Virus record (IMG/VR): IMGVR_UViG_3300028902_000368 | Direction: 5' to 3' (one strand) | Source of the DNA: a virus | DNA: 64,000 bases | Shown here: positions 1 through 64,000 of the stretch, piece after piece | How positions within the stretch are numbered: position 1 is the stretch's first letter | Layout: every line of letters begins with the position of its first letter | Translations under genes and position numbers: made by a program | The notes under the pieces: model-generated | What the model saw: the letters and a program-made list of their open reading frames with translations, nothing else | What the model was told of the DNA's origin: nothing | Databases searched by the model: none

Positions 1-60
1 AGCCACCGGCCCCGACCAGCGCGACCGCCGCCACTCCGATACCGACCTTCGCCGCCGTGT

Positions 61-603
61 TCATCGCCGTCCTCCTCGGATGCGGGTCACCAACCGGCGA
101 CCCGCGAAGTTGTGCAGTTCCTGGCCCGGCGCTCCCGAGACACCGTGGATCGCGAGGGCCACGGGGATCGCGCGCGCGTGCCCGGCCGCGACCGGGCGGG
201 GGTCCGACACCGGGCCGCCGCTGATCTCGACCCAGTCGTCGACCGTCGGGTTCCACGGAGCGACGACCGATTCGACGCGGACGATGTGCGCCTCGGCCTC
301 GGGCGAGATCGAGATGACGGCGCGACCCGCCAGCACCGTGCCCTGCGTGGTCTTGGCGTAGAGGTCGGTCGAGAAGTAGCTGAGCCCCTGCTTCGCGTCC
401 GTCACCTGGGCGGGCGAGAGCGTGCTGGCGAACCACTGCGGCTTGCCGAGGACGGTGGTGCGAGGGGTCGTCGCGCCCGCCGGGAGCACCGTCACCCCAG
501 CGGGGGCGGGCTTGCGAACGGTTCGGTAGACGGCGTAGCCCACGCCGCCGCAGGCCCCGGCGATGGCCAGGGCCTTGAGGATGGTGGCGGTGCGAGGCTC
601 CAC
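61..603 (-). CDS. Membrane-anchored hypothetical protein (candidate virion protein)
   Basis: N-terminal hydrophobic helix ILKALAIAGACGGVGYAVY followed by RTVRK; GC3-rich frame. Confidence 0.7.
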   Translation of the reverse strand: MEPRTATILKALAIAGACGGVGYAVYRTVRKPAPAGVTVLPAGATTPRTTVLGKPQWFASTLSPAQVTDAKQGLSYFSTDLYAKTTQGTVLAGRAVISISPEAEAHIVRVESVVAPWNPTVDDWVEISGGPVSDPRPVAAGHARAIPVALAIHGVSGAPGQELHNFAGRRLVTRIRGGRR

Positions 604-605
604 GT

Positions 606-1049
606 TCAGGTCCCCATGCGCGTGCGCGTGCGCGTGCCGAGCTCCTGAGGGACGTACGCCGTCGGGTCGAGGACGTACACGAGCTCCTCGGGCTCGTAGT
701 AGTAGGGGTCGTAGTACCCGTAGTACGCGGGGTACGGACCACCCGGCGAGTAGACGTGGCCGCCGTGGCCGTGGTGGCCGTGACCGTGGTGGCCGTGGTG
801 ACCGTGACCGTGATGACCGCCACCACCGTGGCCGCCGTGGCCACCGTGGCCGCCGTGGCCCCCACCGTGACCGCCGTGCGGGCCGCCGACGTGCGCGCCG
901 ACGATGCGGCGGTTGCCGATGATCACCGATCGCCCGATCGCCGTGTTGCCACAGTGCGGATCGTTCGACATCTCGTGACCACTGGCAGCGCCGGTCGTCC
1001 CGTTCGCACGGGTGTGGTGCGTGTGCGCGTACTGGTTCAGCCAGGTCAT
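606..1049 (-). CDS. His/Gly-rich low-complexity protein
   Basis: GGH/GHH tandem tract followed by a Tyr/Pro-rich segment; start taken at MTWLNQ. Confidence 0.65.
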   Translation of the reverse strand: MTWLNQYAHTHHTRANGTTGAASGHEMSNDPHCGNTAIGRSVIIGNRRIVGAHVGGPHGGHGGGHGGHGGHGGHGGGGHHGHGHHGHHGHGHHGHGGHVYSPGGPYPAYYGYYDPYYYEPEELVYVLDPTAYVPQELGTRTRTRMGT

Positions 1050-1050
1050 G

Positions 1051-1944
1051 TCAGCTCGACATCTCGGCCGCACGCAGGCCGCTGTACGGGTTGAGGCCCG
1101 ACGCCATGTGCTGGGCGCCGAGACCGTTCGGGGGGTTGCGGCCCGAGGCCATGTGCTGGGCGCCGAGACCGTTCGAGGGGTTGCGACCCGAGGCCATGTC
1201 CTGCGCGCCGCGCCCCGAGTAGGGGTTCACGCCCGAGGCCATGTCCTGCGCGCCACGCCCCGAGTAGGGGTTCACGCCCGCGGACATGTCGCTCGGCCAG
1301 AGGCCCTGGCGAGCACCGTTCGACGGGTGCATGCGGTCGACGCGCGACCCGGCCCAGCCCGCCTGGTCGCCCAGCGAGATCGGGAAGGGAGCGTAGGGAC
1401 CCCAGCCCGAGGCCATGTCCTGCGCGCCGCGCCCCGAGTAGGGGTTGATGCCCGCCGAGATCGCCTGGACGGCCGCCGGGCTGATCACGAACTCGAACGA
1501 GCAGCGGCCGTCCGTGCAGGCTTCGAGGCACTGCCGGAGGAGGTCGAGCTGCTTGCGCGCGTTCGGGTCGCCGTCGTGCTCCGCGCGCTTGTGGAGGTCC
1601 ACGATGGCGAGCGTCGCGCGGGGGTCGTGGTTCATCGCCGCCGAGCAGAGACGCATGCCCGCCTTGAAGGCGTCGAACGCTTCCGCCATCTGGGCGACGA
1701 TCGGCGCGTTCTGCGGCGCGCTGAGCGAGTCGAGCACGCTGTCGAGGCACATGTCGCGCGAGCGCACGCGGCACTCGCTGCTCGCGACCGGCGCGTCAGC
1801 ACCCGTCATCGCCATCATGTCCTTGGTGTCGATGCAGGTGATGATCTCGAGCGGCTCCGGGCAGTACGGGCTCTTGACGAGGGCGATGGCGCACCACGTG
1901 GTGCCCATCCGCTGGAAACGCAGGTCGATCTTGATCGTCTTCAT
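1051..1944 (-). CDS. Hypothetical protein with 15-aa C-terminal repeats
   Basis: Repeats of the (S/A)GxNPYSGRGAQDMA type; abuts both neighbours. Confidence 0.75.
   Translation of the reverse strand: MKTIKIDLRFQRMGTTWCAIALVKSPYCPEPLEIITCIDTKDMMAMTGADAPVASSECRVRSRDMCLDSVLDSLSAPQNAPIVAQMAEAFDAFKAGMRLCSAAMNHDPRATLAIVDLHKRAEHDGDPNARKQLDLLRQCLEACTDGRCSFEFVISPAAVQAISAGINPYSGRGAQDMASGWGPYAPFPISLGDQAGWAGSRVDRMHPSNGARQGLWPSDMSAGVNPYSGRGAQDMASGVNPYSGRGAQDMASGRNPSNGLGAQHMASGRNPPNGLGAQHMASGLNPYSGLRAAEMSS
1087..1320 (-). repeat. 45-nt in-frame tandem repeats (about 5 copies, further copy near 1400-1450)
   Basis: Units like gggttcacgcccgaggccatgtcctgcgcgccacgccccgagtag with 45-nt period. Confidence 0.85.
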
Positions 1945-1945
1945 C

Positions 1946-2923
1946 TCAGGCTCCCCTCATGGCGCTCAACGGCAGACGAACGACTTGGCCCGGAACCCAC
2001 GGGCGGAGCCCCTGGGGCGTGAGGGCGATCTGCGGGTTGGCCTTGCGCAGCGCCGCGTACTGGCCGTCGGGCCCCGCGAACGACATCGCGAGCTTCTTGG
2101 CCTCCTTCTGGTCGCGTGGCACGAGCAGCGCGGCGCCACTCGTCACCGACTCGAGCGCCTTGTTGCCCTTGAGGTCCGCCGCCTTCTTGTTCAGGAGCAC
2201 CGCGGCCGCGGGGTAGTTCGCCTCGAGATCCTTCGCGACCGCCTCGATGTCGGTCGGGTTCGCGTCGGGCTTGGCGAGCACCGCCTGGACCTTCTGGGCC
2301 AGGTCCTGCGGCATCCCCGAGTAGGGGTCCGCGTTCGGCTTGAGGACCTGCTGCGCCGTCGACGGCAGGGCGAGGCCCGGCTGCGTGAAGCCCGGCATCG
2401 CCGGCAGCGACGGCATCGTTCCGACGCCCTTGGGGTCCGCGCGCACCATGATCGCCCACCCGCCGCCCTGCTTGGCCGCGAGCGTGTCCTTGGTGAACTT
2501 TAGGTCCTTCTCCTTGCCGTCCGCCGTCATGATCGACGGGCGCGCGAGCACGTTGAAGCCCGCGAGCGCCGCCGAGACCGCGAAGTCCTTCGCCGAGGCT
2601 CCGGGGGGGATCGGGCGGCCGTCGGGGGTCGGCATGATCTTGAAGATCGTGGCGTCGCTGCCGCTCGGCATGATGAGCTGGCTCGTGAGCCAGTCGAGCA
2701 CGCCGAGGCCGTCCTTCGACCGGAACTCCACCGCGCCATCGGGCGCGACCTGGAAGTGCCCACGCGGGGCGCCGTCGAGGTCCGCGAGCAGCGGGAGCGT
2801 CGAGTAGCCGGGGCTCACGGGGTGCTTGCGGCGGTAGAGGTAGACGCCCAGCGCCACACCGACCGCGCCAAGGCCGGTCACCACCGCTGCGGTCTTCAAG
2901 GTCGAGTGCTTGTCTTCGTACAT
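1946..2923 (-). CDS. Membrane-anchored hypothetical protein (candidate virion protein)
   Basis: TM helix AAVVTGLGAVGVALGVYLY followed by RRK. Confidence 0.75.
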   Translation of the reverse strand: MYEDKHSTLKTAAVVTGLGAVGVALGVYLYRRKHPVSPGYSTLPLLADLDGAPRGHFQVAPDGAVEFRSKDGLGVLDWLTSQLIMPSGSDATIFKIMPTPDGRPIPPGASAKDFAVSAALAGFNVLARPSIMTADGKEKDLKFTKDTLAAKQGGGWAIMVRADPKGVGTMPSLPAMPGFTQPGLALPSTAQQVLKPNADPYSGMPQDLAQKVQAVLAKPDANPTDIEAVAKDLEANYPAAAVLLNKKAADLKGNKALESVTSGAALLVPRDQKEAKKLAMSFAGPDGQYAALRKANPQIALTPQGLRPWVPGQVVRLPLSAMRGA

Positions 2924-2953
2924 GGGACGGGAATCCTTCGGTGGGGGGAGCGC

Positions 2954-3406
2954 TCAGCCCATGCCGAGACGCTTGCTGGGGTCTTCGATGGACCCATCAG
3001 GGAGCTGGACCACGATGTGGTAAAGCGTTCCGCCGTCGGGCAGGTAGCGCCACACGAAGACAGGATACGCCGCGATGCCGTGGAAGATGTACCAAGCGGC
3101 AAGGTACGCCGCGAGGTCTTCGCAGTCCGCACCACGACCCTTCCGGGCCTCGTCGTTGACGCAGAGGATGTCGAGCCAGTCTTCCTGGCCATCGGGCTCG
3201 GCTTGGTACCAGGTGCCGCACTTGTACGGGTGCTGGATCTCGCCCGGGTCCGCGTGCTCTAGGATGTCGAGGTTGTCCTCGACCATGCACCAGAGGTGGC
3301 GCAACAGCGTGCGCTCGCGGAGCGTCCGACGATGCGGAGCGTCCCGGTCACCCGAGAAGACGCCAAGGACGTGTGTGACCCGATACCCGATGCTGTCGGC
3401 GGCCAT
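2954..3406 (-). CDS. Transglutaminase-like (papain-fold) Cys protein
   Basis: GADCEDLAAY ... YHIVVQ ... IEDPS gives a candidate Cys-His-Asp triad. Confidence 0.6.
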   Translation of the reverse strand: MAADSIGYRVTHVLGVFSGDRDAPHRRTLRERTLLRHLWCMVEDNLDILEHADPGEIQHPYKCGTWYQAEPDGQEDWLDILCVNDEARKGRGADCEDLAAYLAAWYIFHGIAAYPVFVWRYLPDGGTLYHIVVQLPDGSIEDPSKRLGMG

Positions 3407-3420
3407 TCAAGTCTCCCGAG

Positions 3421-3472
3421 GAAAAGCAAAGCCCCTCGCACCGCCCTTGGGGGAGCGAGGCGAGGGGCTTGA
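3421..3472 (-). terminator. Intrinsic terminator downstream of the 189-aa gene
   Basis: Minus-strand stem AAGCCCCTCGC/GCGAGGGGCTT followed by TGCTTTTCC. Confidence 0.6.
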
Positions 3473-3517
3473 CCGCCGGACCGAAGCCCGGCGGGGGGCG
3501 TCCCTTGCGGGGGTGGT

Positions 3518-4087
3518 TCAGCGGACCGCGCGGCCGAACATCGCGGCCCGGAAGGTCACCGGGTTGCCGCTGATGTTGCGGAGCGAGAGGCTGATCGTGA
3601 TGCCGGGCTCGGCGGTGTCGTACAGGGTACCGACGCCGACCGCGACCTCGCTGAAGCAGCGGGCCGGGACCGGACCGGACGCCGAGAACTGGCTCTGCGT
3701 GCCGATGCGGATGTCGTCGACCACGAGCGAGCCCGCGATGTCCGACTGGATCACGAACCGCTCGCAGCGGAACAGGGTCTGCGGGAGGACCTGGATGGTC
3801 GCCGCGCTGTTCGCCGGGATCACGGTCTCGGGGAACGGCAGGGTGAGGGTCCGGCTGTCGAGGGGCTCACGGGCCACGACGACGCTGGCGTTGCGGGCGG
3901 CCAGCTCGCGGACCATCGCGGTCTGGGCGGACTGGGGGGCGAGGGCCTGGGCCAGCGAGGGGGCGCGGGCCTGGATGGTCGCCAGCGCGTTGGCCAGCTC
4001 CGCGTCGTCCGCGCCGATGGCGAGGCCGCGGGCGTGGTGGCGGTAGCCCAGCGCGAGGTCGGCTCCGACGATGTCGTGGTAGCTCAT
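3518..4087 (-). CDS. All-beta protein, candidate single jelly-roll major capsid protein
   Basis: About 110-aa C-terminal domain of alternating beta-strands; located in the membrane-protein module and followed by a terminator. Fold is inferred, not demonstrated. Confidence 0.45.
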   Translation of the reverse strand: MSYHDIVGADLALGYRHHARGLAIGADDAELANALATIQARAPSLAQALAPQSAQTAMVRELAARNASVVVAREPLDSRTLTLPFPETVIPANSAATIQVLPQTLFRCERFVIQSDIAGSLVVDDIRIGTQSQFSASGPVPARCFSEVAVGVGTLYDTAEPGITISLSLRNISGNPVTFRAAMFGRAVR

Positions 4088-4186
4088 GCTCGAAACTCCT
4101 TCAGGGTGTTGTCTGTGTGCTTGGTTTCGTGACTGTTGCGCGCTGGTGAGAAAACTCTCCGTGGCTCAGACGGAGGGTCGGACGTA

Positions 4187-4699
4187 CTACCGCTGGGCAG
4201 CCAGACGCGCGGCCTCGGTGGCCGAGAGCGCGCCGCCCCCCGTGATGTTGTGACGGGGGACTGCGCCACCGATCACATCGTGACGGGGGGTCGCCAGACC
4301 CACTCCGTAACCCTTGCTCGCGGCCGGCACGGAAGCCGGTGCAGCCGTCGCCGGGCGGTGGCTGAGGCCGAGGCCCGCGAAATACTTGAACGCCATGCCG
4401 CCGAGGAGCGCGGTGCCACCGTTGACCATGCAGCGGTCGGCGACGGGCGGGCCCTCGAGCACCATGTTGGCGAGCGCGCCCACGTACAGGGCGAGGACGC
4501 CGTACAGTTCGAGGGGCGCCCCGAGGAACTTCGGGTTGTTCAAGCGGCCACTCATGTAGCCCTGGCCCGCGAGCACGAGGACGGTCGCGCCCTCCTCGGC
4601 CGCCACGTTCAGCGGGTTCTCCACGTACCCGAGCACCGCGTTCGCCCGGGCGAGGGCGTGACGTGCAGCTTGGTTCATTGCGGTGACGCTCTCGGCCAT
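4187..4699 (-). CDS. Hydrophobic protein with 2-3 predicted TM segments
   Basis: ELYGVLALYVGALANMVL and GTALLGGMAFKYFAGLG. Confidence 0.7.
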   Translation of the reverse strand: MAESVTAMNQAARHALARANAVLGYVENPLNVAAEEGATVLVLAGQGYMSGRLNNPKFLGAPLELYGVLALYVGALANMVLEGPPVADRCMVNGGTALLGGMAFKYFAGLGLSHRPATAAPASVPAASKGYGVGLATPRHDVIGGAVPRHNITGGGALSATEAARLAAQR

Positions 4700-4813
4700 T
4701 GCTCCTCCGACGTTGTGAACGATCAGAGAGAATCATGCGGCACGAGAGTGGTCAAAGGCAAAAGTGACCTTGCCTCAGACGCTACTTCTGCTTTTCTAGC
4801 GCAGAATCAATCG

Positions 4814-5032
4814 CTATTCCGTCGTCTTCGCAGCCTTCTTCTCACGCTTCTTTGGCGCGATGCGCGTGCGATTCTCCTGCGTCAGACGCCGAATGAGGCG
4901 CTGCGCGTCCTTCTTCGCCGCACGTTTCCACTCCTCCGGACGCTTCTCGTCGACGTCGATGACGCGGCTCAGGTGCGCCAGTTGCTGCACAAAACGCAGG
5001 TAGTCGTTGACGGGCTTGGGGGCACGGGGCAT
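4814..5032 (-). CDS. Small basic hypothetical protein
   Basis: MPRAPKPVNDYLRF...; Lys/Arg-rich. Confidence 0.5.
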   Translation of the reverse strand: MPRAPKPVNDYLRFVQQLAHLSRVIDVDEKRPEEWKRAAKKDAQRLIRRLTQENRTRIAPKKREKKAAKTTE

Positions 5033-5109
5033 CTGTTTTCCTGCTGCTTTCGCGGTCAGCCGCCCTCGCGGGTAGCGTTCCCGATACGGTGCATTCGGTA
5101 CCGCTACAC

Positions 5110-5158
5110 TGTCAAGCATTGGCAATCGTTGACAATGTACGGTTCCGAACCGTAGGCT
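5110..5158. promoter_or_regulatory. Divergent sigma70-like promoter region with a 15-bp palindrome
   Basis: TTGACA at 5129-5134 (+) and 5110-5115 (-); palindrome ACGGTTCCGAACCGT at 5139-5153. Confidence 0.5.
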
Positions 5159-5165
5159 TTTTTTC

Positions 5166-6131
5166 GTGGCACCAGAGCCCGAGACCTTGCCGCGTGATAC
5201 GGCCGTCGTTCGACGCGATCAGATTTTTGTCGATCATGGTCGGAATCTGTCCCGTGGAGGCCGCGCGATTGACCCTGCGGCACCGAGCACGCTCGAACTC
5301 GCCATCGAGATCGGGAGTCACGGGCAGCACATGCCGGTCAGCGTGCGGCGGATCCCGCCCCGCAAGGACGGGGCGATCTACCGGCTGATCGCTGGATATC
5401 GCCGCATGACGGCGATGGACGTCCTCCACAAGGACCGCCGCGACTACCCCGTGTTCGTCGTGTTCAGCAACGCGCTGACCGACTTCGACGAGGCCGTCGA
5501 GAACTTCGCCGAGAACAGCCAGCTGCCACCGAAGGACTTCGAGCTCGCCGAGGGCGTGTCGCTGCTCCGCGTGCAGCACGGCCTCTCCCTCGAGAAGGCT
5601 GTGGAACTGATCTTTAGCCGGCAGAACGTGAACAACGCTTCGGCGACCCGCATCGCCAAGGCGACCGTGGCCTGGGAGAGCCTCATCCAGCCGCTCCGGG
5701 AGCTGTGGCGCAAGAACACGCCCATGTTCCAGCTCTCGGAGGCCCACAAGCTCGCCAACTACGCGCCCGTCGAGCAGGAGCAGTGGCTTGAGCAGCTGAT
5801 CTCCAACAACGAGCCCGACCCGGTGAAGGTGCGCATCGGCAGCGCTGCGTTCGGCAGCAAGCCCGAGAAGCCGCCCCTCGAGATCGCGCGTCGCCCCACC
5901 AAGAGCCGCATCAACCGCGCCTTCCTCTCCCTCAAGACCGGCGAGGGCGACCCGCACAACGACGGCCTGACGCCCGAGGAGCGGCGCATCACCGTCAAGC
6001 TCCTCCGCTGGATCCTCGGCGTGCCCGTCGATGGCAAGGCGCCGAGATGTCCCATCCGTGGACGGGCGTTCGGGAAGAAGGACGCCGACGACTCTCTCGA
6101 AGACACGAGTGGTGTGGTGGAGGACCAATGA
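5166..6131 (+). CDS. ParB/Spo0J-like protein
   Basis: GQHMPVSVR...YRLIAGYRRMTA...ENFAEN matches the ParB N-terminal domain; HTH-like segment follows. Confidence 0.8.
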   Translation: MAPEPETLPRDTAVVRRDQIFVDHGRNLSRGGRAIDPAAPSTLELAIEIGSHGQHMPVSVRRIPPRKDGAIYRLIAGYRRMTAMDVLHKDRRDYPVFVVFSNALTDFDEAVENFAENSQLPPKDFELAEGVSLLRVQHGLSLEKAVELIFSRQNVNNASATRIAKATVAWESLIQPLRELWRKNTPMFQLSEAHKLANYAPVEQEQWLEQLISNNEPDPVKVRIGSAAFGSKPEKPPLEIARRPTKSRINRAFLSLKTGEGDPHNDGLTPEERRITVKLLRWILGVPVDGKAPRCPIRGRAFGKKDADDSLEDTSGVVEDQ

Positions 6132-6433
6132 CCCGCGAAGAACAGCAAGCGATCCTGATGCGCGCCTCCCGGATCCTGACTCCGATCCAGAGCGCGCTCG
6201 GGACCATCAAGATCCAGCAGGGCCGTTCGGAGAAGACTCTCTCGGCAGAGGAGTTCGATCGGCACTTCGAGGTCGCCTCGAACACCGCGTTCCTCAGCCT
6301 CTTCGTCGCCAAGTCGCTCGAGCTCGGACTCACGCTCGAGGAGATGCAGCACAACGTCGCGACCATCTACAAGCGGCACATGGACGTCATCCAGAGCCAG
6401 CAGCGGAGCGGCAAGAAGCCTGACGGCGGATGA
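6128..6433 (+). CDS. Hypothetical protein
   Basis: ATGA overlap with the ParB-like gene; GC3-rich frame. Confidence 0.7.
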   Translation: MTREEQQAILMRASRILTPIQSALGTIKIQQGRSEKTLSAEEFDRHFEVASNTAFLSLFVAKSLELGLTLEEMQHNVATIYKRHMDVIQSQQRSGKKPDGG

Positions 6434-6999
6434 CCCCTGTGCACTGGACCGAGCGCATCGTCCTCGACGAGGCGACGGCGCAGCAACTGGCCGAAGGCCT
6501 CTCCGAAGCGTTCGGTCTTCATCGCTCGCGCATCCCGATCCCTGTCGTCGAGTCCATCGACGACCGCGTGTACGGTGAGATCGTGATCGGCGATGGGTTC
6601 GTGCGCTTCGACATGCAGCACACGCTCTACCGGCCCGCCATCTCGTGGCTGTCCTCGACACGCATGGTGCTCGCGCACGCTCGCGACCTGCTCGATCACT
6701 GGTCACAACTCGAGCACCGCCCAGGCCTCGAGCTGGCCCTCCTCTACAACACCGGCCTCACGCACACGCCCACGTGCATCGAGCGCGTCGAGAAAGCGTT
6801 CCGCAACGGCGGGTCCGTCCTCGAGCCATGGGAGCCGATGGGCGGAGACCCGATCGGACTCGGGGTCGGCCCGCAGAGCATCATGCTCCGCGGCGTTGCC
6901 GACGATGGCGACTGCGTCGTCACGATGACGAATCTGCGTGCCGAGCAGACCTTCCTGCGGACGCGGGTGTTCGGGCTGACGCAGGACAACCGGCACTGA
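6430..6999 (+). CDS. Hypothetical protein
   Basis: ATGA overlap; coding-like codon usage. Confidence 0.65.
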   Translation: MTPVHWTERIVLDEATAQQLAEGLSEAFGLHRSRIPIPVVESIDDRVYGEIVIGDGFVRFDMQHTLYRPAISWLSSTRMVLAHARDLLDHWSQLEHRPGLELALLYNTGLTHTPTCIERVEKAFRNGGSVLEPWEPMGGDPIGLGVGPQSIMLRGVADDGDCVVTMTNLRAEQTFLRTRVFGLTQDNRH

Positions 7000-7387
7000 G
7001 CGCAGTCGGCTGACGGAGCGCACGCTCGATCTCTCCACGGAGCCACTCGCTGACGCTCTGCCCCTTGGCTTGCGCGGCCGCCTTCACGGCGTGGGCCATC
7101 TCCGTCGAGATGTAGCATGCAAGGAGGGCGGTGCCCTTGGTGGTTCGATGCTTCGTCACGTAGTCCCGAGTCTTGGCTGCACACGCCGCGCAGAGCTTCT
7201 TTCCTTTGCGCACCTTTCGTTCGCAGCACTTGGTGCACAGGCCGCTCTGCAGTGCCTCCGCAACCCGCTTCGCGTGATAGCGACTCGCGTGTGCAAGGCA
7301 GGTGACGCAACGCTTTCGTCCTGGCTTCACAGGCCGCTTGTTGCACTGCGTGCAGAAGCCCTCGGGACGGTTCTTCGCGGTCGTCAT
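6920..7387 (-). CDS. Cys-rich zinc-finger protein with possible C-terminal ribbon-helix-helix
   Basis: Four CxxC pairs, then YISTEMAHAVKAAAQAKGQSVSEWLR. Confidence 0.65.
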   Translation of the reverse strand: MTTAKNRPEGFCTQCNKRPVKPGRKRCVTCLAHASRYHAKRVAEALQSGLCTKCCERKVRKGKKLCAACAAKTRDYVTKHRTTKGTALLACYISTEMAHAVKAAAQAKGQSVSEWLRGEIERALRQPTALSAGCPASARTPASAGRSARHADSSS

Positions 7388-7399
7388 CGTCTAGTCTAC

Positions 7400-7600
7400 C
7401 TACCGCCGTTTCGCGTACTTCACCGGATAGCGAGACCTGTCGGCGAGCCGACCAGCGCTTGCCTGCCACGAAACGGACGGGTCGCGACGCGGGGCGAGGC
7501 GGCTGAGGAGCAGAACGGCCACAGCGCCTCCTGCAAAAATACCGACGGTGATCAGAGTGGCTTGTTTGACGTGATCGGGGATGTCGATGTCGTTGAACAT
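7400..7600 (-). CDS. Small single-TM protein
   Basis: LITVGIFAGGAVAVLLL followed by a basic tail. Confidence 0.6.
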   Translation of the reverse strand: MFNDIDIPDHVKQATLITVGIFAGGAVAVLLLSRLAPRRDPSVSWQASAGRLADRSRYPVKYAKRR

Positions 7601-7795
7601 GCTTCAAGCTAACACGGCCGAGCGGGGCAAGCATCCTCACGACGAGCCATGGCTGCGCATGCAGGCCGGGCAGTCGTCCATGCACCACCAGCCGGACGGG
7701 TCGGACATCCAGACCATGCCGGCGGCAGCACGGATCCGGGCGTGGGCGAAGTCGCCGGAACCTCGCCAAGAGGCTGCCGGCGGTGAAGTGGGATT

Positions 7796-8197
7796 TCACG
7801 ACGAGAACCCCGCCGTGCGGAGGTCGTGCGCGAGCAGCGCCCCCGCCGTCGCGCTCGAACTGTCGGTGGCCGACTGGGCGAGGCGCCCGTTGTACGCGGC
7901 GAGCGCGGTCCTCACCTGCCGCAGAGCCACGACCATGTCGCGCAACGTCTGGCGGTCGATCGTCGTGAACAGCGCCGCGAGCGCCTCAGCGCGCCTGTCC
8001 TCGGCCTCGTGACCCGCGCGCCCCACTTTCGTGAGAACGAACTCCCACTTGGTGTCCCTGGCCGTCATGCGACCGTCGGGCTCGAGGATCGCCTCGGCGA
8101 CCTCGCAGTTCATGTCGATCTCGCGCTCCCAGTCGGGGGCAGCCTCGATGGCCTCGAACAGTTCGAGGAGGCGGGCGGCGTCGAGCGTCTCAGGCAT
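7796..8197 (-). CDS. Hypothetical protein
   Basis: Start MPETLDAARL overlapping the upstream stop. Confidence 0.65.
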   Translation of the reverse strand: MPETLDAARLLELFEAIEAAPDWEREIDMNCEVAEAILEPDGRMTARDTKWEFVLTKVGRAGHEAEDRRAEALAALFTTIDRQTLRDMVVALRQVRTALAAYNGRLAQSATDSSSATAGALLAHDLRTAGFSS

Positions 8198-8384
8198 CGT
8201 CGAGGTCCTTGTCGGTGATCGGCTTCCAGGTTTCGCAGTGCTTGCAGACCATCCACATCTGGTGCCCTGCCTTCGCCGCGGGGTGGTCGGGCTCGTTGTC
8301 GGCGAACTCCACGATCTCGAGGCTGAAGTGATGCTCCTCACCGCGACAGTCGGAGCAGCGGCGACAGCGGGTCTGGTCAGACAT
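8190..8384 (-). CDS. Small Cys-containing hypothetical protein
   Basis: CRRCSDC and CKHC motifs; overlaps both neighbours. Confidence 0.6.
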   Translation of the reverse strand: MSDQTRCRRCSDCRGEEHHFSLEIVEFADNEPDHPAAKAGHQMWMVCKHCETWKPITDKDLDDA

Positions 8385-8814
8385 GCTCGACCTCGAACGC
8401 GATGCAGTCGCACTCGGCGCAGCCTCGTGAGCTAGGATACTCGACCGTCGGCGCGTGCTCCTCGACGGAGTGCCCGCAGGCGCAGGCAGAAGTCGGCGGC
8501 TCGGCCCACTCGAACGCATGCTGCTCCTTGCCGTCGGGGAACACCACCGTCACCGGATTGAGCTTGAACAGCCCCCCACCCGCGTAGGTGCATGGGCCCG
8601 TCTTCGTCTTGTCGAACGCTTCCTTGGAACCAGGGATCCATCTGCCGATGCACGAGAAGGCGAAGCTCGCCTCCGGCATTCCGACGGCTTTCATCTCCGC
8701 GATCGTCTGTGGATGCTTGCAGACGGGGCAGACCACCTGCCAAGCATCGGTGTCCGCACCGAAACGCTCGATGGCCTCGGCGTACCAGTCCTTGACCGTC
8801 ACTCTACGTGCCAT
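8377..8814 (-). CDS. VVA0879-like Cys-rich phage protein
   Basis: ERFG..AWQVVCPVC...FSCIGR...C.YAGGGLF pattern; family name from recollection. Confidence 0.55.
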   Translation of the reverse strand: MARRVTVKDWYAEAIERFGADTDAWQVVCPVCKHPQTIAEMKAVGMPEASFAFSCIGRWIPGSKEAFDKTKTGPCTYAGGGLFKLNPVTVVFPDGKEQHAFEWAEPPTSACACGHSVEEHAPTVEYPSSRGCAECDCIAFEVEHV

Positions 8815-9331
8815 CCGTCTCCGTCTCCCTCTCTCGGTCGGCCGTCTCTCGATCGGCCGTCTTTCGGTACTCGGTGAGGACGCGCAGCAGGCGCGTCTCT
8901 TCTTCGTCGGAGAGTTCCCCGACGGTCACCAGCTTGCGGGGCGTCTCCTCTTCCTCTTCGGCGGCCGCTTCCTGTGCCTGCTCGTCGCTCTCGTCGTCGA
9001 AGTCGAACTCGAGGCGGCGGGGTGGCGGCATCGTTCGGGCGGGCGGTGGGGGAGGAGGTGCTCTCTTGCGCCGCTTCGCCTCCGGGACCGCGGGCACGGT
9101 CGGCGGTGGGGGAGGGGGCGGCCGAGCGGGGGCGGCGAGCGCAGGATCGACGATCCGGATGTGCTCGTGGAGGAGGTAGTGGATCTTCTTCTGCTCTCGC
9201 AGGCGCCGGAGCACGCTCCTGATGGTTTCCACCTTGGTCCCCCACTCCTCTGCGGACTGCGCGATGTGCGCGATGCCGCCGTGGATGCGTACGTGCGCCA
9301 GGATCTGGCTCTGCAAGTCACTGGCGGCCAT
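8804..9331 (-). CDS. Putative HTH DNA-binding protein with Pro-rich/acidic tail
   Basis: IAQSAEEWGTKVETIRSVLRRLREQKKI is winged-HTH-like. Confidence 0.55.
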   Translation of the reverse strand: MAASDLQSQILAHVRIHGGIAHIAQSAEEWGTKVETIRSVLRRLREQKKIHYLLHEHIRIVDPALAAPARPPPPPPPTVPAVPEAKRRKRAPPPPPPARTMPPPRRLEFDFDDESDEQAQEAAAEEEEETPRKLVTVGELSDEEETRLLRVLTEYRKTADRETADRERETETDGT

Positions 9332-9403
9332 GGGTCAGCCTACCATGGTCCGCACAGGTCCGTCACGGTGGCTCTTTCGGCCCATGTCTGGTACCATCGC
9401 CGC

Positions 9404-9721
9404 ATGGAATCACCGCCCCCGCCTCCCGCACCCGCCAAGAAACCCATCGAGTTCCTGATCGCCGACGCGGTCCAGTCCGCGACCACGATCAAGGGCATGC
9501 TCTCCGAGTCGGGTCTCCTCTACAAGACCTGCGTCCAGGCGGCCGAGCTGTGCAACCGGCGCCTGACCCACGCCATCTTCGTGCAGCTCACGGCCACCGA
9601 AATCTGCCAGCTGATCGACGCCAGCGTCGCCCTGACGATCGCCAGCATCGTCGTCGACAAGCCCGCCCTCCCCTCCATCATCTCGAACGCCCCCCGCATC
9701 CGCGAGGAGACCGAGAACTGA
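9404..9721 (+). CDS. Hypothetical protein
   Basis: GC3-rich frame; divergent from the upstream gene. Confidence 0.65.
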   Translation: MESPPPPPAPAKKPIEFLIADAVQSATTIKGMLSESGLLYKTCVQAAELCNRRLTHAIFVQLTATEICQLIDASVALTIASIVVDKPALPSIISNAPRIREETEN

Positions 9722-9722
9722 G

Positions 9723-10361
9723 ATGGGCGGGAAGCACGACCCCAGCTACAAGCTGGTCGTGGACCCACGGATCCGCGCCGCACGGGCCACGGCCAACATC
9801 AGCAACCAGATCAAGCTGATCCGGGAGCAGCTCGGTTTCACGCGCAGCGACTGGGCGCCCAAGGTCGGGGTCAAGGTGATGCGGCTGCGCAAGATGGAGC
9901 TTGGGGGCGCCCGGCCATCGCTCAAGATGCTGGCTGCCATCGTGGCGATCGTCGGCAAGCCCGTGTTCGAGGTGTTCGCGGTCGGCGAGGCCGCGCGGGA
10001 AAAGGCCGAACTCGCGATCGCCGCGAGCACCGCTCCACCGCCACGCAAGAGCGCCACCCCTCGCAAGAAGCCCGGCAGCCGCGGGCCCGCACGGGTCGCG
10101 CCTCCACCCGGGCCGCCTGCCGAGGTGGTCGAGGTGGTGTCCGACGGGCCCCGGGCCGTGACGCTCGAGGACCTCATCCCCGCCGACCTCCGCATCAACC
10201 TGTTGGCGCCCCCAGTGACCCATGGCGCGCATCTCGCCACCGCGCAGGCACCCGGACGGCGGACGTTCTCGGCGACCGGTCCGACGGCGGCCGCCGCGCT
10301 CGCGGCCGCGATCGCACAGGCGCAGACCGACCGCTCGCGCCTCGCCAAGGTCAACGCATGA
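9723..10361 (+). CDS. XRE-family HTH transcriptional regulator
   Basis: IKLIREQLGFTRSDWAPKVGV...LRKMELGGARPSLKMLAAI. Confidence 0.75.
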   Translation: MGGKHDPSYKLVVDPRIRAARATANISNQIKLIREQLGFTRSDWAPKVGVKVMRLRKMELGGARPSLKMLAAIVAIVGKPVFEVFAVGEAAREKAELAIAASTAPPPRKSATPRKKPGSRGPARVAPPPGPPAEVVEVVSDGPRAVTLEDLIPADLRINLLAPPVTHGAHLATAQAPGRRTFSATGPTAAAALAAAIAQAQTDRSRLAKVNA

Positions 10362-10681
10362 CCCTCGACGAAATCCTCGCCGCCATCCCCACGCTCTCGG
10401 GAGACGACGTCGCCATCGTTCGCGACAGCCTCCCGCCCACGGCCTCGCCGTGGTCCGAGCCCAAGGGCTCGTTGCGCTCTGTCCGCGGGCGGACTCTGGA
10501 CGACCCTCAGGTCTGGTGTGCTGCCGTCTTCCCACTGGACGACGGCCGGTGGTGTGCGCGGGTTCGCTCGTTGAACGGTCCGGCGGTCGAGTGCGTGCGC
10601 GACTCCGAGGCCGACGCGAGGGTTTGGTGCGACCAGCGCCTGGCCGATGACGGGATCGCGCTCCGCACGAAGACCGGCTAA
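10358..10681 (+). CDS. Hypothetical protein
   Basis: ATGA overlap. Confidence 0.6.
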   Translation: MTLDEILAAIPTLSGDDVAIVRDSLPPTASPWSEPKGSLRSVRGRTLDDPQVWCAAVFPLDDGRWCARVRSLNGPAVECVRDSEADARVWCDQRLADDGIALRTKTG

Positions 10682-10690
10682 CCTCGGCGG

Positions 10691-11104
10691 GTGGCCACGG
10701 TCCGGAAGAAGCGTTCGCGCAAGCGGCGGCGGGGGGCGCGCCGGTCGACCGTGCGCGCCGTGCGCCCCACCCGGCTCGCGGTCGCCGAGATCCCCGCCGG
10801 GGTCTCCAAGGCGGCCGCGGACGGCCTCCGCCTCGTGGACGAAGGGTTCGGAGGGGCAGGGCTGACGGAGGGCGCGCTCGATCGCGCGCGGGCGCTCGCG
10901 CGTGGCGGTAGCATCCCGCGCGAGACCCTCCGCATGATGCGAAACTGGTTCCGTCGCCACCAGGTAGACCATCGGCCGGGCTGGGACCGGGATCACACCC
11001 ACGGTTGGGTCGCGTGGCAGCTCTGGGGCGGCCACGCAGGCTGGCGCTGGGCCGAGCGGCTCGAGGGGGACCCTCCGTGGACGATCCCGGCCTGGGCATC
11101 GTAG
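10691..11104 (+). CDS. Phage protein with AWxLWGG domain and basic N-terminus
   Basis: RARALARG...RMMRNWFRRH...GWVAWQLWGGHAGWRWA, a motif seen in phage head-region proteins. Confidence 0.65.
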   Translation: MATVRKKRSRKRRRGARRSTVRAVRPTRLAVAEIPAGVSKAAADGLRLVDEGFGGAGLTEGALDRARALARGGSIPRETLRMMRNWFRRHQVDHRPGWDRDHTHGWVAWQLWGGHAGWRWAERLEGDPPWTIPAWAS

Positions 11105-11113
11105 GATGGTCCG

Positions 11114-11620
11114 GTGACCCGCTTCGACGAGCTCTCTGCCCTCGGCGTCCAGGTGGCGGCCGACGCCAAGATCGACTCCATGGTCGTCACCGCACTCGCG
11201 GCTGTCGGGCTCACGATGCCGTTGCTCCAGAAGCTGGTCGTGCATCACCCCGTGGGGTGCGCATGCGCGAACTGTGACCCTCAGGCGACCAGGACACCGT
11301 TCCGGGTTGACCGTGAGCTGTGGCTCGACCTCGTGCGACGCTGGGCGCCTCGCGGCCGCCCGTCCATCGCAATGGGGTCGCACCACTACCACCTGTCGGT
11401 CTCCCCAGTGGACGCCGACCGCGCCCAGATGGCGCTCGCCGAGGCGGGCGACCACCTCGAGCGGCAGGTGCTGGTGGACGGACTCTACGACGAGCTGACC
11501 GAGGCGAACCCCGAGCTGGCGACCATCCCGACTCGTGACCCACGCGCACGACACTGGGTCGTCGTGGGGGCACTGTCTGGCCTCGGCCCTGCCGAGATTC
11601 GCGACTTCGTCAGCGGCTGA
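11114..11620 (+). CDS. Hypothetical protein (HPxxCxCxxC motif)
   Basis: ORF immediately left of the repeat region. Confidence 0.6.
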   Translation: MTRFDELSALGVQVAADAKIDSMVVTALAAVGLTMPLLQKLVVHHPVGCACANCDPQATRTPFRVDRELWLDLVRRWAPRGRPSIAMGSHHYHLSVSPVDADRAQMALAEAGDHLERQVLVDGLYDELTEANPELATIPTRDPRARHWVVVGALSGLGPAEIRDFVSG

Positions 11621-11639
11621 GCGCTGCGGAGACACGAGG

Positions 11640-12279
11640 CTACGACCTGCGGGGTCTTGTGAATCAGGCCGCGGTCTAGCCCGCCAAGCCGTGATTCGTC
11701 CACCTGCCATGTGCTTGATACTGGTGCCCTGCCTAGCGGTCACGTACAACCTGCGCGCGCGTGTCCTGCTCGCAACGCCTTGGCGGGTCCTGCACGTATC
11801 GGCGAACTGGCCCGGACCCCTGCTGTGTACCGCACGTGCGTAGAACCTCAGGCCCGCTCGCCCAAGATCCGTGACTCCGTCACCTGCGCTTCGAGCTCCG
11901 GGGTCAGCGGTCCCTGCGGTAGTGCGCCTTCGCCCTGAGAACCCCACACACGCAGATCGGATTGGCCTGGCCGTTGCGCCTGCATCTACAGGAACCCGCG
12001 ACCCCTGACGCAGAGCCCTTGGGCGACCCAGCATGTGCGCGACGACCCTGCGCGAATCTTCGTGAGGCAAGATAGCCTGAGCGGACACCCTACGATCGAC
12101 ACACAATCGGAGGTGGACTGCATCGCGACGTCCTGACGATCCTCCACAAGGCTATCCCGGCGGGGCTCCTGCGGTCATCCATCGAAGCGTCCCCTCCCTG
12201 ACCAGGCCGCTACCCTAGACGTACTCCTGAACGAACGCAGCCCAACAACGCTATGGCGTTTTTCCGCAGAGCCAGTGGG
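11640..12279. repeat. Eroded trailer of the CRISPR-like array (CCTG-periodic relic)
   Basis: 19 CCTG on + versus 4 CAGG in about 600 nt; includes decayed repeats such as CCTGAGAACCCCACACACGCAG (11934) and CCTGAACGAACGCAG (12226). Confidence 0.6.
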
Positions 12280-13459
12280 CCTGAACCAATCCACACACCG
12301 CGCAGGCCGCTAAAAACTCCAGGGGTGTTCGCCATTGAGCCTGACCGTAAACCATCGCGCTCGAGGCCTGAACGAATCCACATGGGGCGAAGGCGGGCTC
12401 ACGTCGCGCCACCTGAACGAAATCCACACACCACGCACCCCGAAGTCCAGAGCCTATTCGTGGACGCCCTCCTGCGTCGTGCGTCGTGATCGAGCCGTCG
12501 GTGGCCCGCCAGCCTGAACGAATCCACACACCACGCAGGCCACTCAGCAGTCGAGCTGGGTACTGTGTCAGGTGTCGTGCCTGAACAAATCCACACACCA
12601 CGCAAGAGGACCGGCATCGTGCACGCAGTTCCTGAACGACAGCGACGGCATGACCCTGAACCACGCAGGCCGCTCAACCGACAGCGCGGGCCTGCGAACG
12701 AGCGTGAAGTTCGAGCCTGAACGAATCCACACACCACGCAGGCTGCCTGAACGAATCCACACACCACGCAGGCCGCTCAACATGCCATCGACTTCACGCG
12801 GGGCTCGCAGCCGCTCCCCCTGAACGAATCCACACACCACGCAGGCCGCTCAACCGGCGAGTTTCGTGCGGACGCTGGCCAAGAGCGCGAACCTGAATCC
12901 GCCGCACACCACGCAGGCCGCTCACTGGGAACCGGACGCCATACACGAGAAGGCCCCTGAGCGAATCCACACACCACGCAGGCAATGGTTGACGAGGTGA
13001 CCGAGTGGCCCTGAACGAATCCACACACCATGCAGGCCGCTCAACCCGCGAGCTGGTCTAGGTCATGGCCCTGAACGAATCCACAACCGCGCAGGCCGCG
13101 ACCTAGAAGAACTGTCGGCCTTCCCCCCTGAACGAGCTTCGTTCGCGCAGAGCCCTGAGCGAATCCACACCACGCGAGAAGCTGGTCGACGATGTGATCG
13201 CCCTGAACGAATCCACACAACGCGGGCCGCTCAAACGAATCCACAGCGCAGGCCGCGACCCAGAAGAGCTGTCGGGCCCTGAACGAATCCACACACCACG
13301 CAGGCCGCTCAACCAAGCGGCGAGCGGACCTTCCGCACCGGACCCCAGGTCCTGAACGAATCCACACCCCACGCAGGCCGCTCAACGGAACGGGTGGGCG
13401 TACGCTGGGTGCTGGTCTGCGCGCCTGAACGAATCCACACACCACGCAGGCCGCTCAAC
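12280..13459. CRISPR. Degenerate CRISPR-like array without cas genes; repeat CCTGAACGAATCCACACACCACGCAGGCCGCTCAAC (36 nt)
   Basis: About 20 full or partial repeats; intact or near-intact copies at 12513, 12746, 12819, 13010, 13278, 13351 and 13424; four intervals have exactly 37-nt unique spacers. Confidence 0.8.
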
Positions 13460-13640
13460 AGGTAACCGAATCACATCAGCAATGTTGTGGGCTTACGTCT
13501 CGCATTGCGAGAGGTCCATCCGAAGATGGTTCTCGAGTGCCGTGAACCACGACCTCGAGTTACGGCGACCGCAGTTCGCCGACAGAGATCACTAGTAGAT
13601 CACGCTCTACCAACGCGCAAGGGTCATTGCGAGCGCCGCC

Positions 13641-13934
13641 TCACTTTTTCGGATCACCGGCGTTCTCGCATGGTCCACAACTACCCATATGTGCCACCTG
13701 GCAACCGGCGCACACGGGCCGCTCGATGGGGTCGCCGCGACGCACGTTGCCTCGGCGGTCCTCTGCCCAGACGCCAACCTTGCAAAGGTCACGACGCACC
13801 GCCGTGGCTCCACAGAAGAAGCACGGGCGAGCGGTGCTGCGCTCGTGGTCGAGCGTCACCCGCGCTCCCGCCCGCTCGAGCAGCCTCGCCAGTCGCTCGA
13901 TGGGCGAGTCGCCCTCTTCCTCCCCGTTCCCCAC
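13641..13934 (-). CDS. Small zinc-finger protein
   Basis: CFFC, CAGC and CGPC motifs. Confidence 0.55.
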   Translation of the reverse strand: MGNGEEEGDSPIERLARLLERAGARVTLDHERSTARPCFFCGATAVRRDLCKVGVWAEDRRGNVRRGDPIERPVCAGCQVAHMGSCGPCENAGDPKK

Positions 13935-13937
13935 GAC

Positions 13938-14606
13938 TCAGTCGACGTTCGAGAGGCCACCCATCAGGCGACGGAACAGCGAGACCGACTGCGACGGAGG
14001 CGTCGCCTCGATCGCCTTTTCCATCTTGGCGACGTCGCGCGCGATCGCCTGCGTCTCCACGGCCGGACTCGGAGGCGCGCCCTCCATCGCAGAGCGACGC
14101 TGCACCTCGGCCAGCTGCTGGCGGAGCTTCTCGGCCACCCGAGCCTGACGCGCGAACTCGTCCTGAGCTCCACCGAAGCGGCCGAGCGCGGTCACCACCG
14201 GCGCTGGGAGCTGCCCACGGGTCCACTTGACAAGCGCATCCTCCGCCGCGGCCGCCTGCTCGGGCGAGACTGGACGGCCTTCGGCGGCCGCCGCCATCTG
14301 CTCGACCTCGGCGACTTCTTCCGCGATGGTGCCGATCAGACGGCGCATCTCGTTCGCGTCGTGCTTCGCGGAGGCGATCGCCACCTCCGTCCGCTCCGTG
14401 ATCTCCTCGATCGTCTTCAAGCGACGCTTCGGAGCTGCCCCACCCTTGTGGCCCGCTCGGACCGCCGTCTCGTGGTCGAACTGGTAGCAGCCGCCCTTCG
14501 CTCGAGCTGCCTTCTGCCCCTTGCTCGCGATCTTCTTGCGCTCCTCGGGGGGCACGCAGGCCAGGCCACGCAACTGCTTGCCATCGGGTCCGACCTTGAA
14601 CGGCAT
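13938..14606 (-). CDS. KGG-repeat (stress-induced motif) protein with coiled coil
   Basis: RGLACVPPEERKKIASKGQKAA...FDHETAVRAGHKGG. Confidence 0.7.
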   Translation of the reverse strand: MPFKVGPDGKQLRGLACVPPEERKKIASKGQKAARAKGGCYQFDHETAVRAGHKGGAAPKRRLKTIEEITERTEVAIASAKHDANEMRRLIGTIAEEVAEVEQMAAAAEGRPVSPEQAAAAEDALVKWTRGQLPAPVVTALGRFGGAQDEFARQARVAEKLRQQLAEVQRRSAMEGAPPSPAVETQAIARDVAKMEKAIEATPPSQSVSLFRRLMGGLSNVD

Positions 14607-14618
14607 CGTGCCCCCAGT

Positions 14619-15071
14619 CTAGCCGATCTCCGCGGCCTTCGCGCGGGACCGCTTCTTCGGCTTCTCGGCGGCCGCGCCCATGGCCCGCGGGTGACCGCGG
14701 CGGGCACGGTTCTCCGGGGGCGTCAGGTGCCACGCGCAGATCCCGAAGAGGTCGCAGCCTGGACACCCGGGCTCTCGGTCGGGGTGGGTCTTGTTGCGCT
14801 CGTACTGGTCGATCATCCACTGCGGCACGTAGGCCGCCTGCCCGTGAGACACCTTCAACGAGGGGTGGAACGCCCACGTGCAGCGGCTCTCCCGCGCCGC
14901 GAGCGTCACCATGCGCGGGTGCAGCGTGCCGTGGGCGAGGTTCGCCTGCTGAACGCGCCGCGCTTCGTCGCCCTGCGCGTGGGCCTTCTCGCACGCGGCG
15001 AGCGCGCGCGACCACGCGAGGACGGTGTCGAGCAGCTCGCGCTCCCCCTCGGTGCAGGTCAGGATCTTCAC
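14619..15071 (-). CDS. Hypothetical protein
   Basis: GTG start with GGAGG RBS; GTGA overlap. Confidence 0.6.
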   Translation of the reverse strand: MKILTCTEGERELLDTVLAWSRALAACEKAHAQGDEARRVQQANLAHGTLHPRMVTLAARESRCTWAFHPSLKVSHGQAAYVPQWMIDQYERNKTHPDREPGCPGCDLFGICAWHLTPPENRARRGHPRAMGAAAEKPKKRSRAKAAEIG

Positions 15072-15607
15072 GACGTCTCGGCCTCCTCCGTCTCCATCTG
15101 CTTGGGCGGACGTTCCGCGGGCTCGAGCATCCGCATGGTGGACAGAGACCGCACCAGCACCACCGCCATCGTCTCGGCAGCCCCGACGGCCCACGTGTGC
15201 AACCGCCCGTCCGTGATCGGGAGCAGCGCGAGACTGCTGACGGCCTTGATGGCCTCCGCCCTCTGCCCGGACGCCATCTCGCTCCCGTCACCCCACAACT
15301 CGTGCGCACGGCGCAGCTTCCAGACGATGTCGTCGCAGCGCGCGATGTCGTGCAGGATTGCGTAGATCGCCCGCGCGCGGCCCACCATGTCCGTCACCGT
15401 GAGGGTCTGCACCAGACGCTCGTGCTGTGACGCAACGTGCCTGCTCACTTCGTTGATCGTCAGCTCAAGCATCGCGGGCATGAGGCTGCGGAGCTGTGGG
15501 CTCTCGTCTGCCCCCTGCGCCGCCACGTTGCGGAGGGCTTCCGGGAAGGTCAGCCCCACCGACACAGCCAGCGTCTCGATGTTCGGAGTGAGGTAGATCG
15601 CTCTCAT
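15068..15607 (-). CDS. Hypothetical protein
   Basis: ATGA overlap with the methylase gene. Confidence 0.65.
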   Translation of the reverse strand: MRAIYLTPNIETLAVSVGLTFPEALRNVAAQGADESPQLRSLMPAMLELTINEVSRHVASQHERLVQTLTVTDMVGRARAIYAILHDIARCDDIVWKLRRAHELWGDGSEMASGQRAEAIKAVSSLALLPITDGRLHTWAVGAAETMAVVLVRSLSTMRMLEPAERPPKQMETEEAETS

Positions 15608-16515
15608 AGGAATCCTTGGAACAGGGTGGGCTGACGGTTGCCGAGACAGTGAGGGGAGAGCCAGAGGCACTCGCTCTGGCCGTTCGAGCGGACGCCGCGG
15701 GAACCGTTCTTCGCCGACCAGAGGACCTTGCGCCAGCCCGTAGGCATCTCGTGGTCGCTCTCGAGCCCGCAGAGCACGATGCGCAGGCGGCGGTCTTCCC
15801 CGCGTTCGACTGCCCACTTCCGGACGTCCTCCGCCAGCGCGCCGCCCACGCCTCCGGCCGCGTAGTCCATGTCCCCCTTCGCGTAGGGAGGGTCCAAGAG
15901 CACACCGACGGTCGTCGCCGCACCGTTCTGCTGGCAGAAGAGGACGCTGTCCGTGACCACGCGCGTCCAGTCCCCGCACGCCACCCGAACCGGGCGCAGG
16001 CGCGCTTGGAGGTCGGAGAACCACTGGACGAGCTCGCTGCGTCCCGTCCGCTTGCGGAGCACCCCGTTCTGGGAGGCGAGCTTGGGCAGCTGGCGGCGCG
16101 GCTTCTTCCCGTCGCACCACGTACCACCGATCCACTGGCAGAGCCCCCAGACCCACCACGCCGCCGCCGTGACGTCGTAGAAGTGCGGGTCGGTCATCAC
16201 CTCCTCGCGGATCGCCTCGTGACGCTCGTGGAGGCGCAGGTGCCGCGCATGGAGGTCGGCCTCGTTCACGGGCCAGTCGACCTTCTTCGCCAGCTCCTCG
16301 GGGTTGGCTGCCGCGGCCCGCCAGAAGTTCGCGATCAGCGCGTCCTTGTCGTTGACCGTCTCGATGACCCCCGGACCCCCTGGACGACCCAGCAGGGTCG
16401 CGAGAGACCCGGCGAAGGGCTCGACGTAGTGCCCCACGTTGGCGCCCAGCGCGTCCCAGATCGCCGGGGCCGCCAGCGACTTGCCTCCGTACCAGGGGAA
16501 GGGCGCGTCGATCAT
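15604..16515 (-). CDS. Dam-like (D12 class) DNA adenine methyltransferase
   Basis: PFPWYGGKS, YVEPFAGS, VND and DPPY motifs. Confidence 0.9.
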   Translation of the reverse strand: MIDAPFPWYGGKSLAAPAIWDALGANVGHYVEPFAGSLATLLGRPGGPGVIETVNDKDALIANFWRAAAANPEELAKKVDWPVNEADLHARHLRLHERHEAIREEVMTDPHFYDVTAAAWWVWGLCQWIGGTWCDGKKPRRQLPKLASQNGVLRKRTGRSELVQWFSDLQARLRPVRVACGDWTRVVTDSVLFCQQNGAATTVGVLLDPPYAKGDMDYAAGGVGGALAEDVRKWAVERGEDRRLRIVLCGLESDHEMPTGWRKVLWSAKNGSRGVRSNGQSECLWLSPHCLGNRQPTLFQGFL

Positions 16516-16964
16516 CGGATCGAGGCCGTGGGCCACGGTTCGAGCGCGAGAGTGAGCCACACCTCGTCGACCAGCTGCTGCTTGAGGTCGCCGTGCCGAC
16601 TCGAGGGAACCAGCGCGAACGGAGGTCCGACGGGCGCATCGGTCCGTGCCTCCACGAAAACCGTCGCGTGCGGGATGATCATCGGGTAGGGCGGCCGTGC
16701 GCGATGCTCGATCTGGATCTTGGTGCAGAGCCACCAACCGTTCTCCATGGCGATCTTCGCGAGCTGGTCGAGCTTCGGGAAGTAGAGCTGGTGCGCCCAC
16801 TTCTTGAACCACTCGCGCATGTCCTCGAGCGCGTCTTCGACGTTCGCGTAGTAGGTCCCGACGGGACACTCCTCCTTCGCCTCGAGACAGGCGTTGCGCA
16901 GAATGCGGTGGGGGTCACGGGCCACCCACGCGGCCGCCTTCGTACCGATGGTCTCCTCCGGCAT
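16512..16964 (-). CDS. Hypothetical protein
   Basis: ATGA overlap with the methylase. Confidence 0.65.
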   Translation of the reverse strand: MPEETIGTKAAAWVARDPHRILRNACLEAKEECPVGTYYANVEDALEDMREWFKKWAHQLYFPKLDQLAKIAMENGWWLCTKIQIEHRARPPYPMIIPHATVFVEARTDAPVGPPFALVPSSRHGDLKQQLVDEVWLTLALEPWPTASIR

Positions 16965-16967
16965 CGC

Positions 16968-17228
16968 CTACTTTCCTCCGTAGATCAGCGTGGGCTGAAC
17001 GACGTGCTTCGCGGCCTCGTGCTCCCGGAGGAACTCCTCGAGACCGTCCTTGTCCGCCTCGGACAGCGCCTCGCTCAGCGAGGTCACGTCCTCGACGATC
17101 TCGATGTCCGCAGGCAGCTCCCCGTAGGCCGACTCCCCGCAGTCGCAGCGGAAGCCGAACATCGGGGGGACGCGGGCGGCGGCGGAGGTGCGGATCGGCT
17201 CCTCGTAGATGAAGAGCCGGTTCTGCAT
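16968..17228 (-). CDS. Hypothetical protein
   Basis: FRCDCG motif; acidic. Confidence 0.55.
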   Translation of the reverse strand: MQNRLFIYEEPIRTSAAARVPPMFGFRCDCGESAYGELPADIEIVEDVTSLSEALSEADKDGLEEFLREHEAAKHVVQPTLIYGGK

Positions 17229-17232
17229 CAGG

Positions 17233-18069
17233 CTACGCGGGCGAGGCATTGTCGCCCTGCTGCGTGGCCCGCCGCCGCTGCTCGAGGATCTCGCCGTAGT
17301 GGTTGGCGAAGTCCTCGATCGCGTGCTCGTAGTCGATGCCCATCTCGAGGGCCGCGTGGGCGGCGCCGGAGAGGAAGCAGATGTAGATCGAGAGCGCGCG
17401 GCGCGGCGGGTTCTCCGGGACCGGCAGGACCGACATCGCCCCCTGGATGGCCTCGTTGATCAGATCGGACTCGTCTTGGACTGCCTCCCACTCCTGCTCT
17501 TGGGGGGTCTTCTCCGCCGGGGCACCCGCCACGATCGGGGCGTTCAGATCGGTGCCGTGTTCGAGGCAGCGCGGCTGGAAGTCGCCCCGCATCATGGTGC
17601 CGTCGGTCATCGTGGCGACGCGACCGAACACTTCCTCACCGAAGGTCAGCGCTTTGCCGCAGACCTCACAGGGGCGCTCGATCTGCATGAGGGTGCGTGC
17701 GAGCCCCGTGCTCTTGACCTCCCGGAAGCCGTCCGACGCGGGGGCGGGCGTCGCGGGGGCGGGAGCCACCGCCGCGGGCGGCTCGGCCGTCGGAGAGGGG
17801 GCGCTCTGCGGGGCCGGCAGCTGGACCTGGTGGCCGTTGATGACCCTCTTCTTGGTGGTGGAGCTCGCGGGGGCGGGCGATGGGGCCTTGGAACGCTTCC
17901 CGGCAGCCTCGGCCACCTTCTTGCCCGCGTTCTTGGGGAGGGGCTTGGCCGACGCCTTCGCCTTGCCCTTGGCCGGGACGGCCTGCGTGGTGGGGGGGGG
18001 CGGGGCGGGCGGCGGCGCCAGCTCGGTCTTGGTCTCGGTCACGGTCTCGGTCTTGGTCTTGCGGGCCAT
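17233..18069 (-). CDS. Hypothetical protein with Lys/Pro/Ala-rich N-terminus and CxxC finger
   Basis: CEVCG...CLEH; GC3-rich frame. Confidence 0.65.
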   Translation of the reverse strand: MARKTKTETVTETKTELAPPPAPPPPTTQAVPAKGKAKASAKPLPKNAGKKVAEAAGKRSKAPSPAPASSTTKKRVINGHQVQLPAPQSAPSPTAEPPAAVAPAPATPAPASDGFREVKSTGLARTLMQIERPCEVCGKALTFGEEVFGRVATMTDGTMMRGDFQPRCLEHGTDLNAPIVAGAPAEKTPQEQEWEAVQDESDLINEAIQGAMSVLPVPENPPRRALSIYICFLSGAAHAALEMGIDYEHAIEDFANHYGEILEQRRRATQQGDNASPA

Positions 18070-18102
18070 CCACGTCTCCTCAGCAGGGGTCTCCTGCGCT
18101 GC

Positions 18103-18726
18103 CTACGTCTTGTCGTTCTGCATCGCGACGATCGCCGCGACCACTTCATCTACGCTGCGCACCACGATCGAGGCTGCGCCCATGCGGCGCATCTTCTGCC
18201 GCCAGAGCTTCTGGCTGGTGCGCTCCGTCCCCTTCGGCGCCTTCGCCTCGACCGACAGGAAGCGGCCGAGGGGTGCTACCACGACGAAGATGTCCCCGCT
18301 CCCGGGGGCGCCGAAGCGCACGAATTTGCGGCGCGTCGTCGCCGTCGCAGGGGCCTTGAAGACCCCGGTGTTGTTCCGCCAGGCCGCGACCCCTGGCATC
18401 TGCTCGAGGCGGGCGAGGATGCTCTTGACGAGGTCCGTCTCCGGGCTCTTCTTGCGCCCCGTCAGCTTCTTGGTGACCCTCGCGGTGGGGGACTTCGTCT
18501 TCGGGAAGCGTGGGTTCGTGAGGCTGTGCTTGTGGGGCGGGAGGTACTGGTAGGCCCCGCGGAACGTCGCGATGTCCAGCTTCTCGGCACCGCCGCCGTT
18601 GGAGATCATCAGCACCACTTGGTCCTGCCGCTCCAAGTAGGAGACGATCTTGGCCGGCACCCCGGTGTCTCGATTCATCCACAACTGGCGGGGCTGGATG
18701 GCGTGCATGTCGAAGTTCGTTGTCAT
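18103..18726 (-). CDS. VRR-NUC / PD-(D/E)xK nuclease
   Basis: WRNNTG...RFGAPGSGDI...FLSVEAKAPKG...Q. Confidence 0.8.
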   Translation of the reverse strand: MTTNFDMHAIQPRQLWMNRDTGVPAKIVSYLERQDQVVLMISNGGGAEKLDIATFRGAYQYLPPHKHSLTNPRFPKTKSPTARVTKKLTGRKKSPETDLVKSILARLEQMPGVAAWRNNTGVFKAPATATTRRKFVRFGAPGSGDIFVVVAPLGRFLSVEAKAPKGTERTSQKLWRQKMRRMGAASIVVRSVDEVVAAIVAMQNDKT

Positions 18727-18824
18727 CGTGCCTCCACGACGACAGGCTCCTCGGACGCGCACATGCTCAGGCCCAGGCCGAGCGCCAGGACCACGATCAT
18801 CGCCTCGAGCACCCGTCCGATCAT
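18723..18824 (-). CDS. 33-aa hydrophobic peptide, not in the ORF track
   Basis: MIGRVLEAMIVVLALGLGLSMCASEEPVVVEAR; ATGA overlaps at both ends. Confidence 0.5.
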   Translation of the reverse strand: MIGRVLEAMIVVLALGLGLSMCASEEPVVVEAR

Positions 18825-19051
18825 CGGACCGGCACGCCTGGAGGAAGAGGGACCGACTTCGCGCCGCGCTTCCAGGTGTCGTTCATCTTGTCGAGCACCG
18901 TGCTGGCTTCGTGGGTCGACTTGAACTGCCGCGCGCGCTCGGGCAGAGTGGTAGCGTCACGCCCCGTTTCGGGCAGGTACCGGGTCTGTCGGGTGACCTC
19001 GTCGAAGATGCTGACGAGGTAGCGCTTGGGGCGGCGGAGGCCTGGCTTCAT
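18821..19051 (-). CDS. Hypothetical protein
   Basis: MKPGLRRPKRYLVSIF... Confidence 0.5.
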   Translation of the reverse strand: MKPGLRRPKRYLVSIFDEVTRQTRYLPETGRDATTLPERARQFKSTHEASTVLDKMNDTWKRGAKSVPLPPGVPVR

Positions 19052-19082
19052 CGTGCTGGCATTCTGCCTGGACCGTTTATGG

Positions 19083-19111
19083 TTGTCAACGACCCATGTT
19101 CGGACCATAAT
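19083..19111 (+). promoter_or_regulatory. Sigma70-like promoter of the replication operon with embedded motif
   Basis: TTGTCA-N17-CATAAT; motif (rc) ATGGTCCGAACATGGG at 19093-19108. Confidence 0.65.
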
Positions 19112-19133
19112 GAGCCCCGGAGGTTACCCGCGG

Positions 19134-20060
19134 ATGCACCAGAACCTGGTCGGTAGGCTGAACGCCGCCGCCGAAGACTTCAAGCTCTCCGACTTCTATC
19201 CCGGCCGCTGGATGGGCCCGCCGCGCGGCCCCTGGTTCACCGCCTTGTCAGGGACGCAGGTGCACCTGCTCGACCCGCAGCCCGACGAATTGATGCTGTC
19301 GGACATGGCGCACGGGCTCGCCGCCATCGCGCGGTTCGGCGGCCACGTCGGCTTGGACACCGAGCGCTATCGCCAGCGCGAGAACACCATCCTCTACACC
19401 GTCGCGCAGCACTCCGTGCTCGTGCTGTGGCTCGTCTTCCAGCTCTACGAATGCAAGCGCTGCAAGGCGCACGAGGCGAAAGCCGACTCTGTGGCGCGCA
19501 CCCTCTACTGGAACGAGCCGGAACACCTCTCGCTCCTCGAGCATGCCGTCCTCCACGACTCCCCGGAAGCGTGGCTCGGCGACAAGATCAGCCCGCTCAA
19601 GCAGCTCTTCCCCTTCTTCAAGATCATCGAGAACAACTTCTTCGCCTGCATCGTCGACAAGCGGAAGCTGCGCCCGCTGAACGACGAGGAGCGCATGACG
19701 CTCAAGTTCGCCGACCGCATCGCCCTCTCCATCGAGCGCGAGCTCTACTGCCCCAACCCTCCCCGCGGCGACGACCTCTCGCCGGAGGAGAACGTCACCC
19801 TGCCCGACTTCGCGGCCTCCTTCATCGAATGCGCCAGGCGTGCCCACTACTATGGCCGCAGCCGCGCTTGGTCGTTCGATCGAGCCAAGGAGGTGTTCCT
19901 CGACGCGGTCCACAACATCGCGGGTCGCCGCTGGGCCATCGAGGCCGCCGACGACCCCAACGACGAACTGCCGGGGCGCCTCGAGCTGCCGGGCGTTCCG
20001 GACTTCGACCAGTCGATGGACGAGTACATGGACGACATCAAGGAGATGCTGCTGACATGA
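19134..20060 (+). CDS. HD-domain 5'-deoxynucleotidase/dNTP phosphohydrolase (YfbR/DatZ-like)
   Basis: DMAHGLAAIARFGGH...YTVAQHSV...LHDSPEAWLGD. Confidence 0.85.
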   Translation: MHQNLVGRLNAAAEDFKLSDFYPGRWMGPPRGPWFTALSGTQVHLLDPQPDELMLSDMAHGLAAIARFGGHVGLDTERYRQRENTILYTVAQHSVLVLWLVFQLYECKRCKAHEAKADSVARTLYWNEPEHLSLLEHAVLHDSPEAWLGDKISPLKQLFPFFKIIENNFFACIVDKRKLRPLNDEERMTLKFADRIALSIERELYCPNPPRGDDLSPEENVTLPDFAASFIECARRAHYYGRSRAWSFDRAKEVFLDAVHNIAGRRWAIEAADDPNDELPGRLELPGVPDFDQSMDEYMDDIKEMLLT

Positions 20061-20395
20061 CCAAGGCCGAACGCGACGCCCAGCGGCTTGCCCGCTACGA
20101 GACCATCAAGGCCTACCTGGCCGCCAACGGGCCCACCGTCGTGCCCGAGCTGGCCCGCAAGCTCCGGACGGACCCCAACGTCATGCACCACGACCTCACC
20201 CGCATGGCGCGCGAGAACATGGTCGCCCGCCAGCTCGTGAAGTGGACCCCCCGCTACCGCCGGGGCGTCGTCATCTACTTCGCGCTCGGGGAGGATCCCA
20301 CCCGCATCGCGAGCCTCGTCGACAGCCTCGCCAAGGAAACCGCGTCGAGCGCCTTCATCGGCGGCTTCCGGCGCTCTTCCTCCACCGCAGCATGA
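20057..20395 (+). CDS. Winged-HTH protein
   Basis: IKAYLAANGPTVVPELARKL...VMHHDLTRM. Confidence 0.65.
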   Translation: MTKAERDAQRLARYETIKAYLAANGPTVVPELARKLRTDPNVMHHDLTRMARENMVARQLVKWTPRYRRGVVIYFALGEDPTRIASLVDSLAKETASSAFIGGFRRSSSTAA

Positions 20396-20628
20396 CCCTC
20401 GTCTACAACGATGGTGAGGTCAGCGATGGGGGCCACTGCTCCCGGCAGCTCTCGGACCCCACCAAGGCCCGGGAACGGTTCGCCCGCCTGCACCTGCCCG
20501 GCGTCTACGTCGACGACCGAGGCCACCTGATCTGCCTGCACCCGTCCCGCGCGGTCGCGGAGCACCTTGTCCTCGCCGCCATCCACATCATCCTGCTCGC
20601 CGACCTCGGAGACCCTCATGGACAGTGA
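20392..20628 (+). CDS. Hypothetical protein
   Basis: ATGA overlap. Confidence 0.55.
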   Translation: MTLVYNDGEVSDGGHCSRQLSDPTKARERFARLHLPGVYVDDRGHLICLHPSRAVAEHLVLAAIHIILLADLGDPHGQ

Positions 20629-21022
20629 CCCCAAGCGCATCAGCCTCAAGCAGGCCCAACTGTCGATCACGATGGACAACGCGGTCGACGTCCTGCGCCG
20701 CGTGCACATCATGAACAAGGAGGATCGCGTCCTTCACGACTACCTGATGCACTTCACGACCATCGCCGACGTGGGGTTCGCCGTTCTCATGACGTCGCCC
20801 GCTCTGGCGCGTCGCTTGGCCGCGGCGGGATTCAAGGTCCAGGCCCAGCTCACCTTCACCTTCGGCCAAGAGGCCCCCACCTTCGGACCGGTGCTCGATC
20901 CCGCGCAGGACGCTCCGTGGAGCGACGTCATGGCGCTGCCCGAGGCCAAGAAGGTGTGGGGGGACATGCCCCGCGACAACTTCAGTTGGCACTTCCGGAT
21001 TTCGTGGTCGGAGGAAGGCTGA
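20618..21022 (+). CDS. Hypothetical protein
   Basis: Overlaps neighbours; GC3-rich. Confidence 0.65.
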   Translation: MDSDPKRISLKQAQLSITMDNAVDVLRRVHIMNKEDRVLHDYLMHFTTIADVGFAVLMTSPALARRLAAAGFKVQAQLTFTFGQEAPTFGPVLDPAQDAPWSDVMALPEAKKVWGDMPRDNFSWHFRISWSEEG

Positions 21023-22236
21023 TGGGCACCACAACCATTGAGTGGACCGACGTCAGCTGGCCGCTCGCGAACGGCTGCCGGGTCGCGTCGCCAGGCTGCC
21101 TGAACTGCTACGCGGCGCGGCTCTCCGCCACGCGGCTCAAGCACCATCCCAAGTACAAGGACCTCGCCTGGCTCCCCGAGCGGAAGGGCTTGCAGACCGT
21201 GCGCGTCCCGCGCTGGACAGGTGAGGTCCGGATGGCCTGGGACGACCTGATGATGCCCCTGCGCCTGCGCAAGGCGAGCCGCATCTTCGTCGCCAACATG
21301 GGAGACCTCTTCTACGAGGAGTTCTCGCTGGACGACATCGACGCCGTCTTCGGCGTGATGCTCGCGTGCGCCACCCTCGACAACGTGCCCGCCCACACCT
21401 TCCAGGTCCTCACCAAGCGCGCGGGCTGGATGCGGGACTACCTGAGCGTCGAGCCCCACGTCCTCGTCGAGCGCTGGGCCAAGGCCGTCGACGGAAAGGT
21501 CATCGTCGGCGATGGCGACGTCTGCTTCTCCGAGTACGTCGCGGGCATCACCGGGCGCGCATGGAAGGACGGCGGCCTCGCGGCCAACCCCGACGAGAAG
21601 AACGTGCCCTTCTCCTACAGCAGGCTCTTCCACCCGCTCCCGAACCTCATGCTGGGCGTCAGCGTCGAGAACCAGGAGTGGGGCAACAAGCGCATCCTCG
21701 ACCTGCTCCAGACCCCCGCCGCCCAGCGGTACATCTCCTACGAACCCGCCCTCGGCCCCCTCGACCTCACCATGCTGAACGACGGCGCGTGGTGGGACCG
21801 CGAGGGCGCCGACCTCTACAACGCCCTCACCGGCACCGCCTACTGGCGCGACGGCGAGCACGGCCTCAGCGGAGGCCCGCGCCTCGACTGGGTCATCGTG
21901 GGCGGCGAGAGTGGCCCCGGCTCGCGCGGGTTCGACCTCCGATGGGCGCGCGCCATCCTCGACCAGTGCAAGCACGCCAAGGCGAGCCTCGAGCGGCGTG
22001 GCGAGGTCGGCCCCGCCCTGTTCATCAAGCAACTCGGGTCGTCGCCCCTCTGGGTGCCGGACATGCCCGAGGATCAGGACTGGTGGAAGTCGGGGAAGGT
22101 CGACAAGACCGGCGCGCCACGCTTCGCCGACAGGAAGGGCGCCGACCCCTCGGAGTGGCCCGAGGCGTTGCGGGTGCGCGAGTTCCCGCCTCGGCTGCAT
22201 GTCGGATGGGTCGGGTGGGAGGTGCGTCATGGCTGA
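21022..22236 (+). CDS. DUF5131 / phage Gp37-Gp68 family protein
   Basis: TTIEWTD...GCRVASPGCLNCYA, IFVANMGDLF, FQVLTKR, GVSVENQ, ISYEPALG and WVIVGGESG motifs. Confidence 0.9.
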   Translation: MGTTTIEWTDVSWPLANGCRVASPGCLNCYAARLSATRLKHHPKYKDLAWLPERKGLQTVRVPRWTGEVRMAWDDLMMPLRLRKASRIFVANMGDLFYEEFSLDDIDAVFGVMLACATLDNVPAHTFQVLTKRAGWMRDYLSVEPHVLVERWAKAVDGKVIVGDGDVCFSEYVAGITGRAWKDGGLAANPDEKNVPFSYSRLFHPLPNLMLGVSVENQEWGNKRILDLLQTPAAQRYISYEPALGPLDLTMLNDGAWWDREGADLYNALTGTAYWRDGEHGLSGGPRLDWVIVGGESGPGSRGFDLRWARAILDQCKHAKASLERRGEVGPALFIKQLGSSPLWVPDMPEDQDWWKSGKVDKTGAPRFADRKGADPSEWPEALRVREFPPRLHVGWVGWEVRHG

Positions 22237-22612
22237 ACGATGGGAGGTCGTTGCGAGACGACTCGCGAAGGCGGCGTCGCTCGACGGCCTGCTCGCGTGG
22301 TGGCCCTTCGAGGGACTCCGGCGTCTCGCCTTCCGTGCCGCAGACGCCGCTCACATCGTCCTGCACTCGCCCGCGAACACGGCGCTCGTCGCGGACTGCG
22401 TGGCGCTCTTGCGGAGGCGTCTCGACGATGGACACGGCGAGGACTGCGAAGTGACGCTCGTGATTCGTGAGAACGAGGCTGTGACCGAAGTTCATCTTCG
22501 GTGGTTCCGAGCGAAGTTCGGACACGACCCCGAGTGCGACTGCGGCTATGTCGCCGCAAAGGAAGCGCTCGAGGCCCTCGACGCATCGTTGCTCGCCGGA
22601 GGCTCCGAATGA
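22229..22612 (+). CDS. Hypothetical protein
   Basis: GGAGG RBS; overlap. Confidence 0.6.
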   Translation: MAERWEVVARRLAKAASLDGLLAWWPFEGLRRLAFRAADAAHIVLHSPANTALVADCVALLRRRLDDGHGEDCEVTLVIRENEAVTEVHLRWFRAKFGHDPECDCGYVAAKEALEALDASLLAGGSE

Positions 22613-22821
22613 CCGACAAGACCTACCCCGACGACCGCAGCCGCCATGGACACCTCGTCCACAACGCCGTCGCGTCCGGACGCGAGGTCAAGATCGTCGC
22701 GTACTTGGAAGGTGGCCACAACCCGATCATGTCGCGCGTGCTGTGCCGCACACCGCAGCAGGCCTTCACCATCGCGACGCTGTTGCAGGACGCCATGACG
22801 ACGGACGACGACAATGGCTGA
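22609..22821 (+). CDS. Hypothetical protein
   Basis: ATGA overlap. Confidence 0.55.
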   Translation: MTDKTYPDDRSRHGHLVHNAVASGREVKIVAYLEGGHNPIMSRVLCRTPQQAFTIATLLQDAMTTDDDNG

Positions 22822-23398
22822 CCCGAAGCGCAGTCGCTGGCAGACGGATCTCGAGCCCCACGAAGCGGAGATCGTTCGGGTCGCCCTTCGCTGGATGGTG
22901 AAGCGAGACGGCAGCAACGCTGCGGTCGGCCGTTGCCTGGGCAAGCACATCGGCAAGCCCAAGGGGCTGACCGGGCAGTCGATCGGCCTCGCCCTCACCT
23001 CCAACTCGCCGAGCCTCCACATGGCGAAGGCCGTGGCCTGCGAACTGAACGTCCCGTGGGCGCGGCTGTCGATGTGTGATCCCTACGTGCTCGAGCAAAG
23101 CCTCAACGCCTCGCCGATGACCTCTCCCACGGTGCTCGTCTTGGGGCTGGGAGCATCAAAGCCGTCTTCGCCTGAGGAGATTCTCCGTCTGGGCGACCGC
23201 CTGTATCCGCCGCCCGCGCCCGCCGCCCCACCGCAGTGGGAGTACCTGACCGTTCTTCTCGCTCACCTGGATCACGAGTCCTTGGACGAGTACGGGAAGG
23301 ACGGCTGGGAGGCTGTCTGTCCGCTCGACCCGTGGGGGCCAGGGCGCGCGCTGTTGTTCAAGCGACGCCTGCTGGCGAAGTCAGGGGATGGTGGATGA
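22814..23398 (+). CDS. Hypothetical protein with C-terminal DUF4177-like domain
   Basis: QWEYLTV...LDEYGKDGWEAV...LLFKR. Confidence 0.65.
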   Translation: MADPKRSRWQTDLEPHEAEIVRVALRWMVKRDGSNAAVGRCLGKHIGKPKGLTGQSIGLALTSNSPSLHMAKAVACELNVPWARLSMCDPYVLEQSLNASPMTSPTVLVLGLGASKPSSPEEILRLGDRLYPPPAPAAPPQWEYLTVLLAHLDHESLDEYGKDGWEAVCPLDPWGPGRALLFKRRLLAKSGDGG

Positions 23399-24264
23399 AA
23401 CCGTACACCCCACACGTAGCGCTGGTTGCCATGCTCCGAGCGTTGCAACACGAGAACCTGCGGCAGCGGCTCGCTCACAACCACGTCTCGAGTGAACACC
23501 TGACGTTCCGTGAGGCAGAACGCAGCGACCTCCTCCGGTTCGATGGCGTGATTGTCGTCGCCACGGTCGGTGGCCACACCGCCATCAACGCCGTCCGTCA
23601 GCGCTGCGACGACACCCAGCGTCCGTGCATCCTCGTCGACCACAAGGCCTCCGCGTGGCCTTGGGAACGGATCCGGTCGCTTCCCATCATCCGGAACCTG
23701 GACGCGCCCCGCCGAGACCGAGAGGAACCCCCCTTCTTGGCGGAGGATGCAGCGGCCATTCTTCCCAAGGGCATCGTCTCCTTCGGCGATTGCCTGCGCG
23801 CCGCTCGCGAGTCGAACAACCTCGACTACGACACCCTGGCCGAGCTGATGAGTCTCGCGCACGAGCCTGTCGCTGCTGTACGCCACTGCGCGTCGTGGGA
23901 GTCGGACAGCTCCTCGCCGACCCGTGAGGAGCACGCGCTCCTCTTGGAACTGTTCCCCGCGCTCAAGTTCGCACCCCTCCCTGCCTGGCCTGTCGCGACC
24001 GACGATGGGCTCGAGGGCAACGAGTGGGTCACCGCTTCGCTGACCATCGCACGCCCCTCTTCTTCGCTCGACACCCCCGAACCCGAGGTCCCCATGCCTG
24101 CTCCTCAGCTCGACAAGAGCGACGTCATCAAGCTCGCGACCCTCACCGCCACCGCCCGCAGTACCCTTCCTGATGGCGTCCGGGACCTGCTCCTGACAGC
24201 CCAGCGGCTCAACTTCACCCTCCAAGACGTCCTCGACCTTCTCGCCATCCAGGAGCCTTCGTGA
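23395..24264 (+). CDS. Protein with DUF2325-like N-terminus and XRE-like HTH
   Basis: DGVIVVATVGGH..AINAVR and SFGDCLRAARESNNLDYDTLAELM. Confidence 0.55.
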   Translation: MKPYTPHVALVAMLRALQHENLRQRLAHNHVSSEHLTFREAERSDLLRFDGVIVVATVGGHTAINAVRQRCDDTQRPCILVDHKASAWPWERIRSLPIIRNLDAPRRDREEPPFLAEDAAAILPKGIVSFGDCLRAARESNNLDYDTLAELMSLAHEPVAAVRHCASWESDSSSPTREEHALLLELFPALKFAPLPAWPVATDDGLEGNEWVTASLTIARPSSSLDTPEPEVPMPAPQLDKSDVIKLATLTATARSTLPDGVRDLLLTAQRLNFTLQDVLDLLAIQEPS

Positions 24265-25151
24265 TGCAGACGCAGCCCCAACCTCCCATCGCCAACCTGC
24301 TGCCCGACAAGACTGCGAAGGGGGACGGCGGGCGCTCGGCCGTCTTCTCGGCCTGCGGCCGGTTCCGCTACCGGCTCGACATCCCCCTGAACACCCAGCA
24401 GAGCCTGTTCGCCTCCGAGCTCAAGGGCGGCCGCTGCACCTTCCTGATGCTCAACCCCTCCACGGCCGACCAGAACGTCAACGACCCCACCGTCCGACGG
24501 GTCGTCCAGTACGCCCGCGACTGGGGGTTCAGCGACGTCACCGTGATCAACCTCTTCGCCTACCGCAGCACCGACCCCGACAAGCTCCTCGAGCTGGGCC
24601 TGGCCAACAGTGTCGGCCCCAAGAACGACCGCTACATCCAAGACGTCGTCGCCAAGAGCAACCGGGTCGTCGTCGCCTGGGGGCGCACCTTCCAGCAGGA
24701 GGAAGTGTTCCGGGCTCGCGTCCGGGCGGTCCTGCGGCTGGTCGGCGAAGGGGCCGCCCCCGTCCTGACCCTCGGGCTCAACGACGACGGCAGCCCCAAG
24801 CACCCCCTCTACGTCGAGAAGTCCGTGCTCCCGCGCCCCTTCGACGCGAGCCGACAGATCCGCGTCGAGGAGCTGGACAGGCCCGAGAACTTCCACACCG
24901 TCACCGGCGACTACATGACCACCCCCGACGAGGCCATGGAACTCGCTCGCCCCAACCTCGTGCTCGGCGAGACCGGCGCCAACGCCTACCTTGAGTGCAA
25001 CGCCAAGGTCTTCAAGCTCACCCGCAAGACGAAGGGGAAGAAGGGCGACAAGAAGGTCGAGATCGAGATCCGTGGCACCTCCGGCAACGCCGCGCGCCGC
25101 AAGCGCGACGCCGAAGGCTTCTCCCCGATCACCATCAGTTGGACCCGATGA
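24261..25151 (+). CDS. DUF1643-family protein
   Basis: AVFSACGRFRYRL, FLMLNPSTAD, NLFAYRSTDP, VVVAWG and PKHPLY. Confidence 0.9.
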   Translation: MMQTQPQPPIANLLPDKTAKGDGGRSAVFSACGRFRYRLDIPLNTQQSLFASELKGGRCTFLMLNPSTADQNVNDPTVRRVVQYARDWGFSDVTVINLFAYRSTDPDKLLELGLANSVGPKNDRYIQDVVAKSNRVVVAWGRTFQQEEVFRARVRAVLRLVGEGAAPVLTLGLNDDGSPKHPLYVEKSVLPRPFDASRQIRVEELDRPENFHTVTGDYMTTPDEAMELARPNLVLGETGANAYLECNAKVFKLTRKTKGKKGDKKVEIEIRGTSGNAARRKRDAEGFSPITISWTR

Positions 25152-25486
25152 GCTACGTCGACCTGCGGACGTTGCACCGATGCCAAGAGTGTGGGCGGTC
25201 GTGCTCATGCAGCACCTACGCACAGCGTAGCTCGATGTCCGACGCGACCGCGGCCCACCTCATCGCCTCTCGCTCAAGACCCTCACTCCCGCTGTTACCC
25301 CCGTTTGTGCCGCCCAGCCCGGAGGCGACCCCCATCGTTGTCGCCGTGGAGGGCGCGCACCCCTACCGAGGCGACAGTCTCGTCACCACCACATCTCAGG
25401 TCGAGCAACTCACGCTCTGGGCTCGAGCCCGGCGCGCATGGCGGTCGCTCTTGCGGGGCAAGAACGTGCCGAAGAAGGAGGGGTGA
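25148..25486 (+). CDS. Hypothetical protein
   Basis: ATGA overlap; CQECG. Confidence 0.5.
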   Translation: MSYVDLRTLHRCQECGRSCSCSTYAQRSSMSDATAAHLIASRSRPSLPLLPPFVPPSPEATPIVVAVEGAHPYRGDSLVTTTSQVEQLTLWARARRAWRSLLRGKNVPKKEG

Positions 25487-25914
25487 TGCCCAGCAACGCG
25501 AAGTCCATCGTCCAGATCGCTGACGAGATGATCGCCGAGGTGCTCAAGCGACTCGTCCAGCAGCTCGAGCTGCCCGAGGGCAAGCGCGAGCCCGTCGTCC
25601 CCGTGTTCAACCACGCCTTCGGCATCCGCATCGGCCTGTCGATGGAGACCACCGGCCTCGCCCTCTTCGTCGCCCGCGTGTGGCCGCCACAACGCCCGGC
25701 GCTCCCAGAGGACCTCGACATCATCCGGCAGTTCGCCGAGGCCGTGAAGGCCCCGGAGGACGCGCTGATCAACCCCGTCTACCGGCCGAACGACCTGTTC
25801 ACCTACGCCTGGTACCCCAAGGAACTGCACCGCACCCAGGAGGCTGTCCGCACGGTGCTCCGCCAACTCGACGTCGTCCACAAGTCGTTCTCGCCCTCCA
25901 ACAACAACAACTGA
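25486..25914 (+). CDS. Hypothetical protein
   Basis: TGATG overlaps; AAGGAGG RBS. Confidence 0.7.
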   Translation: MPSNAKSIVQIADEMIAEVLKRLVQQLELPEGKREPVVPVFNHAFGIRIGLSMETTGLALFVARVWPPQRPALPEDLDIIRQFAEAVKAPEDALINPVYRPNDLFTYAWYPKELHRTQEAVRTVLRQLDVVHKSFSPSNNNN

Positions 25915-27431
25915 TGGCCGAGCCTCGCGATCCCAACCGTTTCAAGCCCCGCGTCCAAGCTGTCGACATCGCCGGGCGCGTCCCACCCCACAACAACGAC
26001 GCCGAGGCCGCGGTCATGTCCGCGATCCTCACCGAGGCCAAGGCGTTCGACCTCGTCGCCGAGGTCCTGCCGAACAGCGACCCGTTCTACATCGACGCCC
26101 ACCGCCGGATCTACGACGTCGCCTTGGAGCTCCATCGCGAGGGCGCCCCCGTCGACATCCAGACCGTCGCCGAGGTCCTGCGCCGCACCGACAAGCTCCA
26201 GGCCATCGGCGGCCTCGCCTACATGGCGCGCCTCGTGGACGCCACACCCGCGGTCGCCCACGTCGCCGCGCACGCCAAGATCATCCTCGACACGTACCGC
26301 ATCCGGCAGCTGATCGAGACGTGCCAGATGGTCGCGGCCGAGGGCTACGGCGACTACGGCAACGCCCAGGAGTTCATCGACGCCGCCGAGCAGCGCATCT
26401 ACAAGCTCGCGCACACCAAGGACCGCAACTCGCCCATCCTCGCCTACGACGCCATCAAGACGTCGTTCCAGCGCTACGAGGAGGCCGCCGCTCGAGGACG
26501 ACGGGTCACCGGCGTGCCCACCGGCTTCTACGAGCTGGACACGCTCACCAGCGGCATGCACGACGGCGAGTTGATCATCGTCGCCGCACGACCCGGCATG
26601 GGAAAGACCGCGTACGTCATGAACATGGCGCTCAACGTGGTGTCCCCGAAGATGATCCAGGATCCCGACGGGGAGGTGACGCCCGACCCGGACCAAGAGA
26701 CCTTCGGCTGCGTGGTGTTCTCCCTCGAGATGCCCACCCACCAGCTCTCCGACCGCGTCATGTGCAGCGAGGCGCGGGTCAACCTCAGCTCCTTTCGTGC
26801 GGGCATGGTGCAGGGCGATTCGTGGGATCGCCTCGTCGAGAGCGCCAACCGCGTCTCCCAGCTGCCGATCTGGTTCGACGACACGACCAGCCTCTCCGTG
26901 CTCGACATCCGCTCACGGGTCCGACGGATCCAGGCCGAGTACAACCGCCCGGACCCCGCGAAGGAGGGTCGGTTCACCCAGCGGATCGGCCTCATCGTCA
27001 TCGACTACATCCAGCTCATGGGGATCAGCGCCGGGAGCCGCGCGGGCAACCGGGAGCAGGAGATCGCGGAAATCTCCCGCGGGCTCAAGAACCTGGCCAA
27101 GGAACTCCGGGTCCCCGTCGTCGCGCTCTCCCAGCTGAACCGTTCGGTCGAGACTCGAGGCAAGGACAAGCGGCCCCAACTGGCGGACCTTCGCGAGAGC
27201 GGGGCCATCGAACAGGACGCCGACATGGTCCAGTTCATCTACCGCCCCGACTACTACATCCAGGACAAGCACTCCCCCGAGTCGCTGAAGGTCCGCGGCC
27301 TCGCCGAGGTCAACGTCGCGAAGCAGCGCAACGGGCCCACTGGTAGGGTGAGGCTCAAGTTCTTCGACGACTACGTCCGCTTCGACAACCCCGCCAAGGG
27401 CGAGACCCTCCCTGACAACTACGACGACTGA
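25914..27431 (+). CDS. dnaB: Replicative DNA helicase
   Basis: PPHNNDAEAAV N-terminus, AARPGMGKT, FSLEM, IVIDYIQLM, LSQLNR, DLRESGAIEQDAD and KQRNGPTG. Confidence 0.97.
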   Translation: MAEPRDPNRFKPRVQAVDIAGRVPPHNNDAEAAVMSAILTEAKAFDLVAEVLPNSDPFYIDAHRRIYDVALELHREGAPVDIQTVAEVLRRTDKLQAIGGLAYMARLVDATPAVAHVAAHAKIILDTYRIRQLIETCQMVAAEGYGDYGNAQEFIDAAEQRIYKLAHTKDRNSPILAYDAIKTSFQRYEEAAARGRRVTGVPTGFYELDTLTSGMHDGELIIVAARPGMGKTAYVMNMALNVVSPKMIQDPDGEVTPDPDQETFGCVVFSLEMPTHQLSDRVMCSEARVNLSSFRAGMVQGDSWDRLVESANRVSQLPIWFDDTTSLSVLDIRSRVRRIQAEYNRPDPAKEGRFTQRIGLIVIDYIQLMGISAGSRAGNREQEIAEISRGLKNLAKELRVPVVALSQLNRSVETRGKDKRPQLADLRESGAIEQDADMVQFIYRPDYYIQDKHSPESLKVRGLAEVNVAKQRNGPTGRVRLKFFDDYVRFDNPAKGETLPDNYDD

Positions 27432-27439
27432 GGCCGACC

Positions 27440-27892
27440 ATGCTGACCCTCCCCGAACGTCCGACCTGCCCCAACCATCCAGCCCAGCGCCCCACCAACG
27501 CTCGCAACGTGGCAAAGGGCAAGCGCGAGTACATCTGCGGCGTCTGCGGACGTGTTCTCGGGGATGCGCCCGACGAGGGGCAGGGGGAATGGGAACTCCA
27601 GACCATCGGTGGTCCCCCGGCCGCTCCCGTGGCGGCGCCGCCGATGCCGGAAGTCCTTGTGCCGCACCCCCACGTCACCCTGAATGCCGACGGGGTCCCG
27701 GTCATCAAGGACACCATCATCCCGGTCCATCGGCTCTGGGCGTGGCACCGCCAAGGGACTGCGACGGAGACCATGCTCCGGCGCTACCCGCAGCTCGGCC
27801 CGGCCCGCATCTTCGACGCCTTGGCGTTCGCCTACGACAACATGCCCCTCATCAACGCCAGCTTCCTCCGGGACCAGGCCAAGGGCGGCTGA
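27440..27892 (+). CDS. Zinc ribbon plus DUF433-domain protein
   Basis: YICGVCG; GVPVIKDTIIPVHRL...YPQLGPARIFDALAFAYDN. Confidence 0.7.
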   Translation: MLTLPERPTCPNHPAQRPTNARNVAKGKREYICGVCGRVLGDAPDEGQGEWELQTIGGPPAAPVAAPPMPEVLVPHPHVTLNADGVPVIKDTIIPVHRLWAWHRQGTATETMLRRYPQLGPARIFDALAFAYDNMPLINASFLRDQAKGG

Positions 27893-28371
27893 TGCGCATC
27901 GTCGTCCGCCGGGAGTGGGTCATCGAGAGCCCTGAGGCCTTTCGCCTGGCCACCCATGAGGAGACCAAGAACGGCGCCTACTGGCTCCGGAAGGAACAGT
28001 TCGCCCAGCGGATCTGCCTGTTCGAGGCCCCCCTCTGCAACCTCCACCCGGAGTGCTGGGACAGGGAGATGGGCAAGGCGTGCGTCCAGCACGAGCCCCA
28101 CAAGTACGAGGTCCGGATCTGGGTGCGGCGGGACGCGCGCAAGCGCTCGAGGGAGTGGGCCACCAGACTGAGCGGGCAGCTCGCCTGGACGCTCTTCGTG
28201 TTCGGGGAGTTCCTCTGCGAGCACGGGGCTCCTCCCCGGACCACCCCGATCCTCCACGTGCCTCCGTTCACGGTCTCCAGCTTGGGGGAACGGGTCATCA
28301 ACTTGGTCAGGGACGTGGGCGACGAGGGCTACGGCCGCCACGCCCAGACCATTCCCACCCCCGCCCGGTAG
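27892..28371 (+). CDS. Hypothetical protein
   Basis: TGATG overlap. Confidence 0.6.
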   Translation: MRIVVRREWVIESPEAFRLATHEETKNGAYWLRKEQFAQRICLFEAPLCNLHPECWDREMGKACVQHEPHKYEVRIWVRRDARKRSREWATRLSGQLAWTLFVFGEFLCEHGAPPRTTPILHVPPFTVSSLGERVINLVRDVGDEGYGRHAQTIPTPAR

Positions 28372-28426
28372 GACCGGTTCAACCCACCTTCGACACATGG
28401 CCCAGTCATGGGCTATACTGCGGCTC

Positions 28427-29104
28427 ATGTTGCAGTATCACCTGGCGGTGATGTGCTCCGAGGCGCAGCGGCGAGCGCCGTTCCTCGAGTGCGACTTCAT
28501 CGTCGGCAACATCGCCGGGGACAGTTCTCAGCCCGACGAGCTCGTCGAGGCGGGCTCCGGTCAGCGGTGGGCGCTACGGCAGGGGGCGCGGGAACGGTTG
28601 GTGCGGGGTGGGTACGCGGTCCCTGTCGCCGACGCAGCGTTCGTCGTGGAGGACTCGCCATCCGTGTGGATGATCGGTCGTCAGTCTGCGGCGATTCGAT
28701 TCCTCAAGACCCTGATCGGCGGCGTCCATGGCGAGCGGCGTCTTTCGATCCCACCCTTGGGGGTGGTGACTTCTCCGATGGAGCTTCTCTTCGTGCCTCC
28801 GGAAGGTCTGCTCTGTCGCCTTGCTGCCGCACGTCTGGCTCGGTCCATGGCCGAGAAGGCTGTGGAGTGTCAGCTCCAAGAAGCGGCTGCGGCCGCCGAA
28901 GTCGCCTACGCGCTCGCGGTGCGACCGCCAGAGGACATGACGGCTTGGGCTGGTGCAACCCGCGACGCCGACCTCTACAAGCTCGTCGCCAGTGCTTACA
29001 GTGTGTCGGGTCGGTACGGACCCGTGAGCAAGGAACTGTTCGAGCCCACCGCCGATCGCTCGAGTCGCGACCTCATCCCGAACATCGGAGACTTCCTGGC
29101 ATGA
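28427..29104 (+). CDS. Hypothetical protein (start uncertain, possibly leaderless)
   Basis: ATG lies 7 nt after TATACT (28414-28419); the ORF can also start at 28397. Confidence 0.55.
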   Translation: MLQYHLAVMCSEAQRRAPFLECDFIVGNIAGDSSQPDELVEAGSGQRWALRQGARERLVRGGYAVPVADAAFVVEDSPSVWMIGRQSAAIRFLKTLIGGVHGERRLSIPPLGVVTSPMELLFVPPEGLLCRLAAARLARSMAEKAVECQLQEAAAAAEVAYALAVRPPEDMTAWAGATRDADLYKLVASAYSVSGRYGPVSKELFEPTADRSSRDLIPNIGDFLA

Positions 29105-29481
29105 GTTTCGAGGGGACAGCGCTGTCCGACACGTCACTGGTGGAGCCCCAGCAGCGCAGGCTCAGCTACCAGGAGCGCCGAGACTTGGGCCTGTGCGTGG
29201 AGCGGTGCTGCGCGAGAGCCCCCGTTCCCGGGCGCGTCCGCTGTGCCGTGCACCTCGCCATGGTCAACCGGTCGTGCGCCAAGATCCGCGATCGCCGGTC
29301 GACCCAGGCCGACGTCGTGGAGCGGGAGCGCCAGCTGGTCGAGGCGAGCCGGGCAGCCGACGCCAGCGGCGAGCAGCCGGTCCGGCGGCCGCGGAAGACT
29401 GTCCCTCGGTCGCAGCGTCTCGGCAACTCCTTGGTCACGCGCGATGCCCAAGGTCGTGTGGTCGTCACCAAGATCGCGTAG
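29101..29481 (+). CDS. Cys-rich hypothetical protein
   Basis: GLCVERCC...RCAVH resembles the finger in 6920-7387. Confidence 0.55.
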   Translation: MSFEGTALSDTSLVEPQQRRLSYQERRDLGLCVERCCARAPVPGRVRCAVHLAMVNRSCAKIRDRRSTQADVVERERQLVEASRAADASGEQPVRRPRKTVPRSQRLGNSLVTRDAQGRVVVTKIA

Positions 29482-29484
29482 ACC

Positions 29485-29886
29485 ATGAGCGACATCAAGC
29501 CTCCGACGGGTCGACGCACGTCCGACGAGCGGATCGCCCGCTGGGAGGCTGCCTGTGGCGAGGGCTGGGCCCCCATGAGCACGACCCCGCAGGAGATGCT
29601 CGACCTCATCGCCGACCTCAAGGACGCCGAGGCGCGCGTGCTCGAGCTCGAGCGGAAGATCACCGCTGGCACCGCCCTCTTGGTCGCGCCTGCACCGCCA
29701 TGGACCGTCTTCGCGGATCGAGGCGAGCCGCTTGCCATCCTCCCCGCGGGACGCCCCGGGACAGTGCTGAACGTGAAGGGTTGGGACGCTCGTGAGGTCG
29801 ACGAGCTGGTGAGAGCCGCCAACAGGAATCGGCGGTTCATGGCGCATCGTCTCGACCTCCCGGCGGCTCTCCGGAGTCGTCGATGA
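29485..29886 (+). CDS. Hypothetical phage protein (Ead/Ea22-like segment)
   Basis: PQEMLDLIADLKDAEARVLELE. Confidence 0.5.
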   Translation: MSDIKPPTGRRTSDERIARWEAACGEGWAPMSTTPQEMLDLIADLKDAEARVLELERKITAGTALLVAPAPPWTVFADRGEPLAILPAGRPGTVLNVKGWDAREVDELVRAANRNRRFMAHRLDLPAALRSRR

Positions 29887-30140
29887 CCCACCCACTGCGC
29901 GTCATCATCGGCGGTGTCCCCGTCGACCTCGAGCTGCTGCCGTTCCAGACCGTCGGCGACGCGCGCGACATCGCCATTCGCTTGACGCGCAACACTGGGC
30001 GGCCGAAGGACGACTGGCAGGCCTACGATCGCGACGGACGGCGCCTCGACATGGACGCCTTTGCTGACGACGTCGACGAGGTCTACTTCAGTCCCCACGT
30101 CGGGGCCGGCGGCAACCGCGCCTACGCCTTCGCCGCCTGA
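29883..30140 (+). CDS. Ubiquitin-like (DUF2604-like) protein with C-terminal extension
   Basis: LRVIIGG..V.L...VGDARDIA...TGRP.DDWQ..D.DG..LD...VYFSPHVGAGG followed by NRAYAFAA. Confidence 0.65.
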   Translation: MTHPLRVIIGGVPVDLELLPFQTVGDARDIAIRLTRNTGRPKDDWQAYDRDGRRLDMDAFADDVDEVYFSPHVGAGGNRAYAFAA

Positions 30141-30147
30141 CTCGTTG

Positions 30148-30222
30148 CGCGCTCTGCAGGACTCGAACCTGCAACATCCCGACGCCATAAGCCGGGTGCT
30201 CTACCATTTGAGCTAAGAGCGC
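30148..30222 (-). ncRNA. tRNA-like RNA with 6-bp anticodon stem (loop TTATGGC, nominal ATG)
   Basis: Acceptor GCGCTCT/AGAGCGC; canonical D arm and TTCGAGT T-loop; extra base pair in the anticodon stem. Confidence 0.7.
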
Positions 30223-30225
30223 TCG

Positions 30226-30308
30226 TGGGGGAGGGTGGAATTGAACCGACCTGCCTCCACCGAGACCGCGAGGGTCACGGCGGTGCTCTGCCGATGAGCT
30301 ACTCCCCC
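30226..30308 (-). ncRNA. tRNA-like RNA with elongated anticodon arm and no 7-nt loop
   Basis: Acceptor GGGGGAG/CTCCCCC; CCGCC/GGTGG stem encloses 17 nt containing a GACC/GGTC hairpin. Confidence 0.7.
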
Positions 30309-30313
30309 GGGAT

Positions 30314-30607
30314 CTACCGCAAGAGCGGCAACGACGACAGCTGTCGTCGCACGGCCTCCTTTCGCGCGGGAACGATTCCGATGGCGGTCGCCTGCCCGAA
30401 GAAGGGCGCATCCGGCTCGTCGATCAGCACGTGTGGCACGCCCGCGCGCTCGAGGCGCTGCGCCAGCGCTTGCAGCTCCGGCTCGCCCTTCACCGTCAGG
30501 ACCACCGCGTGGGTGTCCTTCGGGAGAGCGCCCGAGCTGCTTTCGCCAGCAGCATGGACGATGTGCGCGGCCTGCAAGCCTCGCGGTAGGTCGGACCGCA
30601 CCACCAC
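30314..30607 (-). CDS. PTH2-like peptidyl-tRNA hydrolase (start uncertain)
   Basis: YVVVRSDLPRGLQAAHIVHAA...VVL.V..E.EL...EPD...TAIGIVP...LSSLPLL. Confidence 0.8.
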   Translation of the reverse strand: MVVRSDLPRGLQAAHIVHAAGESSSGALPKDTHAVVLTVKGEPELQALAQRLERAGVPHVLIDEPDAPFFGQATAIGIVPARKEAVRRQLSSLPLLR

Positions 30608-30721
30608 GTAGTGGGTCAGGGGGTCCGAGGATGCGAGCGTGGCGTCGGCGCTATGGGTTCATGACGAGAGGTCCCGGAGGGGCTGCGAGCGAAGGTGGCT
30701 ACTGACCGGAGGGGTTCCACC

Positions 30722-30750
30722 AGAATGGGAACGGTCTCGCGCCCTGTCAA
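30722..30750 (-). promoter_or_regulatory. Sigma70-like promoter of the PTH2/tRNA-like unit
   Basis: TTGACA-N17-CATTCT. Confidence 0.65.
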
Positions 30751-31133
30751 GAGGGCCAGCGGGCCGGGCGGGTCGACCGACGCCGAATCCGCACGTTTCT
30801 GCGGCGGCGGGGCGACCGGGCCTTGAGGTGCGGGCGGGGCGGAGGGGGCGTCAGCGCGAGCCAGGTGAGGGGAGGGGGCACCCAGGCGGCCTCAACCCGT
30901 TCGCCCGCGGGCAGGCGCGGGCGGGCAGCCGCGCGCGAGGCCAGGCGCATGGCCACGCTCGCGTTGGCCACGACCTCCCCGAACGCCTTCAGGAGGCGGC
31001 GGTAGGCGGCGGGCGGGGGCGCGGCGAGCGGCCCTTGGGCGTAGAGGGCGCTCGGCGGCCAGTTGCACCCGATGGCCATCGTGGCGTGGTCGTACGACAG
31101 GTTCGTCGTCCGGATCGACGTCTGCGCGAACAT
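30747..31133 (-). CDS. Hypothetical protein
   Basis: Start MFAQTS just after the ruvA stop. Confidence 0.45.
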   Translation of the reverse strand: MFAQTSIRTTNLSYDHATMAIGCNWPPSALYAQGPLAAPPPAAYRRLLKAFGEVVANASVAMRLASRAAARPRLPAGERVEAAWVPPPLTWLALTPPPPRPHLKARSPRRRRNVRIRRRSTRPARWPS

Positions 31134-31143
31134 CCTCGGCAGT

Positions 31144-31762
31144 CTACCGGCTCGTGAAGGCCAGCGCCTCACGCAGAAGGTCGGGCAGCGGGACATCGGT
31201 CGCGATGCGAGCTCGGATGGCTTCCACCGCGTGCTCCACCACCGCGGGCTTGAAGCCCAGGCCAGCCAGCGCCCCTTGGAGCGACTGGGTCCTCTCCCGC
31301 ACGTAGGCCGAGGGCGCTTGGATCGCTCCCTTGCCCGCGGCGGCGGGGACGGCGGGGCTACCGGGAACCATCCCGAGCTTCCCCGCCAGCTCGAGCACGA
31401 TCCGCTCGGCCGTCTTCTTGCCGATGCCGGGCACGTCCGTCAGGCGCGCGAGGTCCTTGCCCTCGACCGCATCGCGCAGGCTCGTCACGGGGAGTGCCGA
31501 CCGCCGTCTTCGGACCGATGCCCGACACCGCGAGCATCGCACGGAAGACCGCTCGCTCCATCTGCGACGCGAACCCGAAGAGCTGAAACGCATCCTCGCG
31601 CACAACCGTGTGCACGTGGACTACCACCCGCTCCTCCGGCTCGTGCTGTGCCCGCGCGACCGTACCCGCTGGCACGGTCACGTCGTAGCCGACGCCACCC
31701 ACGTCGATCGTGCACACGTCGTCGTCCTGCGCGACCACGCGACCGACCAAGCGCCCGATCAC
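31144..31762 (-). pseudogene. ruvA: Holliday junction branch-migration protein RuvA, frameshifted near 31495
   Basis: MIGRLVG...VGGVGY...[16 protein letters not shown]...VSGIGPKTA in one frame; [19 protein letters not shown]...LAGLGF in another. Confidence 0.85.
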
Positions 31763-31926
31763 AGCCACCCCAAGGCGGCGAACCGCCAGATGACCAGCAG
31801 GTACGCCACCACCAAGCCCGAGAGCACGGCCAGCCGCCGCATCGACGCCCGGCCCTCCGCGCGGCGATGGGCCAGCTCGGCCTCGACGCAGGGCCCGCAC
31901 TTCGGGTAGCGCGCATTGACGCTCAC
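31759..31926 (-). CDS. Small membrane protein
   Basis: CGPC motif plus C-terminal TM helix; GTGA overlap with ruvA. Confidence 0.5.
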   Translation of the reverse strand: MSVNARYPKCGPCVEAELAHRRAEGRASMRRLAVLSGLVVAYLLVIWRFAALGWL

Positions 31927-32129
31927 GATTTCTCTCCGAGGTACGGGCCGTACACGCCGGGAGAGACCATGTTGGCGCGGGTCGGGTCGACACGAGCGGG
32001 GGTGCGACGCGCTTCGATCTCCGCCGGCCTGAAGCAGCGGATACAACGGACGGAGGAGTCAGGCACACGCGCCCGGAGGATGGCTTCCTCATCATCGGTG
32101 AGACAGGATCGACAGATCGGGTAGCTCAC
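31923..32129 (-). CDS. Small zinc-finger protein
   Basis: CRSC...CIRC; GTGA overlap. Confidence 0.5.
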   Translation of the reverse strand: MSYPICRSCLTDDEEAILRARVPDSSVRCIRCFRPAEIEARRTPARVDPTRANMVSPGVYGPYLGEKS

Positions 32130-32220
32130 GCTGCACCCCCCCTTCGGCACGGCATCGTCGAACGGCCCACCATGGCCCTAGTATGGCCCTGTCCGGACCG
32201 TTCGGTCAACCCAGCGCCCG

Positions 32221-32838
32221 TCAGGCCGAGGGCTTGGACTTGGCAGCGTCTCTCTCCGCCACGCGCGAGAACAGTTCCACAAACGCAGCGGACTGGCCGG
32301 GCTCGAGGTTCCCGATGAGGATCTTGACACCTTCCTCGTCGAGGGCGCGCACGAAGCTGAAGGTCCCCATGATGGCGCCGATGTCACCGGAGCGGGCCGC
32401 GAGCAGCGTCTTGCGGTCCATACCCGCGATCTGCGCCTTGAAGAGCGCTTTCGAGATGTTCTCGATCTGCTCGTCGGTCAGCGTGCCGAGCAGGATGCCC
32501 ATCTCTGCGATCGGCAGCTTGCTTTGCAGGTCGTTATTGATCGCCCGAAGCGTGCCGTTCTTGTCGAACACCTTCTGGATGCTCTGCACGAGCGTTGGCA
32601 GGTACGCTTGGAACACTGGCGTCAGCAGCGTGAACAGCTTCTCCCGCTTGTCCATCAAGAACTTCGCGTGCTCGCTCTTGAGGAGTTCGTCCTTCTCGCG
32701 CAGATCCATCTCGCGCTTGCGCATGTCCTGCTCACCCTCGAGCAGGGTGACCATGCGCCCCACCAGGTGGGTGCTCGTGTGGACTTGGTGCTCCAAGAGC
32801 TCGCGCTCGCGCTGCTCGGCGGTCGGGGTCTTGGCCAT
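32221..32838 (-). CDS. Coiled-coil hypothetical protein
   Basis: TGATG overlap with the upstream gene; GGAGG RBS. Confidence 0.7.
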   Translation of the reverse strand: MAKTPTAEQRERELLEHQVHTSTHLVGRMVTLLEGEQDMRKREMDLREKDELLKSEHAKFLMDKREKLFTLLTPVFQAYLPTLVQSIQKVFDKNGTLRAINNDLQSKLPIAEMGILLGTLTDEQIENISKALFKAQIAGMDRKTLLAARSGDIGAIMGTFSFVRALDEEGVKILIGNLEPGQSAAFVELFSRVAERDAAKSKPSA

Positions 32839-33818
32839 CAGAGCACCACCTCCCGGCCCGCGAGCGATACCGCCGAGAGCTGCACCTCGCGGGAACCCAC
32901 GTTGCAGACGCGCAGCGCGACCGTCTGCCCGTTGGCGACGCGGTCGAAGCCGAGCTTCTGGCCCTTGAAGTGGCTCACGGGCACGGCGCCCGTGCCGATG
33001 AACTGAGACACCCCACCGACCAAGATGTCTTGGATCAAGAGGCGATTCACGTCGTCGGACGTGATGAGACCACCGTCTTCGCGCGGTAGGCTCGCCGAGA
33101 AGTCCAGCTCGGTGATCTGCACCTCCTCTTGGGGCACCACCTCCATCGTCGCCTGCGCGTTGGGCGCCAGCCGCCTCTCGGCGAAGGTGATCCACGACGT
33201 CGTCGGTCCAGCGTCGGACGACACTTCCGGGTACATCCGGCGCAGGTGCTCGACCATCGCCGCGGTGGCGCGACCATCCGCGCCATCGGTCGCGCCGTAC
33301 TGGCTCTTGGGCATGAGGCACTCCGTGTCGGGCGGGACCTCTTCGTAGAGCTGGCGGAGCGACTCCCGGATGCGCAGAGCGCCGTTGGACCGCATCGCGT
33401 CCCCGAACATCGTCGCATAGACGACGACCGGCACGGTTCCGCGGTTGCTGACGGACAGGACGTGATGAAGGCCAGCATCGCTCGCCGGCAGGTGCAGGTC
33501 CTTGTTGCCGAAGCTGCGGATCGGTACGCCACCCACGGTCGAGAAGTCCGACTGGGTCCCGGTCCTGAGGTCGTCCACGAAGACTTGGTTGATGTCCGAC
33601 TCCAGCAACGGCTCGGGCCGTTCGGCAGCGGCAGGCGCTGACACCGTGATCGCGAGGTGGCGTGCTGCGAACATGTGCTGCGGATACGCAGCCAACTCTC
33701 GCGTGGTGCCAGGAGAAACGATCTGACTGCGGAACGGCAGCACCAGCTTGCGGCGCTGGCACGTGTCGAGCTGCTCGATGATGGACGAGAGACGGGAACG
33801 GACCGTGAGACTGCTCAT
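32838..33818 (-). CDS. Protein with two tandem copies of the beta-domain of 3518-4087
   Basis: LPF...PQ.MF...FVDDLRTGTQSDF...GVP...LSVSN....V.VYATMFG, and a second copy IQDILVGGVSQF...GAVP...LRVCNVG. Confidence 0.65.
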   Translation of the reverse strand: MSSLTVRSRLSSIIEQLDTCQRRKLVLPFRSQIVSPGTTRELAAYPQHMFAARHLAITVSAPAAAERPEPLLESDINQVFVDDLRTGTQSDFSTVGGVPIRSFGNKDLHLPASDAGLHHVLSVSNRGTVPVVVYATMFGDAMRSNGALRIRESLRQLYEEVPPDTECLMPKSQYGATDGADGRATAAMVEHLRRMYPEVSSDAGPTTSWITFAERRLAPNAQATMEVVPQEEVQITELDFSASLPREDGGLITSDDVNRLLIQDILVGGVSQFIGTGAVPVSHFKGQKLGFDRVANGQTVALRVCNVGSREVQLSAVSLAGREVVL

Positions 33819-33898
33819 GGTCCACACGGTACGCGCCGAGGTCCAAAACTGTCCACCGAACGGTCCCGCACCTGGCAAGGTACGGACCAGAACGCTTC

Positions 33899-34348
33899 CT
33901 ACGGGGCCGTCGGGGCGTCCGACTTCGGCTCCTCGTCCGCGTCCTTCTTCGCCTCGGCCTTCAACTTCTCCGCCTTCGCCTCGGCCTCCTTCGCCTCCTT
34001 CTCGTCGTCGATCGAGAGGAGCCGACCCACCGGGACGTCCTTGAAGCCCGCCTTCGACAGCACCGCCGTCAGCACGCTCTTGACCATGACGTCGTGCCCC
34101 ACGACCGGCAGGAACCCCGCGAACAGACCCCGCAGGATCGCCATCTTCCAGACGGTCGCGAACAGGGTGTGGTCCACCACCGCGGCCACCAGCCCGAGCG
34201 CGATCGACAGCGGGGCGTACCAGCGCTTGTTGTGGATGGTGAACGGAAACACCGTGTCCGCCTTGAGCAAGCGGATGAAGGCGCCGATCAGTACCGCGGC
34301 GACCAGCACGAACCAGTGGGTCTTGACGAGGGTGGTTACTTCGGTCAC
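33899..34348 (-). CDS. Three-TM membrane protein with charged C-terminus (holin-like)
   Basis: WFVLVAAVLIGAFI, LSIALGLVAAVV and ILRGLFAGFLPVV; start uncertain. Confidence 0.55.
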   Translation of the reverse strand: MTEVTTLVKTHWFVLVAAVLIGAFIRLLKADTVFPFTIHNKRWYAPLSIALGLVAAVVDHTLFATVWKMAILRGLFAGFLPVVGHDVMVKSVLTAVLSKAGFKDVPVGRLLSIDDEKEAKEAEAKAEKLKAEAKKDADEEPKSDAPTAP

Positions 34349-34363
34349 CCAGGAACGGTACCA

Positions 34364-34436
34364 GAGCCGCCGACGGGAATCGAACCCGCGCCGGGCCCCT
34401 ACAAGTGGGCCCCTCCCGCCACTGGGACAACGGCCC
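34364..34436 (-). tRNA. tRNA-Thr(TGT)-like, irregular anticodon arm
   Basis: Acceptor GGGCCGT/GCGGCTC; GGGCCC-ACTTGTAG-GGGCCC arm; TTCGATT T-loop. Confidence 0.55.
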
Positions 34437-34507
34437 AAGAATGGTACCGGGCTCGAGGACGGGCCTCAATCCCGAAGCGCAGCGCGAGCGCGTGGTAGGA
34501 TGGCGAG

Positions 34508-35017
34508 GTGACCGAGCCCGCTGTCGACCCCATCCACGAAGCCCGCTACCACTCTTGGCGCACGTTCATGCGGGACACGAGCAAGACCAGGGGCCGCCCG
34601 ATCCACCCCTCCGTCCGCGAGAAGGCGCGCGCCGAGCTCGAGACCTTGGGGCCCGCGGAGCGGCCCAGCTGCGCCGAACGACTCACCCAGCTCGCGCAGC
34701 TCGAGCCGGGGTGGCTCTACGGCAAGGGCGAACCCATCCCCGCCTCCGAGGTCACCTGGCTGATCGCGCTCTTCGCGCGCCTCGAGATCCTCGGCGTCCC
34801 CCAACCGCACCTGTTCCCCACGCCCGAGGGTCACGTTCAGGCCGAGTGGAACCTGCCCCACGGGGACATCGAGGCACGGTTCTGCGACGGCACAGCCGAG
34901 TGCGTGTTCACCCGGTGGGCCGGGCACGACGATGTCGACGTGTTCGAGACCACCATCGCGCTCCACAACGAGGAGGGCGTCGCGGCGCTCGTCAACCTCG
35001 TCCGGCGCTTCGCCTGA
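34508..35017 (+). CDS. Hypothetical protein
   Basis: Isolated + strand gene; PHLFPTPEGHVQAEW motif. Confidence 0.65.
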   Translation: MTEPAVDPIHEARYHSWRTFMRDTSKTRGRPIHPSVREKARAELETLGPAERPSCAERLTQLAQLEPGWLYGKGEPIPASEVTWLIALFARLEILGVPQPHLFPTPEGHVQAEWNLPHGDIEARFCDGTAECVFTRWAGHDDVDVFETTIALHNEEGVAALVNLVRRFA

Positions 35018-35822
35018 GATCGGTCTCCACGTCGGCGATCGACGTCACGAAGATCGGGAAGGGGCCATCGGATCCGTCACCGCGGAAGTGTAGGCCGCTC
35101 TCGTCGGACGAGACCCTGGTGAACATCTCGACCAGCCGTGCACGCTGCATCGCGTGACGCACCGACAGCGGGTTGCCACGCCCCTGCTGCACCATGCGTT
35201 CGGTGACCGCTGCGGTGACGCTGCTGTTGCAGATCGAGATCCACTGACCGTTCGGCATCCGGGCGGCCGCGAACACTTCGGCGGGCGAATGCTCCATGAC
35301 TTCGCTCAGCAGTTTCCCTGCGCTCACCTCGTAGACCTTCGACATCGGCACGTTCTTGTTCAACGTGCGCAGCACCTCGAAGAACTCGAAGGGGAACTCG
35401 CCCTCGACCGCCACCGCGTAGCTCGTGGACTCGGTACCCGCGCAGATGATCTGGTTGTCCACCACCACGGATGGCACCACCCACACGATGCCCGTCGCCT
35501 CCATCGTGCGCGTGCGGAACCACTTCACCATGGCGGAGGTGTTCGACCGATCGACGACCAGCCCCTTCAAGTGCTCCCAGCGCGCGGGCGTCCCCGCGGC
35601 GAACTTGTAGACGACGGCGCCCGCCAGCACCGCGGCCGCCACCGAGCACAGCTGACCGTTGCGCGAGTGCGGCCCGATGATGGTCGCGGCCCCGGCGAAC
35701 AGGCCGAAGAACCAGACCTCCAGCGGGATGCGGGCGAGCGAAGGGTTCGTCCATCGACCCGCCATGAAGCCGACCATCGCTAGCAAGGCGGGGATGAAGA
35801 CGAAGAGTTCCGCGATCGTCAT
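34992..35822 (-). CDS. Membrane protein with three N-terminal TM segments
   Basis: ATGA overlap; hydrophobic N-terminal 75 aa. Confidence 0.65.
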   Translation of the reverse strand: MTIAELFVFIPALLAMVGFMAGRWTNPSLARIPLEVWFFGLFAGAATIIGPHSRNGQLCSVAAAVLAGAVVYKFAAGTPARWEHLKGLVVDRSNTSAMVKWFRTRTMEATGIVWVVPSVVVDNQIICAGTESTSYAVAVEGEFPFEFFEVLRTLNKNVPMSKVYEVSAGKLLSEVMEHSPAEVFAAARMPNGQWISICNSSVTAAVTERMVQQGRGNPLSVRHAMQRARLVEMFTRVSSDESGLHFRGDGSDGPFPIFVTSIADVETDLRRSAGRG

Positions 35823-36415
35823 GCCACCGCCTCCTGCACGAAGAAGTCCTTCACCCACTCGACCCAGGCCGGAGGGATGTCCTTCGGGTCGAACCTCGGG
35901 CCCATCATCGGCAGATGCTTCGGCTTGTGCGGACGGCGCAGGAGCTTCATGCCCGCCTGCTCCGGCGTCCGGTTCGCCTTCCTCGAGTTGCACGGGTAGC
36001 AGGCCGAGACGATGTTCTCCCAGACCGTCTTGCCACCATGCTCCCGCGGGACGACGTGGTCGTAGTTGAGCTCGTGCATCCGCTTCGGGCTGCCGCAGTA
36101 GCAGCAGCTGAACCCGTCGCGCGTGAACACGTTCATCCTCGAGAACTTGATCGCCTTCTTGAGGCGGGGCGTCGGCTTCGACAGGCGGACCACCGAGGGC
36201 ATGTGGATGGTCAGGTCGCCCTTCTGGTAGATGATCTCGTCGGTGTGCTCCACCACCTCGACCTTGTTCGTGTAGATCATCGTGATCGCGCGATCCCACG
36301 ACACGACCTTGTGGGGCGCATACCCGTTCGTGAGCACGAGTACACGATGCTCGTGCTGACGTTGTGGCGCCCGCTCGACCTCCTCCACGACCCTCTTGCG
36401 TTCCGCCCCGTTCAC
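35819..36415 (-). CDS. HNH endonuclease (McrA-like)
   Basis: VLVL...SW.RA...PSVVRL...FSRMNVFTRDGFSCCYCG...DHVVPR.HGG...WENIVSAC..CN.RK. Confidence 0.92.
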   Translation of the reverse strand: MNGAERKRVVEEVERAPQRQHEHRVLVLTNGYAPHKVVSWDRAITMIYTNKVEVVEHTDEIIYQKGDLTIHMPSVVRLSKPTPRLKKAIKFSRMNVFTRDGFSCCYCGSPKRMHELNYDHVVPREHGGKTVWENIVSACYPCNSRKANRTPEQAGMKLLRRPHKPKHLPMMGPRFDPKDIPPAWVEWVKDFFVQEAVA

Positions 36416-37074
36416 GACAGCACCCTTTTCTCGCACTCGGCCTTGTAGATCATCGCCTCCAAGCGCCGGATCCGTTCATCGTACATCACCGCGCGCGCCA
36501 GTACCGCCACCAGGCACACGGTCCAGCGCATCGCGAGACGGCCACGGGTCACCGAGTCCTTGGTCTCGTGCTCGTCCAGCACCTCCCACAGGATCTTGGT
36601 GACGTAGAGGGGCAACCCGAGCCGATGGCTCTCCTCCACCGCACGCCACTGGTCGAGGTCGCCGCGCATCTCCCGTTCGTGGTCGGCCACGATCGTTAGG
36701 TTGTCTGGACGCGCCGCTTCCACGTGGAGCCGAATCCCCCAGAGGGTCACGTGCTCGCCGATGGCCGTCAGCATCGCCTCTCGAGGTGCCGTCTCGACAG
36801 AGGGGCCCTTGCGGGCGCCTGCCAGCCGGATGAGGGTCGACAACGCGGACACCGTCATCGACTGACGGGATGCACGGGAAGCGTTCCCCACCTCGCACTC
36901 CCACAGGGCCAAGAGCGCGTCCATGACGGCGGACTCGATCCGCTCGGACTCGTCCGCGCCTTGCGCGACTTGGTTCGCCAAGAGCCCCATCGCGTTCGTG
37001 AGCGGCAACGCCTTCACGAGGAAGGCCGTGTCCTCCTCAGCTGCGACGTCAACGATCAGCTTCGCGGGGTTCAT
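36412..37074 (-). CDS. Hypothetical protein
   Basis: GTGA overlap; helical. Confidence 0.65.
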   Translation of the reverse strand: MNPAKLIVDVAAEEDTAFLVKALPLTNAMGLLANQVAQGADESERIESAVMDALLALWECEVGNASRASRQSMTVSALSTLIRLAGARKGPSVETAPREAMLTAIGEHVTLWGIRLHVEAARPDNLTIVADHEREMRGDLDQWRAVEESHRLGLPLYVTKILWEVLDEHETKDSVTRGRLAMRWTVCLVAVLARAVMYDERIRRLEAMIYKAECEKRVLS

Positions 37075-37084
37075 CGGTGACTCG

Positions 37085-37166
37085 TGGTGCGAGAGGAGAG
37101 GATCGAACTCCCATGGGCATCGTGGCCCGGGCTCTCGCCCGCGTCTTCCGGTTCCGCCACTCTCGC
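37085..37166 (-). ncRNA. tRNA-Leu-like RNA with the anticodon loop replaced by a GAGA tetraloop
   Basis: Leu-type D arm, long variable arm, A73 and encoded CCA; anticodon arm is GGGC-GAGA-GCCC. Confidence 0.75.
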
Positions 37167-37167
37167 G

Positions 37168-37253
37168 TGGTGCGCAGGAGGGGAGTCGAACCCCTACGTC
37201 ACTGAGGACACCAGCACCTCAAGCTGGCGCGGCTGCCATTACGCCACCTGCGC
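37168..37253 (-). tRNA. tRNA-Leu(GAG)
   Basis: CCAGC-TTGAGGT-GCTGG; long variable arm; CCA. Confidence 0.9.
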
Positions 37254-37272
37254 GCGTTCCTTCGCCAGCCTG

Positions 37273-37358
37273 TGCTTGGGAGAGGAGTTGAACCTCCACG
37301 GGCGCGTATGTCCCGCCACGGTCTGAACGTGGTGTGTCTGCCGTTCCACCACCCAAGC
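37273..37358 (-). tRNA. tRNA-Leu(CAG)
   Basis: CCACG-TTCAGAC-CGTGG; long variable arm. Confidence 0.9.
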
Positions 37359-37382
37359 GCGTCAACGTGTTCAGAGAGTCAG

Positions 37383-37514
37383 TGCCGATGCGGGGAGTCG
37401 AACCCCTGGTAGCTTGTGTGCTCGCGCTGTGTGGACCCGTGAAGGTCCGAGGTGCTCAAGCAGGTCTGGAACGAGCCTTATTCGTTTGGGGGTACCGTCC
37501 CCCTTATCATCGGC
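37383..37514 (-). ncRNA. tRNA-like RNA B (132 nt) with giant variable-arm insert; nominal anticodon AAG
   Basis: GCCGATG/CATCGGC; D stem GGGGG/CCCCC; AACGA-ATAAGGC-TCGTT; insert shared with RNA A; TTCGACT T-loop. Confidence 0.75.
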
Positions 37515-37522
37515 GTAATTTC

Positions 37523-37660
37523 CCCGTGTCCGAGATGCTCGTGCTGTTTTTTCTGGTTTGGTAGTGAGCCAAATTGCCAACCACTGGCGCAGCTCCATTT
37601 TGGTGGAGTTGTGAGGAGTCGAACCTCTGCTTGTGAGCACGTGCTGTGTGGACACGGGTA
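37523..37660 (-). ncRNA. Circularly permuted tRNA-like RNA C (3' half 37601-37660 precedes 5' half 37523-37596); nominal anticodon CAC
   Basis: ...TTCGACT CCTCA CAACTCC A CCA AAAT GGAGCTG...; TTTGG-CTCACTA-CCAAA; free ends pair as GGACACGGG/CCCGTGTCC. Confidence 0.7.
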
Positions 37661-37661
37661 G

Positions 37662-37786
37662 TCGGGGAGTTGGGAGTCGAACCCAAGAGCTTGTGTGCTC
37701 GCGCTGTGTGGACCCGTGAAGGTCCGAGGTGCTCGAGCAGAGTTCCAATGTTGCGGATTGGTGTCCTTCCGTGGACTTACTCCCCG
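37662..37786 (-). ncRNA. tRNA-like RNA A (125 nt) with 58-nt variable-arm insert; nominal anticodon GCA
   Basis: CGGGGAG/CTCCCCG; GTCC/GGAC; CCAAT-CCGCAAC-ATTGG; TTGGG-TTCGACT-CCCAA. Confidence 0.75.
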
Positions 37787-37802
37787 TGATGTGACTGGCG
37801 AA

Positions 37803-37815
37803 CTGTCAAAGAGCG
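37803..37815 (-). promoter_or_regulatory. boxA-like antitermination site
   Basis: CGCTCTTTGACAG versus the rrn boxA consensus TGCTCTTTAACA; lies between the promoter and RNA A. Confidence 0.55.
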
Positions 37816-37838
37816 GTGATTTGCATCACCAGGGCCAT

Positions 37839-37866
37839 ACTCTACCCATAATCGGGCACGTGTCAA
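37839..37866 (-). promoter_or_regulatory. Sigma70-like promoter of the tRNA-like cluster
   Basis: TTGACA-N16-TAGAGT. Confidence 0.6.
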
Positions 37867-38450
37867 GGCCCGATGGAAGAACGCACGAAACTCGGGGCGA
37901 TCTCGTAGTTCACGCGCTGCTCGTGGACCAGGAAGAGGCGGGCCGCCTCCGCGAGGTACGCCGACACGATGCCCACGAACGGCAGGAACGCGCCATCCTC
38001 GCACGTCGCCACGCCCGCGCCGGGCTCGTCGTCGATCTGGAAGCGCTCGTCCCAGACCACCCGCCCGTACGCGCCATCGGCCGCCAGGCCACCGTGGAGG
38101 CACGGGATGCCGCGCGCGCGCACGTAACCCTGCACGATGCGCCGGGATGCCCCGTTGTCCAGGCAGTCGATCACCAGCGCGGATCCACCCAGGAGTTGCT
38201 CCTCGTTGTCGGCCGTCAGGCGGTGCGGCACCGTCTCCACGCGGCGGTTGAACAGGAAGTGCATCTGCTGCGCGAGCGCCGACACCTTCGGCTTCCCGAT
38301 CCCCGGCATCCCGAGGAACTGGGACTGCGTGTTCTTCGACTCGACCCGGTCGAAGTCGATCACACGCAGGACCGTGTCCGTGCTTCGCAGGAACTGCGTC
38401 ACGTGCGACCCCAGCGCGCCCGCACCCACGATCGTGACCATCTTCTTCAT
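37863..38450 (-). CDS. ThiF/MoeB (E1-like) adenylyltransferase
   Basis: IVGAGALGS, VIDFDRVESKN..SQ, IGKPKV, VIDCLDN..SR and C-terminal Cys (VATCED). Confidence 0.9.
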   Translation of the reverse strand: MKKMVTIVGAGALGSHVTQFLRSTDTVLRVIDFDRVESKNTQSQFLGMPGIGKPKVSALAQQMHFLFNRRVETVPHRLTADNEEQLLGGSALVIDCLDNGASRRIVQGYVRARGIPCLHGGLAADGAYGRVVWDERFQIDDEPGAGVATCEDGAFLPFVGIVSAYLAEAARLFLVHEQRVNYEIAPSFVRSSIGP

Positions 38451-38611
38451 GATGAGGCCTCTTCCTTCGGCACGAACTCTTCGCAGTCGCACGCTTCCAT
38501 CCGCATGGAGCCGGGCGCGCAGCCAGTGACCACTTGGCAGCCCTCGACGTCGTCGTGCACCGACTCGAGGTGGCCGCACCGCCGACACACGCGCGCGCTC
38601 TCGTCAGGCAT
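38447..38611 (-). CDS. Small Cys/His-rich protein
   Basis: CRRCGH..H..GC...CDC; ATGA overlap with the E1 gene. Confidence 0.55.
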   Translation of the reverse strand: MPDESARVCRRCGHLESVHDDVEGCQVVTGCAPGSMRMEACDCEEFVPKEEASS

Positions 38612-38813
38612 CGTCCGCCTCCAACGTTTCCTTGGCCTCGAGCTCGCTGAGGCCGCGCTCCAACGCGAGCCGGAGCACCGCCGCCATCGACACCCTGATG
38701 CCGCACGCCCGCTTCGACAGCGTCGCGGCCAACGCCTTCGCACGAGCCGCCGTCTCTTCGGAGACGCTGACGGTGAGGGTGACCTGCACCGTGTCCTTCT
38801 TGGGCCTCCCCAT
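38604..38813 (-). CDS. Ribbon-helix-helix-like small regulator
   Basis: MGRPKKDTVQVTLTVSVSEE...SMAAVLRLALERGL. Confidence 0.6.
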   Translation of the reverse strand: MGRPKKDTVQVTLTVSVSEETAARAKALAATLSKRACGIRVSMAAVLRLALERGLSELEAKETLEADDA

Positions 38814-38820
38814 CGCCCCT

Positions 38821-39081
38821 CTACTTGGCCGCCAGGGTCGACAGGGTCTCGCTGAGCTTCTCGATGGCCGTGACCAGCTCGAGCTGCACCGCAAGCGCCT
38901 GTAGCTCGCGGGATCGCACCCGGTAGGCCGGACAGTGGGGGTTGGTGCAGTAGGCCTCCGTGCCCTCTTGGTACGTCGGCCAACCGCATGGCGGGTCGGG
39001 GAACGACGGGGAAAGGGCAACCGCGCAGGTGCCCTGACGGATGCGCAGTCGCTGCGACGACGTGCCGACGACGTGGTTCAT
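38821..39081 (-). CDS. Hypothetical protein
   Basis: ATGA overlap; Cys motif. Confidence 0.5.
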   Translation of the reverse strand: MNHVVGTSSQRLRIRQGTCAVALSPSFPDPPCGWPTYQEGTEAYCTNPHCPAYRVRSRELQALAVQLELVTAIEKLSETLSTLAAK

Positions 39082-39758
39082 CGCCGAACCGTTCCGGCGA
39101 GACCGAGCGCCGCCAGGTCCTCTTCGGTGAGCTTCGCCAGGGCGCGGGCGCGAGCCGCCCCCTCGTCTTCGACGAGCATCTGCACCTCCTCGCCGAGCAG
39201 GTAGAGCTTGCCGTCCCACTCGACCATCCGCTCGGTGGCCTGATGGACGTCGGCGTCGGCCCCGAACACCCCGCGGCCCTTGGCGCACTGGCTCGCGAGG
39301 GCCAGGCTCGAGGACCGGCCGATCACGACCCTATCACCACGCCCTTCGCATGTGTCCGTGTTGCTGACCACTTGGTAGTGCGTGAACTCGTAGACGGTCG
39401 CGTTGCGAGTGGACGGCTTGGCCGCCGCCTCCACCGCACCGACGAGGACGATGATGGTCTCGCCGATGCGGATCTCGTCTCCGACCTTGATCTTGGCCTT
39501 GCTGACGCACACCCCGTTCAACAGCACACGGCCGGAAACGCCGATGTCGATCAGCATGAGGTCCCCGGGGCTCGCGCCAACCTCGATGACCGCCTGCATG
39601 CGGGCTGCGGTCGGTTCGGTGAGCCTGATGTGTGCGCCCTCGTCACGCCCGATCTTGACCAGGTATTCCGTCACCAACACGGTTTCTGGGAGACCTTTGG
39701 CGTAGATCGCGGCGACCGAGGACACGGTGAAGTGCAGCGTCATCTTTCGCTTGGCCAT
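39078..39758 (-). CDS. Degenerate FHA-domain protein
   Basis: KIGRD...IRL..P..ARMQAVIE...LIDIG...LLNG...IKVGDEIRIGET. Confidence 0.65.
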   Translation of the reverse strand: MAKRKMTLHFTVSSVAAIYAKGLPETVLVTEYLVKIGRDEGAHIRLTEPTAARMQAVIEVGASPGDLMLIDIGVSGRVLLNGVCVSKAKIKVGDEIRIGETIIVLVGAVEAAAKPSTRNATVYEFTHYQVVSNTDTCEGRGDRVVIGRSSSLALASQCAKGRGVFGADADVHQATERMVEWDGKLYLLGEEVQMLVEDEGAARARALAKLTEEDLAALGLAGTVRR

Positions 39759-39765
39759 GGGTTCC

Positions 39766-40092
39766 TCAGCGCCGGTTGACGACAGCGCCAGAGACGCTGC
39801 CCGACACGTTGCCGCAGTTCACCGCGTTGCCGTGCACGCTGCCGCCCACGGCCTCGCAGTTGACGACGTTCGCGCGCACGTCGCCTTGGACGTCGCCGCA
39901 GCGGACGTCGCCGCCGTGGACCGTCAGGTTCGCCAGCGGCCCCTCCCACTGGATCGTGGTGGGGCCCCCGTCCTTGCTCGTCTGCGCGACCTCGCGGCCG
40001 TCCACGACGACACGGCCGTTGCTGACCGTGACGCTGTTGCTGTCGCCCTCGATCACGATGCGACGACCGTTGACGATGATGACGCTGCTCAT
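39766..40092 (-). CDS. Gly/Val/Asn-rich beta-solenoid-like phage protein
   Basis: Repeating V.CG.V.G.V motifs. Confidence 0.65.
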   Translation of the reverse strand: MSSVIIVNGRRIVIEGDSNSVTVSNGRVVVDGREVAQTSKDGGPTTIQWEGPLANLTVHGGDVRCGDVQGDVRANVVNCEAVGGSVHGNAVNCGNVSGSVSGAVVNRR

Positions 40093-40094
40093 GG

Positions 40095-40373
40095 TCAGGT
40101 CCCGAACGGCACCTTCGGCCGCACCATGAAGCGCGTGTAGGGGTACTGCTCGGACGGGTCGACCCGGTCGACCACGAAGTCGCGGCTGAAGTCGGCCCGC
40201 GGGTCCGCCGGGATGCCGGGGAAACCCCCCGTGCGCACCGCCTCGGTCACGATCGCCAGCACCTGCGCGTCCGTGCTGTCCAACGCCACCGCGTCGGGCA
40301 GGTCCACGTTGCGCGAGACGCCACCCGGGCTGTAGGTCAGGTTCACCAACGCCTGATTCGCTTCGATTGCCAT
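40095..40373 (-). CDS. Putative ubiquitin-like protein ending RPKVPFG-T
   Basis: About 92 aa with beta-grasp-like pattern and C-terminal Gly plus one residue; near the E1 and JAB genes. Confidence 0.55.
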   Translation of the reverse strand: MAIEANQALVNLTYSPGGVSRNVDLPDAVALDSTDAQVLAIVTEAVRTGGFPGIPADPRADFSRDFVVDRVDPSEQYPYTRFMVRPKVPFGT

Positions 40374-40431
40374 GAGGATTCTCCTGTTGTCGGATGGTCC
40401 TAGCATGGCCCGCACGGGTACGCCAGATGGG

Positions 40432-40785
40432 TCAGTCGCCCTCGTCGCGGAACAGCTCGCGTCCCTCCGAGTAGTGCATCTTGGTGTCGGCGGGGAAGAT
40501 CCGGAAGTAGTCGATCTCGTGGAAGGACACGTTCTTGGTCCCCCTCTGGGTGCGCTTGAACCAGTCGGCCAGCGCCCCCTCCAAGAGCGCGTGTGGGCTC
40601 TCGCAGTCGCACCACGTACCGTCCATGCCGTCCCACTGACGGACCACGAACCCCTGGTCGCTCTCGGGCATCACCTGGTGCAGCGTCAGGTAGCGCGCGT
40701 AGGCCTGCGCCACGATCGACTCGTCGCCGGCAGCCACGTCGGTCACAGCGTCCTCCAACGTGCGCTCTTCCGCGTCCGGAACCAC
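40432..40785 (-). CDS. Hypothetical phage protein (start uncertain)
   Basis: WDGMDG.W.D...IDYFRIFPADT.M motif. Confidence 0.6.
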   Translation of the reverse strand: MVPDAEERTLEDAVTDVAAGDESIVAQAYARYLTLHQVMPESDQGFVVRQWDGMDGTWCDCESPHALLEGALADWFKRTQRGTKNVSFHEIDYFRIFPADTKMHYSEGRELFRDEGD

Positions 40786-40968
40786 GACGACTGGTCGGGC
40801 TTGACCCGGTAGGGCACGTGCTCGGCCGCAGGGCGCTCGATCGCCTTGCGGAACCATCCGCACGGTTCCCAGGCCCCGTGGTCTTCACGAACGCCATCGG
40901 CGCTCGGACCTCGAAGCGCAGCGGGCGCTCCATGACCGTCAGGAGTCGCTTCAACCGACGCCAGTGCT

Positions 40969-41478
40969 TCATGGGAGCACCTTCAGTCCCGTGTAGACCT
41001 CGATCCCGCGGAGCCGTGTCTCGCTGATCGACATGCGCCGCTCCAGCTCCTCGATCCGGTCTTGCTCCGGGGTCTCGACCAAGAGGCCGAGGCTCGCGAA
41101 CATCGCCGCGTTGAAGTCCCGGAACGAGCACTCCTTACGCAGGAGCCTCTCCGGCCGGACCCACTTCGCCGTCAGCCCCGTCTCGGCGATGAGCTTCGGC
41201 GGAGCGGGGGTGCCGAGGGTGACCGAGTAGACGTACGCCATCCGCCCGGAGGTCGTGCCCGTCTCCCGCTGATAGACGAGTTGGAGCTGGTTCGGGTGGA
41301 TCTCCAGCCCCGTCTCCTCCTCGAGTTCGCGCGCCGCCCCGTAGACCGCGATCTCGTGCGGCTCGAGCTTCCCTCCGGGGAGGTTGAGATCCTGCTCGTT
41401 GTTGCGGCGGCTCACGGCCACGATGAAGCCCTGCCACCACACCAGCACGAGCCCCGCAGGCGGAAACTGCGTCGTCAC
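40969..41478 (-). CDS. NUDIX hydrolase
   Basis: Nudix box GGKLEPHEIAVYGAARELEEETGL. Confidence 0.9.
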   Translation of the reverse strand: MTTQFPPAGLVLVWWQGFIVAVSRRNNEQDLNLPGGKLEPHEIAVYGAARELEEETGLEIHPNQLQLVYQRETGTTSGRMAYVYSVTLGTPAPPKLIAETGLTAKWVRPERLLRKECSFRDFNAAMFASLGLLVETPEQDRIEELERRMSISETRLRGIEVYTGLKVLP

Positions 41479-42143
41479 GTGTCACCTCGACAGTCGAGCG
41501 CGTATTTCATGTACTTCACGATGCCCGCCGACTGCGTCGCGTACAAGTGCGGACGCACCGCAGGCACACGAATCGCCACCCGCAAGAGGTCGATGATGCC
41601 AACGCCACGCAAGCGGTCCAGCCCCTCGCAGAGCAGCCCGAGGCGCGCCTGCGGCCCCACCCTCGCCGGGATCGCGGTCTCGTAGCTGTCCACCAGGCGC
41701 GCGCACGCCATCGACAGCTGGTCCGGGGTCGAGAGCGCCAAGAGCAGGATCCGCCAAGGAAGGTCGTCCGGAGGCTCGGTGACCAGGTAGTCGACCACCT
41801 GCATCCCTTGGCGCTTCTGGCGGTGGTCCCCCTCCGTCAGGGCGAACATCTTGACCCGGCAGACCCGACTGTCGCTGATCGACATGATCCACCAGTCGAC
41901 CGGTCGCCCGAGCCCGTACACCGACTCCACGTTGCGGAAGGTCGTGAGGTCGGTCGACGACGGCATCGGCGGTCCATAGCCAGGGTGGGAGTGCGCCACG
42001 CCCGCGAGGTTTCCCGCCGCGTGGTGCTTGAGCAGTTCGTCCCAGAGCCGCTCCTCCGGCAGGTAGCCGACCGAACGGTCCTTGGGCGTGTGGTGGTAGA
42101 GCACCTCGCCTGACGTCCCCAGCACGATCGCAGCCTCGAGCAT
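41475..42143 (-). CDS. JAB/MPN-domain metalloprotease (deubiquitinase-like)
   Basis: N-terminal Glu and HSHP-x7-S-x2-D (AHSHPGYGPPMPSSTD). Confidence 0.85.
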   Translation of the reverse strand: MLEAAIVLGTSGEVLYHHTPKDRSVGYLPEERLWDELLKHHAAGNLAGVAHSHPGYGPPMPSSTDLTTFRNVESVYGLGRPVDWWIMSISDSRVCRVKMFALTEGDHRQKRQGMQVVDYLVTEPPDDLPWRILLLALSTPDQLSMACARLVDSYETAIPARVGPQARLGLLCEGLDRLRGVGIIDLLRVAIRVPAVRPHLYATQSAGIVKYMKYALDCRGDT

Positions 42144-42148
42144 CGTCC

Positions 42149-43147
42149 TCACCCAACCCTTCGGTACACCACCAACTTGTTCTCCCGGATGGCCTGGCGG
42201 ACCACCGTCGGGATCGATTCCAGGGTGAGCATCGTGTCGCCCTTCTCCCCCGCGTCGAACCCGTCGTCCCCGTGCGACGTCAGGCAGATGCCCGCGTCCA
42301 CGATCTGGAGGGTCCGGGCGATGCACACGCACTCGAGGCGATGCTGCTGCACCCGGTAGCGGACCACCATCTCCCCCCGACGCGCCGACGCACGGTGGTC
42401 CAGGTACTCGGCGCCCCCGACCCGCAACGCCGCCTGGGCGGCCGCCCGGAAGTCGGTCGCCGCGAGCTCTCGGCGGCTCTCGGCCGTGCCGATCGTCCGC
42501 ATCAGCTCGGCCCGCCGCTCCTCCAAGCGCCGACGCTCCTCGGCCTCCCGCTCCTGCCGCTCGATCTCGAGGCGCCGCCGCTCCGCCTCCTCCTTCTGGA
42601 AGACCTCCATCCGGAAGGCCATCTCGAGCGCCGGGACGACCCCCTTGACCGCCCGGAGCCCCGCCAGGCCTCCACCGTCCAGGAAGACCTGGTTGGCCTC
42701 TCCCTCGGGCCCCAGGGGCATCACGCGCCCCATGTAGACGAGGGGACCGTGCTCGTGGATGCGGCCCACTTGGATGTGCTCGAACCGGTCCAAGCCCGGC
42801 TCCACCAGGTGCACCCGCTCGGTCTCCGTCCCGATCCGCTCGAACTTCCACGGGTTGAAGCCCGTCCTCGACGACGGCACGAACCGATCGCCCGCCAGGT
42901 AGCCCTGCTGGACGTCGACCAGGTGGGGCTGCCACTGCTCCGGGCTCTGGAAGACGTCGTCCTCCGGCACCGACCGCAGGAACAGCGCTCGGCCGTTCGT
43001 CTTGGTCGCGAAGACGCACCAGCTGTGCTCCACGGGCAGAGGGCCCTCGATCTTCCACCCGACCACCCCACGGCGCAGCTGGCGGCCCCCCAGCCAGGGG
43101 AACCACTGCTCCGTCGGGGCCTGCTCGAGGAACCGCGCGTAGCTCAT
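42149..43147 (-). CDS. Hypothetical protein upstream of JAB; candidate E2-like component
   Basis: Coiled coil, then a C-terminal domain RLECVC...LQIVDAGICL...TLESIP; only a 5-nt gap to JAB. E2 role is inference. Confidence 0.45.
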   Translation of the reverse strand: MSYARFLEQAPTEQWFPWLGGRQLRRGVVGWKIEGPLPVEHSWCVFATKTNGRALFLRSVPEDDVFQSPEQWQPHLVDVQQGYLAGDRFVPSSRTGFNPWKFERIGTETERVHLVEPGLDRFEHIQVGRIHEHGPLVYMGRVMPLGPEGEANQVFLDGGGLAGLRAVKGVVPALEMAFRMEVFQKEEAERRRLEIERQEREAEERRRLEERRAELMRTIGTAESRRELAATDFRAAAQAALRVGGAEYLDHRASARRGEMVVRYRVQQHRLECVCIARTLQIVDAGICLTSHGDDGFDAGEKGDTMLTLESIPTVVRQAIRENKLVVYRRVG

Positions 43148-43653
43148 GGGTCCTGCTCGAGGCTCTGCTGGAGGAGCGGCGCCAGCCGAGGCATCAGCCG
43201 CTCCACCATGGACACGCAGCTCCGGTTGCGGCGCATCGTGAAGCACTCCGAGACGCCTTCCAAGCGACGGGCCAGCGCGCTCGTCGCCCACCACACCGCG
43301 AAGCCATCGCGGCTGTTCTCCACGTCCGACATCTCGTTCTTGAGGGCGCGCAGGGTGGCGCCGCTGAACCCCTGCTCCTTCGCCATCTCCAAGATGGCCT
43401 TCGCGCTCTCCTCTCCGTCGTACTCGTCGGAGGACAGCTTCTTCACGAAGTAGTCCGGATCCTTGACCGCGCCCTGCAAGAACTTCCGGATGTCGCAGCC
43501 CGGGGATGTCCACCGGAAGGCGTAGTTTCCCCAGTCGGTGACGCAGCTGAAGTAGCCGTCGCTGCCGATGACGAAGGTCCCCCACTCGAACCGTTCCACC
43601 CCCTCACCACGGCCGGACGGCAGGTGGAAGCGCCACAGACGCACCTCGCTCAT
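43144..43653 (-). CDS. Hypothetical phage protein
   Basis: TDWGNYAFRW...DYFVKKL motif; ATGA overlap. Confidence 0.65.
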   Translation of the reverse strand: MSEVRLWRFHLPSGRGEGVERFEWGTFVIGSDGYFSCVTDWGNYAFRWTSPGCDIRKFLQGAVKDPDYFVKKLSSDEYDGEESAKAILEMAKEQGFSGATLRALKNEMSDVENSRDGFAVWWATSALARRLEGVSECFTMRRNRSCVSMVERLMPRLAPLLQQSLEQDP

Positions 43654-44186
43654 TTCGCGGGCTCCGGGTTGGCCGAGGTCTCCGGGCCGTACGACCAGAG
43701 GACGTCGTTGGCCTCCGACAGGCGGGCCGACATGACGTTCATCCCCATGGCTTGCTTGGCGATGATGTGGCCTACGAGATTGTGCGTGCGGGCTGTCCAG
43801 CACCGCCGATCAAACCGGCGCGGCGCTGCGCGGACGACGCTGGTCATCGCCATCGCCATCGCCACCTCGACGCTCTGGGCGTGCTGCACCAAGGGGTGGT
43901 GCTGGGCGCTCAGGTACTCGGGGCCCACCCAGATCACGCTCGCACCCGACTTCAGCGCGGCGCCCATCTCGACGAGGGAACCCTTCTGCACCTCGCCCTC
44001 GTTGTGCACCAGCACCAGCACCTGGGCCGAAGACGCCTCTTGGATGCAGCGCGTCCAGAGCGCGGGCAGGTTCGACTCGCCCGGCCCGCACTCGTCGATC
44101 CATGTGCTGATGATGGGGATCCCGGCCTCACGCCAGCGCTTCCACTCGGGACCCATCTTCGACTTGCTCGCCACGTAGATCGACAT
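43650..44186 (-). CDS. Nucleoside 2-deoxyribosyltransferase-like protein
   Basis: IYVAS...STWID...KGSLVEMGAAL..G..VIWVG. Confidence 0.6.
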   Translation of the reverse strand: MSIYVASKSKMGPEWKRWREAGIPIISTWIDECGPGESNLPALWTRCIQEASSAQVLVLVHNEGEVQKGSLVEMGAALKSGASVIWVGPEYLSAQHHPLVQHAQSVEVAMAMAMTSVVRAAPRRFDRRCWTARTHNLVGHIIAKQAMGMNVMSARLSEANDVLWSYGPETSANPEPAK

Positions 44187-44198
44187 GAACGCCTCTCC

Positions 44199-44789
44199 TC
44201 AGGTCAGGTGCTTGGCGCAACTGCGCAGGGTATCGATGTCACGAAGCAACTTCTCCACCGCCGAGACCGTCCGGCGCAGTTCGTGCAACTGTGGCGTGAT
44301 CGTCGTTTCGACGTTCTTGAGCTGCATCAGTGCGCCGAAGGACGCCGTGTACTTCATGTCCCGGACCGCGGCGCGCATCCGCTCCGTCGGGTCGAAGACG
44401 GTGGCGGCGCGGGCCACCAACATCTGCGCCGCGATCCGCTCCTCGAGCTCCGGGATCAGCGGCTCGATGTACTGCGCACTGAACGACGTGCCGTGCCGAC
44501 CGCGGCGCTGCGATACGCTCCACGAGAAGACCGTGGACGTCTGACGATCCCCCTTCTCTTCACCCAACTCGCCGACGGTGACGCGCAGGTAGTGCAGGGA
44601 CGCCGTCCGCTTGACGGACTTCACCACCCGCAACTCCATCCAGTCGTTTGGGTAGGCCCGATGCCAGACCACAAAGTCTCCCACCGCCAAGTCCGGCGGC
44701 TTCGGCGGCGGCGCCTTCTTCGCCTTCTTCTTCTGGGTGGCCTTCTGGAGGAGCTTCGGGGCCGTGACTCCACGCTTGATTGCGCTCAT
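44199..44789 (-). CDS. Hypothetical protein
   Basis: Basic N-terminus; GC3-rich. Confidence 0.65.
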   Translation of the reverse strand: MSAIKRGVTAPKLLQKATQKKKAKKAPPPKPPDLAVGDFVVWHRAYPNDWMELRVVKSVKRTASLHYLRVTVGELGEEKGDRQTSTVFSWSVSQRRGRHGTSFSAQYIEPLIPELEERIAAQMLVARAATVFDPTERMRAAVRDMKYTASFGALMQLKNVETTITPQLHELRRTVSAVEKLLRDIDTLRSCAKHLT

Positions 44790-44956
44790 AGCGGCCCCGC
44801 CTTGAGCCGCAGCACGTCCGTTTGCAGCAGGCGCACGTCATCGCGCAGCAGGCCAAGGTCGACGCGCGCGTGCTCCAACTGCTTCTTCAGCGCGTCGATC
44901 TCCTGCTCCATCGACCTCGGTGATCGTCCTGCTGCTTTCTTACGTGCGGCGGCCAT
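44786..44956 (-). CDS. Small coiled-coil protein
   Basis: ATGA overlap. Confidence 0.5.
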   Translation of the reverse strand: MAAARKKAAGRSPRSMEQEIDALKKQLEHARVDLGLLRDDVRLLQTDVLRLKAGPL

Positions 44957-44958
44957 CG

Positions 44959-46551
44959 CTAGGTCCGTTCGCTGTAGTGGCCCGGGTCGCGGCCGAAGCA
45001 CGCCGCCCGCACCATCGCCGGCACCTTGCCCGTGTTGCGGACCTTCACGACGATGAACTGCCCGGGCTGCGCCGCGGTCCACTTCGTGCCCACCCCCACG
45101 GACTCGACGCCGTACGCCGTCCCCGGCACGACCCCGAGCCCGTCCGAGTCGAACATCGACTTGCCGCCCACCCGGACGTCCTCGACCACGATGTCGCTGA
45201 GCTGTTGGCAGTTCAGCAGGAAGCGCTCGTTCTGGAATGGCGCCTCGACCCGCACCCGCAACGACTCGACCCCACCGGGCGGCACCAGCGTCTCGGGGAA
45301 CTGCAGGGTCAGCGTGCGCTCGACCGCCCACGCGGACGGCGACTCCGGATCGATTCGCGAGAGCACCTTGCGCAGGCGCTTCGCCGCCTCCTTGACGTTC
45401 TCCGCCGTGATGTCGATGTCGAGGCCGCCGCCCTTGAGCACGATGTGGACGCGCTCCTTCTTGCGCGCCTTCTTCTGGTCACGCCGACGCGCCTCGTCGA
45501 CCAGCGCCTTCGTGAGCTCGAGGAGGTTGCCCTCCACACGCCCCACGGTCGCCGCCGTCGCCGTCGCCACCGCGTTCGAGAACACCCGCTCGTTGATGTC
45601 GCGGATGCGGCGACGCTGCTCGATCTCCTGGATCTTCTTCCACGCCTCCACCCGCTCTTCCTCCGTCCCCGAGAAGAGCTTCGCCCGGAGACCGTGCAAC
45701 TCCACCACGTCGGGGAGCGACTGCCCGAAGGTGTCCGACGGCGGGAAGGCCGCGGGCGGCGCGATGGGCGGCGGCGGGACGGCCGGGGTCGGCGGCACCG
45801 CCGGAGCCTCCGACGCTTGGGCGGGCTGCTCGGTCGCACGGGCGCCCTTGGCCCCCTTCTTCGTCGCGGTCTTCTTCGTGGTCTTCGCGGCCATCGTCTT
45901 CTCCTTCAGGCGTTCGTTCAACTGCTGATCCATGCGTTTGTTGTAGTCGTCCACCGACTCGACCGTGTGAGCCCCCTTCGGGTTTGGACATTGGAAGGGC
46001 GTGGCGAAGCTCGCGAAGGCCGCGCACCCGGTCCTGCGAATGACCTCTGCGCTGTCCTCGGCGGCCGCGCGGCTTGGACACATCATGTGGCGCCGCTGGC
46101 CATCCGGGCAGAGGATCATGTGAGGCACCGCCGGAGCCTCGCCTGGCGTCGCAGCACCCTTCTTCGTGGTCTTCACAGCCATCGTCGTCTTATCCTTCAT
46201 GTGTTCAACCAGTCGCTGATCCACGCGCTTGTTGTAGTCGTCCACCGACTCGACCTTGTGCGGACCCTTCGGATTGGGGCACATGCGCGGTTCGGTGCTA
46301 GAGAAGGCTGTGCACCCGACGCAGCTGCAGCGTAGAGCCTCCGCAACAGCCTCGGCCGCAGCGCGGCTGGGACATGTCGGGTGGCGACGCCGACCGTCCG
46401 GGCAGAGGATCATGTGAGGAACCTCGGCTGGCGATATCGTCACGCGCCAAGGCACCCCTTGGAAAGTGCCGGAGGTCGTCGTCGGGACGGGCGGGGGCGT
46501 GGGCCCTTGGCGTACAGCGCGTGCGTTCGTGACAGCGCACCTCTTGGCCAC
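44959..46551 (-). CDS. Multi-module protein: duplicated Cys/His module plus C-terminal copy of the 3518-4087 beta-domain (start uncertain)
   Basis: Two copies of VPHMILCPDG...CPNPKG.H.VESVDDYNKR; C-terminal TLTLQFPETLVP...ERF...VVEDVRVGGKSMF...VRNTG...RAACFG. Confidence 0.7.
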   Translation of the reverse strand: MAKRCAVTNARAVRQGPTPPPVPTTTSGTFQGVPWRVTISPAEVPHMILCPDGRRRHPTCPSRAAAEAVAEALRCSCVGCTAFSSTEPRMCPNPKGPHKVESVDDYNKRVDQRLVEHMKDKTTMAVKTTKKGAATPGEAPAVPHMILCPDGQRRHMMCPSRAAAEDSAEVIRRTGCAAFASFATPFQCPNPKGAHTVESVDDYNKRMDQQLNERLKEKTMAAKTTKKTATKKGAKGARATEQPAQASEAPAVPPTPAVPPPPIAPPAAFPPSDTFGQSLPDVVELHGLRAKLFSGTEEERVEAWKKIQEIEQRRRIRDINERVFSNAVATATAATVGRVEGNLLELTKALVDEARRRDQKKARKKERVHIVLKGGGLDIDITAENVKEAAKRLRKVLSRIDPESPSAWAVERTLTLQFPETLVPPGGVESLRVRVEAPFQNERFLLNCQQLSDIVVEDVRVGGKSMFDSDGLGVVPGTAYGVESVGVGTKWTAAQPGQFIVVKVRNTGKVPAMVRAACFGRDPGHYSERT

Positions 46552-46657
46552 CCTCGTCCTGCTCGGGAACGATGCCGACGAAGTGGCTCACACGCCGGAG
46601 CAACTCGATCATGTCGGGCCCGAGGACGTGGCGCTCGACGTACGGCCTCATCGCTCG

Positions 46658-47008
46658 TCACTCGCCCTTCTGGACCCACTGGAGGCCGAGAGCGCTGAGC
46701 ACGTAGGTGGGTGTGCCAGAAGGAACGGCCGTGCCCACAGCGACGATCAACTCGAGCGCTTTGATGGCACTGAACGCCATCAGCGCTTGCTTGTACGTCG
46801 CACCAGGGACCGTCCGCACGGTGCGTCCCATGATGTCGCTGACCACCATGCCATCCTTGGCCTCGTCGCGGAGAATCGTGAGCATCGCAAGGCAGAGCGG
46901 GTCGATGGCGGCGTTACGCTCGAGGTTGCGCCAACTGCGCATGTTCATAGCCACGCGCACCAAGGCCAGCACCGCCAAGACACCGATGCCGAAGATGACG
47001 TAGGTCAT
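46658..47008 (-). CDS. Membrane-anchored winged-helix-like protein
   Basis: N-terminal TM helix; GAGG RBS. Confidence 0.55.
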   Translation of the reverse strand: MTYVIFGIGVLAVLALVRVAMNMRSWRNLERNAAIDPLCLAMLTILRDEAKDGMVVSDIMGRTVRTVPGATYKQALMAFSAIKALELIVAVGTAVPSGTPTYVLSALGLQWVQKGE

Positions 47009-47229
47009 GGAGTCCTCAAACGCGCGATCGTGTTGAACAGTTCGGAGGGCGGCGCGGTCCCCTCCTCGACCAGCTTGGCCACCGACACCACGTCGGCCGC
47101 CACCTCGAGCCAGCTGTGCACCTTCGTGAGCGCTGCCCATGCAGCATGGCGCTCGGAGGGGGTGGCGTCGCTACACACCCCCGCCGACACCTGGTCGCAG
47201 AGCGTCTCGATCGATTCCGCGTCGATCAC
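47005..47229 (-). CDS. Hypothetical protein
   Basis: Abuts neighbours. Confidence 0.5.
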   Translation of the reverse strand: MIDAESIETLCDQVSAGVCSDATPSERHAAWAALTKVHSWLEVAADVVSVAKLVEEGTAPPSELFNTIARLRTP

Positions 47230-47736
47230 TCAGCCGCCGCTGCCGAGCAGAGCGCCACGGAAGAGCACCGGGCCCTCGTTGTTGTTCTCGATCTCGAGGA
47301 CGATCTCCGCGCGCTTGGCGACGCGCTCGAAGTGCAGTTCCGTGACGGGGCCCTTCCAACCATCCCAGCTCTCCATGAAGCGCTCGATCGAGTACGCCTC
47401 CTCGAGCTTCGCCGGGCTCGCCGACTTGAGGATGACGTTCTTCGCCGCCTCGTCCGGCGGCGCGCCGAGCACCAACTCCTTGCCGTCCACGATCAGCCTC
47501 TGCGGCAGGATGGACAGCTCGGGGCTGAGTACCAGCCGCCAAGACGCCGGGGCCACCTTCAAGATGTCGGGCATAGGCCTCAGCGTCGCGAGCGCGGGCG
47601 CCGTCGGGTGGCGCTCGCGATACGCTCGGAGGAACGGCTCGGTGAGCGCCGAGTTGCGCCCGGCGACGATGGTCTCGGGGATCGGCAGGAGGAGCGGGCG
47701 GTGGTCAGCGATGGGCGTGGTGTTGGGATTCATCAT
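47230..47736 (-). CDS. Divergent paralogue of the 3518-4087 beta-domain
   Basis: PLLLPIPETIV...IVLEIENNNEGPVLFRGALLG. Confidence 0.5.
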   Translation of the reverse strand: MMNPNTTPIADHRPLLLPIPETIVAGRNSALTEPFLRAYRERHPTAPALATLRPMPDILKVAPASWRLVLSPELSILPQRLIVDGKELVLGAPPDEAAKNVILKSASPAKLEEAYSIERFMESWDGWKGPVTELHFERVAKRAEIVLEIENNNEGPVLFRGALLGSGG

Positions 47737-47744
47737 GTGGCCCA

Positions 47745-47772
47745 GTGTTACCCATACTCGGACCATCGTCAA
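47745..47772 (-). promoter_or_regulatory. Sigma70-like promoter with embedded motif
   Basis: TTGACG-ATGGTCCGAGTATGGG-TAACAC. Confidence 0.55.
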
Positions 47773-47789
47773 GGGACAGGGAGACCGCG

Positions 47790-48752
47790 TTAGCCGCTGG
47801 TCCCTCCCAGCATCCGCGCACCCAAGGCCCGCAGGTAGTCTCGTCCGAAGCGGCCGTCCTCGATCTGTTCGACCATCCACGGCTCGAGGGGCATCCCGGT
47901 GAGCGCCAAGATCCCACACGACAGCGCTCCCACCGTGTCGGTGTCCCCGCCTTGCTTGATGGTGAGCTCGATGGCGTGGCGGACGCTCTGCGCCTCGTGG
48001 ACGACGCGCAGGACCGCCCGAACCGTCAGCCACGCCAGGCTGTCGCTGTCGGCGCCTCCGCCCTCGACGCGACCGTAGTAGGGTTCGCAGAGCCACCGGA
48101 GCGGGTCGGGCACCTGACCGAACCTGCGCGTGTCGCCCGTAACCATGAGCATCCTGCGACGCAGCTCACCGGCGAACGTGGTTCGGTCCATGCCAGCCTT
48201 CGCCATCGACGCCAGCATCGCCACGGCCATGGACGACCAGCAACCGCTGAGGCTGTCGTGGGTGAGCTTGGCCCCGAGTTGCGCATGCACCGCCGTCGCG
48301 TCGACGGCATAGCCCAAGAGCCCGTAGGGGATGGCGCGCATCGCCGCTCCGTTCTTCTCCGAGTTGTTGCGGCCGTAGAGGCGGGTCATCAGCTCCTGCC
48401 CATCCGACACGGTCGCCAGAACGGACTGGAATCCCCGCGCGTACCCCGGGCGGCGATCGCGGTTGAAGACGCGCACGACCGCGTTCGCGAGGCCAGGGAT
48501 GCTCATCTGCGCCTCGAGCAGCGACTCCACCACGGCGATCGTCATCTGCGTGTCGTCGGTGTACCGGCCCGGCGGCAGTTCGAGGGCCGTCGACCCCACG
48601 AACCGACCCACGTCCAGTGTCGTGAGCGTCTTCACCACGATCGGGTCGTCCGGCTTCACGAACTCGGTCGAGATGCAGGCCGCGTCCCCCACGGCCATCG
48701 CCAAGAGCCAGTCCTCGCGGGCCGCCCGATGCGGATCGTCGGGCGGCTTCAC
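47790..48752 (-). CDS. ADP-ribosylglycohydrolase (DraG/ARH family)
   Basis: AVGDA, YTDDTQMT, NGAAMR, THD and GGDTDTVGA. Confidence 0.92.
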   Translation of the reverse strand: MKPPDDPHRAAREDWLLAMAVGDAACISTEFVKPDDPIVVKTLTTLDVGRFVGSTALELPPGRYTDDTQMTIAVVESLLEAQMSIPGLANAVVRVFNRDRRPGYARGFQSVLATVSDGQELMTRLYGRNNSEKNGAAMRAIPYGLLGYAVDATAVHAQLGAKLTHDSLSGCWSSMAVAMLASMAKAGMDRTTFAGELRRRMLMVTGDTRRFGQVPDPLRWLCEPYYGRVEGGGADSDSLAWLTVRAVLRVVHEAQSVRHAIELTIKQGGDTDTVGALSCGILALTGMPLEPWMVEQIEDGRFGRDYLRALGARMLGGTSG

Positions 48753-48943
48753 GGCTCACCGCCGCGCAAGATCCGCAGGCCGACGCTCGGCAGCATCTGC
48801 CGGTACATGACCTCGCCGACGATCTTGCGGCCGTAGTCGCGCCGACCGACCTCGTCCGCAGCGTGCACCTCGTCGTAGGTGCCGATGAGCGTGATCTCGA
48901 GCACCTGCATCAGCGCGTCCACCTCACTGTCGGGCATCGACAT
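48749..48943 (-). CDS. Hypothetical protein
   Basis: GTGA overlap; GGAGG RBS. Confidence 0.55.
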   Translation of the reverse strand: MSMPDSEVDALMQVLEITLIGTYDEVHAADEVGRRDYGRKIVGEVMYRQMLPSVGLRILRGGEP

Positions 48944-49310
48944 CGGCGCCTCCCTTCCTGCGCGCGAGCTGCCGCCGGATGTTCTCCACCTCGACGGGAT
49001 GCGCCTTGCGCCACTTGCCCCACGAGGCATCGGCCAGCTTGTGACGCAGCCACTCGTCGACGTCCGCCTTCGGCTTGAAGGCCGCCCGCCCGCTGGAGCA
49101 CCGCGCGCACACGCCCGTGACGCGAAGATGCTCGCCGCAGAAGAAGAGACCGCAGCCGTTGTTCCACTTCCCTTCCGTCTGCAACCCGCCGCACATGTGG
49201 CCGAGGCCACGATCGATCGGCTTCTTGCAGCCTGGGTGGTCACACACCGCGGGCACGCCGTAGCCGATGTCGCGCTTCGTGTTGCTGTCGAACCCGATGC
49301 TATACCCCAT
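48924..49310 (-). CDS. Cys-rich conserved phage protein
   Basis: RDIGYGVPAVCDHPGC...IDRGL...GCGLFFC..H. Confidence 0.7.
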   Translation of the reverse strand: MGYSIGFDSNTKRDIGYGVPAVCDHPGCKKPIDRGLGHMCGGLQTEGKWNNGCGLFFCGEHLRVTGVCARCSSGRAAFKPKADVDEWLRHKLADASWGKWRKAHPVEVENIRRQLARRKGGADVDARQ

Positions 49311-49683
49311 GCTCTGCCTCCTTTGTGGCTGGCGTCGCCTCCCGCTCGCGGGTGCGACGACGTTGCTTGTGCATGTCGAACCTCGCCACCCCCATCCGCG
49401 TCGGCGCCTTCTTTCGGCGCCAGACCATGTTGGCGGCGTCCGAGAGGTTGCGAGCGAGCACGAACGCGCGGTCGGGCGACAGGGCGACGGTCTCTTGGTG
49501 CCCGTTCTCCACATCGACCACCAAGATCGCGCGCGCGCCGCGGGTGATGATGTGCACGTTGTCGGACTTGTCCGCTGCCGCGTCGTTGCGGCGACTCAGC
49601 CAGAGCCCGAAGGCAAGCAACCCTGCCGCGGTTCCCACGGCGGTCAGGATCATGCCGAGCACAAACTGGTGGATCGTGATCAC
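49300..49683 (-). CDS. Membrane-anchored hypothetical protein
   Basis: N-terminal TM helix; GTGA overlap. Confidence 0.55.
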   Translation of the reverse strand: MITIHQFVLGMILTAVGTAAGLLAFGLWLSRRNDAAADKSDNVHIITRGARAILVVDVENGHQETVALSPDRAFVLARNLSDAANMVWRRKKAPTRMGVARFDMHKQRRRTREREATPATKEAEHGV

Positions 49684-50234
49684 TTGGCCGCGTCCAGGAT
49701 CTTCTTGAGCGCGAGGTCGCCGATGGCCGCTCGCACCTTGCCGAAGTCGGCCTCGAGTCGGTGGTGCGCAGCGTCTTGCTGCTCGTGGCCTTCTCGCACC
49801 TGCGCGAGTTCCTCGCGAACGGCCTCCACCTCTTTCATGCGGTCGGCTGCCGCGCGGGCGGTGCTCTCGAGTCGGTCGCTCAAGACCTTCTCGGCACGCT
49901 GCAACCGCTCGACCTCGTACTTCAACTTGCTCTTCTCGTCGGTCGCCTCTCGGAGGCTCGTCTTCAAGGTCTCCATCAGCTCGTCGCGGCCGCCACGACC
50001 GATGATGAAGCGGGGCTCTTGGACGAACGTGTCGTGCCACACCCCCGCGATGGAGAGCTGACGCATCATGGGTTCGCTGTACGTCGCCAGCACGCGCCAC
50101 CCTGCGTGTGCGAGCGCCGACCCGAGAAAGCCGATGAGGTCGTTCTGGCTGATGATGCGGTACTCTGCTGCCTGAACCGTCGTCGGCAGGATCGTTCCGC
50201 AGGCGGAGCACGCGGGCATCTGTTCGGTGGTCAT
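49680..50234 (-). CDS. Coiled-coil hypothetical protein
   Basis: CSACG, then heptad repeats. Confidence 0.65.
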   Translation of the reverse strand: MTTEQMPACSACGTILPTTVQAAEYRIISQNDLIGFLGSALAHAGWRVLATYSEPMMRQLSIAGVWHDTFVQEPRFIIGRGGRDELMETLKTSLREATDEKSKLKYEVERLQRAEKVLSDRLESTARAAADRMKEVEAVREELAQVREGHEQQDAAHHRLEADFGKVRAAIGDLALKKILDAAK

Positions 50235-50920
50235 CGGTCTTCCTTCTTCTGTTGCTGGACCGGGCGGTGGTCATCGACCGCGGGGTGCCGGAACCATTCC
50301 TTGTCGTCCAAGACTCTCTCGTCCGGGGCGTGGGTGACCAGGCTCCACGGGGGCCGACCGGGGGCGGGCGGGCTAGCTCCATGGAGCTGGTAGGGCAGCT
50401 GGGTGCCTGCGAAGCGCTCCTCCGACAGGGCCACCACGTAGATGGCGTAACCCTCCCCGTCACGGGCCGTGACGCCCGCCACCCCCTGGCCGCGCGTCTG
50501 GTCGTGCAGACCTGCCAGGGCCGTCTGGATGGCCTCCGCGAGCCGCAGCAGCCCCTTCCGGTCGCCGACGATGTAGGCGTCGTCGTGGTTGCCGTGCTGC
50601 CCGTGGAGGTGCACCTGCGGCGGCGTGTTCTCGGCCAGACCTCGGGCGCGACAGGCCTCGCAGTGGGCGTAGTGGTTGTTGGTCGTGGGGCTGGGCAGGT
50701 CGCGCTCCCACTCCGCCCAGTTCGCCAGCCGCGACTTGACCCGGCTGTGCCACGACGGGGCGAGGGGAGGCACGCAGTCCATCGCCGCCACGCGCTTGTA
50801 CTCGGCCCGAGCCTCGGCCAGGGTCTCGTTCCCCACGAGGTCGAGCCCGAGCGCGACCAAGCACGCGCGCTCGTAGGCGATCTCCCGCTGGATGTACTCG
50901 TCGGTCAGGGGCTCGCTCAT
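50231..50920 (-). CDS. Hypothetical protein
   Basis: ATGA overlaps. Confidence 0.6.
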   Translation of the reverse strand: MSEPLTDEYIQREIAYERACLVALGLDLVGNETLAEARAEYKRVAAMDCVPPLAPSWHSRVKSRLANWAEWERDLPSPTTNNHYAHCEACRARGLAENTPPQVHLHGQHGNHDDAYIVGDRKGLLRLAEAIQTALAGLHDQTRGQGVAGVTARDGEGYAIYVVALSEERFAGTQLPYQLHGASPPAPGRPPWSLVTHAPDERVLDDKEWFRHPAVDDHRPVQQQKKEDR

Positions 50921-51411
50921 TCCGCCACCCACCGCATGCGAGGACGCCAAGACGACACCCGGCTCGGGTGGACGATCTCCGCGTGAAGCCACCCCTCCTC
51001 CGCGGGCATCTCGTTGACGTGGTCGTCGACCAGGTACTTCCACCCATCGATCTGCACCACCGACTCGCCCTTCTCCTCACAGAGTCGGACCAGCTCGGCC
51101 TCGGCACTAGACCCCGGCGCGACCGGCAAGAGGTACACGAACCTGATCGTGAGCCCTGATGGGTTCATGAACGTCCGCTTGCTCGGCACCACCTCCACCG
51201 TCTGGACGTAGATGCGCCGGATCTCGCTGTTCTTGGCAGGGGTGTAGACCAAGACAAGGCCCGGACGGATGGACTGCGCCCATCCTCCGGTCGCGCGCGC
51301 GCCCGAGTTCATCATGAGGCGGCGCAGGACGAGGATGACGACCACCGCCGCGAGGACACCGATGCTCACGCCGGTCGGAATGTGGAGGGGGGAGGTCATG
51401 GGTAGGCTCAC
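50917..51411 (-). CDS. Membrane-anchored hypothetical protein
   Basis: VSIGVLAAVVVILVLRR. Confidence 0.6.
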   Translation of the reverse strand: MSLPMTSPLHIPTGVSIGVLAAVVVILVLRRLMMNSGARATGGWAQSIRPGLVLVYTPAKNSEIRRIYVQTVEVVPSKRTFMNPSGLTIRFVYLLPVAPGSSAEAELVRLCEEKGESVVQIDGWKYLVDDHVNEMPAEEGWLHAEIVHPSRVSSWRPRMRWVAE

Positions 51412-51620
51412 TTGTCGCTGAAGTAGTCGGTGTCCCGCTCGCCGCGGAGGATCCGCACCTTGATGGGTCCCGAAGGGGGCGGGAGGCTCTTGAGCAGACC
51501 CGAGACGATCGCTCGCGCCTTATCGCTGCACGTCGGCCACACCTCGACGGCAGCGATCGAGGCTGCTTCCTCCATCGTCGGAGGCACCGGGATCGTCTCG
51601 CTCTTCGTCGACTCGCTCAT
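51408..51620 (-). CDS. Hypothetical protein
   Basis: Overlaps neighbours. Confidence 0.55.
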   Translation of the reverse strand: MSESTKSETIPVPPTMEEAASIAAVEVWPTCSDKARAIVSGLLKSLPPPSGPIKVRILRGERDTDYFSDK

Positions 51621-51862
51621 CTTTCGGTCTCCGCTTTGTGGGCTGCCGCGCGCACCTTCTCACTCATGGCCGAGATGGCGTTGGCGGCCGCGTGACGGAC
51701 AACCGGGGGTCCAGCGTCCGCCCTCACCTCCTTGGCGACGTTCTCGAGGTAGAGCGCAATGTCGTTCATGTGGGCGTACGCGACGCCGTCGATGAGTTTG
51801 ACGCGAACGCTCATGCCCGTCTCGATCTTCGTTGACGCGCCCGCGGGAGGGGGGGAGGTCAT
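51617..51862 (-). CDS. Hypothetical protein
   Basis: ATGA overlap. Confidence 0.55.
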   Translation of the reverse strand: MTSPPPAGASTKIETGMSVRVKLIDGVAYAHMNDIALYLENVAKEVRADAGPPVVRHAAANAISAMSEKVRAAAHKAETER

Positions 51863-52176
51863 GCGCCCTCGAACTCCTTCACAAACTCGAGCAGAGCCAT
51901 CTTCTCGTCCAACAGGCCCTCGATCTTCTCGGCCCGGATCCAGATCGCTTCGTGCCGCACGGGGAGACCCGACAGCACGTCGATCCGCACCTCTTGGGGC
52001 ACCTCGGTGGCGGTCAGCGGGCCGCTCGGGAGCCGCCCGAGCGTCCGCAGCTGGACCCCCAACGGGGTCGCCGCGTCCTCGTCCTCGGGATGCTCGGTCG
52101 ACAGCGCGGTCGTCTTCACGAGTTCGCAGCCGCGGATCTTGACGGTCATGCGCACGTGGATCGGGTTGGTCAGCAC
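51859..52176 (-). CDS. Hypothetical protein
   Basis: AAGGTG RBS before GTG. Confidence 0.55.
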   Translation of the reverse strand: MLTNPIHVRMTVKIRGCELVKTTALSTEHPEDEDAATPLGVQLRTLGRLPSGPLTATEVPQEVRIDVLSGLPVRHEAIWIRAEKIEGLLDEKMALLEFVKEFEGA

Positions 52177-52559
52177 TGGATCACCTTCTTTCGTGGGAGC
52201 AGAGCGTGGAGCCGCAGAGTCGCCGCTTCGTCCTGCGCCGCCTTGTACCGCGCCGCCAGCAGCACGTTCTGCTCCACCGTCGCCTTGATGAGGCGGTCGG
52301 TCTGTTCGATGTTGCGCTGCACCTTCGCCATCCTCTTGTGCCTCCGCGCGGACCGACGCTCGAAGTCCCTGAACTCTTCCCGCATGCGTTCGGCCTCTCG
52401 CCACAGACGCGCCACCTCCATACCCTTCGGGAACAGTTCCCCGAGCGCGCGCAGTGCTCCCCCCAGGGTGGCGGCCTCGACCCGCGCGAGCGGGCGCTCG
52501 ATCACCTTCGGCCCCTCGCGGGCCGACCACCAGACGAGGCGTGCCAGACCGCGTTTCAC
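52170..52559 (-). CDS. Hypothetical protein
   Basis: GTGA overlap; helical. Confidence 0.55.
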   Translation of the reverse strand: MKRGLARLVWWSAREGPKVIERPLARVEAATLGGALRALGELFPKGMEVARLWREAERMREEFRDFERRSARRHKRMAKVQRNIEQTDRLIKATVEQNVLLAARYKAAQDEAATLRLHALLPRKKVIQC

Positions 52560-53398
52560 AGCCCGGCCCGCTTCATCAGCGTCTCGAACGCTTGGACGGT
52601 GGCCTTGGCTCGCTCCATGTCGAACCAGTCGTCCGTGCGGAGGCTGGTCTCCATGTCGATCCAGAAGCCCGGCTTGGACAGCGCCAGGATCTTCGGCATG
52701 TGGAAGGCCAGGTTCTCGAGGCTCAGCCCACCCGCGAACCCCACCGGAGCCTTCACGTCAGGCGCCTCCCAGTGCTCGGGCTCCACCCCTCGGCCACCCG
52801 AGGCGTCCACCAAGAGCGCCGTGTTGGGGAAGTGCGTGCGTCCCGCCGCGTCGTCCCAGGACCTGTTCGCGTCCGGGCGGCTCCACTGCGTGATGACGGT
52901 GCGCCGGAACAGGCCGGTCGCCCGCGCGACGTGGAGTGCGCTGACCCGGCCGTTGATCTGCACACGGGTCGCGTACTGACGGATGGCATCGCGCATCGTG
53001 GCGTGCGACACGTCGGAGCGGTCGTCCGTCTCTAGACCGAGGAAGGCCTTGGTCGCAGCCGCGCCACAGACGTGCACGGCGCAGCGCATCGGCAGGCGCT
53101 CGAGCGCGGTGCAGACCGCCGACCGCCGCATGTACCGCGGCTCGTCGCGCGAGTCCGACCAGAGGATCCCCAGCTCCACGCTCAGGTGCTCGTCCAGCAG
53201 ACGGCGCGCCTGCCACCAGAGCACCTTGCTGTCGATGCCGGTCAGCGTGATGACCGGCTGCTCGTTGCCGAGGTAGAGCTTGGCCGCGTCCTTCCGGTCC
53301 AACCGCGTCGCGCGCAACTCGCGCAGCATGTTGGCGAGGCGCTCGTTTCCGGCTCGCTCCGCGTGTTCCAGCTCCCGGTCGATGTCGTCCGCTGCCAT
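52556..53398 (-). CDS. TrpF (phosphoribosylanthranilate isomerase)-like TIM-barrel protein
   Basis: LLVDASGGRG...VGFAGGLSLEN...FWIDMETSLRTDDWFD. Confidence 0.65.
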   Translation of the reverse strand: MAADDIDRELEHAERAGNERLANMLRELRATRLDRKDAAKLYLGNEQPVITLTGIDSKVLWWQARRLLDEHLSVELGILWSDSRDEPRYMRRSAVCTALERLPMRCAVHVCGAAATKAFLGLETDDRSDVSHATMRDAIRQYATRVQINGRVSALHVARATGLFRRTVITQWSRPDANRSWDDAAGRTHFPNTALLVDASGGRGVEPEHWEAPDVKAPVGFAGGLSLENLAFHMPKILALSKPGFWIDMETSLRTDDWFDMERAKATVQAFETLMKRAGL

Positions 53399-53404
53399 GG
53401 CCCG

Positions 53405-53433
53405 ATTATACCCCTGCGCGGGCCATACGTCAA
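53405..53433 (-). promoter_or_regulatory. Near-consensus sigma70 promoter
   Basis: TTGACG-N17-TATAAT. Confidence 0.75.
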
Positions 53434-53624
53434 AGCGCCTGCAACCGCGCCTTGGCGATCCGAGACAGCGCACGCTTCACGGCGACGCGCTTCCACTCCG
53501 GGCTCTTCTTGCCCAGGTCGCGCAGCATCTTGAGCAGCTCCGGCTCGGTCGCCGCCGCGCACCGCGCCAAGAACTCGCGGTCGGCCTCACGCTTGCGCGC
53601 CTCGCGCGCGCCACCGTAGCTCAC
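53430..53624 (-). CDS. Small basic protein
   Basis: GTGA overlap. Confidence 0.55.
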   Translation of the reverse strand: MSYGGAREARKREADREFLARCAAATEPELLKMLRDLGKKSPEWKRVAVKRALSRIAKARLQAL

Positions 53625-54028
53625 GATCGCTCAGCCACCTCGATGATCGCCCCGTACACTTGCACGTGGTTGCCGATGAGGTTGCGCAGCACGATCTTGA
53701 TGTCCTTGCCGACGTGATCGCGAATCAGGTACGGCGGGCGACCCAGAACCATCGCTAGGTCGGTTGCTGCGGTGGTCAGCAGCAACGGTGCGTACTGCTC
53801 GAGGCTCCGGTCGTCGGCTACGAGCGTCCCCGGTACCTTCACCGCGCACAGCGTGTCTCCCACGTACAGTTCCTCGATCAGGATGTACTTGGCCGACCAG
53901 CTCGCCAGCGTGAACTGCAACGGCGCCGTGACGTCGCGTCGGTTGCCTGCCGCGAACGTCCACTCGGTCGCGGAACTCGGGTTGATGGCACGCTCGAACC
54001 CCTCGGCGTACGTGGTCTTGCCGCTCAT
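53621..54028 (-). CDS. Possible divergent paralogue of the 3518-4087 beta-domain
   Basis: ILIEELYVG...VPG...GKDIKIVLRNLIGNHVQVYGAII. Confidence 0.45.
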   Translation of the reverse strand: MSGKTTYAEGFERAINPSSATEWTFAAGNRRDVTAPLQFTLASWSAKYILIEELYVGDTLCAVKVPGTLVADDRSLEQYAPLLLTTAATDLAMVLGRPPYLIRDHVGKDIKIVLRNLIGNHVQVYGAIIEVAERS

Positions 54029-54276
54029 GCTCCGTCCTCCGGCTTGGGCACACACAACAGGAAGTGGCGGTTGCAGCGGAACTGCCACGGCGGCCAGTAC
54101 GGCGTGTAGGCGGACACGATGGGATCGTTCTCGATGCGGTTCGCGAAGTCGAGGCCGATCTTCAGGCTGAACCAGAAGACTTCGCCGTCGATCTTGAGCT
54201 GCACCCGGACCGGGAGGTCGAGCCCGATCTGCTGCTTCTCCATCCAAGCCTGAACCTTCATCCGCTCTTGATCCAT
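54025..54276 (-). CDS. Hypothetical protein
   Basis: ATGA overlap. Confidence 0.55.
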   Translation of the reverse strand: MDQERMKVQAWMEKQQIGLDLPVRVQLKIDGEVFWFSLKIGLDFANRIENDPIVSAYTPYWPPWQFRCNRHFLLCVPKPEDGA

Positions 54277-54278
54277 CG

Positions 54279-54349
54279 TGCGAGTCCGGGGAGTCGAACC
54301 CCGAGCAGTCTTCGCGTCAGGAAGACCAGGTACCGTACCGTCGACTCGC
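54279..54349 (-). tRNA. tRNA-Val(GAC)
   Basis: Loop CTGACGC; TTCGACT T-loop; atypical D arm. Confidence 0.75.
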
Positions 54350-54350
54350 G

Positions 54351-54423
54351 TGCACCGCTTGGGGATCGAACCCAACTCTCCCGCGTATCAGACGGGCGAC
54401 CTCTACCAGAGGACCAGCAGTGC
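54351..54423 (-). tRNA. tRNA-Ile(GAT)
   Basis: Loop CTGATAC. Confidence 0.85.
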
Positions 54424-54424
54424 G

Positions 54425-54492
54425 TAGGACGCCAGGGAATCGGACCCTGTCGCGCGCCGTGTGAGGGCATGCTCCCTTCCAAGGGGCGTCCC
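54425..54492 (-). tRNA. tRNA-Val(CAC)
   Basis: Loop CTCACAC; T-loop TCCGATT; short. Confidence 0.7.
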
Positions 54493-54498
54493 GTGTCG

Positions 54499-54570
54499 TC
54501 GGCGTGGGGAGAATCGAACTCCCGAAATCTCGGTCCCGAACCGAGTGACCTACCACTGGCCTACACGCCG
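54499..54570 (-). tRNA. tRNA-Pro(CGG)
   Basis: Loop TTCGGGA. Confidence 0.9.
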
Positions 54571-54642
54571 TCTCGTTCACGAACTCGAGCCTACATGCTC
54601 GAGGTGGGCTCTGCAACCCATACACGACCCATGTGCGGGCCG

Positions 54643-54717
54643 TTGGTCAGCCTGGCGAGAATCGAACTCGCGACCTCTCCCTCCCCAAGGGAGCGCGCTA
54701 CCAGTGCGCTACAGGCT
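54643..54717 (-). tRNA. tRNA-Pro(GGG)
   Basis: Loop TTGGGGA; CCA. Confidence 0.9.
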
Positions 54718-54725
54718 GATGGTGG

Positions 54726-54795
54726 TTGGGGTGGCTGGTGTCGAACCAGACGCATACCCGGTTCAAGGCCGAGACGCCCTCCGAGGGACACCCCA
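54726..54795 (-). tRNA. tRNA-Gln(TTG)
   Basis: 5' TGGGGTG; loop CCTTGAA. Confidence 0.75.
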
Positions 54796-54796
54796 G

Positions 54797-54865
54797 TGGC
54801 TGCGAAGGGAGTCGAACCCTCGTGGTCACCCTTATGAGGAGCGCCCGTCTCCGAGACACGCAGCC
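54797..54865 (-). tRNA. tRNA-Met(CAT) (elongator Met or Ile2)
   Basis: Loop CTCATAA; short D arm. Confidence 0.75.
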
Positions 54866-54866
54866 G

Positions 54867-54938
54867 TGGATGCAGGGCCAGGTACTGCCCCTGGTCGCCG
54901 GGGTTATGGGCCCCAGCCAGCCTCTTGGCTTCCCTGCG
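54867..54938 (-). tRNA. Initiator-like tRNA-Met(CAT)
   Basis: C1.A72 mismatch; G-C-rich anticodon stem; T-loop GGCAGTA; CCA. Confidence 0.7.
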
Positions 54939-54939
54939 G

Positions 54940-55008
54940 CCCCCCGTGGTGGAGTTGAACCACCTACCCGACCTTCGGAGGGTCGGCGCCAGAGCCGCTG
55001 GACGGGGG
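54940..55008 (-). tRNA. tRNA-Arg(CCG)
   Basis: Loop CTCCGAA. Confidence 0.8.
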
Positions 55009-55010
55009 TC

Positions 55011-55499
55011 TCAGCCGATCGCGTTGTTGAACGCCGTCTTGTAGCCCTTCTTCCAGGCATCGGACTGGTCGGTGTCGTAGTGGACCATGAGGTCGCTCGG
55101 GTTCGCCGACGGGTCGATGCTCAGCGTCGCGATCGCCGCGAGGCCGTCCGCACGCCCCACCTGCGCACCGGCGTTGTAGTCGTCGGCGCCATCCGACGTG
55201 CTCGAGGGGCTCGGGCCGTACGCACCCGGGGGCCGCACTGGCTCGGCGCCCGGCGACGTCGTCACCCCACCCGGCAGCTTGCTCGGCTTGGGCAGCGAGA
55301 CCGTCGGCACCGTGGTCACCTTCTTCTTCGGCGGCACGGCGGCCGCACCGAGGCCAGCGGCCTGCTTCTTCTTGTAGGCCCGGTAGAGCACGATGCCACC
55401 GACGGCGAACCCACCCACGAGGGCGATGGTCCCCCACGGGATCGGCTTCTTGGCGAGAGCAGCGGAGGGGGTGGCGGGCATGGTGGCCATCCCCGGCAT
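55011..55499 (-). CDS. Membrane-anchored Pro/Ala-rich protein inside the tRNA cluster
   Basis: WGTIALVGGFAVGGIVLY-RAYKKK anchor resembles those of the left-end proteins. Confidence 0.65.
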   Translation of the reverse strand: MPGMATMPATPSAALAKKPIPWGTIALVGGFAVGGIVLYRAYKKKQAAGLGAAAVPPKKKVTTVPTVSLPKPSKLPGGVTTSPGAEPVRPPGAYGPSPSSTSDGADDYNAGAQVGRADGLAAIATLSIDPSANPSDLMVHYDTDQSDAWKKGYKTAFNNAIG

Positions 55500-55504
55500 C
55501 GTAG

Positions 55505-55574
55505 CACCCCCAGGTCGAATTGAACGACCGCAACCAACATTCGTAGTGTCGGCGCCGGATCCACCGGTGGGGGC
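55505..55574 (-). tRNA. tRNA-Arg(ACG)
   Basis: Loop CTACGAA. Confidence 0.8.
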
Positions 55575-55705
55575 AAATGGTGCCATGCTGTCCACGGAAA
55601 CGGCCATCGCCGCCTCATGTTCAGACCATGCCTGCTCGGGACCTGGTCCAAGAACCGCTCGGCCGAACGGTTCCTGGTAGGTGCCTCTTGCACCGGAGCA
55701 GGAGC

Positions 55706-55780
55706 TGGCGATCCCGAGGGGAGTCGAACCCCCATTTCCGCTGTGAGAGAGCGGTGGCCTGACCCTTAGCCGACGGGACC
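55706..55780 (-). tRNA. tRNA-Glu(CTC)
   Basis: Loop CTCTCAC; CCA. Confidence 0.9.
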
Positions 55781-55781
55781 G

Positions 55782-55854
55782 TGGAGACGTGGAGGGGAGT
55801 TGCACCCCATCTACGCGGTTTTGCAGACCGCGGCGCTCTCTGGAGCACCACGTC
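55782..55854 (-). tRNA. tRNA-Cys(GCA)
   Basis: Loop CTGCAAA; U73; CCA. Confidence 0.85.
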
Positions 55855-55858
55855 GTTG

Positions 55859-55932
55859 TGCACCCAGCGGGAGTCGAACCCAGCATCCCGCGCTTGAAAG
55901 GCGCGTGGCCTTACCACCTAGCCTATGGGTGC
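55859..55932 (-). tRNA. tRNA-Glu(TTC)
   Basis: Loop CTTTCAA. Confidence 0.85.
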
Positions 55933-56198
55933 GTCGCCCCCTCCCCAGGAATCGAACCCGGCGGCGCGGGCTTAGAAGGCCCAGCCTCGTCCAGCGTGGA
56001 GGAGTCTACCGGGGCGAGCTCGCGCAGGACGCCGCTCGCCAGGTGCGTTCTCGCGCGACCCAGCGCCCGCTCGAGCGACCCGTGGTGGCACTCGTCGGCC
56101 GCCTCCTCGTTGAGCAGGTGCTGGCAGCTCTTGCACCGCTCGATCGAGTCGAGCACGTTCACGAGGTCGCGCAGCAACCCATCGGACTTGTTGGCCAT
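55923..56198 (-). CDS. Possible small protein whose 3' end overlaps tRNA-Arg(TCT)
   Basis: MANKSDGLLRDLVNVL...CKSC; GC3-rich 5' part. Confidence 0.35.
   Translation of the reverse strand: MANKSDGLLRDLVNVLDSIERCKSCQHLLNEEAADECHHGSLERALGRARTHLASGVLRELAPVDSSTLDEAGPSKPAPPGSIPGEGATHP
55937..56004 (-). tRNA. tRNA-Arg(TCT)
   Basis: Loop CTTCTAA; minimal D arm. Confidence 0.7.
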
Positions 56199-56200
56199 CG

Positions 56201-56273
56201 AGCGTGTGGCGGGAATCGAACCCGTCCTGTCCTTCCTTGGCAAGGAAGTGCCTCACCAGTCGGCCTCACACGC
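56201..56273 (-). tRNA. tRNA-Gly(GCC)
   Basis: Loop TTGCCAA; U73. Confidence 0.9.
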
Positions 56274-56277
56274 ATTG

Positions 56278-56360
56278 CGGAGGGTAGAGGAGTCGAACCC
56301 CCACGTTTCACCGTGACCCGGTTTTCGAGACCGGTTGCCCGCCACTGAGCATTACCCTCC
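56278..56360 (-). tRNA. tRNA-Ser(CGA)
   Basis: Loop CTCGAAA; long variable arm; G73. Confidence 0.9.
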
Positions 56361-56362
56361 AG

Positions 56363-56956
56363 TCAACTCTCCTTCACCACTGCGGCGCCGAACAGCGCCA
56401 TGTTCTCGATCTGCAACGCGGATGCTGGGTCGAAGTGGAACTCGATGGAGTCCCCCTTCTCGGCCCAGTCTTCTCCACCGATCAGCGCCCCCAGCATCGC
56501 GCCCACCTCCGCATCGACCTCCGCAGCGACCTCGAGCCACCGCTGGGTGGGGCCCTCGGCCGCCAGCTCCAGCTCCTGCTGCGTGAGGCGACTCTTGATC
56601 TCGTCCGTCGGGCCTGCGACGACCCTGAGCGGCAACGGGGCCGCCAGCACCGCCGTCTTGCCGACCATGATCTGCTCGAGCCACTCGCTGCCCGTCAGCG
56701 CCGCTCGAGCCACCTTGAGCGTGAGGACGACCCGCTCCATCCGGAACGGCCGCGCGAGATCCTTGGCGATCCAGACCGACGGGTCACCTTCCTTCTGCAC
56801 CAGCACCACGCACGCGGTCGCGTGAGGCGGGCAGTGCCGCTGAGGCAGGCTGTGCCGCTGTGCCGCAGCTCGGATCCCGGCGATGACGTCCGCCGGAGCG
56901 TCCATCTTCTCCATGGCGTCGCCGATGACTTCTCCCAGGACCTTCGGTTCGGACAT
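56363..56956 (-). CDS. Hypothetical protein
   Basis: Preceded by a TTGACG promoter and the recurring motif. Confidence 0.65.
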   Translation of the reverse strand: MSEPKVLGEVIGDAMEKMDAPADVIAGIRAAAQRHSLPQRHCPPHATACVVLVQKEGDPSVWIAKDLARPFRMERVVLTLKVARAALTGSEWLEQIMVGKTAVLAAPLPLRVVAGPTDEIKSRLTQQELELAAEGPTQRWLEVAAEVDAEVGAMLGALIGGEDWAEKGDSIEFHFDPASALQIENMALFGAAVVKES

Positions 56957-57005
56957 GCCCGAAGTTACCCATGTGCGGGCCATGCCGTCAAGTGACCAAC
57001 ATCAG

Positions 57006-57077
57006 AGCGAGTGACCGGACTCGAACCGGCACCTCAGGGCTTGGAAGGCCCGCGCGCGACCATCGCGCCGCACCCGC
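57006..57077 (-). tRNA. tRNA-Gly(TCC)
   Basis: Loop CTTCCAA; U73. Confidence 0.9.
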
Positions 57078-57251
57078 AGGGAACGGTCTGCGCGTCCGCA
57101 GACCGGCTCGTGAAGGGCACGTAGCCACCCAACGAGGGGTTGAACCCCCATCCCCGCGCCTGGGGCTCCGTGACGCGGGTGACGGCGTGCGTTTCCACTT
57201 CGCTAACGCACAAGGCTTACCGAGGCCTTATCATCCCGGCATTGTGGCTTG

Positions 57252-57323
57252 AGCCAGTCGCGGGAGTCGAACCCGCCCCTCGTCCGTACCAAGGACGCGC
57301 CCCCCCACGGGGACCTGACCGGC
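57252..57323 (-). tRNA. tRNA-Thr(GGT)
   Basis: Loop TTGGTAC. Confidence 0.85.
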
Positions 57324-57326
57324 ATG

Positions 57327-57398
57327 TGGTCCAGCTGACGCCACCACTCCGCTCTTCGGCACGTTGGCGCCCGCGAACGAAGTGGTCACGCCAGCTGG
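57327..57398 (-). ncRNA. Rod-shaped RNA ending in ACCA, between two tRNAs
   Basis: 11-bp plus 9-bp stems (CCAGCTGGCGT/GCGTCAGCTGG; ACCACTTCG/CGGAGTGGT), then ACCA. Confidence 0.45.
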
Positions 57399-57399
57399 G

Positions 57400-57470
57400 T
57401 GGACTCGAGGGGAATCGAACCCCCAACTCCTCATTGCGAACGAGGTGCTTGCCCTTCAAGCTACGAGCCC
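57400..57470 (-). tRNA. tRNA-Ala(CGC)
   Basis: Loop TTCGCAA; G3:U70. Confidence 0.9.
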
Positions 57471-57534
57471 GGGAGCGCGACAGCGATGAGGCAGCGACGC
57501 GCGAAACGCACGTGGCCGCTCACCGAAGTCGCGG

Positions 57535-57605
57535 TGGAGAAGACCAGAGTCGAACTGGCATCATCCGCTCGCAAAGCGGTGGTACTTCCGTTGTACGACT
57601 TCCCC
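57535..57605 (-). tRNA. tRNA-Ala(TGC)
   Basis: Loop TTTGCGA; G3:U70. Confidence 0.85.
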
Positions 57606-57609
57606 GAAG

Positions 57610-57691
57610 TGCCGAGAGCGGGAGTTGAACCCGCATGCCACGTGGGCGGCGAGGTTTGAGCTCGCTGCGTCTGCCGTTCCGCCACCTCGGC
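57610..57691 (-). tRNA. tRNA-Leu(CAA)
   Basis: Loop CTCAAAC; long variable arm. Confidence 0.9.
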
Positions 57692-57696
57692 GATGT

Positions 57697-57770
57697 TGGT
57701 GGACCCGAGGGGAATCGAACCCCTGACTCCTCGCTGCCAGCGAAGTGCTTGCCCTTCAAGCTACGAGCCC
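57697..57770 (-). tRNA. tRNA-Ala(GGC)
   Basis: Loop CTGGCAG; G3:U70; CCA. Confidence 0.9.
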
Positions 57771-57859
57771 GTCATCACCAGAGCGCGGCTCGTGCTGGCG
57801 ATCCCACGTTCGCGACCTTGATGGTGCCGCTCGCTCTGTCACGCAGCCTCGGCATGCGC

Positions 57860-57931
57860 TGGCACGGACGCCAGGAATCGAACCTGGTCCCGCGGAGTTG
57901 GAAACCGCTCGGCCGCCATGGCCTCGTCCGT
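57860..57931 (-). tRNA. tRNA-Trp(CCA)
   Basis: Loop TTCCAAC closed by U.U; CCA. Confidence 0.75.
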
Positions 57932-57932
57932 G

Positions 57933-58019
57933 TGGCGGAAGACGGAGGGCTCGAACCCCAGTGCCGAAGCACCGCACCGGATAGCAACCGGGCTCGCTCC
58001 CTTGAGCGATTCATCTTCC
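57933..58019 (-). tRNA. tRNA-Ser(GCT)
   Basis: Loop TTGCTAT; long variable arm; CCA. Confidence 0.9.
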
Positions 58020-58095
58020 ATGGGCCGGGGTGTCGCGATTTCACGCGGTGCTGATCCGGCGGAGCACCACCCGTGTTGAGGCTCACGGGAGCCAG

Positions 58096-58167
58096 CGCCT
58101 CGTACGGGGATTGAACCCGTCTCAACCGCGAGACAGGCGGCCTGCGACCCCAGTCGCATCACGAGGC
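58096..58167 (-). tRNA. tRNA-Asp(GTC)
   Basis: Loop CTGTCTC; G73. Confidence 0.85.
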
Positions 58168-58168
58168 A

Positions 58169-58239
58169 TGGCGTCCCTGCGCGGAATCGAACCGCGTCGC
58201 TTGGCCTTAGGAGTGCCAGCGCCGACCTTCGGCAAGGAC
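58169..58239 (-). tRNA. tRNA-Arg(CCT)
   Basis: Loop CTCCTAA closed by A.G; CCA. Confidence 0.75.
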
Positions 58240-58241
58240 GT

Positions 58242-58318
58242 TGGGGTGGTGTACGGGTACTGCCCCCGTCGAAGACCGATCCACAATCGGCCGGGTTCTC
58301 TTGCTCCCTCACACCACC
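58242..58318 (-). tRNA. tRNA-His(GTG)
   Basis: Loop TTGTGGA; G-1/C73; T-loop GGCAGTA; CCA. Confidence 0.85.
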
Positions 58319-58325
58319 ATGATCG

Positions 58326-58397
58326 TCGGGGTGACTGGAATCGAACCAGCAACATCGTGCACCCAAAGCACGAGCACTACCGCTGTGCGACACCCCG
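58326..58397 (-). tRNA. tRNA-Pro(TGG)
   Basis: Loop TTTGGGT. Confidence 0.9.
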
Positions 58398-58398
58398 G

Positions 58399-58470
58399 TG
58401 GTCCAGGTCGGACTCGAACCGACTCCTCCTGGGTTTCAACCAAGCGCGCAACCCGTTGCGCCTCCGGACC
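58399..58470 (-). tRNA. tRNA-Phe(GAA)
   Basis: Loop TTGAAAC. Confidence 0.85.
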
Positions 58471-58476
58471 GTGTAG

Positions 58477-58548
58477 AGCCCCCTGCCGGAATCGAACCGG
58501 CTTCTCCGCAGTACGAAAGCGGCACCTCACCATGTAGGCGTAGGGGAC
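58477..58548 (-). tRNA. tRNA-Thr(CGT)
   Basis: Loop TTCGTAC closed by U.U. Confidence 0.8.
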
Positions 58549-58549
58549 G

Positions 58550-58626
58550 TGGCGTAGCCCCAGGGGATCGAACCCTGCTTGGACCGGTTAACAGCCGGTT
58601 GCACTCACCAGAGGTGCGAGGGCCAC
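58550..58626 (-). tRNA. tRNA-Asn(GTT)
   Basis: Loop CTGTTAA; CCA. Confidence 0.9.
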
Positions 58627-58670
58627 AGTTTCCGAGCGGCGCTTGCAACGCCGATCGGATGAAAGTTCAG

Positions 58671-58684
58671 GTTGTCAGAGAGCA
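58671..58684 (-). promoter_or_regulatory. boxA-like antitermination site inside the tRNA cluster
   Basis: TGCTCTCTGACAAC. Confidence 0.5.
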
Positions 58685-58700
58685 GGTTCCCTTGCGGGAG

Positions 58701-58775
58701 TGGTTGGGGATGGTGGACTCGAACCACCAGTGCCGGACTCAGAAACCGGTGCCTTAGCCGTTTGGCGAATCCCCA
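58701..58775 (-). tRNA. tRNA-Gln(CTG)
   Basis: 5' TGGGGAT; loop TTCTGAG; CCA. Confidence 0.9.
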
Positions 58776-58782
58776 ATGATCG

Positions 58783-58855
58783 TGGGTCCGGGGGGAATTG
58801 AACCCCCTCCTGTCGAGGTAAGAGCTCGCTATGCCGACCATTACACCTCGGACCC
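58783..58855 (-). tRNA. tRNA-Lys(CTT)
   Basis: Loop CTCTTAC. Confidence 0.85.
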
Positions 58856-58863
58856 GTGTGCCG

Positions 58864-58935
58864 TGGAGGCGGAGAGGATCGAACTCTCGCCTGATGGGGT
58901 AAAAGCCCACTGTGCAGCCGCTACACTACGCCTCC
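58864..58935 (-). tRNA. tRNA-Lys(TTT)
   Basis: Loop CTTTTAC. Confidence 0.85.
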
Positions 58936-58980
58936 TCGTCGATGCGGCTTGTTGGTTTGCGCTTCATCTGATGCCTTTCG

Positions 58981-59056
58981 TCCCGGTGCCAGGAATCGAA
59001 CCTGACTAGCCGAGTGGGTTACAACCACCCATCGGTCCCAGCCGAACTTCACCGGG
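58981..59056 (-). tRNA. tRNA-Tyr(GTA)
   Basis: GGGTGG-TTGTAAC-CCACTC; lacks the long variable arm. Confidence 0.75.
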
Positions 59057-59061
59057 TCAGA

Positions 59062-59098
59062 AACGAGAAAGGCCGCCTGGGTTTCCCTGGGCGGCCTC
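59062..59098 (-). terminator. Terminator/attenuator-like hairpin just upstream of the first tRNA
   Basis: GAGGCCGCCCAGG-GAAA-CCCAGGCGGCCTT, then TCTCGTTT. Confidence 0.5.
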
Positions 59099-59293
59099 GA
59101 ACGGAGCTTGCTGCTGCTCGTCTTGGTCCGCCCCTATCCCTCCTCCGGCTTGCGCGTATTCCCGAAGAAGGGGGCTCGGGGATCCTGGGTGCACTCCGCC
59201 GCATAGCCGACCGCAGCCCACACGCCGCCGTGACCCCTGTGGGCCGCGGTGCGAATGGAGCTGGTGGCTGACGGGCACAACATCTTGTCTCCC

Positions 59294-59322
59294 ACGATGA
59301 TGGGGCATCGCCGACCTGTCAA
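59294..59322 (-). promoter_or_regulatory. Sigma70-like promoter of the main tRNA cluster
   Basis: TTGACA-N17-CATCGT with an A/T-rich upstream tract. Confidence 0.65.
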
Positions 59323-59338
59323 GAACTATTTTTCGGAC

Positions 59339-59890
59339 TCAATCCGTGAAGCGCAACTTGGGCTTCGGCAGCGACAGTGGCGGGTCCTGCGTGAACGGCT
59401 TGCGGTACACCCCGCGCCGCTCCGCTTCCTCGAGCAGCTCGCGCACCACCCTCGAGTTGCCGGTGTTCTCTGCGTGCACCCCGTGCACGACCGTCTCGAT
59501 GTCGTTGTCGCCGAGGATGCGGCTGAGCGCGCGGGCGACGCCCACCGAACGAGAGAGGCCCGCCTCGCAATGCACCACGATGAGCATCGGGCCGCGCGGC
59601 GCGTCGATCACCACGGGCAGCACCTCGTCCAGGATCGTCCTCGCGGCCGCCCGATCGAACAGGTGCGTCGGGTGCCCGTCCTTGAGGAGCCCGTCGATCA
59701 CGTCTTGGGGCATCTGGTCGCAGTAGTCGTGGAACTCGAGCCGCACGATCTTCGCCTGCGGCGCGTCGTTGAAGCGCACTGGGTGGCTCTTCGGATCGGT
59801 GATGCTCACGATGACCGACGGCGCGAACTCGATCTGGTACTCGCGCGCGAGCATCCGACCGCACACGTAGAAGTGCACCTCGGCCGACAT
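59339..59890 (-). CDS. Tyrosine/dual-specificity phosphatase-like protein
   Basis: IVSITDP...RLEFHD...VVHCEAGLSRS (CX5R). Confidence 0.85.
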   Translation of the reverse strand: MSAEVHFYVCGRMLAREYQIEFAPSVIVSITDPKSHPVRFNDAPQAKIVRLEFHDYCDQMPQDVIDGLLKDGHPTHLFDRAAARTILDEVLPVVIDAPRGPMLIVVHCEAGLSRSVGVARALSRILGDNDIETVVHGVHAENTGNSRVVRELLEEAERRGVYRKPFTQDPPLSLPKPKLRFTD

Positions 59891-60150
59891 CAGGCGGCCG
59901 CCTTGATCAGGCACCCGTACTTCGAGACCCAGCGATCGATTCCCGCGCGCTCGTGCACGACGCGCGCGTGCTCACCCGCGGCGACCACCACCTTGCACCG
60001 GATGCCGCACGTCGCGCTCCAGCGATCGCCCGCACCGATCGCCTCGGCATGCGCCTTCGTGCATGGCACCATGACGAACATGCCCTCGTCGAAGTAGGCG
60101 GGGTGGTCGTAACCGCTGCCGGGCATGATCTGGTCCGGATACAGGCTCAT
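59890..60150 (-). CDS. Hypothetical protein
   Basis: TGATG overlap. Confidence 0.5.
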   Translation of the reverse strand: MSLYPDQIMPGSGYDHPAYFDEGMFVMVPCTKAHAEAIGAGDRWSATCGIRCKVVVAAGEHARVVHERAGIDRWVSKYGCLIKAAA

Positions 60151-60196
60151 ACACAGACCATACCCGGACCATGTCCGAGCGGCAACGCGCGGACGG

Positions 60197-60886
60197 TCAG
60201 GCCGGCTCGGGCTGCACCAGTGCGACGACGATGGAACCGCCACCACCCTTGGTCGGACCCTGGTACTGGCACGGGACATCCGGCTTGTACTGGGTGCCCG
60301 TCTTGCAGCCGGTCGTGGTGCCCGCGGGGAACCCGCACGGCGGCTTGAGCCGAGAGGTGCAGGCGTCACAGCCCAGCGGGTAGACGCCGAACGACTTCTC
60401 GTTGTTCGACTTGCCGCGCGTGAAGAGCTTCGTCCCGTTCGCGTCGACGACGATGAAGTTCGAGAAGCCGTCGACCAGGGAGATGTCGGTCACGTCGTAC
60501 CAGCTCGGGTTGTTGGCGTTCACCTCGGCCTTCGTCGTGCCACAGGTCACCGGGCTGTCGAAGCTGATGGTGACGTTCAGGTAGCTCCCTCCCGTGGGCA
60601 GCGCCTGCTTCGTCTTCGCCTTCAAGGGGAAGGAACAGGTGAGGGTCGAGCTCGGGGGGCAGAACGTCCACGAGGACGGCAGGACGACCGAGTCCGAACC
60701 GAACGCCAGGAACACCACGGTGTCCTTGGCCGTAGCGTTCTCCACCGTCACGCTCGTGCCCACGGCCGTGTCCGCGCTCGCGTCGGGCGCAGGCGCGTCC
60801 GCGCGCGTGGGCCCGGGCGTGGGCGAGCAGGGGTGGCAGCCACAGAGGACCGTGGCGAGGATCAGCAGCAGCGACAGCGCCTTCAT
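60197..60886 (-). CDS. Cys-rich lipoprotein with thaumatin-like motif
   Basis: Lipobox-like LCGC; TKAEVN...YDVTDISLVDGFS resembles thaumatin AEFT...YDVSLVDG(F/Y)N. Confidence 0.6.
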   Translation of the reverse strand: MKALSLLLILATVLCGCHPCSPTPGPTRADAPAPDASADTAVGTSVTVENATAKDTVVFLAFGSDSVVLPSSWTFCPPSSTLTCSFPLKAKTKQALPTGGSYLNVTISFDSPVTCGTTKAEVNANNPSWYDVTDISLVDGFSNFIVVDANGTKLFTRGKSNNEKSFGVYPLGCDACTSRLKPPCGFPAGTTTGCKTGTQYKPDVPCQYQGPTKGGGGSIVVALVQPEPA

Positions 60887-61380
60887 TTCTTCACCATCCC
60901 TGACAGAGCCCAGAGAGAGACGTACCCCACCGCCACAGCGACCGGAGCGAGAGCACCGATCGCTCCGACCTTCGCCACCTTCTTGCCGAGTTCCTTCCTG
61001 CCCGCCAGGTACATGACGCCACCGACCGGCACCGCGACGAAGCATCCCATCCAGAGCACGTCCATCGCCTTCGCGACCATGCCAGGCCCCGACTGGACGG
61101 CGGGGGCTGGCGCGACAGGAACGGGTTGGCTGGACGCGACCGGGGGCAGCGCGGTGGCCACGTCAGCGCCCGTGTGCAGGCGCTCGCGCGCGTGGGCGCG
61201 CACGCACGCCGCGTGCGAGTGAGCGTTCGTCGGGTCCTTGCCGTGGTCCCACGGGCCGAAGTGGATCTCGCCGTTGAAGCGGTGCCAGTGGTGACCGTTC
61301 TTGCAGCGGGTGTCGCCCGCGCGGCAGCGACACGTGGTGACGCCGGGCTCGTTGCAGGTCGGGCAGTTGCCGTAGCTCAT
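60883..61380 (-). CDS. Protein with Cys/His-rich N-terminus and two C-terminal TM helices
   Basis: CPTC...CRC...C.NGH; ATGA overlap. Confidence 0.6.
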   Translation of the reverse strand: MSYGNCPTCNEPGVTTCRCRAGDTRCKNGHHWHRFNGEIHFGPWDHGKDPTNAHSHAACVRAHARERLHTGADVATALPPVASSQPVPVAPAPAVQSGPGMVAKAMDVLWMGCFVAVPVGGVMYLAGRKELGKKVAKVGAIGALAPVAVAVGYVSLWALSGMVKK

Positions 61381-62123
61381 CGCATCCCCCGCCGTGGGCT
61401 CATGGACTCGGCCAGCACCCCTTCGGCGAACCCTTCGTCGAACCCCTGCTTCTTCCAGTAGTGGCGGCCATCCTGCTCCCTCTCGGCGCACTCGAGCAGC
61501 CGAGCGCCCATCGCCGTGTTGGCCTGCTGCGCCTTCTTGCGCATGAGCAGGTACGTCCCGAGCGCGCCCGCGCCCGCGCCCACGAGGCCGGCGATCGCCA
61601 CCAGCTTCACGGTGTCGAGGAACGGTGTCGCGACCGGGGTCGCGTCTGCGCCCGCGTACGCGGGGGCGTCCAGGCCCCCGCCCGTGTGCGCGCCGCCCGT
61701 GCGGGGGAGCGAGGCACCGAACACCCCGAGCTGCGCCCCGGGCGCGCTCGAGGCGCTCACGCGCTTGACCATGATGCGGACCTCTCCCTGGGGAGGGACG
61801 ACCGGCATCTTGTCGTCGAAGCGCATCCGGGCGTCGCCCTCGGTGCTCGAGCGGATCGCGTGGCCGTTGACCTCCACGCTCACCACCAAGGCGCCCTCGC
61901 CCTGCACGTACTGGATCATCGCGTCGGTCGGACCGCGGTTGACCCAATGGAGCAGCGTCAGCGCCCCGTGCGTCTCGAGGGGGCTCGCGTCCACCCGGGT
62001 GAACACGCACGCCGACATGGGCGTGGGCGCGCGCATGAGCACGGGCGAGCTCGCGGGCGCGGGCGCGCGCGAGCGGGTGGGGGCGGGGGTGCGGGCGAAC
62101 GCGGGGGACTGGAAGGGGGGCAT
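61377..62123 (-). CDS. Hypothetical protein with beta-domain and C-terminal TM helix
   Basis: LVAIAGLVGAGAGALGTYLLM-RKK. Confidence 0.65.
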   Translation of the reverse strand: MPPFQSPAFARTPAPTRSRAPAPASSPVLMRAPTPMSACVFTRVDASPLETHGALTLLHWVNRGPTDAMIQYVQGEGALVVSVEVNGHAIRSSTEGDARMRFDDKMPVVPPQGEVRIMVKRVSASSAPGAQLGVFGASLPRTGGAHTGGGLDAPAYAGADATPVATPFLDTVKLVAIAGLVGAGAGALGTYLLMRKKAQQANTAMGARLLECAEREQDGRHYWKKQGFDEGFAEGVLAESMSPRRGMR

Positions 62124-62124
62124 G

Positions 62125-63450
62125 CTACTCCGAGAGGGGGACGGGGACACACGAACCGTCGCGCATCAGGACCCACATCGTGCTGGGTTCGCGCGGGGCG
62201 GACGCGCGCGCGGGCGCGCCCGCAGCGATGACCGGCACGCCTTGGACCACGGGCAGGTGCAGCTCGTAGCCAGGGGCCGTGGCGATCGCGAGCGCGTGCC
62301 CACCCACCGTCGGCCGGATGGAGACCGACCGCAGCCAGGGCATCCGGTGCGCGTGCTGCAACACCAGCGCCTTGGCGTGGCGCGCGGCGTTGTAGGAGAC
62401 ACCGCTCGTGCTCGAGCTGCTCATCCCGAGGCGGGCTCGAGCTTCGTTCAGGCGTAGGACGGCCGCCTTGTAGAGCGGGGTGCCCTTGTAGTAGTTCACC
62501 GCGCCCGCGAGGTCGCCGAGGGTCACCTGCCCGTCGCCGTTGACGTCCAGGCCCTTGTTGAGGTCGTACGACTTCGACCCCTCGGGGTAGATGACCGAGG
62601 TCATCGCGTCCCCGGTGTAGAGCGTCGAGGGGGCCGCGTTCGCCTGGTAGAGCTTGGCGGCAGAGGTCCACTCGTGCCCGTCCTTTCCCCACGGGGTCGC
62701 GTTGAAATACTGGCGCACCATCTCGAGCTGCGCCCCCACGGGCGTGTCGAGGATCTGCTGGGCGACGGGCGGCCACTCCCCGCGCTGGTCGGGTGTGAAG
62801 CGGCCGAGCATCACCAGGGCGTCGAACGTCAGCTGGTTCAGCCCGACGGCGAACGGCCACTGGACCTTCATGTCCTTGGGGTTGCGAGCGTCCGGGCGCA
62901 GGTTCGACTCCGAGCAGAGGACGAGCAGCAAGTCCTCGGGCTTGCACCGGATGTCCTTGCACACCTCGATGAGCTGCACGAAGTCCGTGTCCGCCCACGC
63001 GGGCGTGAGCAGGCGCGCCTCCTCGGGCGTGAGTTCGGACACCGCGCCGTCGTCCCCCGTGGAGGTCGCCGCTTTCACCGAGGCATCGGGCAGCCGCACG
63101 AACAGGCCGCTCTTGGTCGCCTCCCCCACGCGCTCGGGTGGGACGGAGATGAGACTCGAGGGGTAGCCGGGCTTCGGGAGCTTGCCCTGGTACATGCTCG
63201 TGGGGATGAGCACCGCGCGCCCGGCCGCCTGCTCCTGCAAGCACCAGTCGATCGCGAATGGCTTGCCGCTCTCGTGCGTGACCACGTCGACCGCGTTCGC
63301 GTACGTGAGCACGTTGGGCGCGGGCGCGTACCCGCCCGTGCGCAGGAGCTTGCCGATCTCCATCGCACGCGCCTCGCTCGTCCACGTCACGGCCACGCCG
63401 ATCATGGCGAGGGTTCCGAGACCGATTGCTACTTTCTGCCACGTACGCAT
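62125..63450 (-). CDS. Membrane-anchored lytic transglycosylase/lysozyme-like protein
   Basis: N-terminal TM helix; LCSESNLRPDARNP...AVGLNQL...YDLNKGLDVNGDGQVT. Confidence 0.75.
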   Translation of the reverse strand: MRTWQKVAIGLGTLAMIGVAVTWTSEARAMEIGKLLRTGGYAPAPNVLTYANAVDVVTHESGKPFAIDWCLQEQAAGRAVLIPTSMYQGKLPKPGYPSSLISVPPERVGEATKSGLFVRLPDASVKAATSTGDDGAVSELTPEEARLLTPAWADTDFVQLIEVCKDIRCKPEDLLLVLCSESNLRPDARNPKDMKVQWPFAVGLNQLTFDALVMLGRFTPDQRGEWPPVAQQILDTPVGAQLEMVRQYFNATPWGKDGHEWTSAAKLYQANAAPSTLYTGDAMTSVIYPEGSKSYDLNKGLDVNGDGQVTLGDLAGAVNYYKGTPLYKAAVLRLNEARARLGMSSSSTSGVSYNAARHAKALVLQHAHRMPWLRSVSIRPTVGGHALAIATAPGYELHLPVVQGVPVIAAGAPARASAPREPSTMWVLMRDGSCVPVPLSE

Positions 63451-63603
63451 GCGAACATGGTAGCCGACCACGCGCGCCACGTGCGAGCGATGCGCCGCGC
63501 GACACTCGCACGATCGAGCGCGAACGATTCGACACTTGCCGCGCGCCTCGCGTTCCGCTAGCGTGTGCCTGAACGCGCATACTACCTAACCGCCCGACCA
63601 GTA

Positions 63604-63697
63604 GCTCTGCTTTCGCAAGAAACTCTGCTTTGGTCATGGCAGAGCTTTGTCAAGCTCTGCTTTGGCTTTGCATTGCAGAGTTAGAAGCTCTGCTTTG
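63604..63697. repeat. Direct and inverted CTCTGC(TTT) repeats in a lower-GC intergenic region
   Basis: CTCTGCTTT at 63605, 63623, 63655 and 63688; inverted GCAGAG at 63639 and 63675. Confidence 0.7.
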
Positions 63698-64000
63698 AGG
63701 GTTTGGTCCGATGGAACGCTAGTTGGTAGACGTTGACTGTCGGTTTCCGACTAAGCGTCTCCCCCCCGCCATAGGGGTAATGCGGCGGCAATACAGGCAC
63801 ATCTAGGGTGGTTTGGTTCCATCCTAGAAGACTCGGCCCCCCGTGACAGGGGCCCGGTTCTACGGTGCGCAAGCGAAGCAAGCGGCGCGATGCCACGGGA
63901 TTACCCCGCGGCCTCTCACAACGCGAACAACGCGGATAGCGACTGGCCTACGTACAGGCTACATACGTCACGTCGTGTCGACCGGTTGCATATGGTGTGC

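What the first reader, a model, noticed from the sequence alone, without database searches (positions are those of the whole stretch)
37383..37786. New family of tRNA-like RNAs with a conserved, covarying ~55-60-nt variable-arm domain
Seen: RNA A (125 nt) and RNA B (132 nt) have complete acceptor, D, anticodon and T arms with unrelated sequences and different nominal anticodons (GCA, AAG; CAC in C). Yet they share the same insert: TGCT(C/T)G-AGCACCTC-GGACC-TTCAC-GGGTCC-ACACAGCG-CGAGCA-CACAAGC. The first stem covaries across copies: TGCTCG/CGAGCA in A, TGCTTG/CGAGCA in B (G-U), AGCACG/CGTGCT in C (two compensatory changes). The internal loop and CACAAGC stay nearly invariant, suggesting a protein-binding or catalytic module on a tRNA scaffold. 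The cluster has its own TTGACA promoter and boxA. Inference: these could be decoys or modulators of the ribosome, RelA or an anticodon nuclease, or substrates of an unrecognised splicing reaction.
Basis: partly seen in the sequence, partly recalled or inferred. Interest (0 to 1): 0.88.

Follow-up and report, generated by a model that had tools for sequence, protein, structure and literature searches.

The report
Phage tRNA look-alikes sharing one handle
Three small RNA genes in a large phage are shaped like tRNAs but carry the same extra helical arm; they belong to a family of well over a hundred such RNAs in giant phages, absent from the RNA catalogue I searched, and the arm is most likely a handle for a Ro60-like ring protein, as in Y RNAs.

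Summary
On the minus strand, RNA A (37662-37786) and RNA B (37383-37514) are complete cloverleaves with unrelated bodies and a near-identical arm in the variable-arm position. The middle copy C (37524-37657) is circularly permuted: the arm is its terminal helix and its acceptor stem is closed by an ACCA-containing loop.

Covariance models built only from other phages find all three (E 2e-17, 9e-14, 5e-13). I collected about 110 relatives from giant-phage contigs. Nearly every helix shows compensatory changes, and CUCG and ACA(A/C)GC are invariant. Rfam and ARAGORN do not recognise them.

The same arm occurs in four settings: inserted in a tRNA-like RNA, closing a permuted one, flanking a tRNA core, and alone. 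In most relatives a protein with Ro60-like architecture lies within a few kb. In one complete phage the RNA cluster ends about 240 nt before that gene. My best reading (about 50%) is Y-RNA-like tRNA mimics.

No such protein lies in this 64-kb window. Many relatives keep canonical anticodon loops and matching discriminators, so chargeable tRNAs are not excluded. RNA-library contigs show no splicing. This scan has noted the same stretch, and similar phage Y-like RNAs, on other DNA before.

The parts
37839..37866 (-). Sigma-70-type promoter TTGACA-16-TAGAGT for the RNA cluster; it overlaps the stop of the ThiF-like gene
   Evidence: 10 of 12 matches; 0.2 expected in shuffles. Similar cTTGACA promoters precede the clusters in L003, L005 and L170.
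37804..37830 (-). Leader hairpin (37815-37830) followed by boxA-like GCTCTTTGACA (37804-37814)
   Evidence: Unique in the window and conserved at the same place in L005, where the hairpin has one compensatory pair. That it matches the E. coli rrn boxA consensus at 10 of 11 positions is from my own knowledge.
37662..37786 (-). RNA A: unpermuted tRNA-like RNA (acceptor GGGGAGU/ACUCCCC, D arm, hairpin with loop CCGCAAC, arm, T arm); no CCA encoded
   Evidence: Fold (z -4.4). R2 hit 37662-37746, 54 bits, E 9e-14. ARAGORN calls it tRNA-Cys(GCA) only after the arm is deleted in silico.
37689..37739 (-). Arm (handle) of A: outer stem 37734-37739 / 37696-37701, internal loop with CUCG, inner hairpin, then CACAAGC at 37689-37695
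37524..37657 (-). RNA C: circularly permuted member. The arm forms the terminal helix (CCGUGUCC/GGACACGG plus CGUGCU/AGCACG) and the acceptor is closed by an ACCA-AAAU loop
   Evidence: Fold (z -4.4). R1 hit full length, 73.7 bits, E 2e-17, from a model built without this phage. Two compensatory pairs against L005.
37383..37514 (-). RNA B: unpermuted tRNA-like RNA (acceptor GCCGAUG/CAUCGGC, discriminator A, 7-nt loop AUAAGGC); no CCA encoded
   Evidence: R2 hit 37383-37469, 51.6 bits, E 5e-13. ARAGORN calls it tRNA-Leu(AAG) after arm deletion.
37412..37462 (-). Arm (handle) of B, identical to A's except for one G-U pair
37089..37358 (-). Downstream members of the same gene cluster: tRNA-Leu(CAG) 37272-37358, tRNA-Leu(GAG) 37168-37253, and an odd class-II-like tRNA-like RNA 37089-37166
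   Evidence: The L005 homologue of the last is called tRNA-Val(CAC) by ARAGORN. An RNA-library contig covers 37080-37251.
37863..38588 (-). ThiF-family (E1-like) gene directly upstream; the true protein is probably about 195 aa. It is a syntenic neighbour, not shown to be functionally linked
   Evidence: Pfam PF00899, E 1e-23. 997 homologues. In the RNA-first scan only 1 of 18 verified new loci has it nearby.

Best explanation
A, B and C are three members of a large family of phage-encoded, tRNA-derived small RNAs that carry one conserved helical module, a handle.

The handle consists of an outer stem, an internal loop with invariant CUCG on one strand and A-N-C-A on the other, a second stem of free sequence, and an invariant ACA(A/C)GC next to the T arm.

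I think they work like Y RNAs. The handle is bound by a ring-shaped Ro60-like protein (alpha-solenoid plus vWA domain) that most related phages encode beside these RNAs. The tRNA-shaped body presents a tRNA-like surface to a second factor that recognises tRNAs, such as a nuclease, a repair enzyme or a modification enzyme.

Shown:
- The structures and their covariation.
- The four settings of the handle.
- The gene neighbourhoods in relatives.

Inferred:
- Binding to the protein.
- Any downstream function.
- Where the partner of this particular phage is encoded (elsewhere in its genome, or in the host).
For: 1. The family is real and structured.
- Permuted class: 33 copies, 30 of 34 pairs with compensatory changes.
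- Unpermuted class: 74 copies, 17 of 18 arm and T-arm pairs with compensatory changes.
- Models built without this phage find C (E 2e-17), A (E 9e-14) and B (E 5e-13).

2. The handle is modular.
- It is inserted in the variable position.
- It closes permuted RNAs whose acceptors are capped by tetraloops such as UUCG.
- It flanks a tRNA core in L028:5857-5988, and occurs alone in L170:10237-10312.
- Known Y RNAs likewise come in two tRNA-like topologies, YrlA and Yrn1 (PMC4201824).

3. A candidate partner exists.
- A protein of about 628 aa lies within 4 kb in 46 of 73 related loci.
- The only full-length Foldseek matches to its model are Ro60/TROVE proteins (E 3e-8 to 3e-6).
- Its N-terminal domain alone ranks Rsr, Thermus phage phiLo Ro60 and Xenopus Ro60 as the top 3 of 48,161 chains (Z 9.4, 8.1, 7.1).
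- Its C-terminus is a vWA domain.
- Its language-model neighbours are TROVE clusters.

4. The RNA-first evidence agrees.
- In L145/G017, a 100% complete phage, four RNAs, a handle-only RNA and a terminator end about 240 nt before this gene, 150 kb from the phage's three ordinary tRNAs.
- In L109 a homologue only 27% identical ends 270 nt before an RNA.
- All 3 RNA-positive contigs that are at least 79% complete encode it.

5. The anticodon of the window's copies is not constrained.
- B's loop reads AAG here and AUG in a near-identical strain.
- C's reads CAC here and AGU in L005.
- The L005 counterpart of A has no such hairpin.

6. Arms are homogenised within each genome (identity 0.57 against 0.41; 0 of 5000 shuffles reach this). 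That fits matching to one partner.
Against: - No Ro60-like gene lies in the 64-kb window or in the nearest relative's locus, even by a sensitive profile search. Whether this phage has one at all is unknown.
- The protein matches no TROVE model by sequence.
- Its N-terminal domain alone is not significant in Foldseek. The VIA Z scores of 7-9 come with rmsd of 15-18 A, a range in which helical repeats can match by chance.
- Much of the co-occurrence is shared synteny within one phage lineage.
- One 32-kb contig with terminal repeats has the RNA but not the protein.
- The canonical Ro60-binding motif (GNCGAA / CGAA bulge) is absent.
- The RNAs keep more tRNA features than a mimic needs: 7-nt anticodon loops that are canonical and conserved within orthologous groups, Asn-G73 and Gly-U73 pairing, free acceptor ends and often an encoded CCA.
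- No binding, processing or phenotype data exist.
Confidence: 0.5

Rival explanations
1. They are working, chargeable tRNAs that carry a giant extra arm. The arm is an add-on that lets a phage factor mark, protect or route the phage's own tRNAs, while the RNA still decodes.
For: - With the arm deleted in silico, ARAGORN accepts A, B and 52-53 of 79 relatives as tRNAs, against 1 of 79 with the arm in place.
- Loops such as CUGUUAA, CUUCCAA and CUCAUAA are canonical and recur across divergent phages.
- A34 is under-represented, 7 of 51.
- The discriminator follows the identity rule for Asn (7/7 G), Gly (5/5 U) and Tyr (3/4 A). Overall it matches in 26 of 51, against 17.5 expected.
- Acceptor ends are free, and NCCA is often encoded.
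Against: - The identity rule fails for Val, Phe, Lys, Thr and Cys, and mostly for Gln and Met. A 51% match is far below a real tRNA set, and the p value is inflated by shared ancestry.
- In this phage lineage the anticodon flips between amino-acid meanings: AAG/AUG between strains, and CAC against AGU. A's hairpin is missing in L005.
- A duplicates the phage's ordinary tRNA-Cys(GCA).
- Many copies have 3-5 nt between the acceptor and the D stem, and 5-6 bp D stems.
- Permuted copies capped by UUCG cannot be charged as made.
- Handle-only RNAs exist.
Confidence: 0.2
2. They are tRNA-shaped decoys or sensors in the conflict with host tRNA-cutting defence nucleases. The varied anticodon-like loops are bait, and the arm serves stability or a partner other than Ro60.
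For: - Anticodon-like loops are kept as 7-nt loops but differ between copies and strains. Two of the 4 differences in 306 nt between strains fall in B's loop.
- Jumbo phages are rich in RNA-repair genes aimed at such nucleases (PMC7824862).
- The window's lineage keeps the RNAs with no Ro60-like gene in 64 kb.
Against: - No nuclease, ligase or kinase gene was identified next to the clusters here.
- The strict conservation of CUCG and ACA(A/C)GC points to a dedicated binder.
- This reading overlaps with the Y-RNA reading rather than excluding it.
- It is entirely untested.
Confidence: 0.15
3. They are tRNA precursors. The arm is an intron-like processing element that is cut out and the ends ligated, and the permuted gene C matures through a circular intermediate, as in algal permuted tRNA genes.
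For: - The same helix sits at an internal site (A, B), at the ends of a permuted gene (C) and around a tRNA core. Archaeal bulge-helix-bulge sites are distributed the same way.
- C's closing loop keeps NCCA here and in L005.
- ARAGORN accepts the RNAs once the arm is removed.
Against: - Contigs from three RNA libraries are colinear with the DNA across the arms, with no joined form. Contigs can miss rare forms.
- The helix has a symmetric internal loop, not a 3-4-3 bulge-helix-bulge.
- The conserved ACA(A/C)GC would remain in, or have to be trimmed from, the variable loop.
- Many permuted copies have tetraloop-capped acceptors without CCA.
- Handle-only RNAs have nothing to release.
- No splicing endonuclease or RtcB was seen nearby.
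Confidence: 0.08
4. The arm is a small mobile or repeat element that landed in tRNA genes, leaving pseudogenes without function.
For: A and B have unrelated bodies but arms identical in all but one base. Arms are more alike within genomes than between them.
Against: - Compensatory changes in every helix across about 110 copies in phages whose ThiF proteins are only 40-70% identical.
- Invariant unpaired motifs.
- A fixed insertion geometry.
- A dedicated promoter and leader.
- Presence in RNA libraries.
Confidence: 0.03

Closest known systems
YrlA-type bacterial and phage Y RNAs (Rfam RF02553; Chen et al. 2014, PMC4201824; Wang et al. 2018, bioRxiv 10.1101/312249)
   Same: A tRNA-derived body with canonical T and D arms. 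Copy C shares the T-then-D order and the loop-closed acceptor. A terminal helix with conserved unpaired bases acts as the presumed protein handle. Several copies are encoded beside a Ro60-type protein in relatives. M. smegmatis YrlA can even be opened by RNase P and receive CCA.
   Different: The RNA ends emerge at the variable-arm position, not the anticodon stem, so a complete anticodon-like arm is kept. The handle motif is CUCG plus ACA(A/C)GC, not GNCGAA. There is no match to RF02553. A and B are not permuted at all: they have free acceptor ends and the handle is a closed hairpin. The candidate protein matches no TROVE sequence model.
Deinococcus radiodurans Yrn1 and Thermus phage phiLo Yrl1/Yrl2 with Ro60 (PMC4201824; PMC12135203)
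   Same: A stem, internal loop and stem handle formed by the RNA's two ends. Yrn1 has the D-then-T order, like the third topology seen in L028. A phage-encoded Ro60 binds RNAs encoded next to its gene.
   Different: Those handles carry the CGAA bulge. The phiLo RNAs have no tRNA-like body. Binding has been shown there and not here.
Class II tRNAs (Leu, Ser, Tyr, Sec) with long variable arms
   Same: An extra helix emerges between the anticodon and T arms of a complete cloverleaf.
   Different: Class II arms are about 10-25 nt and differ between isoacceptors. Here the arm is 51-63 nt, has invariant motifs, is shared by RNAs with unrelated bodies, and also occurs outside tRNA contexts.
Circularly permuted and split tRNA genes (Cyanidioschyzon merolae, some archaea)
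   Same: Copy C has the 3' half upstream of the 5' half, joined through the acceptor stem, with the ends paired in a helix.
   Different: There is no bulge-helix-bulge motif, no sign of a joined or circular product, and the setting is bacterial phages, which lack the splicing endonuclease.

Membership tests
YrlA-type Y RNA (RF02553) | tRNA-like domain in the order T arm, loop-closed acceptor, D arm | tested here: met
   Met for copy C and 32 relatives. Not met for A and B, which have the normal tRNA order and free ends.
YrlA-type Y RNA (RF02553) | The RNA's 5' and 3' ends pair in place of the anticodon stem; there is no anticodon loop | tested here: not met
   The ends pair in an extra arm at the variable position. 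A 5-bp stem with a 7-nt loop is retained and covaries.
YrlA-type Y RNA (RF02553) | Rsr-binding motif GNCGAA(N0-1)G / CGAA bulge near the 5' end | tested here: not met
   The invariant unpaired bases are CUCG and ACA(A/C)GC. The defining motif is as stated in PMC4201824 and PMC12135203.
YrlA-type Y RNA (RF02553) | Scores against the Rfam covariance model | tested here: not met
   No RF02553 hit in the window at E up to 10, nor at gathering score in 16 related loci.
YrlA-type Y RNA (RF02553) | Encoded next to a Ro60/TROVE gene | tested here: inconclusive
   None in the window or in L005. In relatives a protein with Ro60-like architecture is adjacent, but it matches TROVE only by fold, and weakly.
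YrlA-type Y RNA (RF02553) | Physically bound by Ro60 | not testable with these tools
   Needs gel shift or immunoprecipitation.
Canonical decoding tRNA | Cloverleaf with 7-bp acceptor, D, anticodon and T arms, GG in the D loop and UUCGA in the T loop | tested here: met
   ARAGORN accepts A and B once the arm is removed in silico.
Canonical decoding tRNA | Recognised as encoded by tRNA finders; variable region of at most about 25 nt | tested here: not met
   ARAGORN and Rfam tRNA miss A, B and C. The variable region is about 58-63 nt.
Canonical decoding tRNA | Anticodon conserved among orthologues and consistent with identity elements | tested here: inconclusive
   Not conserved in this lineage. 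Conserved and consistent for the Asn, Gly and Tyr groups of relatives, but only 26 of 51 overall.
Canonical decoding tRNA | Aminoacylated and used by ribosomes | not testable with these tools
   Needs an acid-urea northern or polysome analysis.
Permuted or intron-bearing pre-tRNA | Bulge-helix-bulge or other known intron class at the junction | tested here: not met
   The junction has a symmetric internal loop between two helices. There is no Rfam intron hit.
Permuted or intron-bearing pre-tRNA | A joined (arm-less or re-circularised) RNA product exists | tested here: inconclusive
   No joint in contigs of three RNA libraries. Contigs drop rare forms, and no raw reads were available.
Two-piece (permuted) tmRNA | Model match, G3-U70 acceptor, and a tag reading frame | tested here: not met
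   Only sub-threshold partial hits on the T arm and acceptor hairpin (17 bits against a gathering score of 47). The acceptor has A3-U70, no plausible tag frame is present, and ARAGORN reports no tmRNA.

The most novel reading that the evidence does not exclude
The arm-bearing RNAs are genuine, chargeable phage tRNAs that have been fitted with a portable handle for a Ro60-like ring protein. This would be a tRNA tethered to an RNA-surveillance protein. It could keep phage tRNAs out of reach of host anticodon nucleases, or hand damaged ones to repair. The permuted, flanking and handle-only forms would be regulatory or competitor versions of the same system.
Probability: 0.15. Interest if true: 0.9.

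Novelty: new variant of a known kind. Interest (0 to 1): 0.72.

Why it matters
Y RNAs and their Ro60 partners are well studied in animals and in a few bacteria, but what the tRNA-like half does is still open. This family offers:
- more than a hundred natural variants;
- one handle in four architectures, including fully tRNA-shaped RNAs with free acceptor ends;
- compact phage loci in which RNAs and the candidate protein sit side by side.

That makes three questions directly testable: what the handle binds, whether a tRNA mimic can also be a tRNA, and how such RNAs serve a phage during infection. It also shows that standard tRNA and RNA-family annotation misses a sizeable class of RNA genes in giant phages.

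Tried and rejected
- **Strict DNA patterns for the arm in IMG/VR.** The strict pattern gave nothing and a looser one gave two chance hits in coding DNA. The arm's stems are too variable for exact patterns.
- **Single-sequence searches with the two flanking proteins in IMG/VR.** No relatives found. An alignment of ThiF homologues was needed.
- **DNA similarity to GenBank phages.** Only tRNA-Leu matches.
- **tmRNA reading.** Rejected; see the membership test.
- **ThiF as functional partner.** Rejected as unsupported. It was the bait for most loci, and in the RNA-first scan only 1 of 18 verified new loci has it nearby.
- **The 530-aa ORF at the syntenic position (44959-46551) as a divergent Ro60.** No similarity by BLASTP, PDB or Pfam.
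- **TROVE by sequence.** Pfam TROVE finds nothing in phage Rctr197k. Profiles of the vWA protein family see only the vWA domain.
- **Foldseek with the N-terminal domain alone.** Not significant.
- **My early inference that anticodon loops are generally unconstrained.** I revised it. That holds in the window's lineage but not across the family.
- **Whole genome.** None is held for the window, so I could not look for a partner gene outside the 64 kb.
Full report
**What is in the window.** The window is 67% GC and comes from a large phage. It encodes a DnaB helicase, a baseplate hub, HNH endonucleases and about 30 tRNA genes on the minus strand. It has no close relative among GenBank phages, and no whole genome is held for it.

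Downstream of a ThiF-family gene (37863-38588, minus strand) lie, in order:
- a sigma-70-type promoter, TTGACA-16-TAGAGT, at 37866->37839;
- a leader hairpin;
- a boxA-like GCTCTTTGACA at 37804-37814;
- three RNAs, followed by two tRNA-Leu genes and an odd class-II-like tRNA-like RNA.

RNA A (37662-37786) and RNA B (37383-37514) are complete cloverleaves with unrelated sequences. Between the anticodon-like arm and the T arm, both carry an arm that is identical in all but one base. That arm has an outer 6-bp stem, an internal loop, an inner hairpin, and then CACAAGC.

The copy between them, C (37524-37657), is circularly permuted. It starts with the 3' half of the arm and runs through the T arm and the acceptor 3' strand. 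An ACCA-AAAU loop then leads into the acceptor 5' strand, the D arm and a 7-nt-loop arm, and the RNA ends with the 5' half of the arm. The arm is therefore its terminal helix. The first sign of this was a weak Rfam hit to permuted tmRNA on the T arm and acceptor hairpin. The tmRNA reading itself fails: the acceptor has A3-U70, there is no tag frame, and ARAGORN reports no tmRNA.

**The family.** An alignment of homologues of the ThiF-like neighbour pulled out 70 loci from giant-phage contigs of 130-620 kb. I also fetched a 72%-identical relative (L005), a 64% relative (L007), and phage Rctr197k (L003).

- A motif scan found 152 sites in 59 loci, almost all on the ThiF strand and downstream of it, with up to eight per phage.
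- After delimiting, I had 79 clean unpermuted and 33 permuted elements.
- In the permuted alignment, 30 of 34 predicted pairs show compensatory double changes in the terminal stem, outer stem, T arm, closed acceptor, D arm and anticodon-like arm.
- In the unpermuted alignment, 17 of 18 pairs of the arm and T arm do.
- Invariant unpaired bases are CUCG before the inner stem, ACA.GC before the T arm, and the T-loop and D-loop signatures.
- Model R1 (permuted class, built without the window or L005) finds C full length at 73.7 bits, E 2e-17, and the Rctr197k element at 73.4 bits.
- Model R2 (arm plus T arm, from 71 copies of other phages) finds the arms of A (54 bits, E 9e-14) and B (51.6 bits, E 5e-13).
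- Rfam 15 recognises none of them. A few register only as tRNA cores without an acceptor stem.

**The arm is a portable module.** It occurs in four settings:
1. Inserted as a closed hairpin in the variable position, as in A and B.
2. As the terminal helix of permuted RNAs. The acceptor of these is closed either by NCCA-containing loops or by stable tetraloops such as UUCG.
3. Flanking a tRNA-like core from the acceptor side (L028:5857-5988, z -3.3).
4. Alone around a small hairpin (L170:10237-10312, z -5.7).

Tandem unpermuted units also read as permuted units in a shifted register. This suggests how the permuted gene arose. Inner stems are more alike within a genome than between genomes (0.57 against 0.41 identity; 0 of 5000 label shuffles reach this).

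**The candidate partner.** My notebook recorded the Y-RNA/Ro60 idea before I consulted earlier notes. Those notes describe similar phage RNAs beside Ro60-like proteins on other DNA, and I treated them as leads only.

In relatives, a conserved protein of about 628 aa with a C-terminal vWA domain lies within 4 kb upstream of ThiF in 46 of 73 loci, and 7 kb away in Rctr197k. The evidence on its fold:
- Its AlphaFold model has mean pLDDT 79.6.
- The only full-length Foldseek matches are Ro60/TROVE structures (E 3e-8 to 3e-6), but with low TM-scores.
- Sequence profiles see only the vWA domain.
- The N-terminal domain alone is not significant in Foldseek.
- In an exhaustive alignment against 48,161 chains, that domain's top three matches are D. 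radiodurans Rsr (Z 9.4), Thermus phage phiLo Ro60 (Z 8.1) and Xenopus Ro60 (Z 7.1). Unrelated solenoids follow at Z 6.5 or less.
- A protein language model places it next to TROVE clusters.

I rate a Ro60-like architecture as probable, not proven.

**Removing the ThiF bias.** I scanned the viral contigs with an RNA pattern.
- Of 31 loci on new contigs, 18 hold model-verified arms.
- Only one of them has ThiF nearby, so the ThiF linkage is lineage synteny.
- Two have the Ro60-like gene directly adjacent. One of those homologues is only 27% identical.
- Across whole contigs, 6 of 17 RNA-positive records encode the protein, including all three that are at least 79% complete. Most of the others are fragments. 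One 32-kb record with terminal repeats lacks it.
- In the complete 192-kb phage G017, a promoter, four arm-bearing RNAs, a handle-only RNA and a terminator end about 240 nt before the Ro60-like gene. The phage's three ordinary tRNAs lie 150 kb away. This layout resembles rsr with yrlA and yrlB.

The weak point for this finding is that neither the window nor L005 holds any homologue.

**tRNA or mimic?** If the arm is deleted in silico, ARAGORN accepts A as tRNA-Cys(GCA), B as tRNA-Leu(AAG), and 52-53 of 79 relatives, against 1 of 79 with the arm in place.

Features that look like real tRNAs:
- Many relatives have canonical loops that recur across phages.
- The discriminator base follows the identity rule for Asn (7/7), Gly (5/5) and Tyr (3/4).

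Features that do not:
- The rule fails for Val, Phe, Lys, Thr and Cys, and mostly for Gln and Met. Overall it holds in 26 of 51, against 17.5 +/- 3.1 from shuffling, and this is not corrected for shared ancestry.
- In the window's own lineage the anticodon is not stable. B's loop reads AAG here and AUG in a near-identical strain. C's reads CAC here and AGU in L005. The L005 counterpart of A lacks the hairpin altogether.

I conclude that the bodies derive from tRNAs and are still under tRNA-like constraints. Decoding is doubtful for these three, and charging is not excluded for the family.

**Expression and processing.** The DNA occurs in bioreactor metagenomes.
- Three metatranscriptome libraries hold short contigs on the cluster (37434-37740, 37434-37660, 37411-37587) and on the downstream tRNAs (37080-37251). 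X10 and X21 have none on the flanking coding DNA. X20 also has one (37776-37900) running over the promoter into the end of the ThiF-like gene.
- The contigs are colinear with the DNA, and no joint is reported.
- The strain's four differences fall in B's loop (two), C's discriminator, and a linker A-run.
- These are assembled contigs bounded by the arm repeat. They show presence in RNA libraries, but not RNA ends, rare spliced forms, or freedom from DNA carry-over.

**Comparison with what is known.** The closest known systems are the YrlA and Yrn1 Y RNAs and the phage phiLo Ro60 RNPs.
- The shared logic is a tRNA-derived body plus a handle formed by a helix with conserved unpaired bases, encoded beside a Ro60-type protein.
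- The differences are a different handle motif, ends at the variable-arm position with the anticodon arm retained, no match to RF02553, a partner that matches TROVE only by fold, and, newest of all, unpermuted members with free acceptor ends.

I therefore file it as working like a Y RNA, not as a member of YrlA. I found no paper describing such RNAs.

**Verdict.** The best explanation, at about 50%, is Y-RNA-like tRNA mimics that use the arm as a handle for a Ro60-like protein. Arm-bearing functional tRNAs (about 20%), nuclease decoys (about 15%) and processing substrates (about 8%) are the live rivals.

Noticed in passing
L027:8206-8558 and L049:5608-5700: Relatives of this phage carry a bacterial-type RNase P RNA (273 bits, cut by the locus end) and a small SRP (4.5S) RNA (57.7 bits) inside their tRNA regions.
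   Followed up: no
window 37863-43147 (minus strand): The gene block upstream of the RNAs holds ThiF/E1-like, NUDIX (40969-41478), a weak Prok-JAB match (41856-42143) and a conserved 319-aa protein (42155-43147). This may be a ubiquitin-like conjugation module. It is conserved in L003, L005 and L007.
   Followed up: partly
window 30147-30308 (minus strand): ARAGORN calls a tRNA-His with anticodon AUG and, beside it, a tRNA with a four-base anticodon (GACC). Rfam scores both as tRNAs.
   Followed up: no
window 37089-37166 (minus strand): A class-II-like tRNA-like RNA that ARAGORN misses here but calls tRNA-Val(CAC) in L005. Only a 15-bit tRNA-Sec hit in Rfam.
   Followed up: no
L170:10237-10312: A handle-only RNA of about 76 nt (terminal stem, AACA/CCUC internal loop, CACACGCAAA motif, small hairpin; z -5.7). 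It lies between the tRNA-like RNAs and the Ro60-like gene of a complete phage and is reminiscent of YrlB.
   Followed up: partly
L170:9666-10221: Tandem unpermuted units score as full-length permuted units in a shifted register (R1, 45-60 bits). A permuted gene could therefore arise simply from a truncated tandem pair.
   Followed up: partly
window 37475-37481 (minus strand): Two of the four differences between the window and the strain in the RNA libraries fall in the 7-nt loop of RNA B (AUAAGGC becomes ACAUGGC). The loop is either free to drift or is being diversified.
   Followed up: no
window 44959-46551 (minus strand): A 530-aa ORF with no family match and an internal repeat (about residues 52-115 and 150-202, Cys-rich) occupies the position where relatives have the Ro60-like gene.
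   Followed up: partly
window 58399-58470 (minus strand): Rfam finds a tRNA (57.5 bits) that ARAGORN does not list.
   Followed up: no

Follow-up and report, generated by a model that had tools for sequence, protein, structure and literature searches.

Several described prokaryotic systems resemble parts of the locus analysed here. The Bil system consists of the ubiquitin-like protein (Ubl) BilA, the E2 BilB, the JAB protease BilC and the E1 BilD. As in Bil and CBASS Cap2/Cap3, the genes studied here form a bacterial or phage operon with an E1, a JAB protease and a C-terminus that would be conjugated, the JAB protease being expected to trim or reverse the linkage. In archaea and Thermus, minimal E1s with a loop cysteine conjugate without an E2. 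Archaeal sampylation (SAMP1-3, UbaA and HvJAMM1) and Thermus TtuB/TtuC with its JAMM peptidase share with the locus a small Ubl of beta-grasp fold and with a C-terminal glycine, an E1 that is MoeB-like, has a single domain and carries a loop cysteine, a JAMM protease and the lack of a UBC-type E2 and of an E3. In sequence, the E1 is closest to the sulfur-carrier systems MoeB-MoaD and ThiF-ThiS, considered here together with the JAB-matured carriers CysO/Mec+ and QbsE/QbsD; a Ubl tail docked into the site of adenylation, as in MoeB-MoaD and ThiF-ThiS, is predicted here too, and removal by JAB of residues beyond the terminal glycine, as in CysO/Mec+ and QbsE/QbsD, may be a further likeness. The diverged bacterial ubiquitination (Bub) operons are similar in being a non-canonical bacterial Ubl pathway whose post-E1 enzymes do not follow the eukaryotic pattern.

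The preliminary description of the 64-kb window (the whole stretch of 64,000 nucleotides) had reported a virus-encoded conjugation pathway comprising a ThiF/E1, a Ubl, a JAB protease and a cysteine-bearing 332-aa protein (p332) regarded as a putative E2. All four ORFs were found to be intact on the minus strand, and this observation was borne out. They had also been described as one gene run; the strand and the genes were confirmed, but the run was not compact, since six unrelated genes were interspersed. Numerous huge phages, and a small number of myxobacteria, share a collinear conserved module of five genes, vWA, p332, JAB, Ubl and ThiF, to which these four belong; its first gene encodes a vWA/MIDAS protein. 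This module was seen in 80 related loci, 73 of which were IMG/VR contigs of up to 619 kb. Compact operons of the module were also found in Myxococcales/Labilithrix chromosomes, and the survey of gene neighbourhoods revealed the same module in phages and in chromosomes. In 75 of the 80 loci, all five genes had the same order and the same strand. Because this arrangement, including vWA, recurs so widely, the co-occurrence of the four genes is far beyond chance.

The window contains four of the five genes in the right order and not the full collinear set. No vWA homologue was detected in the 64 kb, even at E<=10, in contrast to the 75 of 80 other loci with all five genes; the set first noticed therefore makes up four-fifths of a larger conserved module, with vWA missing from the window. 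The conserved partners of Ubl, ThiF and JAB were the vWA protein and p332, with neither sulfurtransferases nor cofactor genes among them, which agrees with the earlier remark that no sulfur-carrier or cofactor genes accompany the set. All four genes were retained in a relative with 93-98% identity. The vWA-p332-JAB-Ubl-ThiF module was not found described in the literature and is uncatalogued. The viral origin assumed for the DNA is probably correct because the window carries 29 tRNAs and a DnaB-type helicase PHROG, its sole relative in a phage database is Virus Rctr197k, and its IMG/VR relatives reach 619 kb. Fragments were also present in two metatranscriptome assemblies, where DNA carry-over is possible.

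The ThiF protein (37863..38450, minus strand; 195 aa) was identified as a minimal E1-like adenylating enzyme. It matched Pfam ThiF (PF00899) with 81.1 bits against a gathering cut-off of 28.1, and its family profile matched MoeB, Uba4, ThiF and Uba5 in the PDB (best E value 3.5e-18, MoeB). The motifs GxGxxG (G9/G11/G14) and DxxDN (D95..D98-N99), together with R103 and K55, were invariant in 36-66 orthologues. Cys150, in the context T-C-E, was 98-100% conserved and aligned with the cysteine-bearing loop of MoeB. Judged from its sequence, which has the Rossmann-type ATP site, the adenylation motif and the loop cysteine position, this protein is a member of the E1-like/ThiF superfamily, as had been proposed. 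Cys150 is the putative loop cysteine of the ThiF/MoeB/UbaA type, with a predicted catalytic role. Orthologues were 189-207 aa long, and 1896 homologues, mostly of about 191 aa, were found at E<=1e-20. The 195-aa protein had neither a Zn CxxC site nor a C-terminal or UFD domain, and a canonical eukaryote-type E1 (Uba1/Uba2/Uba3), which has its own catalytic-Cys domain and an E2-recruiting ubiquitin-fold domain, was rejected in view of the protein's length and of matches that covered the adenylation domain only.

The Ubl (40095..40373, minus strand; 92 aa, ending in RPKVPFG-T) had no sequence match to known families, and its identification was based on a beta-grasp model and a conserved glycine. 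The model (pLDDT 92) had beta-grasp topology, and its structural neighbours were almost exclusively Ubl domains, which upheld the fold that had been suggested. The last residue conserved among 64 relatives was the glycine of RPK[TV]PFG; it was followed by unconserved tails of 0-61 residues. Such an end of conservation at glycine, followed by variable tails, is expected for a precursor that is trimmed after this residue. Gly91, with 98-100% conservation, is predicted to be the C-terminus that becomes activated; it is masked by the extra residue Thr92. Because the penultimate residue is phenylalanine, the terminus is F-G rather than Gly-Gly.

Complex prediction placed the Ubl on the E1, as had been anticipated. 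A model of the ThiF dimer with Ubl residues 1-91 scored 0.83, although this may reflect memory of MoeB-MoaD-type structures, and the best control scored 0.00; 58 of 80 solved complexes, and 2 of 110 mismatched pairs, came up to the score mark of this test. In the model, Ubl residues 85-91 contacted ThiF residues 9-14, 96-100 and 148-150, so that the Ubl tail is predicted to sit in the adenylation site.

The JAB protein (41475..42143, minus strand; 222 aa) was recognized as a JAMM/MPN+ metalloprotease by its motif. E3, H51, H53, S62 and D65, which make up the E ... HxH ... S..D motif of zinc-binding and catalytic residues, were conserved in 100% of 67 sequences, in accordance with the protease assignment. 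The protein itself scored 19.4 bits against Prok-JAB (PF14464), below the cut-off of 25, whereas 30 of 33 relatives matched this family at E<=0.01 (best E value 1.4e-6). The HxH..S..D motif of the profile also aligned weakly with Rpn11 (E 0.14). The catalytic domain covers approximately residues 1-100 and is followed by a C-terminal extension of roughly 90 aa, which is absent from most orthologues (122-140 aa).

The p332 protein (42149..43147, minus strand; ECVC...DAGICL) was characterized by an AF2 model (pLDDT 91.3) and by conservation in a family of 288 representatives. The model contained OB-like beta-barrels at about residues 11-76 and 77-150, a long helix (172-217) and a C-terminal domain (222-332) composed of a helix and four strands, which carries Cys288 of the D-A-G-I-C-L motif. 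Matches to OB, S1 and CSD-type folds were weak, yet they recurred in all five fold libraries. Cys288 was invariant in 54 of 54 sequences, as were G286, L309 and E310, and C273 was kept in 50 of the 54. An invariant cysteine of active-site type, as Cys288 appears to be, is necessary but not sufficient for the E2 superfamily. A whole-model search that included the C-terminal domain gave no UBC, RWD or UEV match in Foldseek-PDB, VIA-wide, AFDB clusters, Swiss-Prot or Atlas. None of 54 members had a Pfam E2 match at E<=1, NCBIfam, PADLOC and PDB profile searches gave no E2 match, and the stretch leading up to C288 (..L-Q-I-V-D-A-G-I-C) contains no HPN-type motif. A UBC-fold E2, as suggested for the C-terminus of p332, is therefore not supported. 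As a result, the conjugation-pathway reading was retained for the E1, the beta-grasp Ubl with its masked C-terminal glycine and the JAMM protease, and found no support for the UBC-type E2.

From the computed folds and motifs of the four proteins, their conservation, their synteny and the E1:Ubl docking, we infer trimming, adenylation, two thioesters, conjugation, a role of Cys288 and a class of targets. The JAMM protease would cut off Thr92 and expose Gly91 of the Ubl. The dimeric minimal E1 would then bind the Ubl, take the RPKVPFG tail into the ATP site, adenylate Gly91 and probably hold the Ubl as a thioester on Cys150. The activated Ubl may be passed to the invariant Cys288 of p332, which would perform the job of an E2 without a UBC fold, and the tandem OB-like domain of p332 would pick the target, which is most likely a protein bound to RNA or linked to translation; the JAMM protease could also reverse the linkage. 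We tentatively favour this explanation as a whole, in which the locus is a phage copy of a conserved module for ubiquitin-like protein activation and transfer, while putting it at somewhat less than an even chance. Its parts differ in strength: the triad for Ubl activation and trimming is very probably real, protein conjugation is slightly favoured over sulfur transfer, and the role of p332 as a thioester carrier is rather doubtful. The lack of UBC/RWD/UEV similarity, of an E2 Pfam family and of an HPN motif in p332, the F-G rather than G-G end of the Ubl, and the absence from the window of the vWA partner present in 75 of 80 loci all speak against it.

A carrier is not required because E1-only systems (SAMP/UbaA) conjugate without any E2. 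In the leading alternative, ThiF alone would activate the Ubl and move it to lysines, and p332 would serve as the principal substrate, as an adaptor or as an RNA-binding effector that attached Ubl regulates, with Cys288 in another role, e.g., redox, metal binding or catalysis. Such a pathway would explain the missing E2 signal in the fold and sequence of p332, has a precedent in the loop-cysteine E1s of archaea and Thermus, and agrees with a docking model that needs no third protein. However, the cysteine of D-A-G-x-C-L was invariant in 54 diverse p332 members, and the close linkage of p332 with JAB, Ubl and E1, often with translational coupling (p332 always adjoined JAB in related loci, often with 4-nt overlaps) fits an enzymatic partner better than a substrate; we consider this alternative unlikely, though the most serious one. 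The module also differs from sampylation and Ttu in its shorter E1 (about 190 aa) without a Zn CxxC site or a rhodanese partner, in a Ubl that ends in F-G after an invariant RPK[TV]P instead of G-G, in its p332 (OB-like plus cysteine domain) and vWA/MIDAS proteins, which have no counterpart there, and in being carried by huge phages.

The surroundings of the module were also studied. Downstream of ThiF, on the same strand, are two tRNA-Leu genes (gag and cag) and three uncalled elements that resemble T-arms and have a 53-nt repeat (37168..37775). Because of these tRNAs and a further array at 54278-59056, the module lies inside same-strand tRNA arrays, as it does in related phages; such embedding was found in 53 phage loci. 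A sulfur-carrier function would accord with this context and with the S1/CSD/OB-like N-terminal half of p332: the adenylated Ubl would be converted to a C-terminal thiocarboxylate, Cys288 would act as a persulfide relay, and a tRNA base or small molecule would receive the sulfur, while JAB would only mature the carrier as in CysO/Mec+ or QbsE/QbsD. The nearest solved relatives of the E1 are MoeB, Uba4 and ThiF. To our knowledge, however, the sulfur carriers known so far end in Gly-Gly, unlike the F-G of this Ubl. JAB trimming of sulfur carriers is established (discussed in PMC1779556) and provides a precedent. Against sulfur transfer, the conserved operon includes no rhodanese, cysteine desulfurase, PP-loop ATPase or synthase, and no sulfurtransferase or sulfur-inserting enzyme was found between the module genes of the window; the partners are instead the vWA protein, for which sulfur transfer offers no place, and the OB/Cys protein. 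Moreover, no tRNA genes were found near the module in seven bacterial loci. Sulfur transfer is thus improbable.

Returning to the activation and transfer module, a bolder version can be proposed, in which protein tagging is wired to RNA: p332, as an RNA-binding carrier with an OB fold and without a UBC fold, would pass the Ubl through Cys288 to proteins that sit on tRNA-like RNAs or, conceivably, to the ends of such RNAs. This version is speculative and has a low probability. If it is true, huge phages would gain a ubiquitin-like means to control their own tRNAs and translation machinery, and p332 would represent a class of Ubl-conjugating enzymes that is new in structure and arose by convergence.

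The preliminary description had suggested that the virus tags host defence proteins, modifies virions of competing phages or reverses host conjugation. The gene neighbourhood points towards RNA/tRNA biology rather than such defence-tagging purposes. Membership in Bil or CBASS type II was rejected because no UBC-type E2 was recognized; according to PADLOC there is also no E1-E2 fusion with a CD-NTase, and ThiF matched only the E1 half of Cap2 (E1-E2) models, with E values of 3e-12 or weaker, while Ubl, JAB and p332 had no hits. The Ubl of the module, in contrast to those systems, has a single beta-grasp domain. The E1 match to the Bub operons (PMC11601596) is likewise distant, the ThiF profile matching the BubCD structures 9ea4/9ea5 at E 4e-5, and Pfam, NCBIfam and PADLOC gave no Bub-type partner for p332, JAB or Ubl. 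Counter-defence, in which JAB and/or a decoy Ubl would strip or compete with host Ubl conjugation (Bil virion tagging or CBASS Cap2 priming), would suit phage-borne genes, and hosts are known to have Ubl systems directed at phages (PMC10097602; 10.1101/2023.09.26.559546). Nevertheless, this is very improbable: bacterial chromosomes carry the complete set as well, in compact operons, JAB varies in step with its cognate Ubl and E1, and no Cap3 or Bil model was found by PADLOC.

The four module genes are spread over 5.3 kb in the window and are split by six lineage-specific genes, which had no homologues in the 80 related loci except for one hit of the 108-aa protein. It is scarcely credible that, after loss of vWA (absent from all 64 kb) and six insertions, the dispersed genes are decaying remnants that no longer cooperate in this phage, since none of the four ORFs is disrupted or has lost any family-invariant residue, adjacent genes show 4-nt overlaps, the closely identical relative retains the set and, carry-over aside, the metatranscriptome fragments point the same way. 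All inserts are on the minus strand. Between JAB and Ubl are a NUDIX hydrolase (40969-41478; Pfam NUDIX E 4.7e-11), whose gene start overlaps the JAB stop by 4 nt, and a 143-aa protein (40432-40863). The 108-aa protein (39766..40092; phrog_3163, E 1.4e-8), with a homologue in only one other locus, lies directly downstream of Ubl. Between Ubl and ThiF are an FHA-domain protein (39078-39758; Pfam FHA E 1.9e-8), an RHH-like 70-aa ORF with a weak Pfam RHH match (38604-38816) and a Zn-ribbon-like 53-aa ORF (38447-38608); these genes (38447..39758) are probably not part of the module. In a related strain, positions 38583-38619 were replaced by 478 other bases.

The preliminary description had reported genes for ThiF, a ubiquitin-like protein (Ubl), a JAB protease and the 332-aa protein p332 in one minus-strand run, and this gene set was confirmed. 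In transcription order, the run comprises p332 (42149-43147), JAB (41475-42143), a NUDIX protein (40969-41478), a 143-aa ORF (40432-40863), the 92-aa Ubl (40095-40373), a 108-aa ORF (39766-40092), an FHA protein (39078-39758), an RHH-like ORF (38604-38816), a Zn-ribbon-like ORF (38447-38608) and, tenth and last, the E1-like ThiF (37863-38450). All are on the minus strand, and several adjoining genes overlap by 4 nt. The window has a G+C content of about 67%; its 29 tRNA genes all lie on the minus strand, and it encodes a DnaB-type helicase (phrog_19, E 1e-100) and further phage-family proteins. Its sole relative among 50,697 phage records was Virus Rctr197k (KX853510), a partial genome of 197 kb obtained from an enrichment culture, and the window's DNA was also present in bioreactor metagenomes. 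Because of the tRNAs, the helicase and other phage-family proteins, the kinship with Rctr197k and the occurrence in bioreactors, it is likely that the four-gene set is virus-encoded. Short contigs of a 95-99% relative were found in two metatranscriptome assemblies; since DNA carry-over is possible there, expression of the module (the collinear vWA-p332-JAB-Ubl-ThiF set of related loci) is not claimed.

The Ubl sequence had no match in Pfam, NCBIfam, PHROG or PDB, and as a single query it matched nothing among viral contigs. Its model (pLDDT 92) has the order strand-strand-helix-strand-strand, and the structural neighbours were nearly all Ubl-type beta-grasp domains, including the NLE1 and WDR12 UBLs, PB1, parkin, Fubi, ISG15, ubiquitin, SUMO and MoaD, with Z values of at most 4.9 throughout. 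These neighbours support the beta-grasp fold that had been expected for this protein, not homology. The decisive feature for the Ubl reading was the conservation pattern: across 17 homologues from databases and 64 orthologues taken from the loci, RPK[TV]PFG was nearly invariant and its Gly, Gly91 in the window, was the final conserved position. The unconserved tail that follows had no residues in at least 7 sequences, one residue in 20 and up to 61. Some tails, in several huge phages (L046, L048, L050, L061), are CxxC zinc-ribbon-like peptides, reminiscent of ubiquitin-zinc-ribbon ribosomal protein fusions; ubiquitin occurs fused to zinc-ribbon ribosomal proteins. The Ubl of Rctr197k (Rctr197k_224; L001 10000-10500, minus) has a 62-residue extension past the conserved Gly.

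ThiF scored 81 bits against PF00899, and its family profile matched MoeB (E 3.5e-18), Uba4, ThiF, TcdA, Uba5 and the SUMO and ubiquitin E1s; homologues numbered about 1900 at 90% clustering. The invariant residues were GxGxxG, K55, D95, D98-N99, R103 and Cys150, the last aligned with the Cys-bearing loop of MoeB. Since its orthologues are uniformly 189-207 aa long, ThiF is a bare adenylation domain. The E1:Ubl complex foreseen in the preliminary description was also predicted: a ThiF dimer with Ubl(1-91) reached a median score of 0.83, a mark met by 58 of 80 solved complexes and by 2 of 110 mismatched pairs, and the best control scored 0.00. In the model, the tail of the Ubl (residues 85-91) touches ThiF at residues 9-14 (P-loop), 96-100 (DxxDN) and 148-150 (Cys150 loop). 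The predicted geometry is that of MoeB-MoaD, which is a likeness and not proof of binding, and the score may partly be memory of MoeB-MoaD-type structures.

The Prok-JAB score of JAB (19.4) was below the Pfam cut-off of 25; 30 of 33 JAB relatives matched Prok-JAB. Residues E3, H51, H53, S62 and D65 were 100% conserved in 67 orthologues, and profile comparison aligned the motif with Rpn11. The C-terminus of the window JAB is extended by about 90 aa, a feature missing in most orthologues. Four observations make it very likely that JAB, ThiF and the Ubl form a maturation and activation triad for the Ubl: conservation that stops abruptly at Gly91, an intact JAMM site, a complete adenylation site with a loop Cys, and the docking model. 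Such Ubl-E1-JAB triads are known from archaea, bacterial sulfur metabolism and antiphage defence. The present one would be akin in working to archaeal SAMP/UbaA/HvJAMM1 and to Thermus TtuB/TtuC; the module is a member of neither Bil nor CBASS.

The wider module was recognised in bacteria and in phages. The Ubl homologue P0014 belongs to a compact Myxococcales operon whose products measure, in order, 596 aa (a VWA_2 protein), 316 aa, 125 aa (JAB), 84 aa (Ubl), 194 aa (ThiF) and 88 aa. This organisation recurred at another bacterial locus, and the four window proteins were each homologous to their counterpart in the bacterial operon. A pattern scan based on the p332 alignment yielded 73 loci in IMG/VR, many of them in contigs 200-619 kb long. 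When HMMs of the five proteins were scanned against six-frame ORFs of 80 loci, five-gene sets were complete in 75, no module gene was found on the opposite strand, and variable insertions separated module genes. Of 401 species genomes sampled from the phylum to which the Labilithrix carrier belongs, 9 had the p332 C-terminal domain. The module is therefore scattered among bacteria and frequent in a single group of huge phages. In L002 and L006, from two bacterial lineages, it adjoins type II secretion/type IV pilus-like genes (T2SSE, T2SSF, N_methyl pilin), and in L002 it is also close to immunity-protein genes (Imm30, SUKH).

The vWA partner, the fifth module gene product, has a complete and invariant MIDAS motif, and its only Pfam domain is VWA_2 at the C-terminus. 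A Ro60/TROVE identity was not confirmed at the sequence level: a 27-sequence profile matched only vWA domains in PDB and no Ro60. No vWA homologue was detected in the 64-kb window by tblastn or by the family HMM. The window copy of the module is incomplete (four of five genes) and interrupted. The NUDIX, FHA, RHH-like, Zn-ribbon-like, 143-aa (p143) and 108-aa proteins were rejected as module members because they are absent from other loci, the 108-aa ORF being the sole inserted gene with a match there (one match). In a strain about 97% identical, from another bioreactor metagenome (run X5), the 37 bases at 38583-38619, the RHH/Zn-ribbon ORF junction, are swapped for 478 others.

The preliminary description had proposed a ubiquitin-like conjugation pathway with p332 as the putative E2. 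The E1, the beta-grasp Ubl and the JAMM motif stood, but the E2 did not. The p332 family (288 representatives) is without a family assignment. In the p332 model (pLDDT 91.3), a pair of OB-like barrels is followed by a helix of 45 residues and by a C-terminal domain that combines helices with a four-strand meander; the invariant G286-x-C288-L comes directly after the meander. This domain resembled small helix-plus-sheet domains (DsbC-N-like, YpmB), and no UBC, RWD or UEV proteins were listed in five fold libraries, which were searched with the domain within the whole model. No E2 family of Pfam matched any of 54 p332 members, and no E2 signal was obtained from PADLOC, NCBIfam or an Atlas feature search. 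A profile of the C-terminal domain gave nothing meaningful against PDB, the best match, PRORP2 (E 0.07), being taken as chance. The UBC/E2 reading was provisionally rejected on these results; p332 is not demonstrably an E2, and the invariant Cys is its sole E2-like property. The p332 homologue of Rctr197k (L001 14441-15463, minus) is unannotated, and the record has the opposite-strand ORF Rctr197k_234 there.

As for the steps after Ubl activation, we infer protein conjugation to be the outcome, with modest confidence, because none of the conserved partners is a sulfur enzyme, the Ubl does not end in Gly-Gly, and a protein with an invariant Cys is closely tied to the triad. Under this reading, p332 could tentatively be assigned the part of a non-UBC thioester carrier for the activated Ubl. 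If so, E2 function would reside on a non-UBC fold. The main rival is conjugation by the E1 alone, in which p332 would be a substrate or an adaptor; if p332 is not the carrier, E2-free conjugation would be extended to viruses.

A sulfur-carrier role aimed at tRNA was also considered. It is consistent with the MoeB-type nearest relatives of the E1, the OB-like domains of p332 and the genomic setting: the module lies between same-strand tRNA arrays in the window (54278-59056, 30147-30308 and 37168-37358) and in most of 53 related phage loci (among L009-L078), with up to 45 tRNAs within 10 kb either side and tmRNA genes in L022, L043, L070 and L073. However, tRNA genes were absent near the module in seven bacterial loci, and no sulfur-inserting enzyme is linked to it. 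If the module conjugates protein, this placement and the OB-like domains suggest a link of protein tagging to phage-encoded translation components. An Rfam search for Y RNA and other RNAs returned only tRNAs.

Iyer et al. 2006 (PMC1779556) gave other E1/JAB/Ubl operons, vWA-p332-JAB-Ubl-ThiF not being among them, and neither this module nor its occurrence in huge phages was found described in the literature searched. The apparent novelty is a conserved Ubl-E1-JAB version across a huge-phage clade, which has a Ubl family of its own together with two further conserved partners, p332 and the vWA protein.

Several further minus-strand features were observed around the run. An ADP-ribosylglycohydrolase family protein (PF03747, E 3e-31) is encoded at 47790-48752, 4.6 kb upstream of p332, and a 530-aa ORF at 44959-46551, in which a motif some 30 residues long (PHMILCPDG.RRH..CPSRAAAE) occurs twice, had no Pfam or PHROG matches. 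Directly past the tRNA-Leu pair lies an HNH endonuclease (HNH_5, E 5e-14; 35819-36436), and homologues occur near the module in 26 related loci. At 30147-30308, ARAGORN called a tRNA-His with anticodon ATG beside an 84-nt tRNA with a four-base anticodon (gacc); both scored above the Rfam tRNA threshold and may represent either a miscall or a decoder of an unusual kind. The interval from tRNA-Leu(cag) to the ThiF stop contains three T-arm-like hairpins of the GGTTCGACTCC type (37378-37775), each preceded by a long hairpin; one of the three ends ..CUCCACCA. These elements were not called tRNAs by ARAGORN or Rfam, and their folding z-scores were only -0.2 to -2.2. The region includes a 53-nt repeat (37411-37463 and 37688-37740, 98% identical), and a contig over 37434-37740 was present in two metatranscriptome assemblies.
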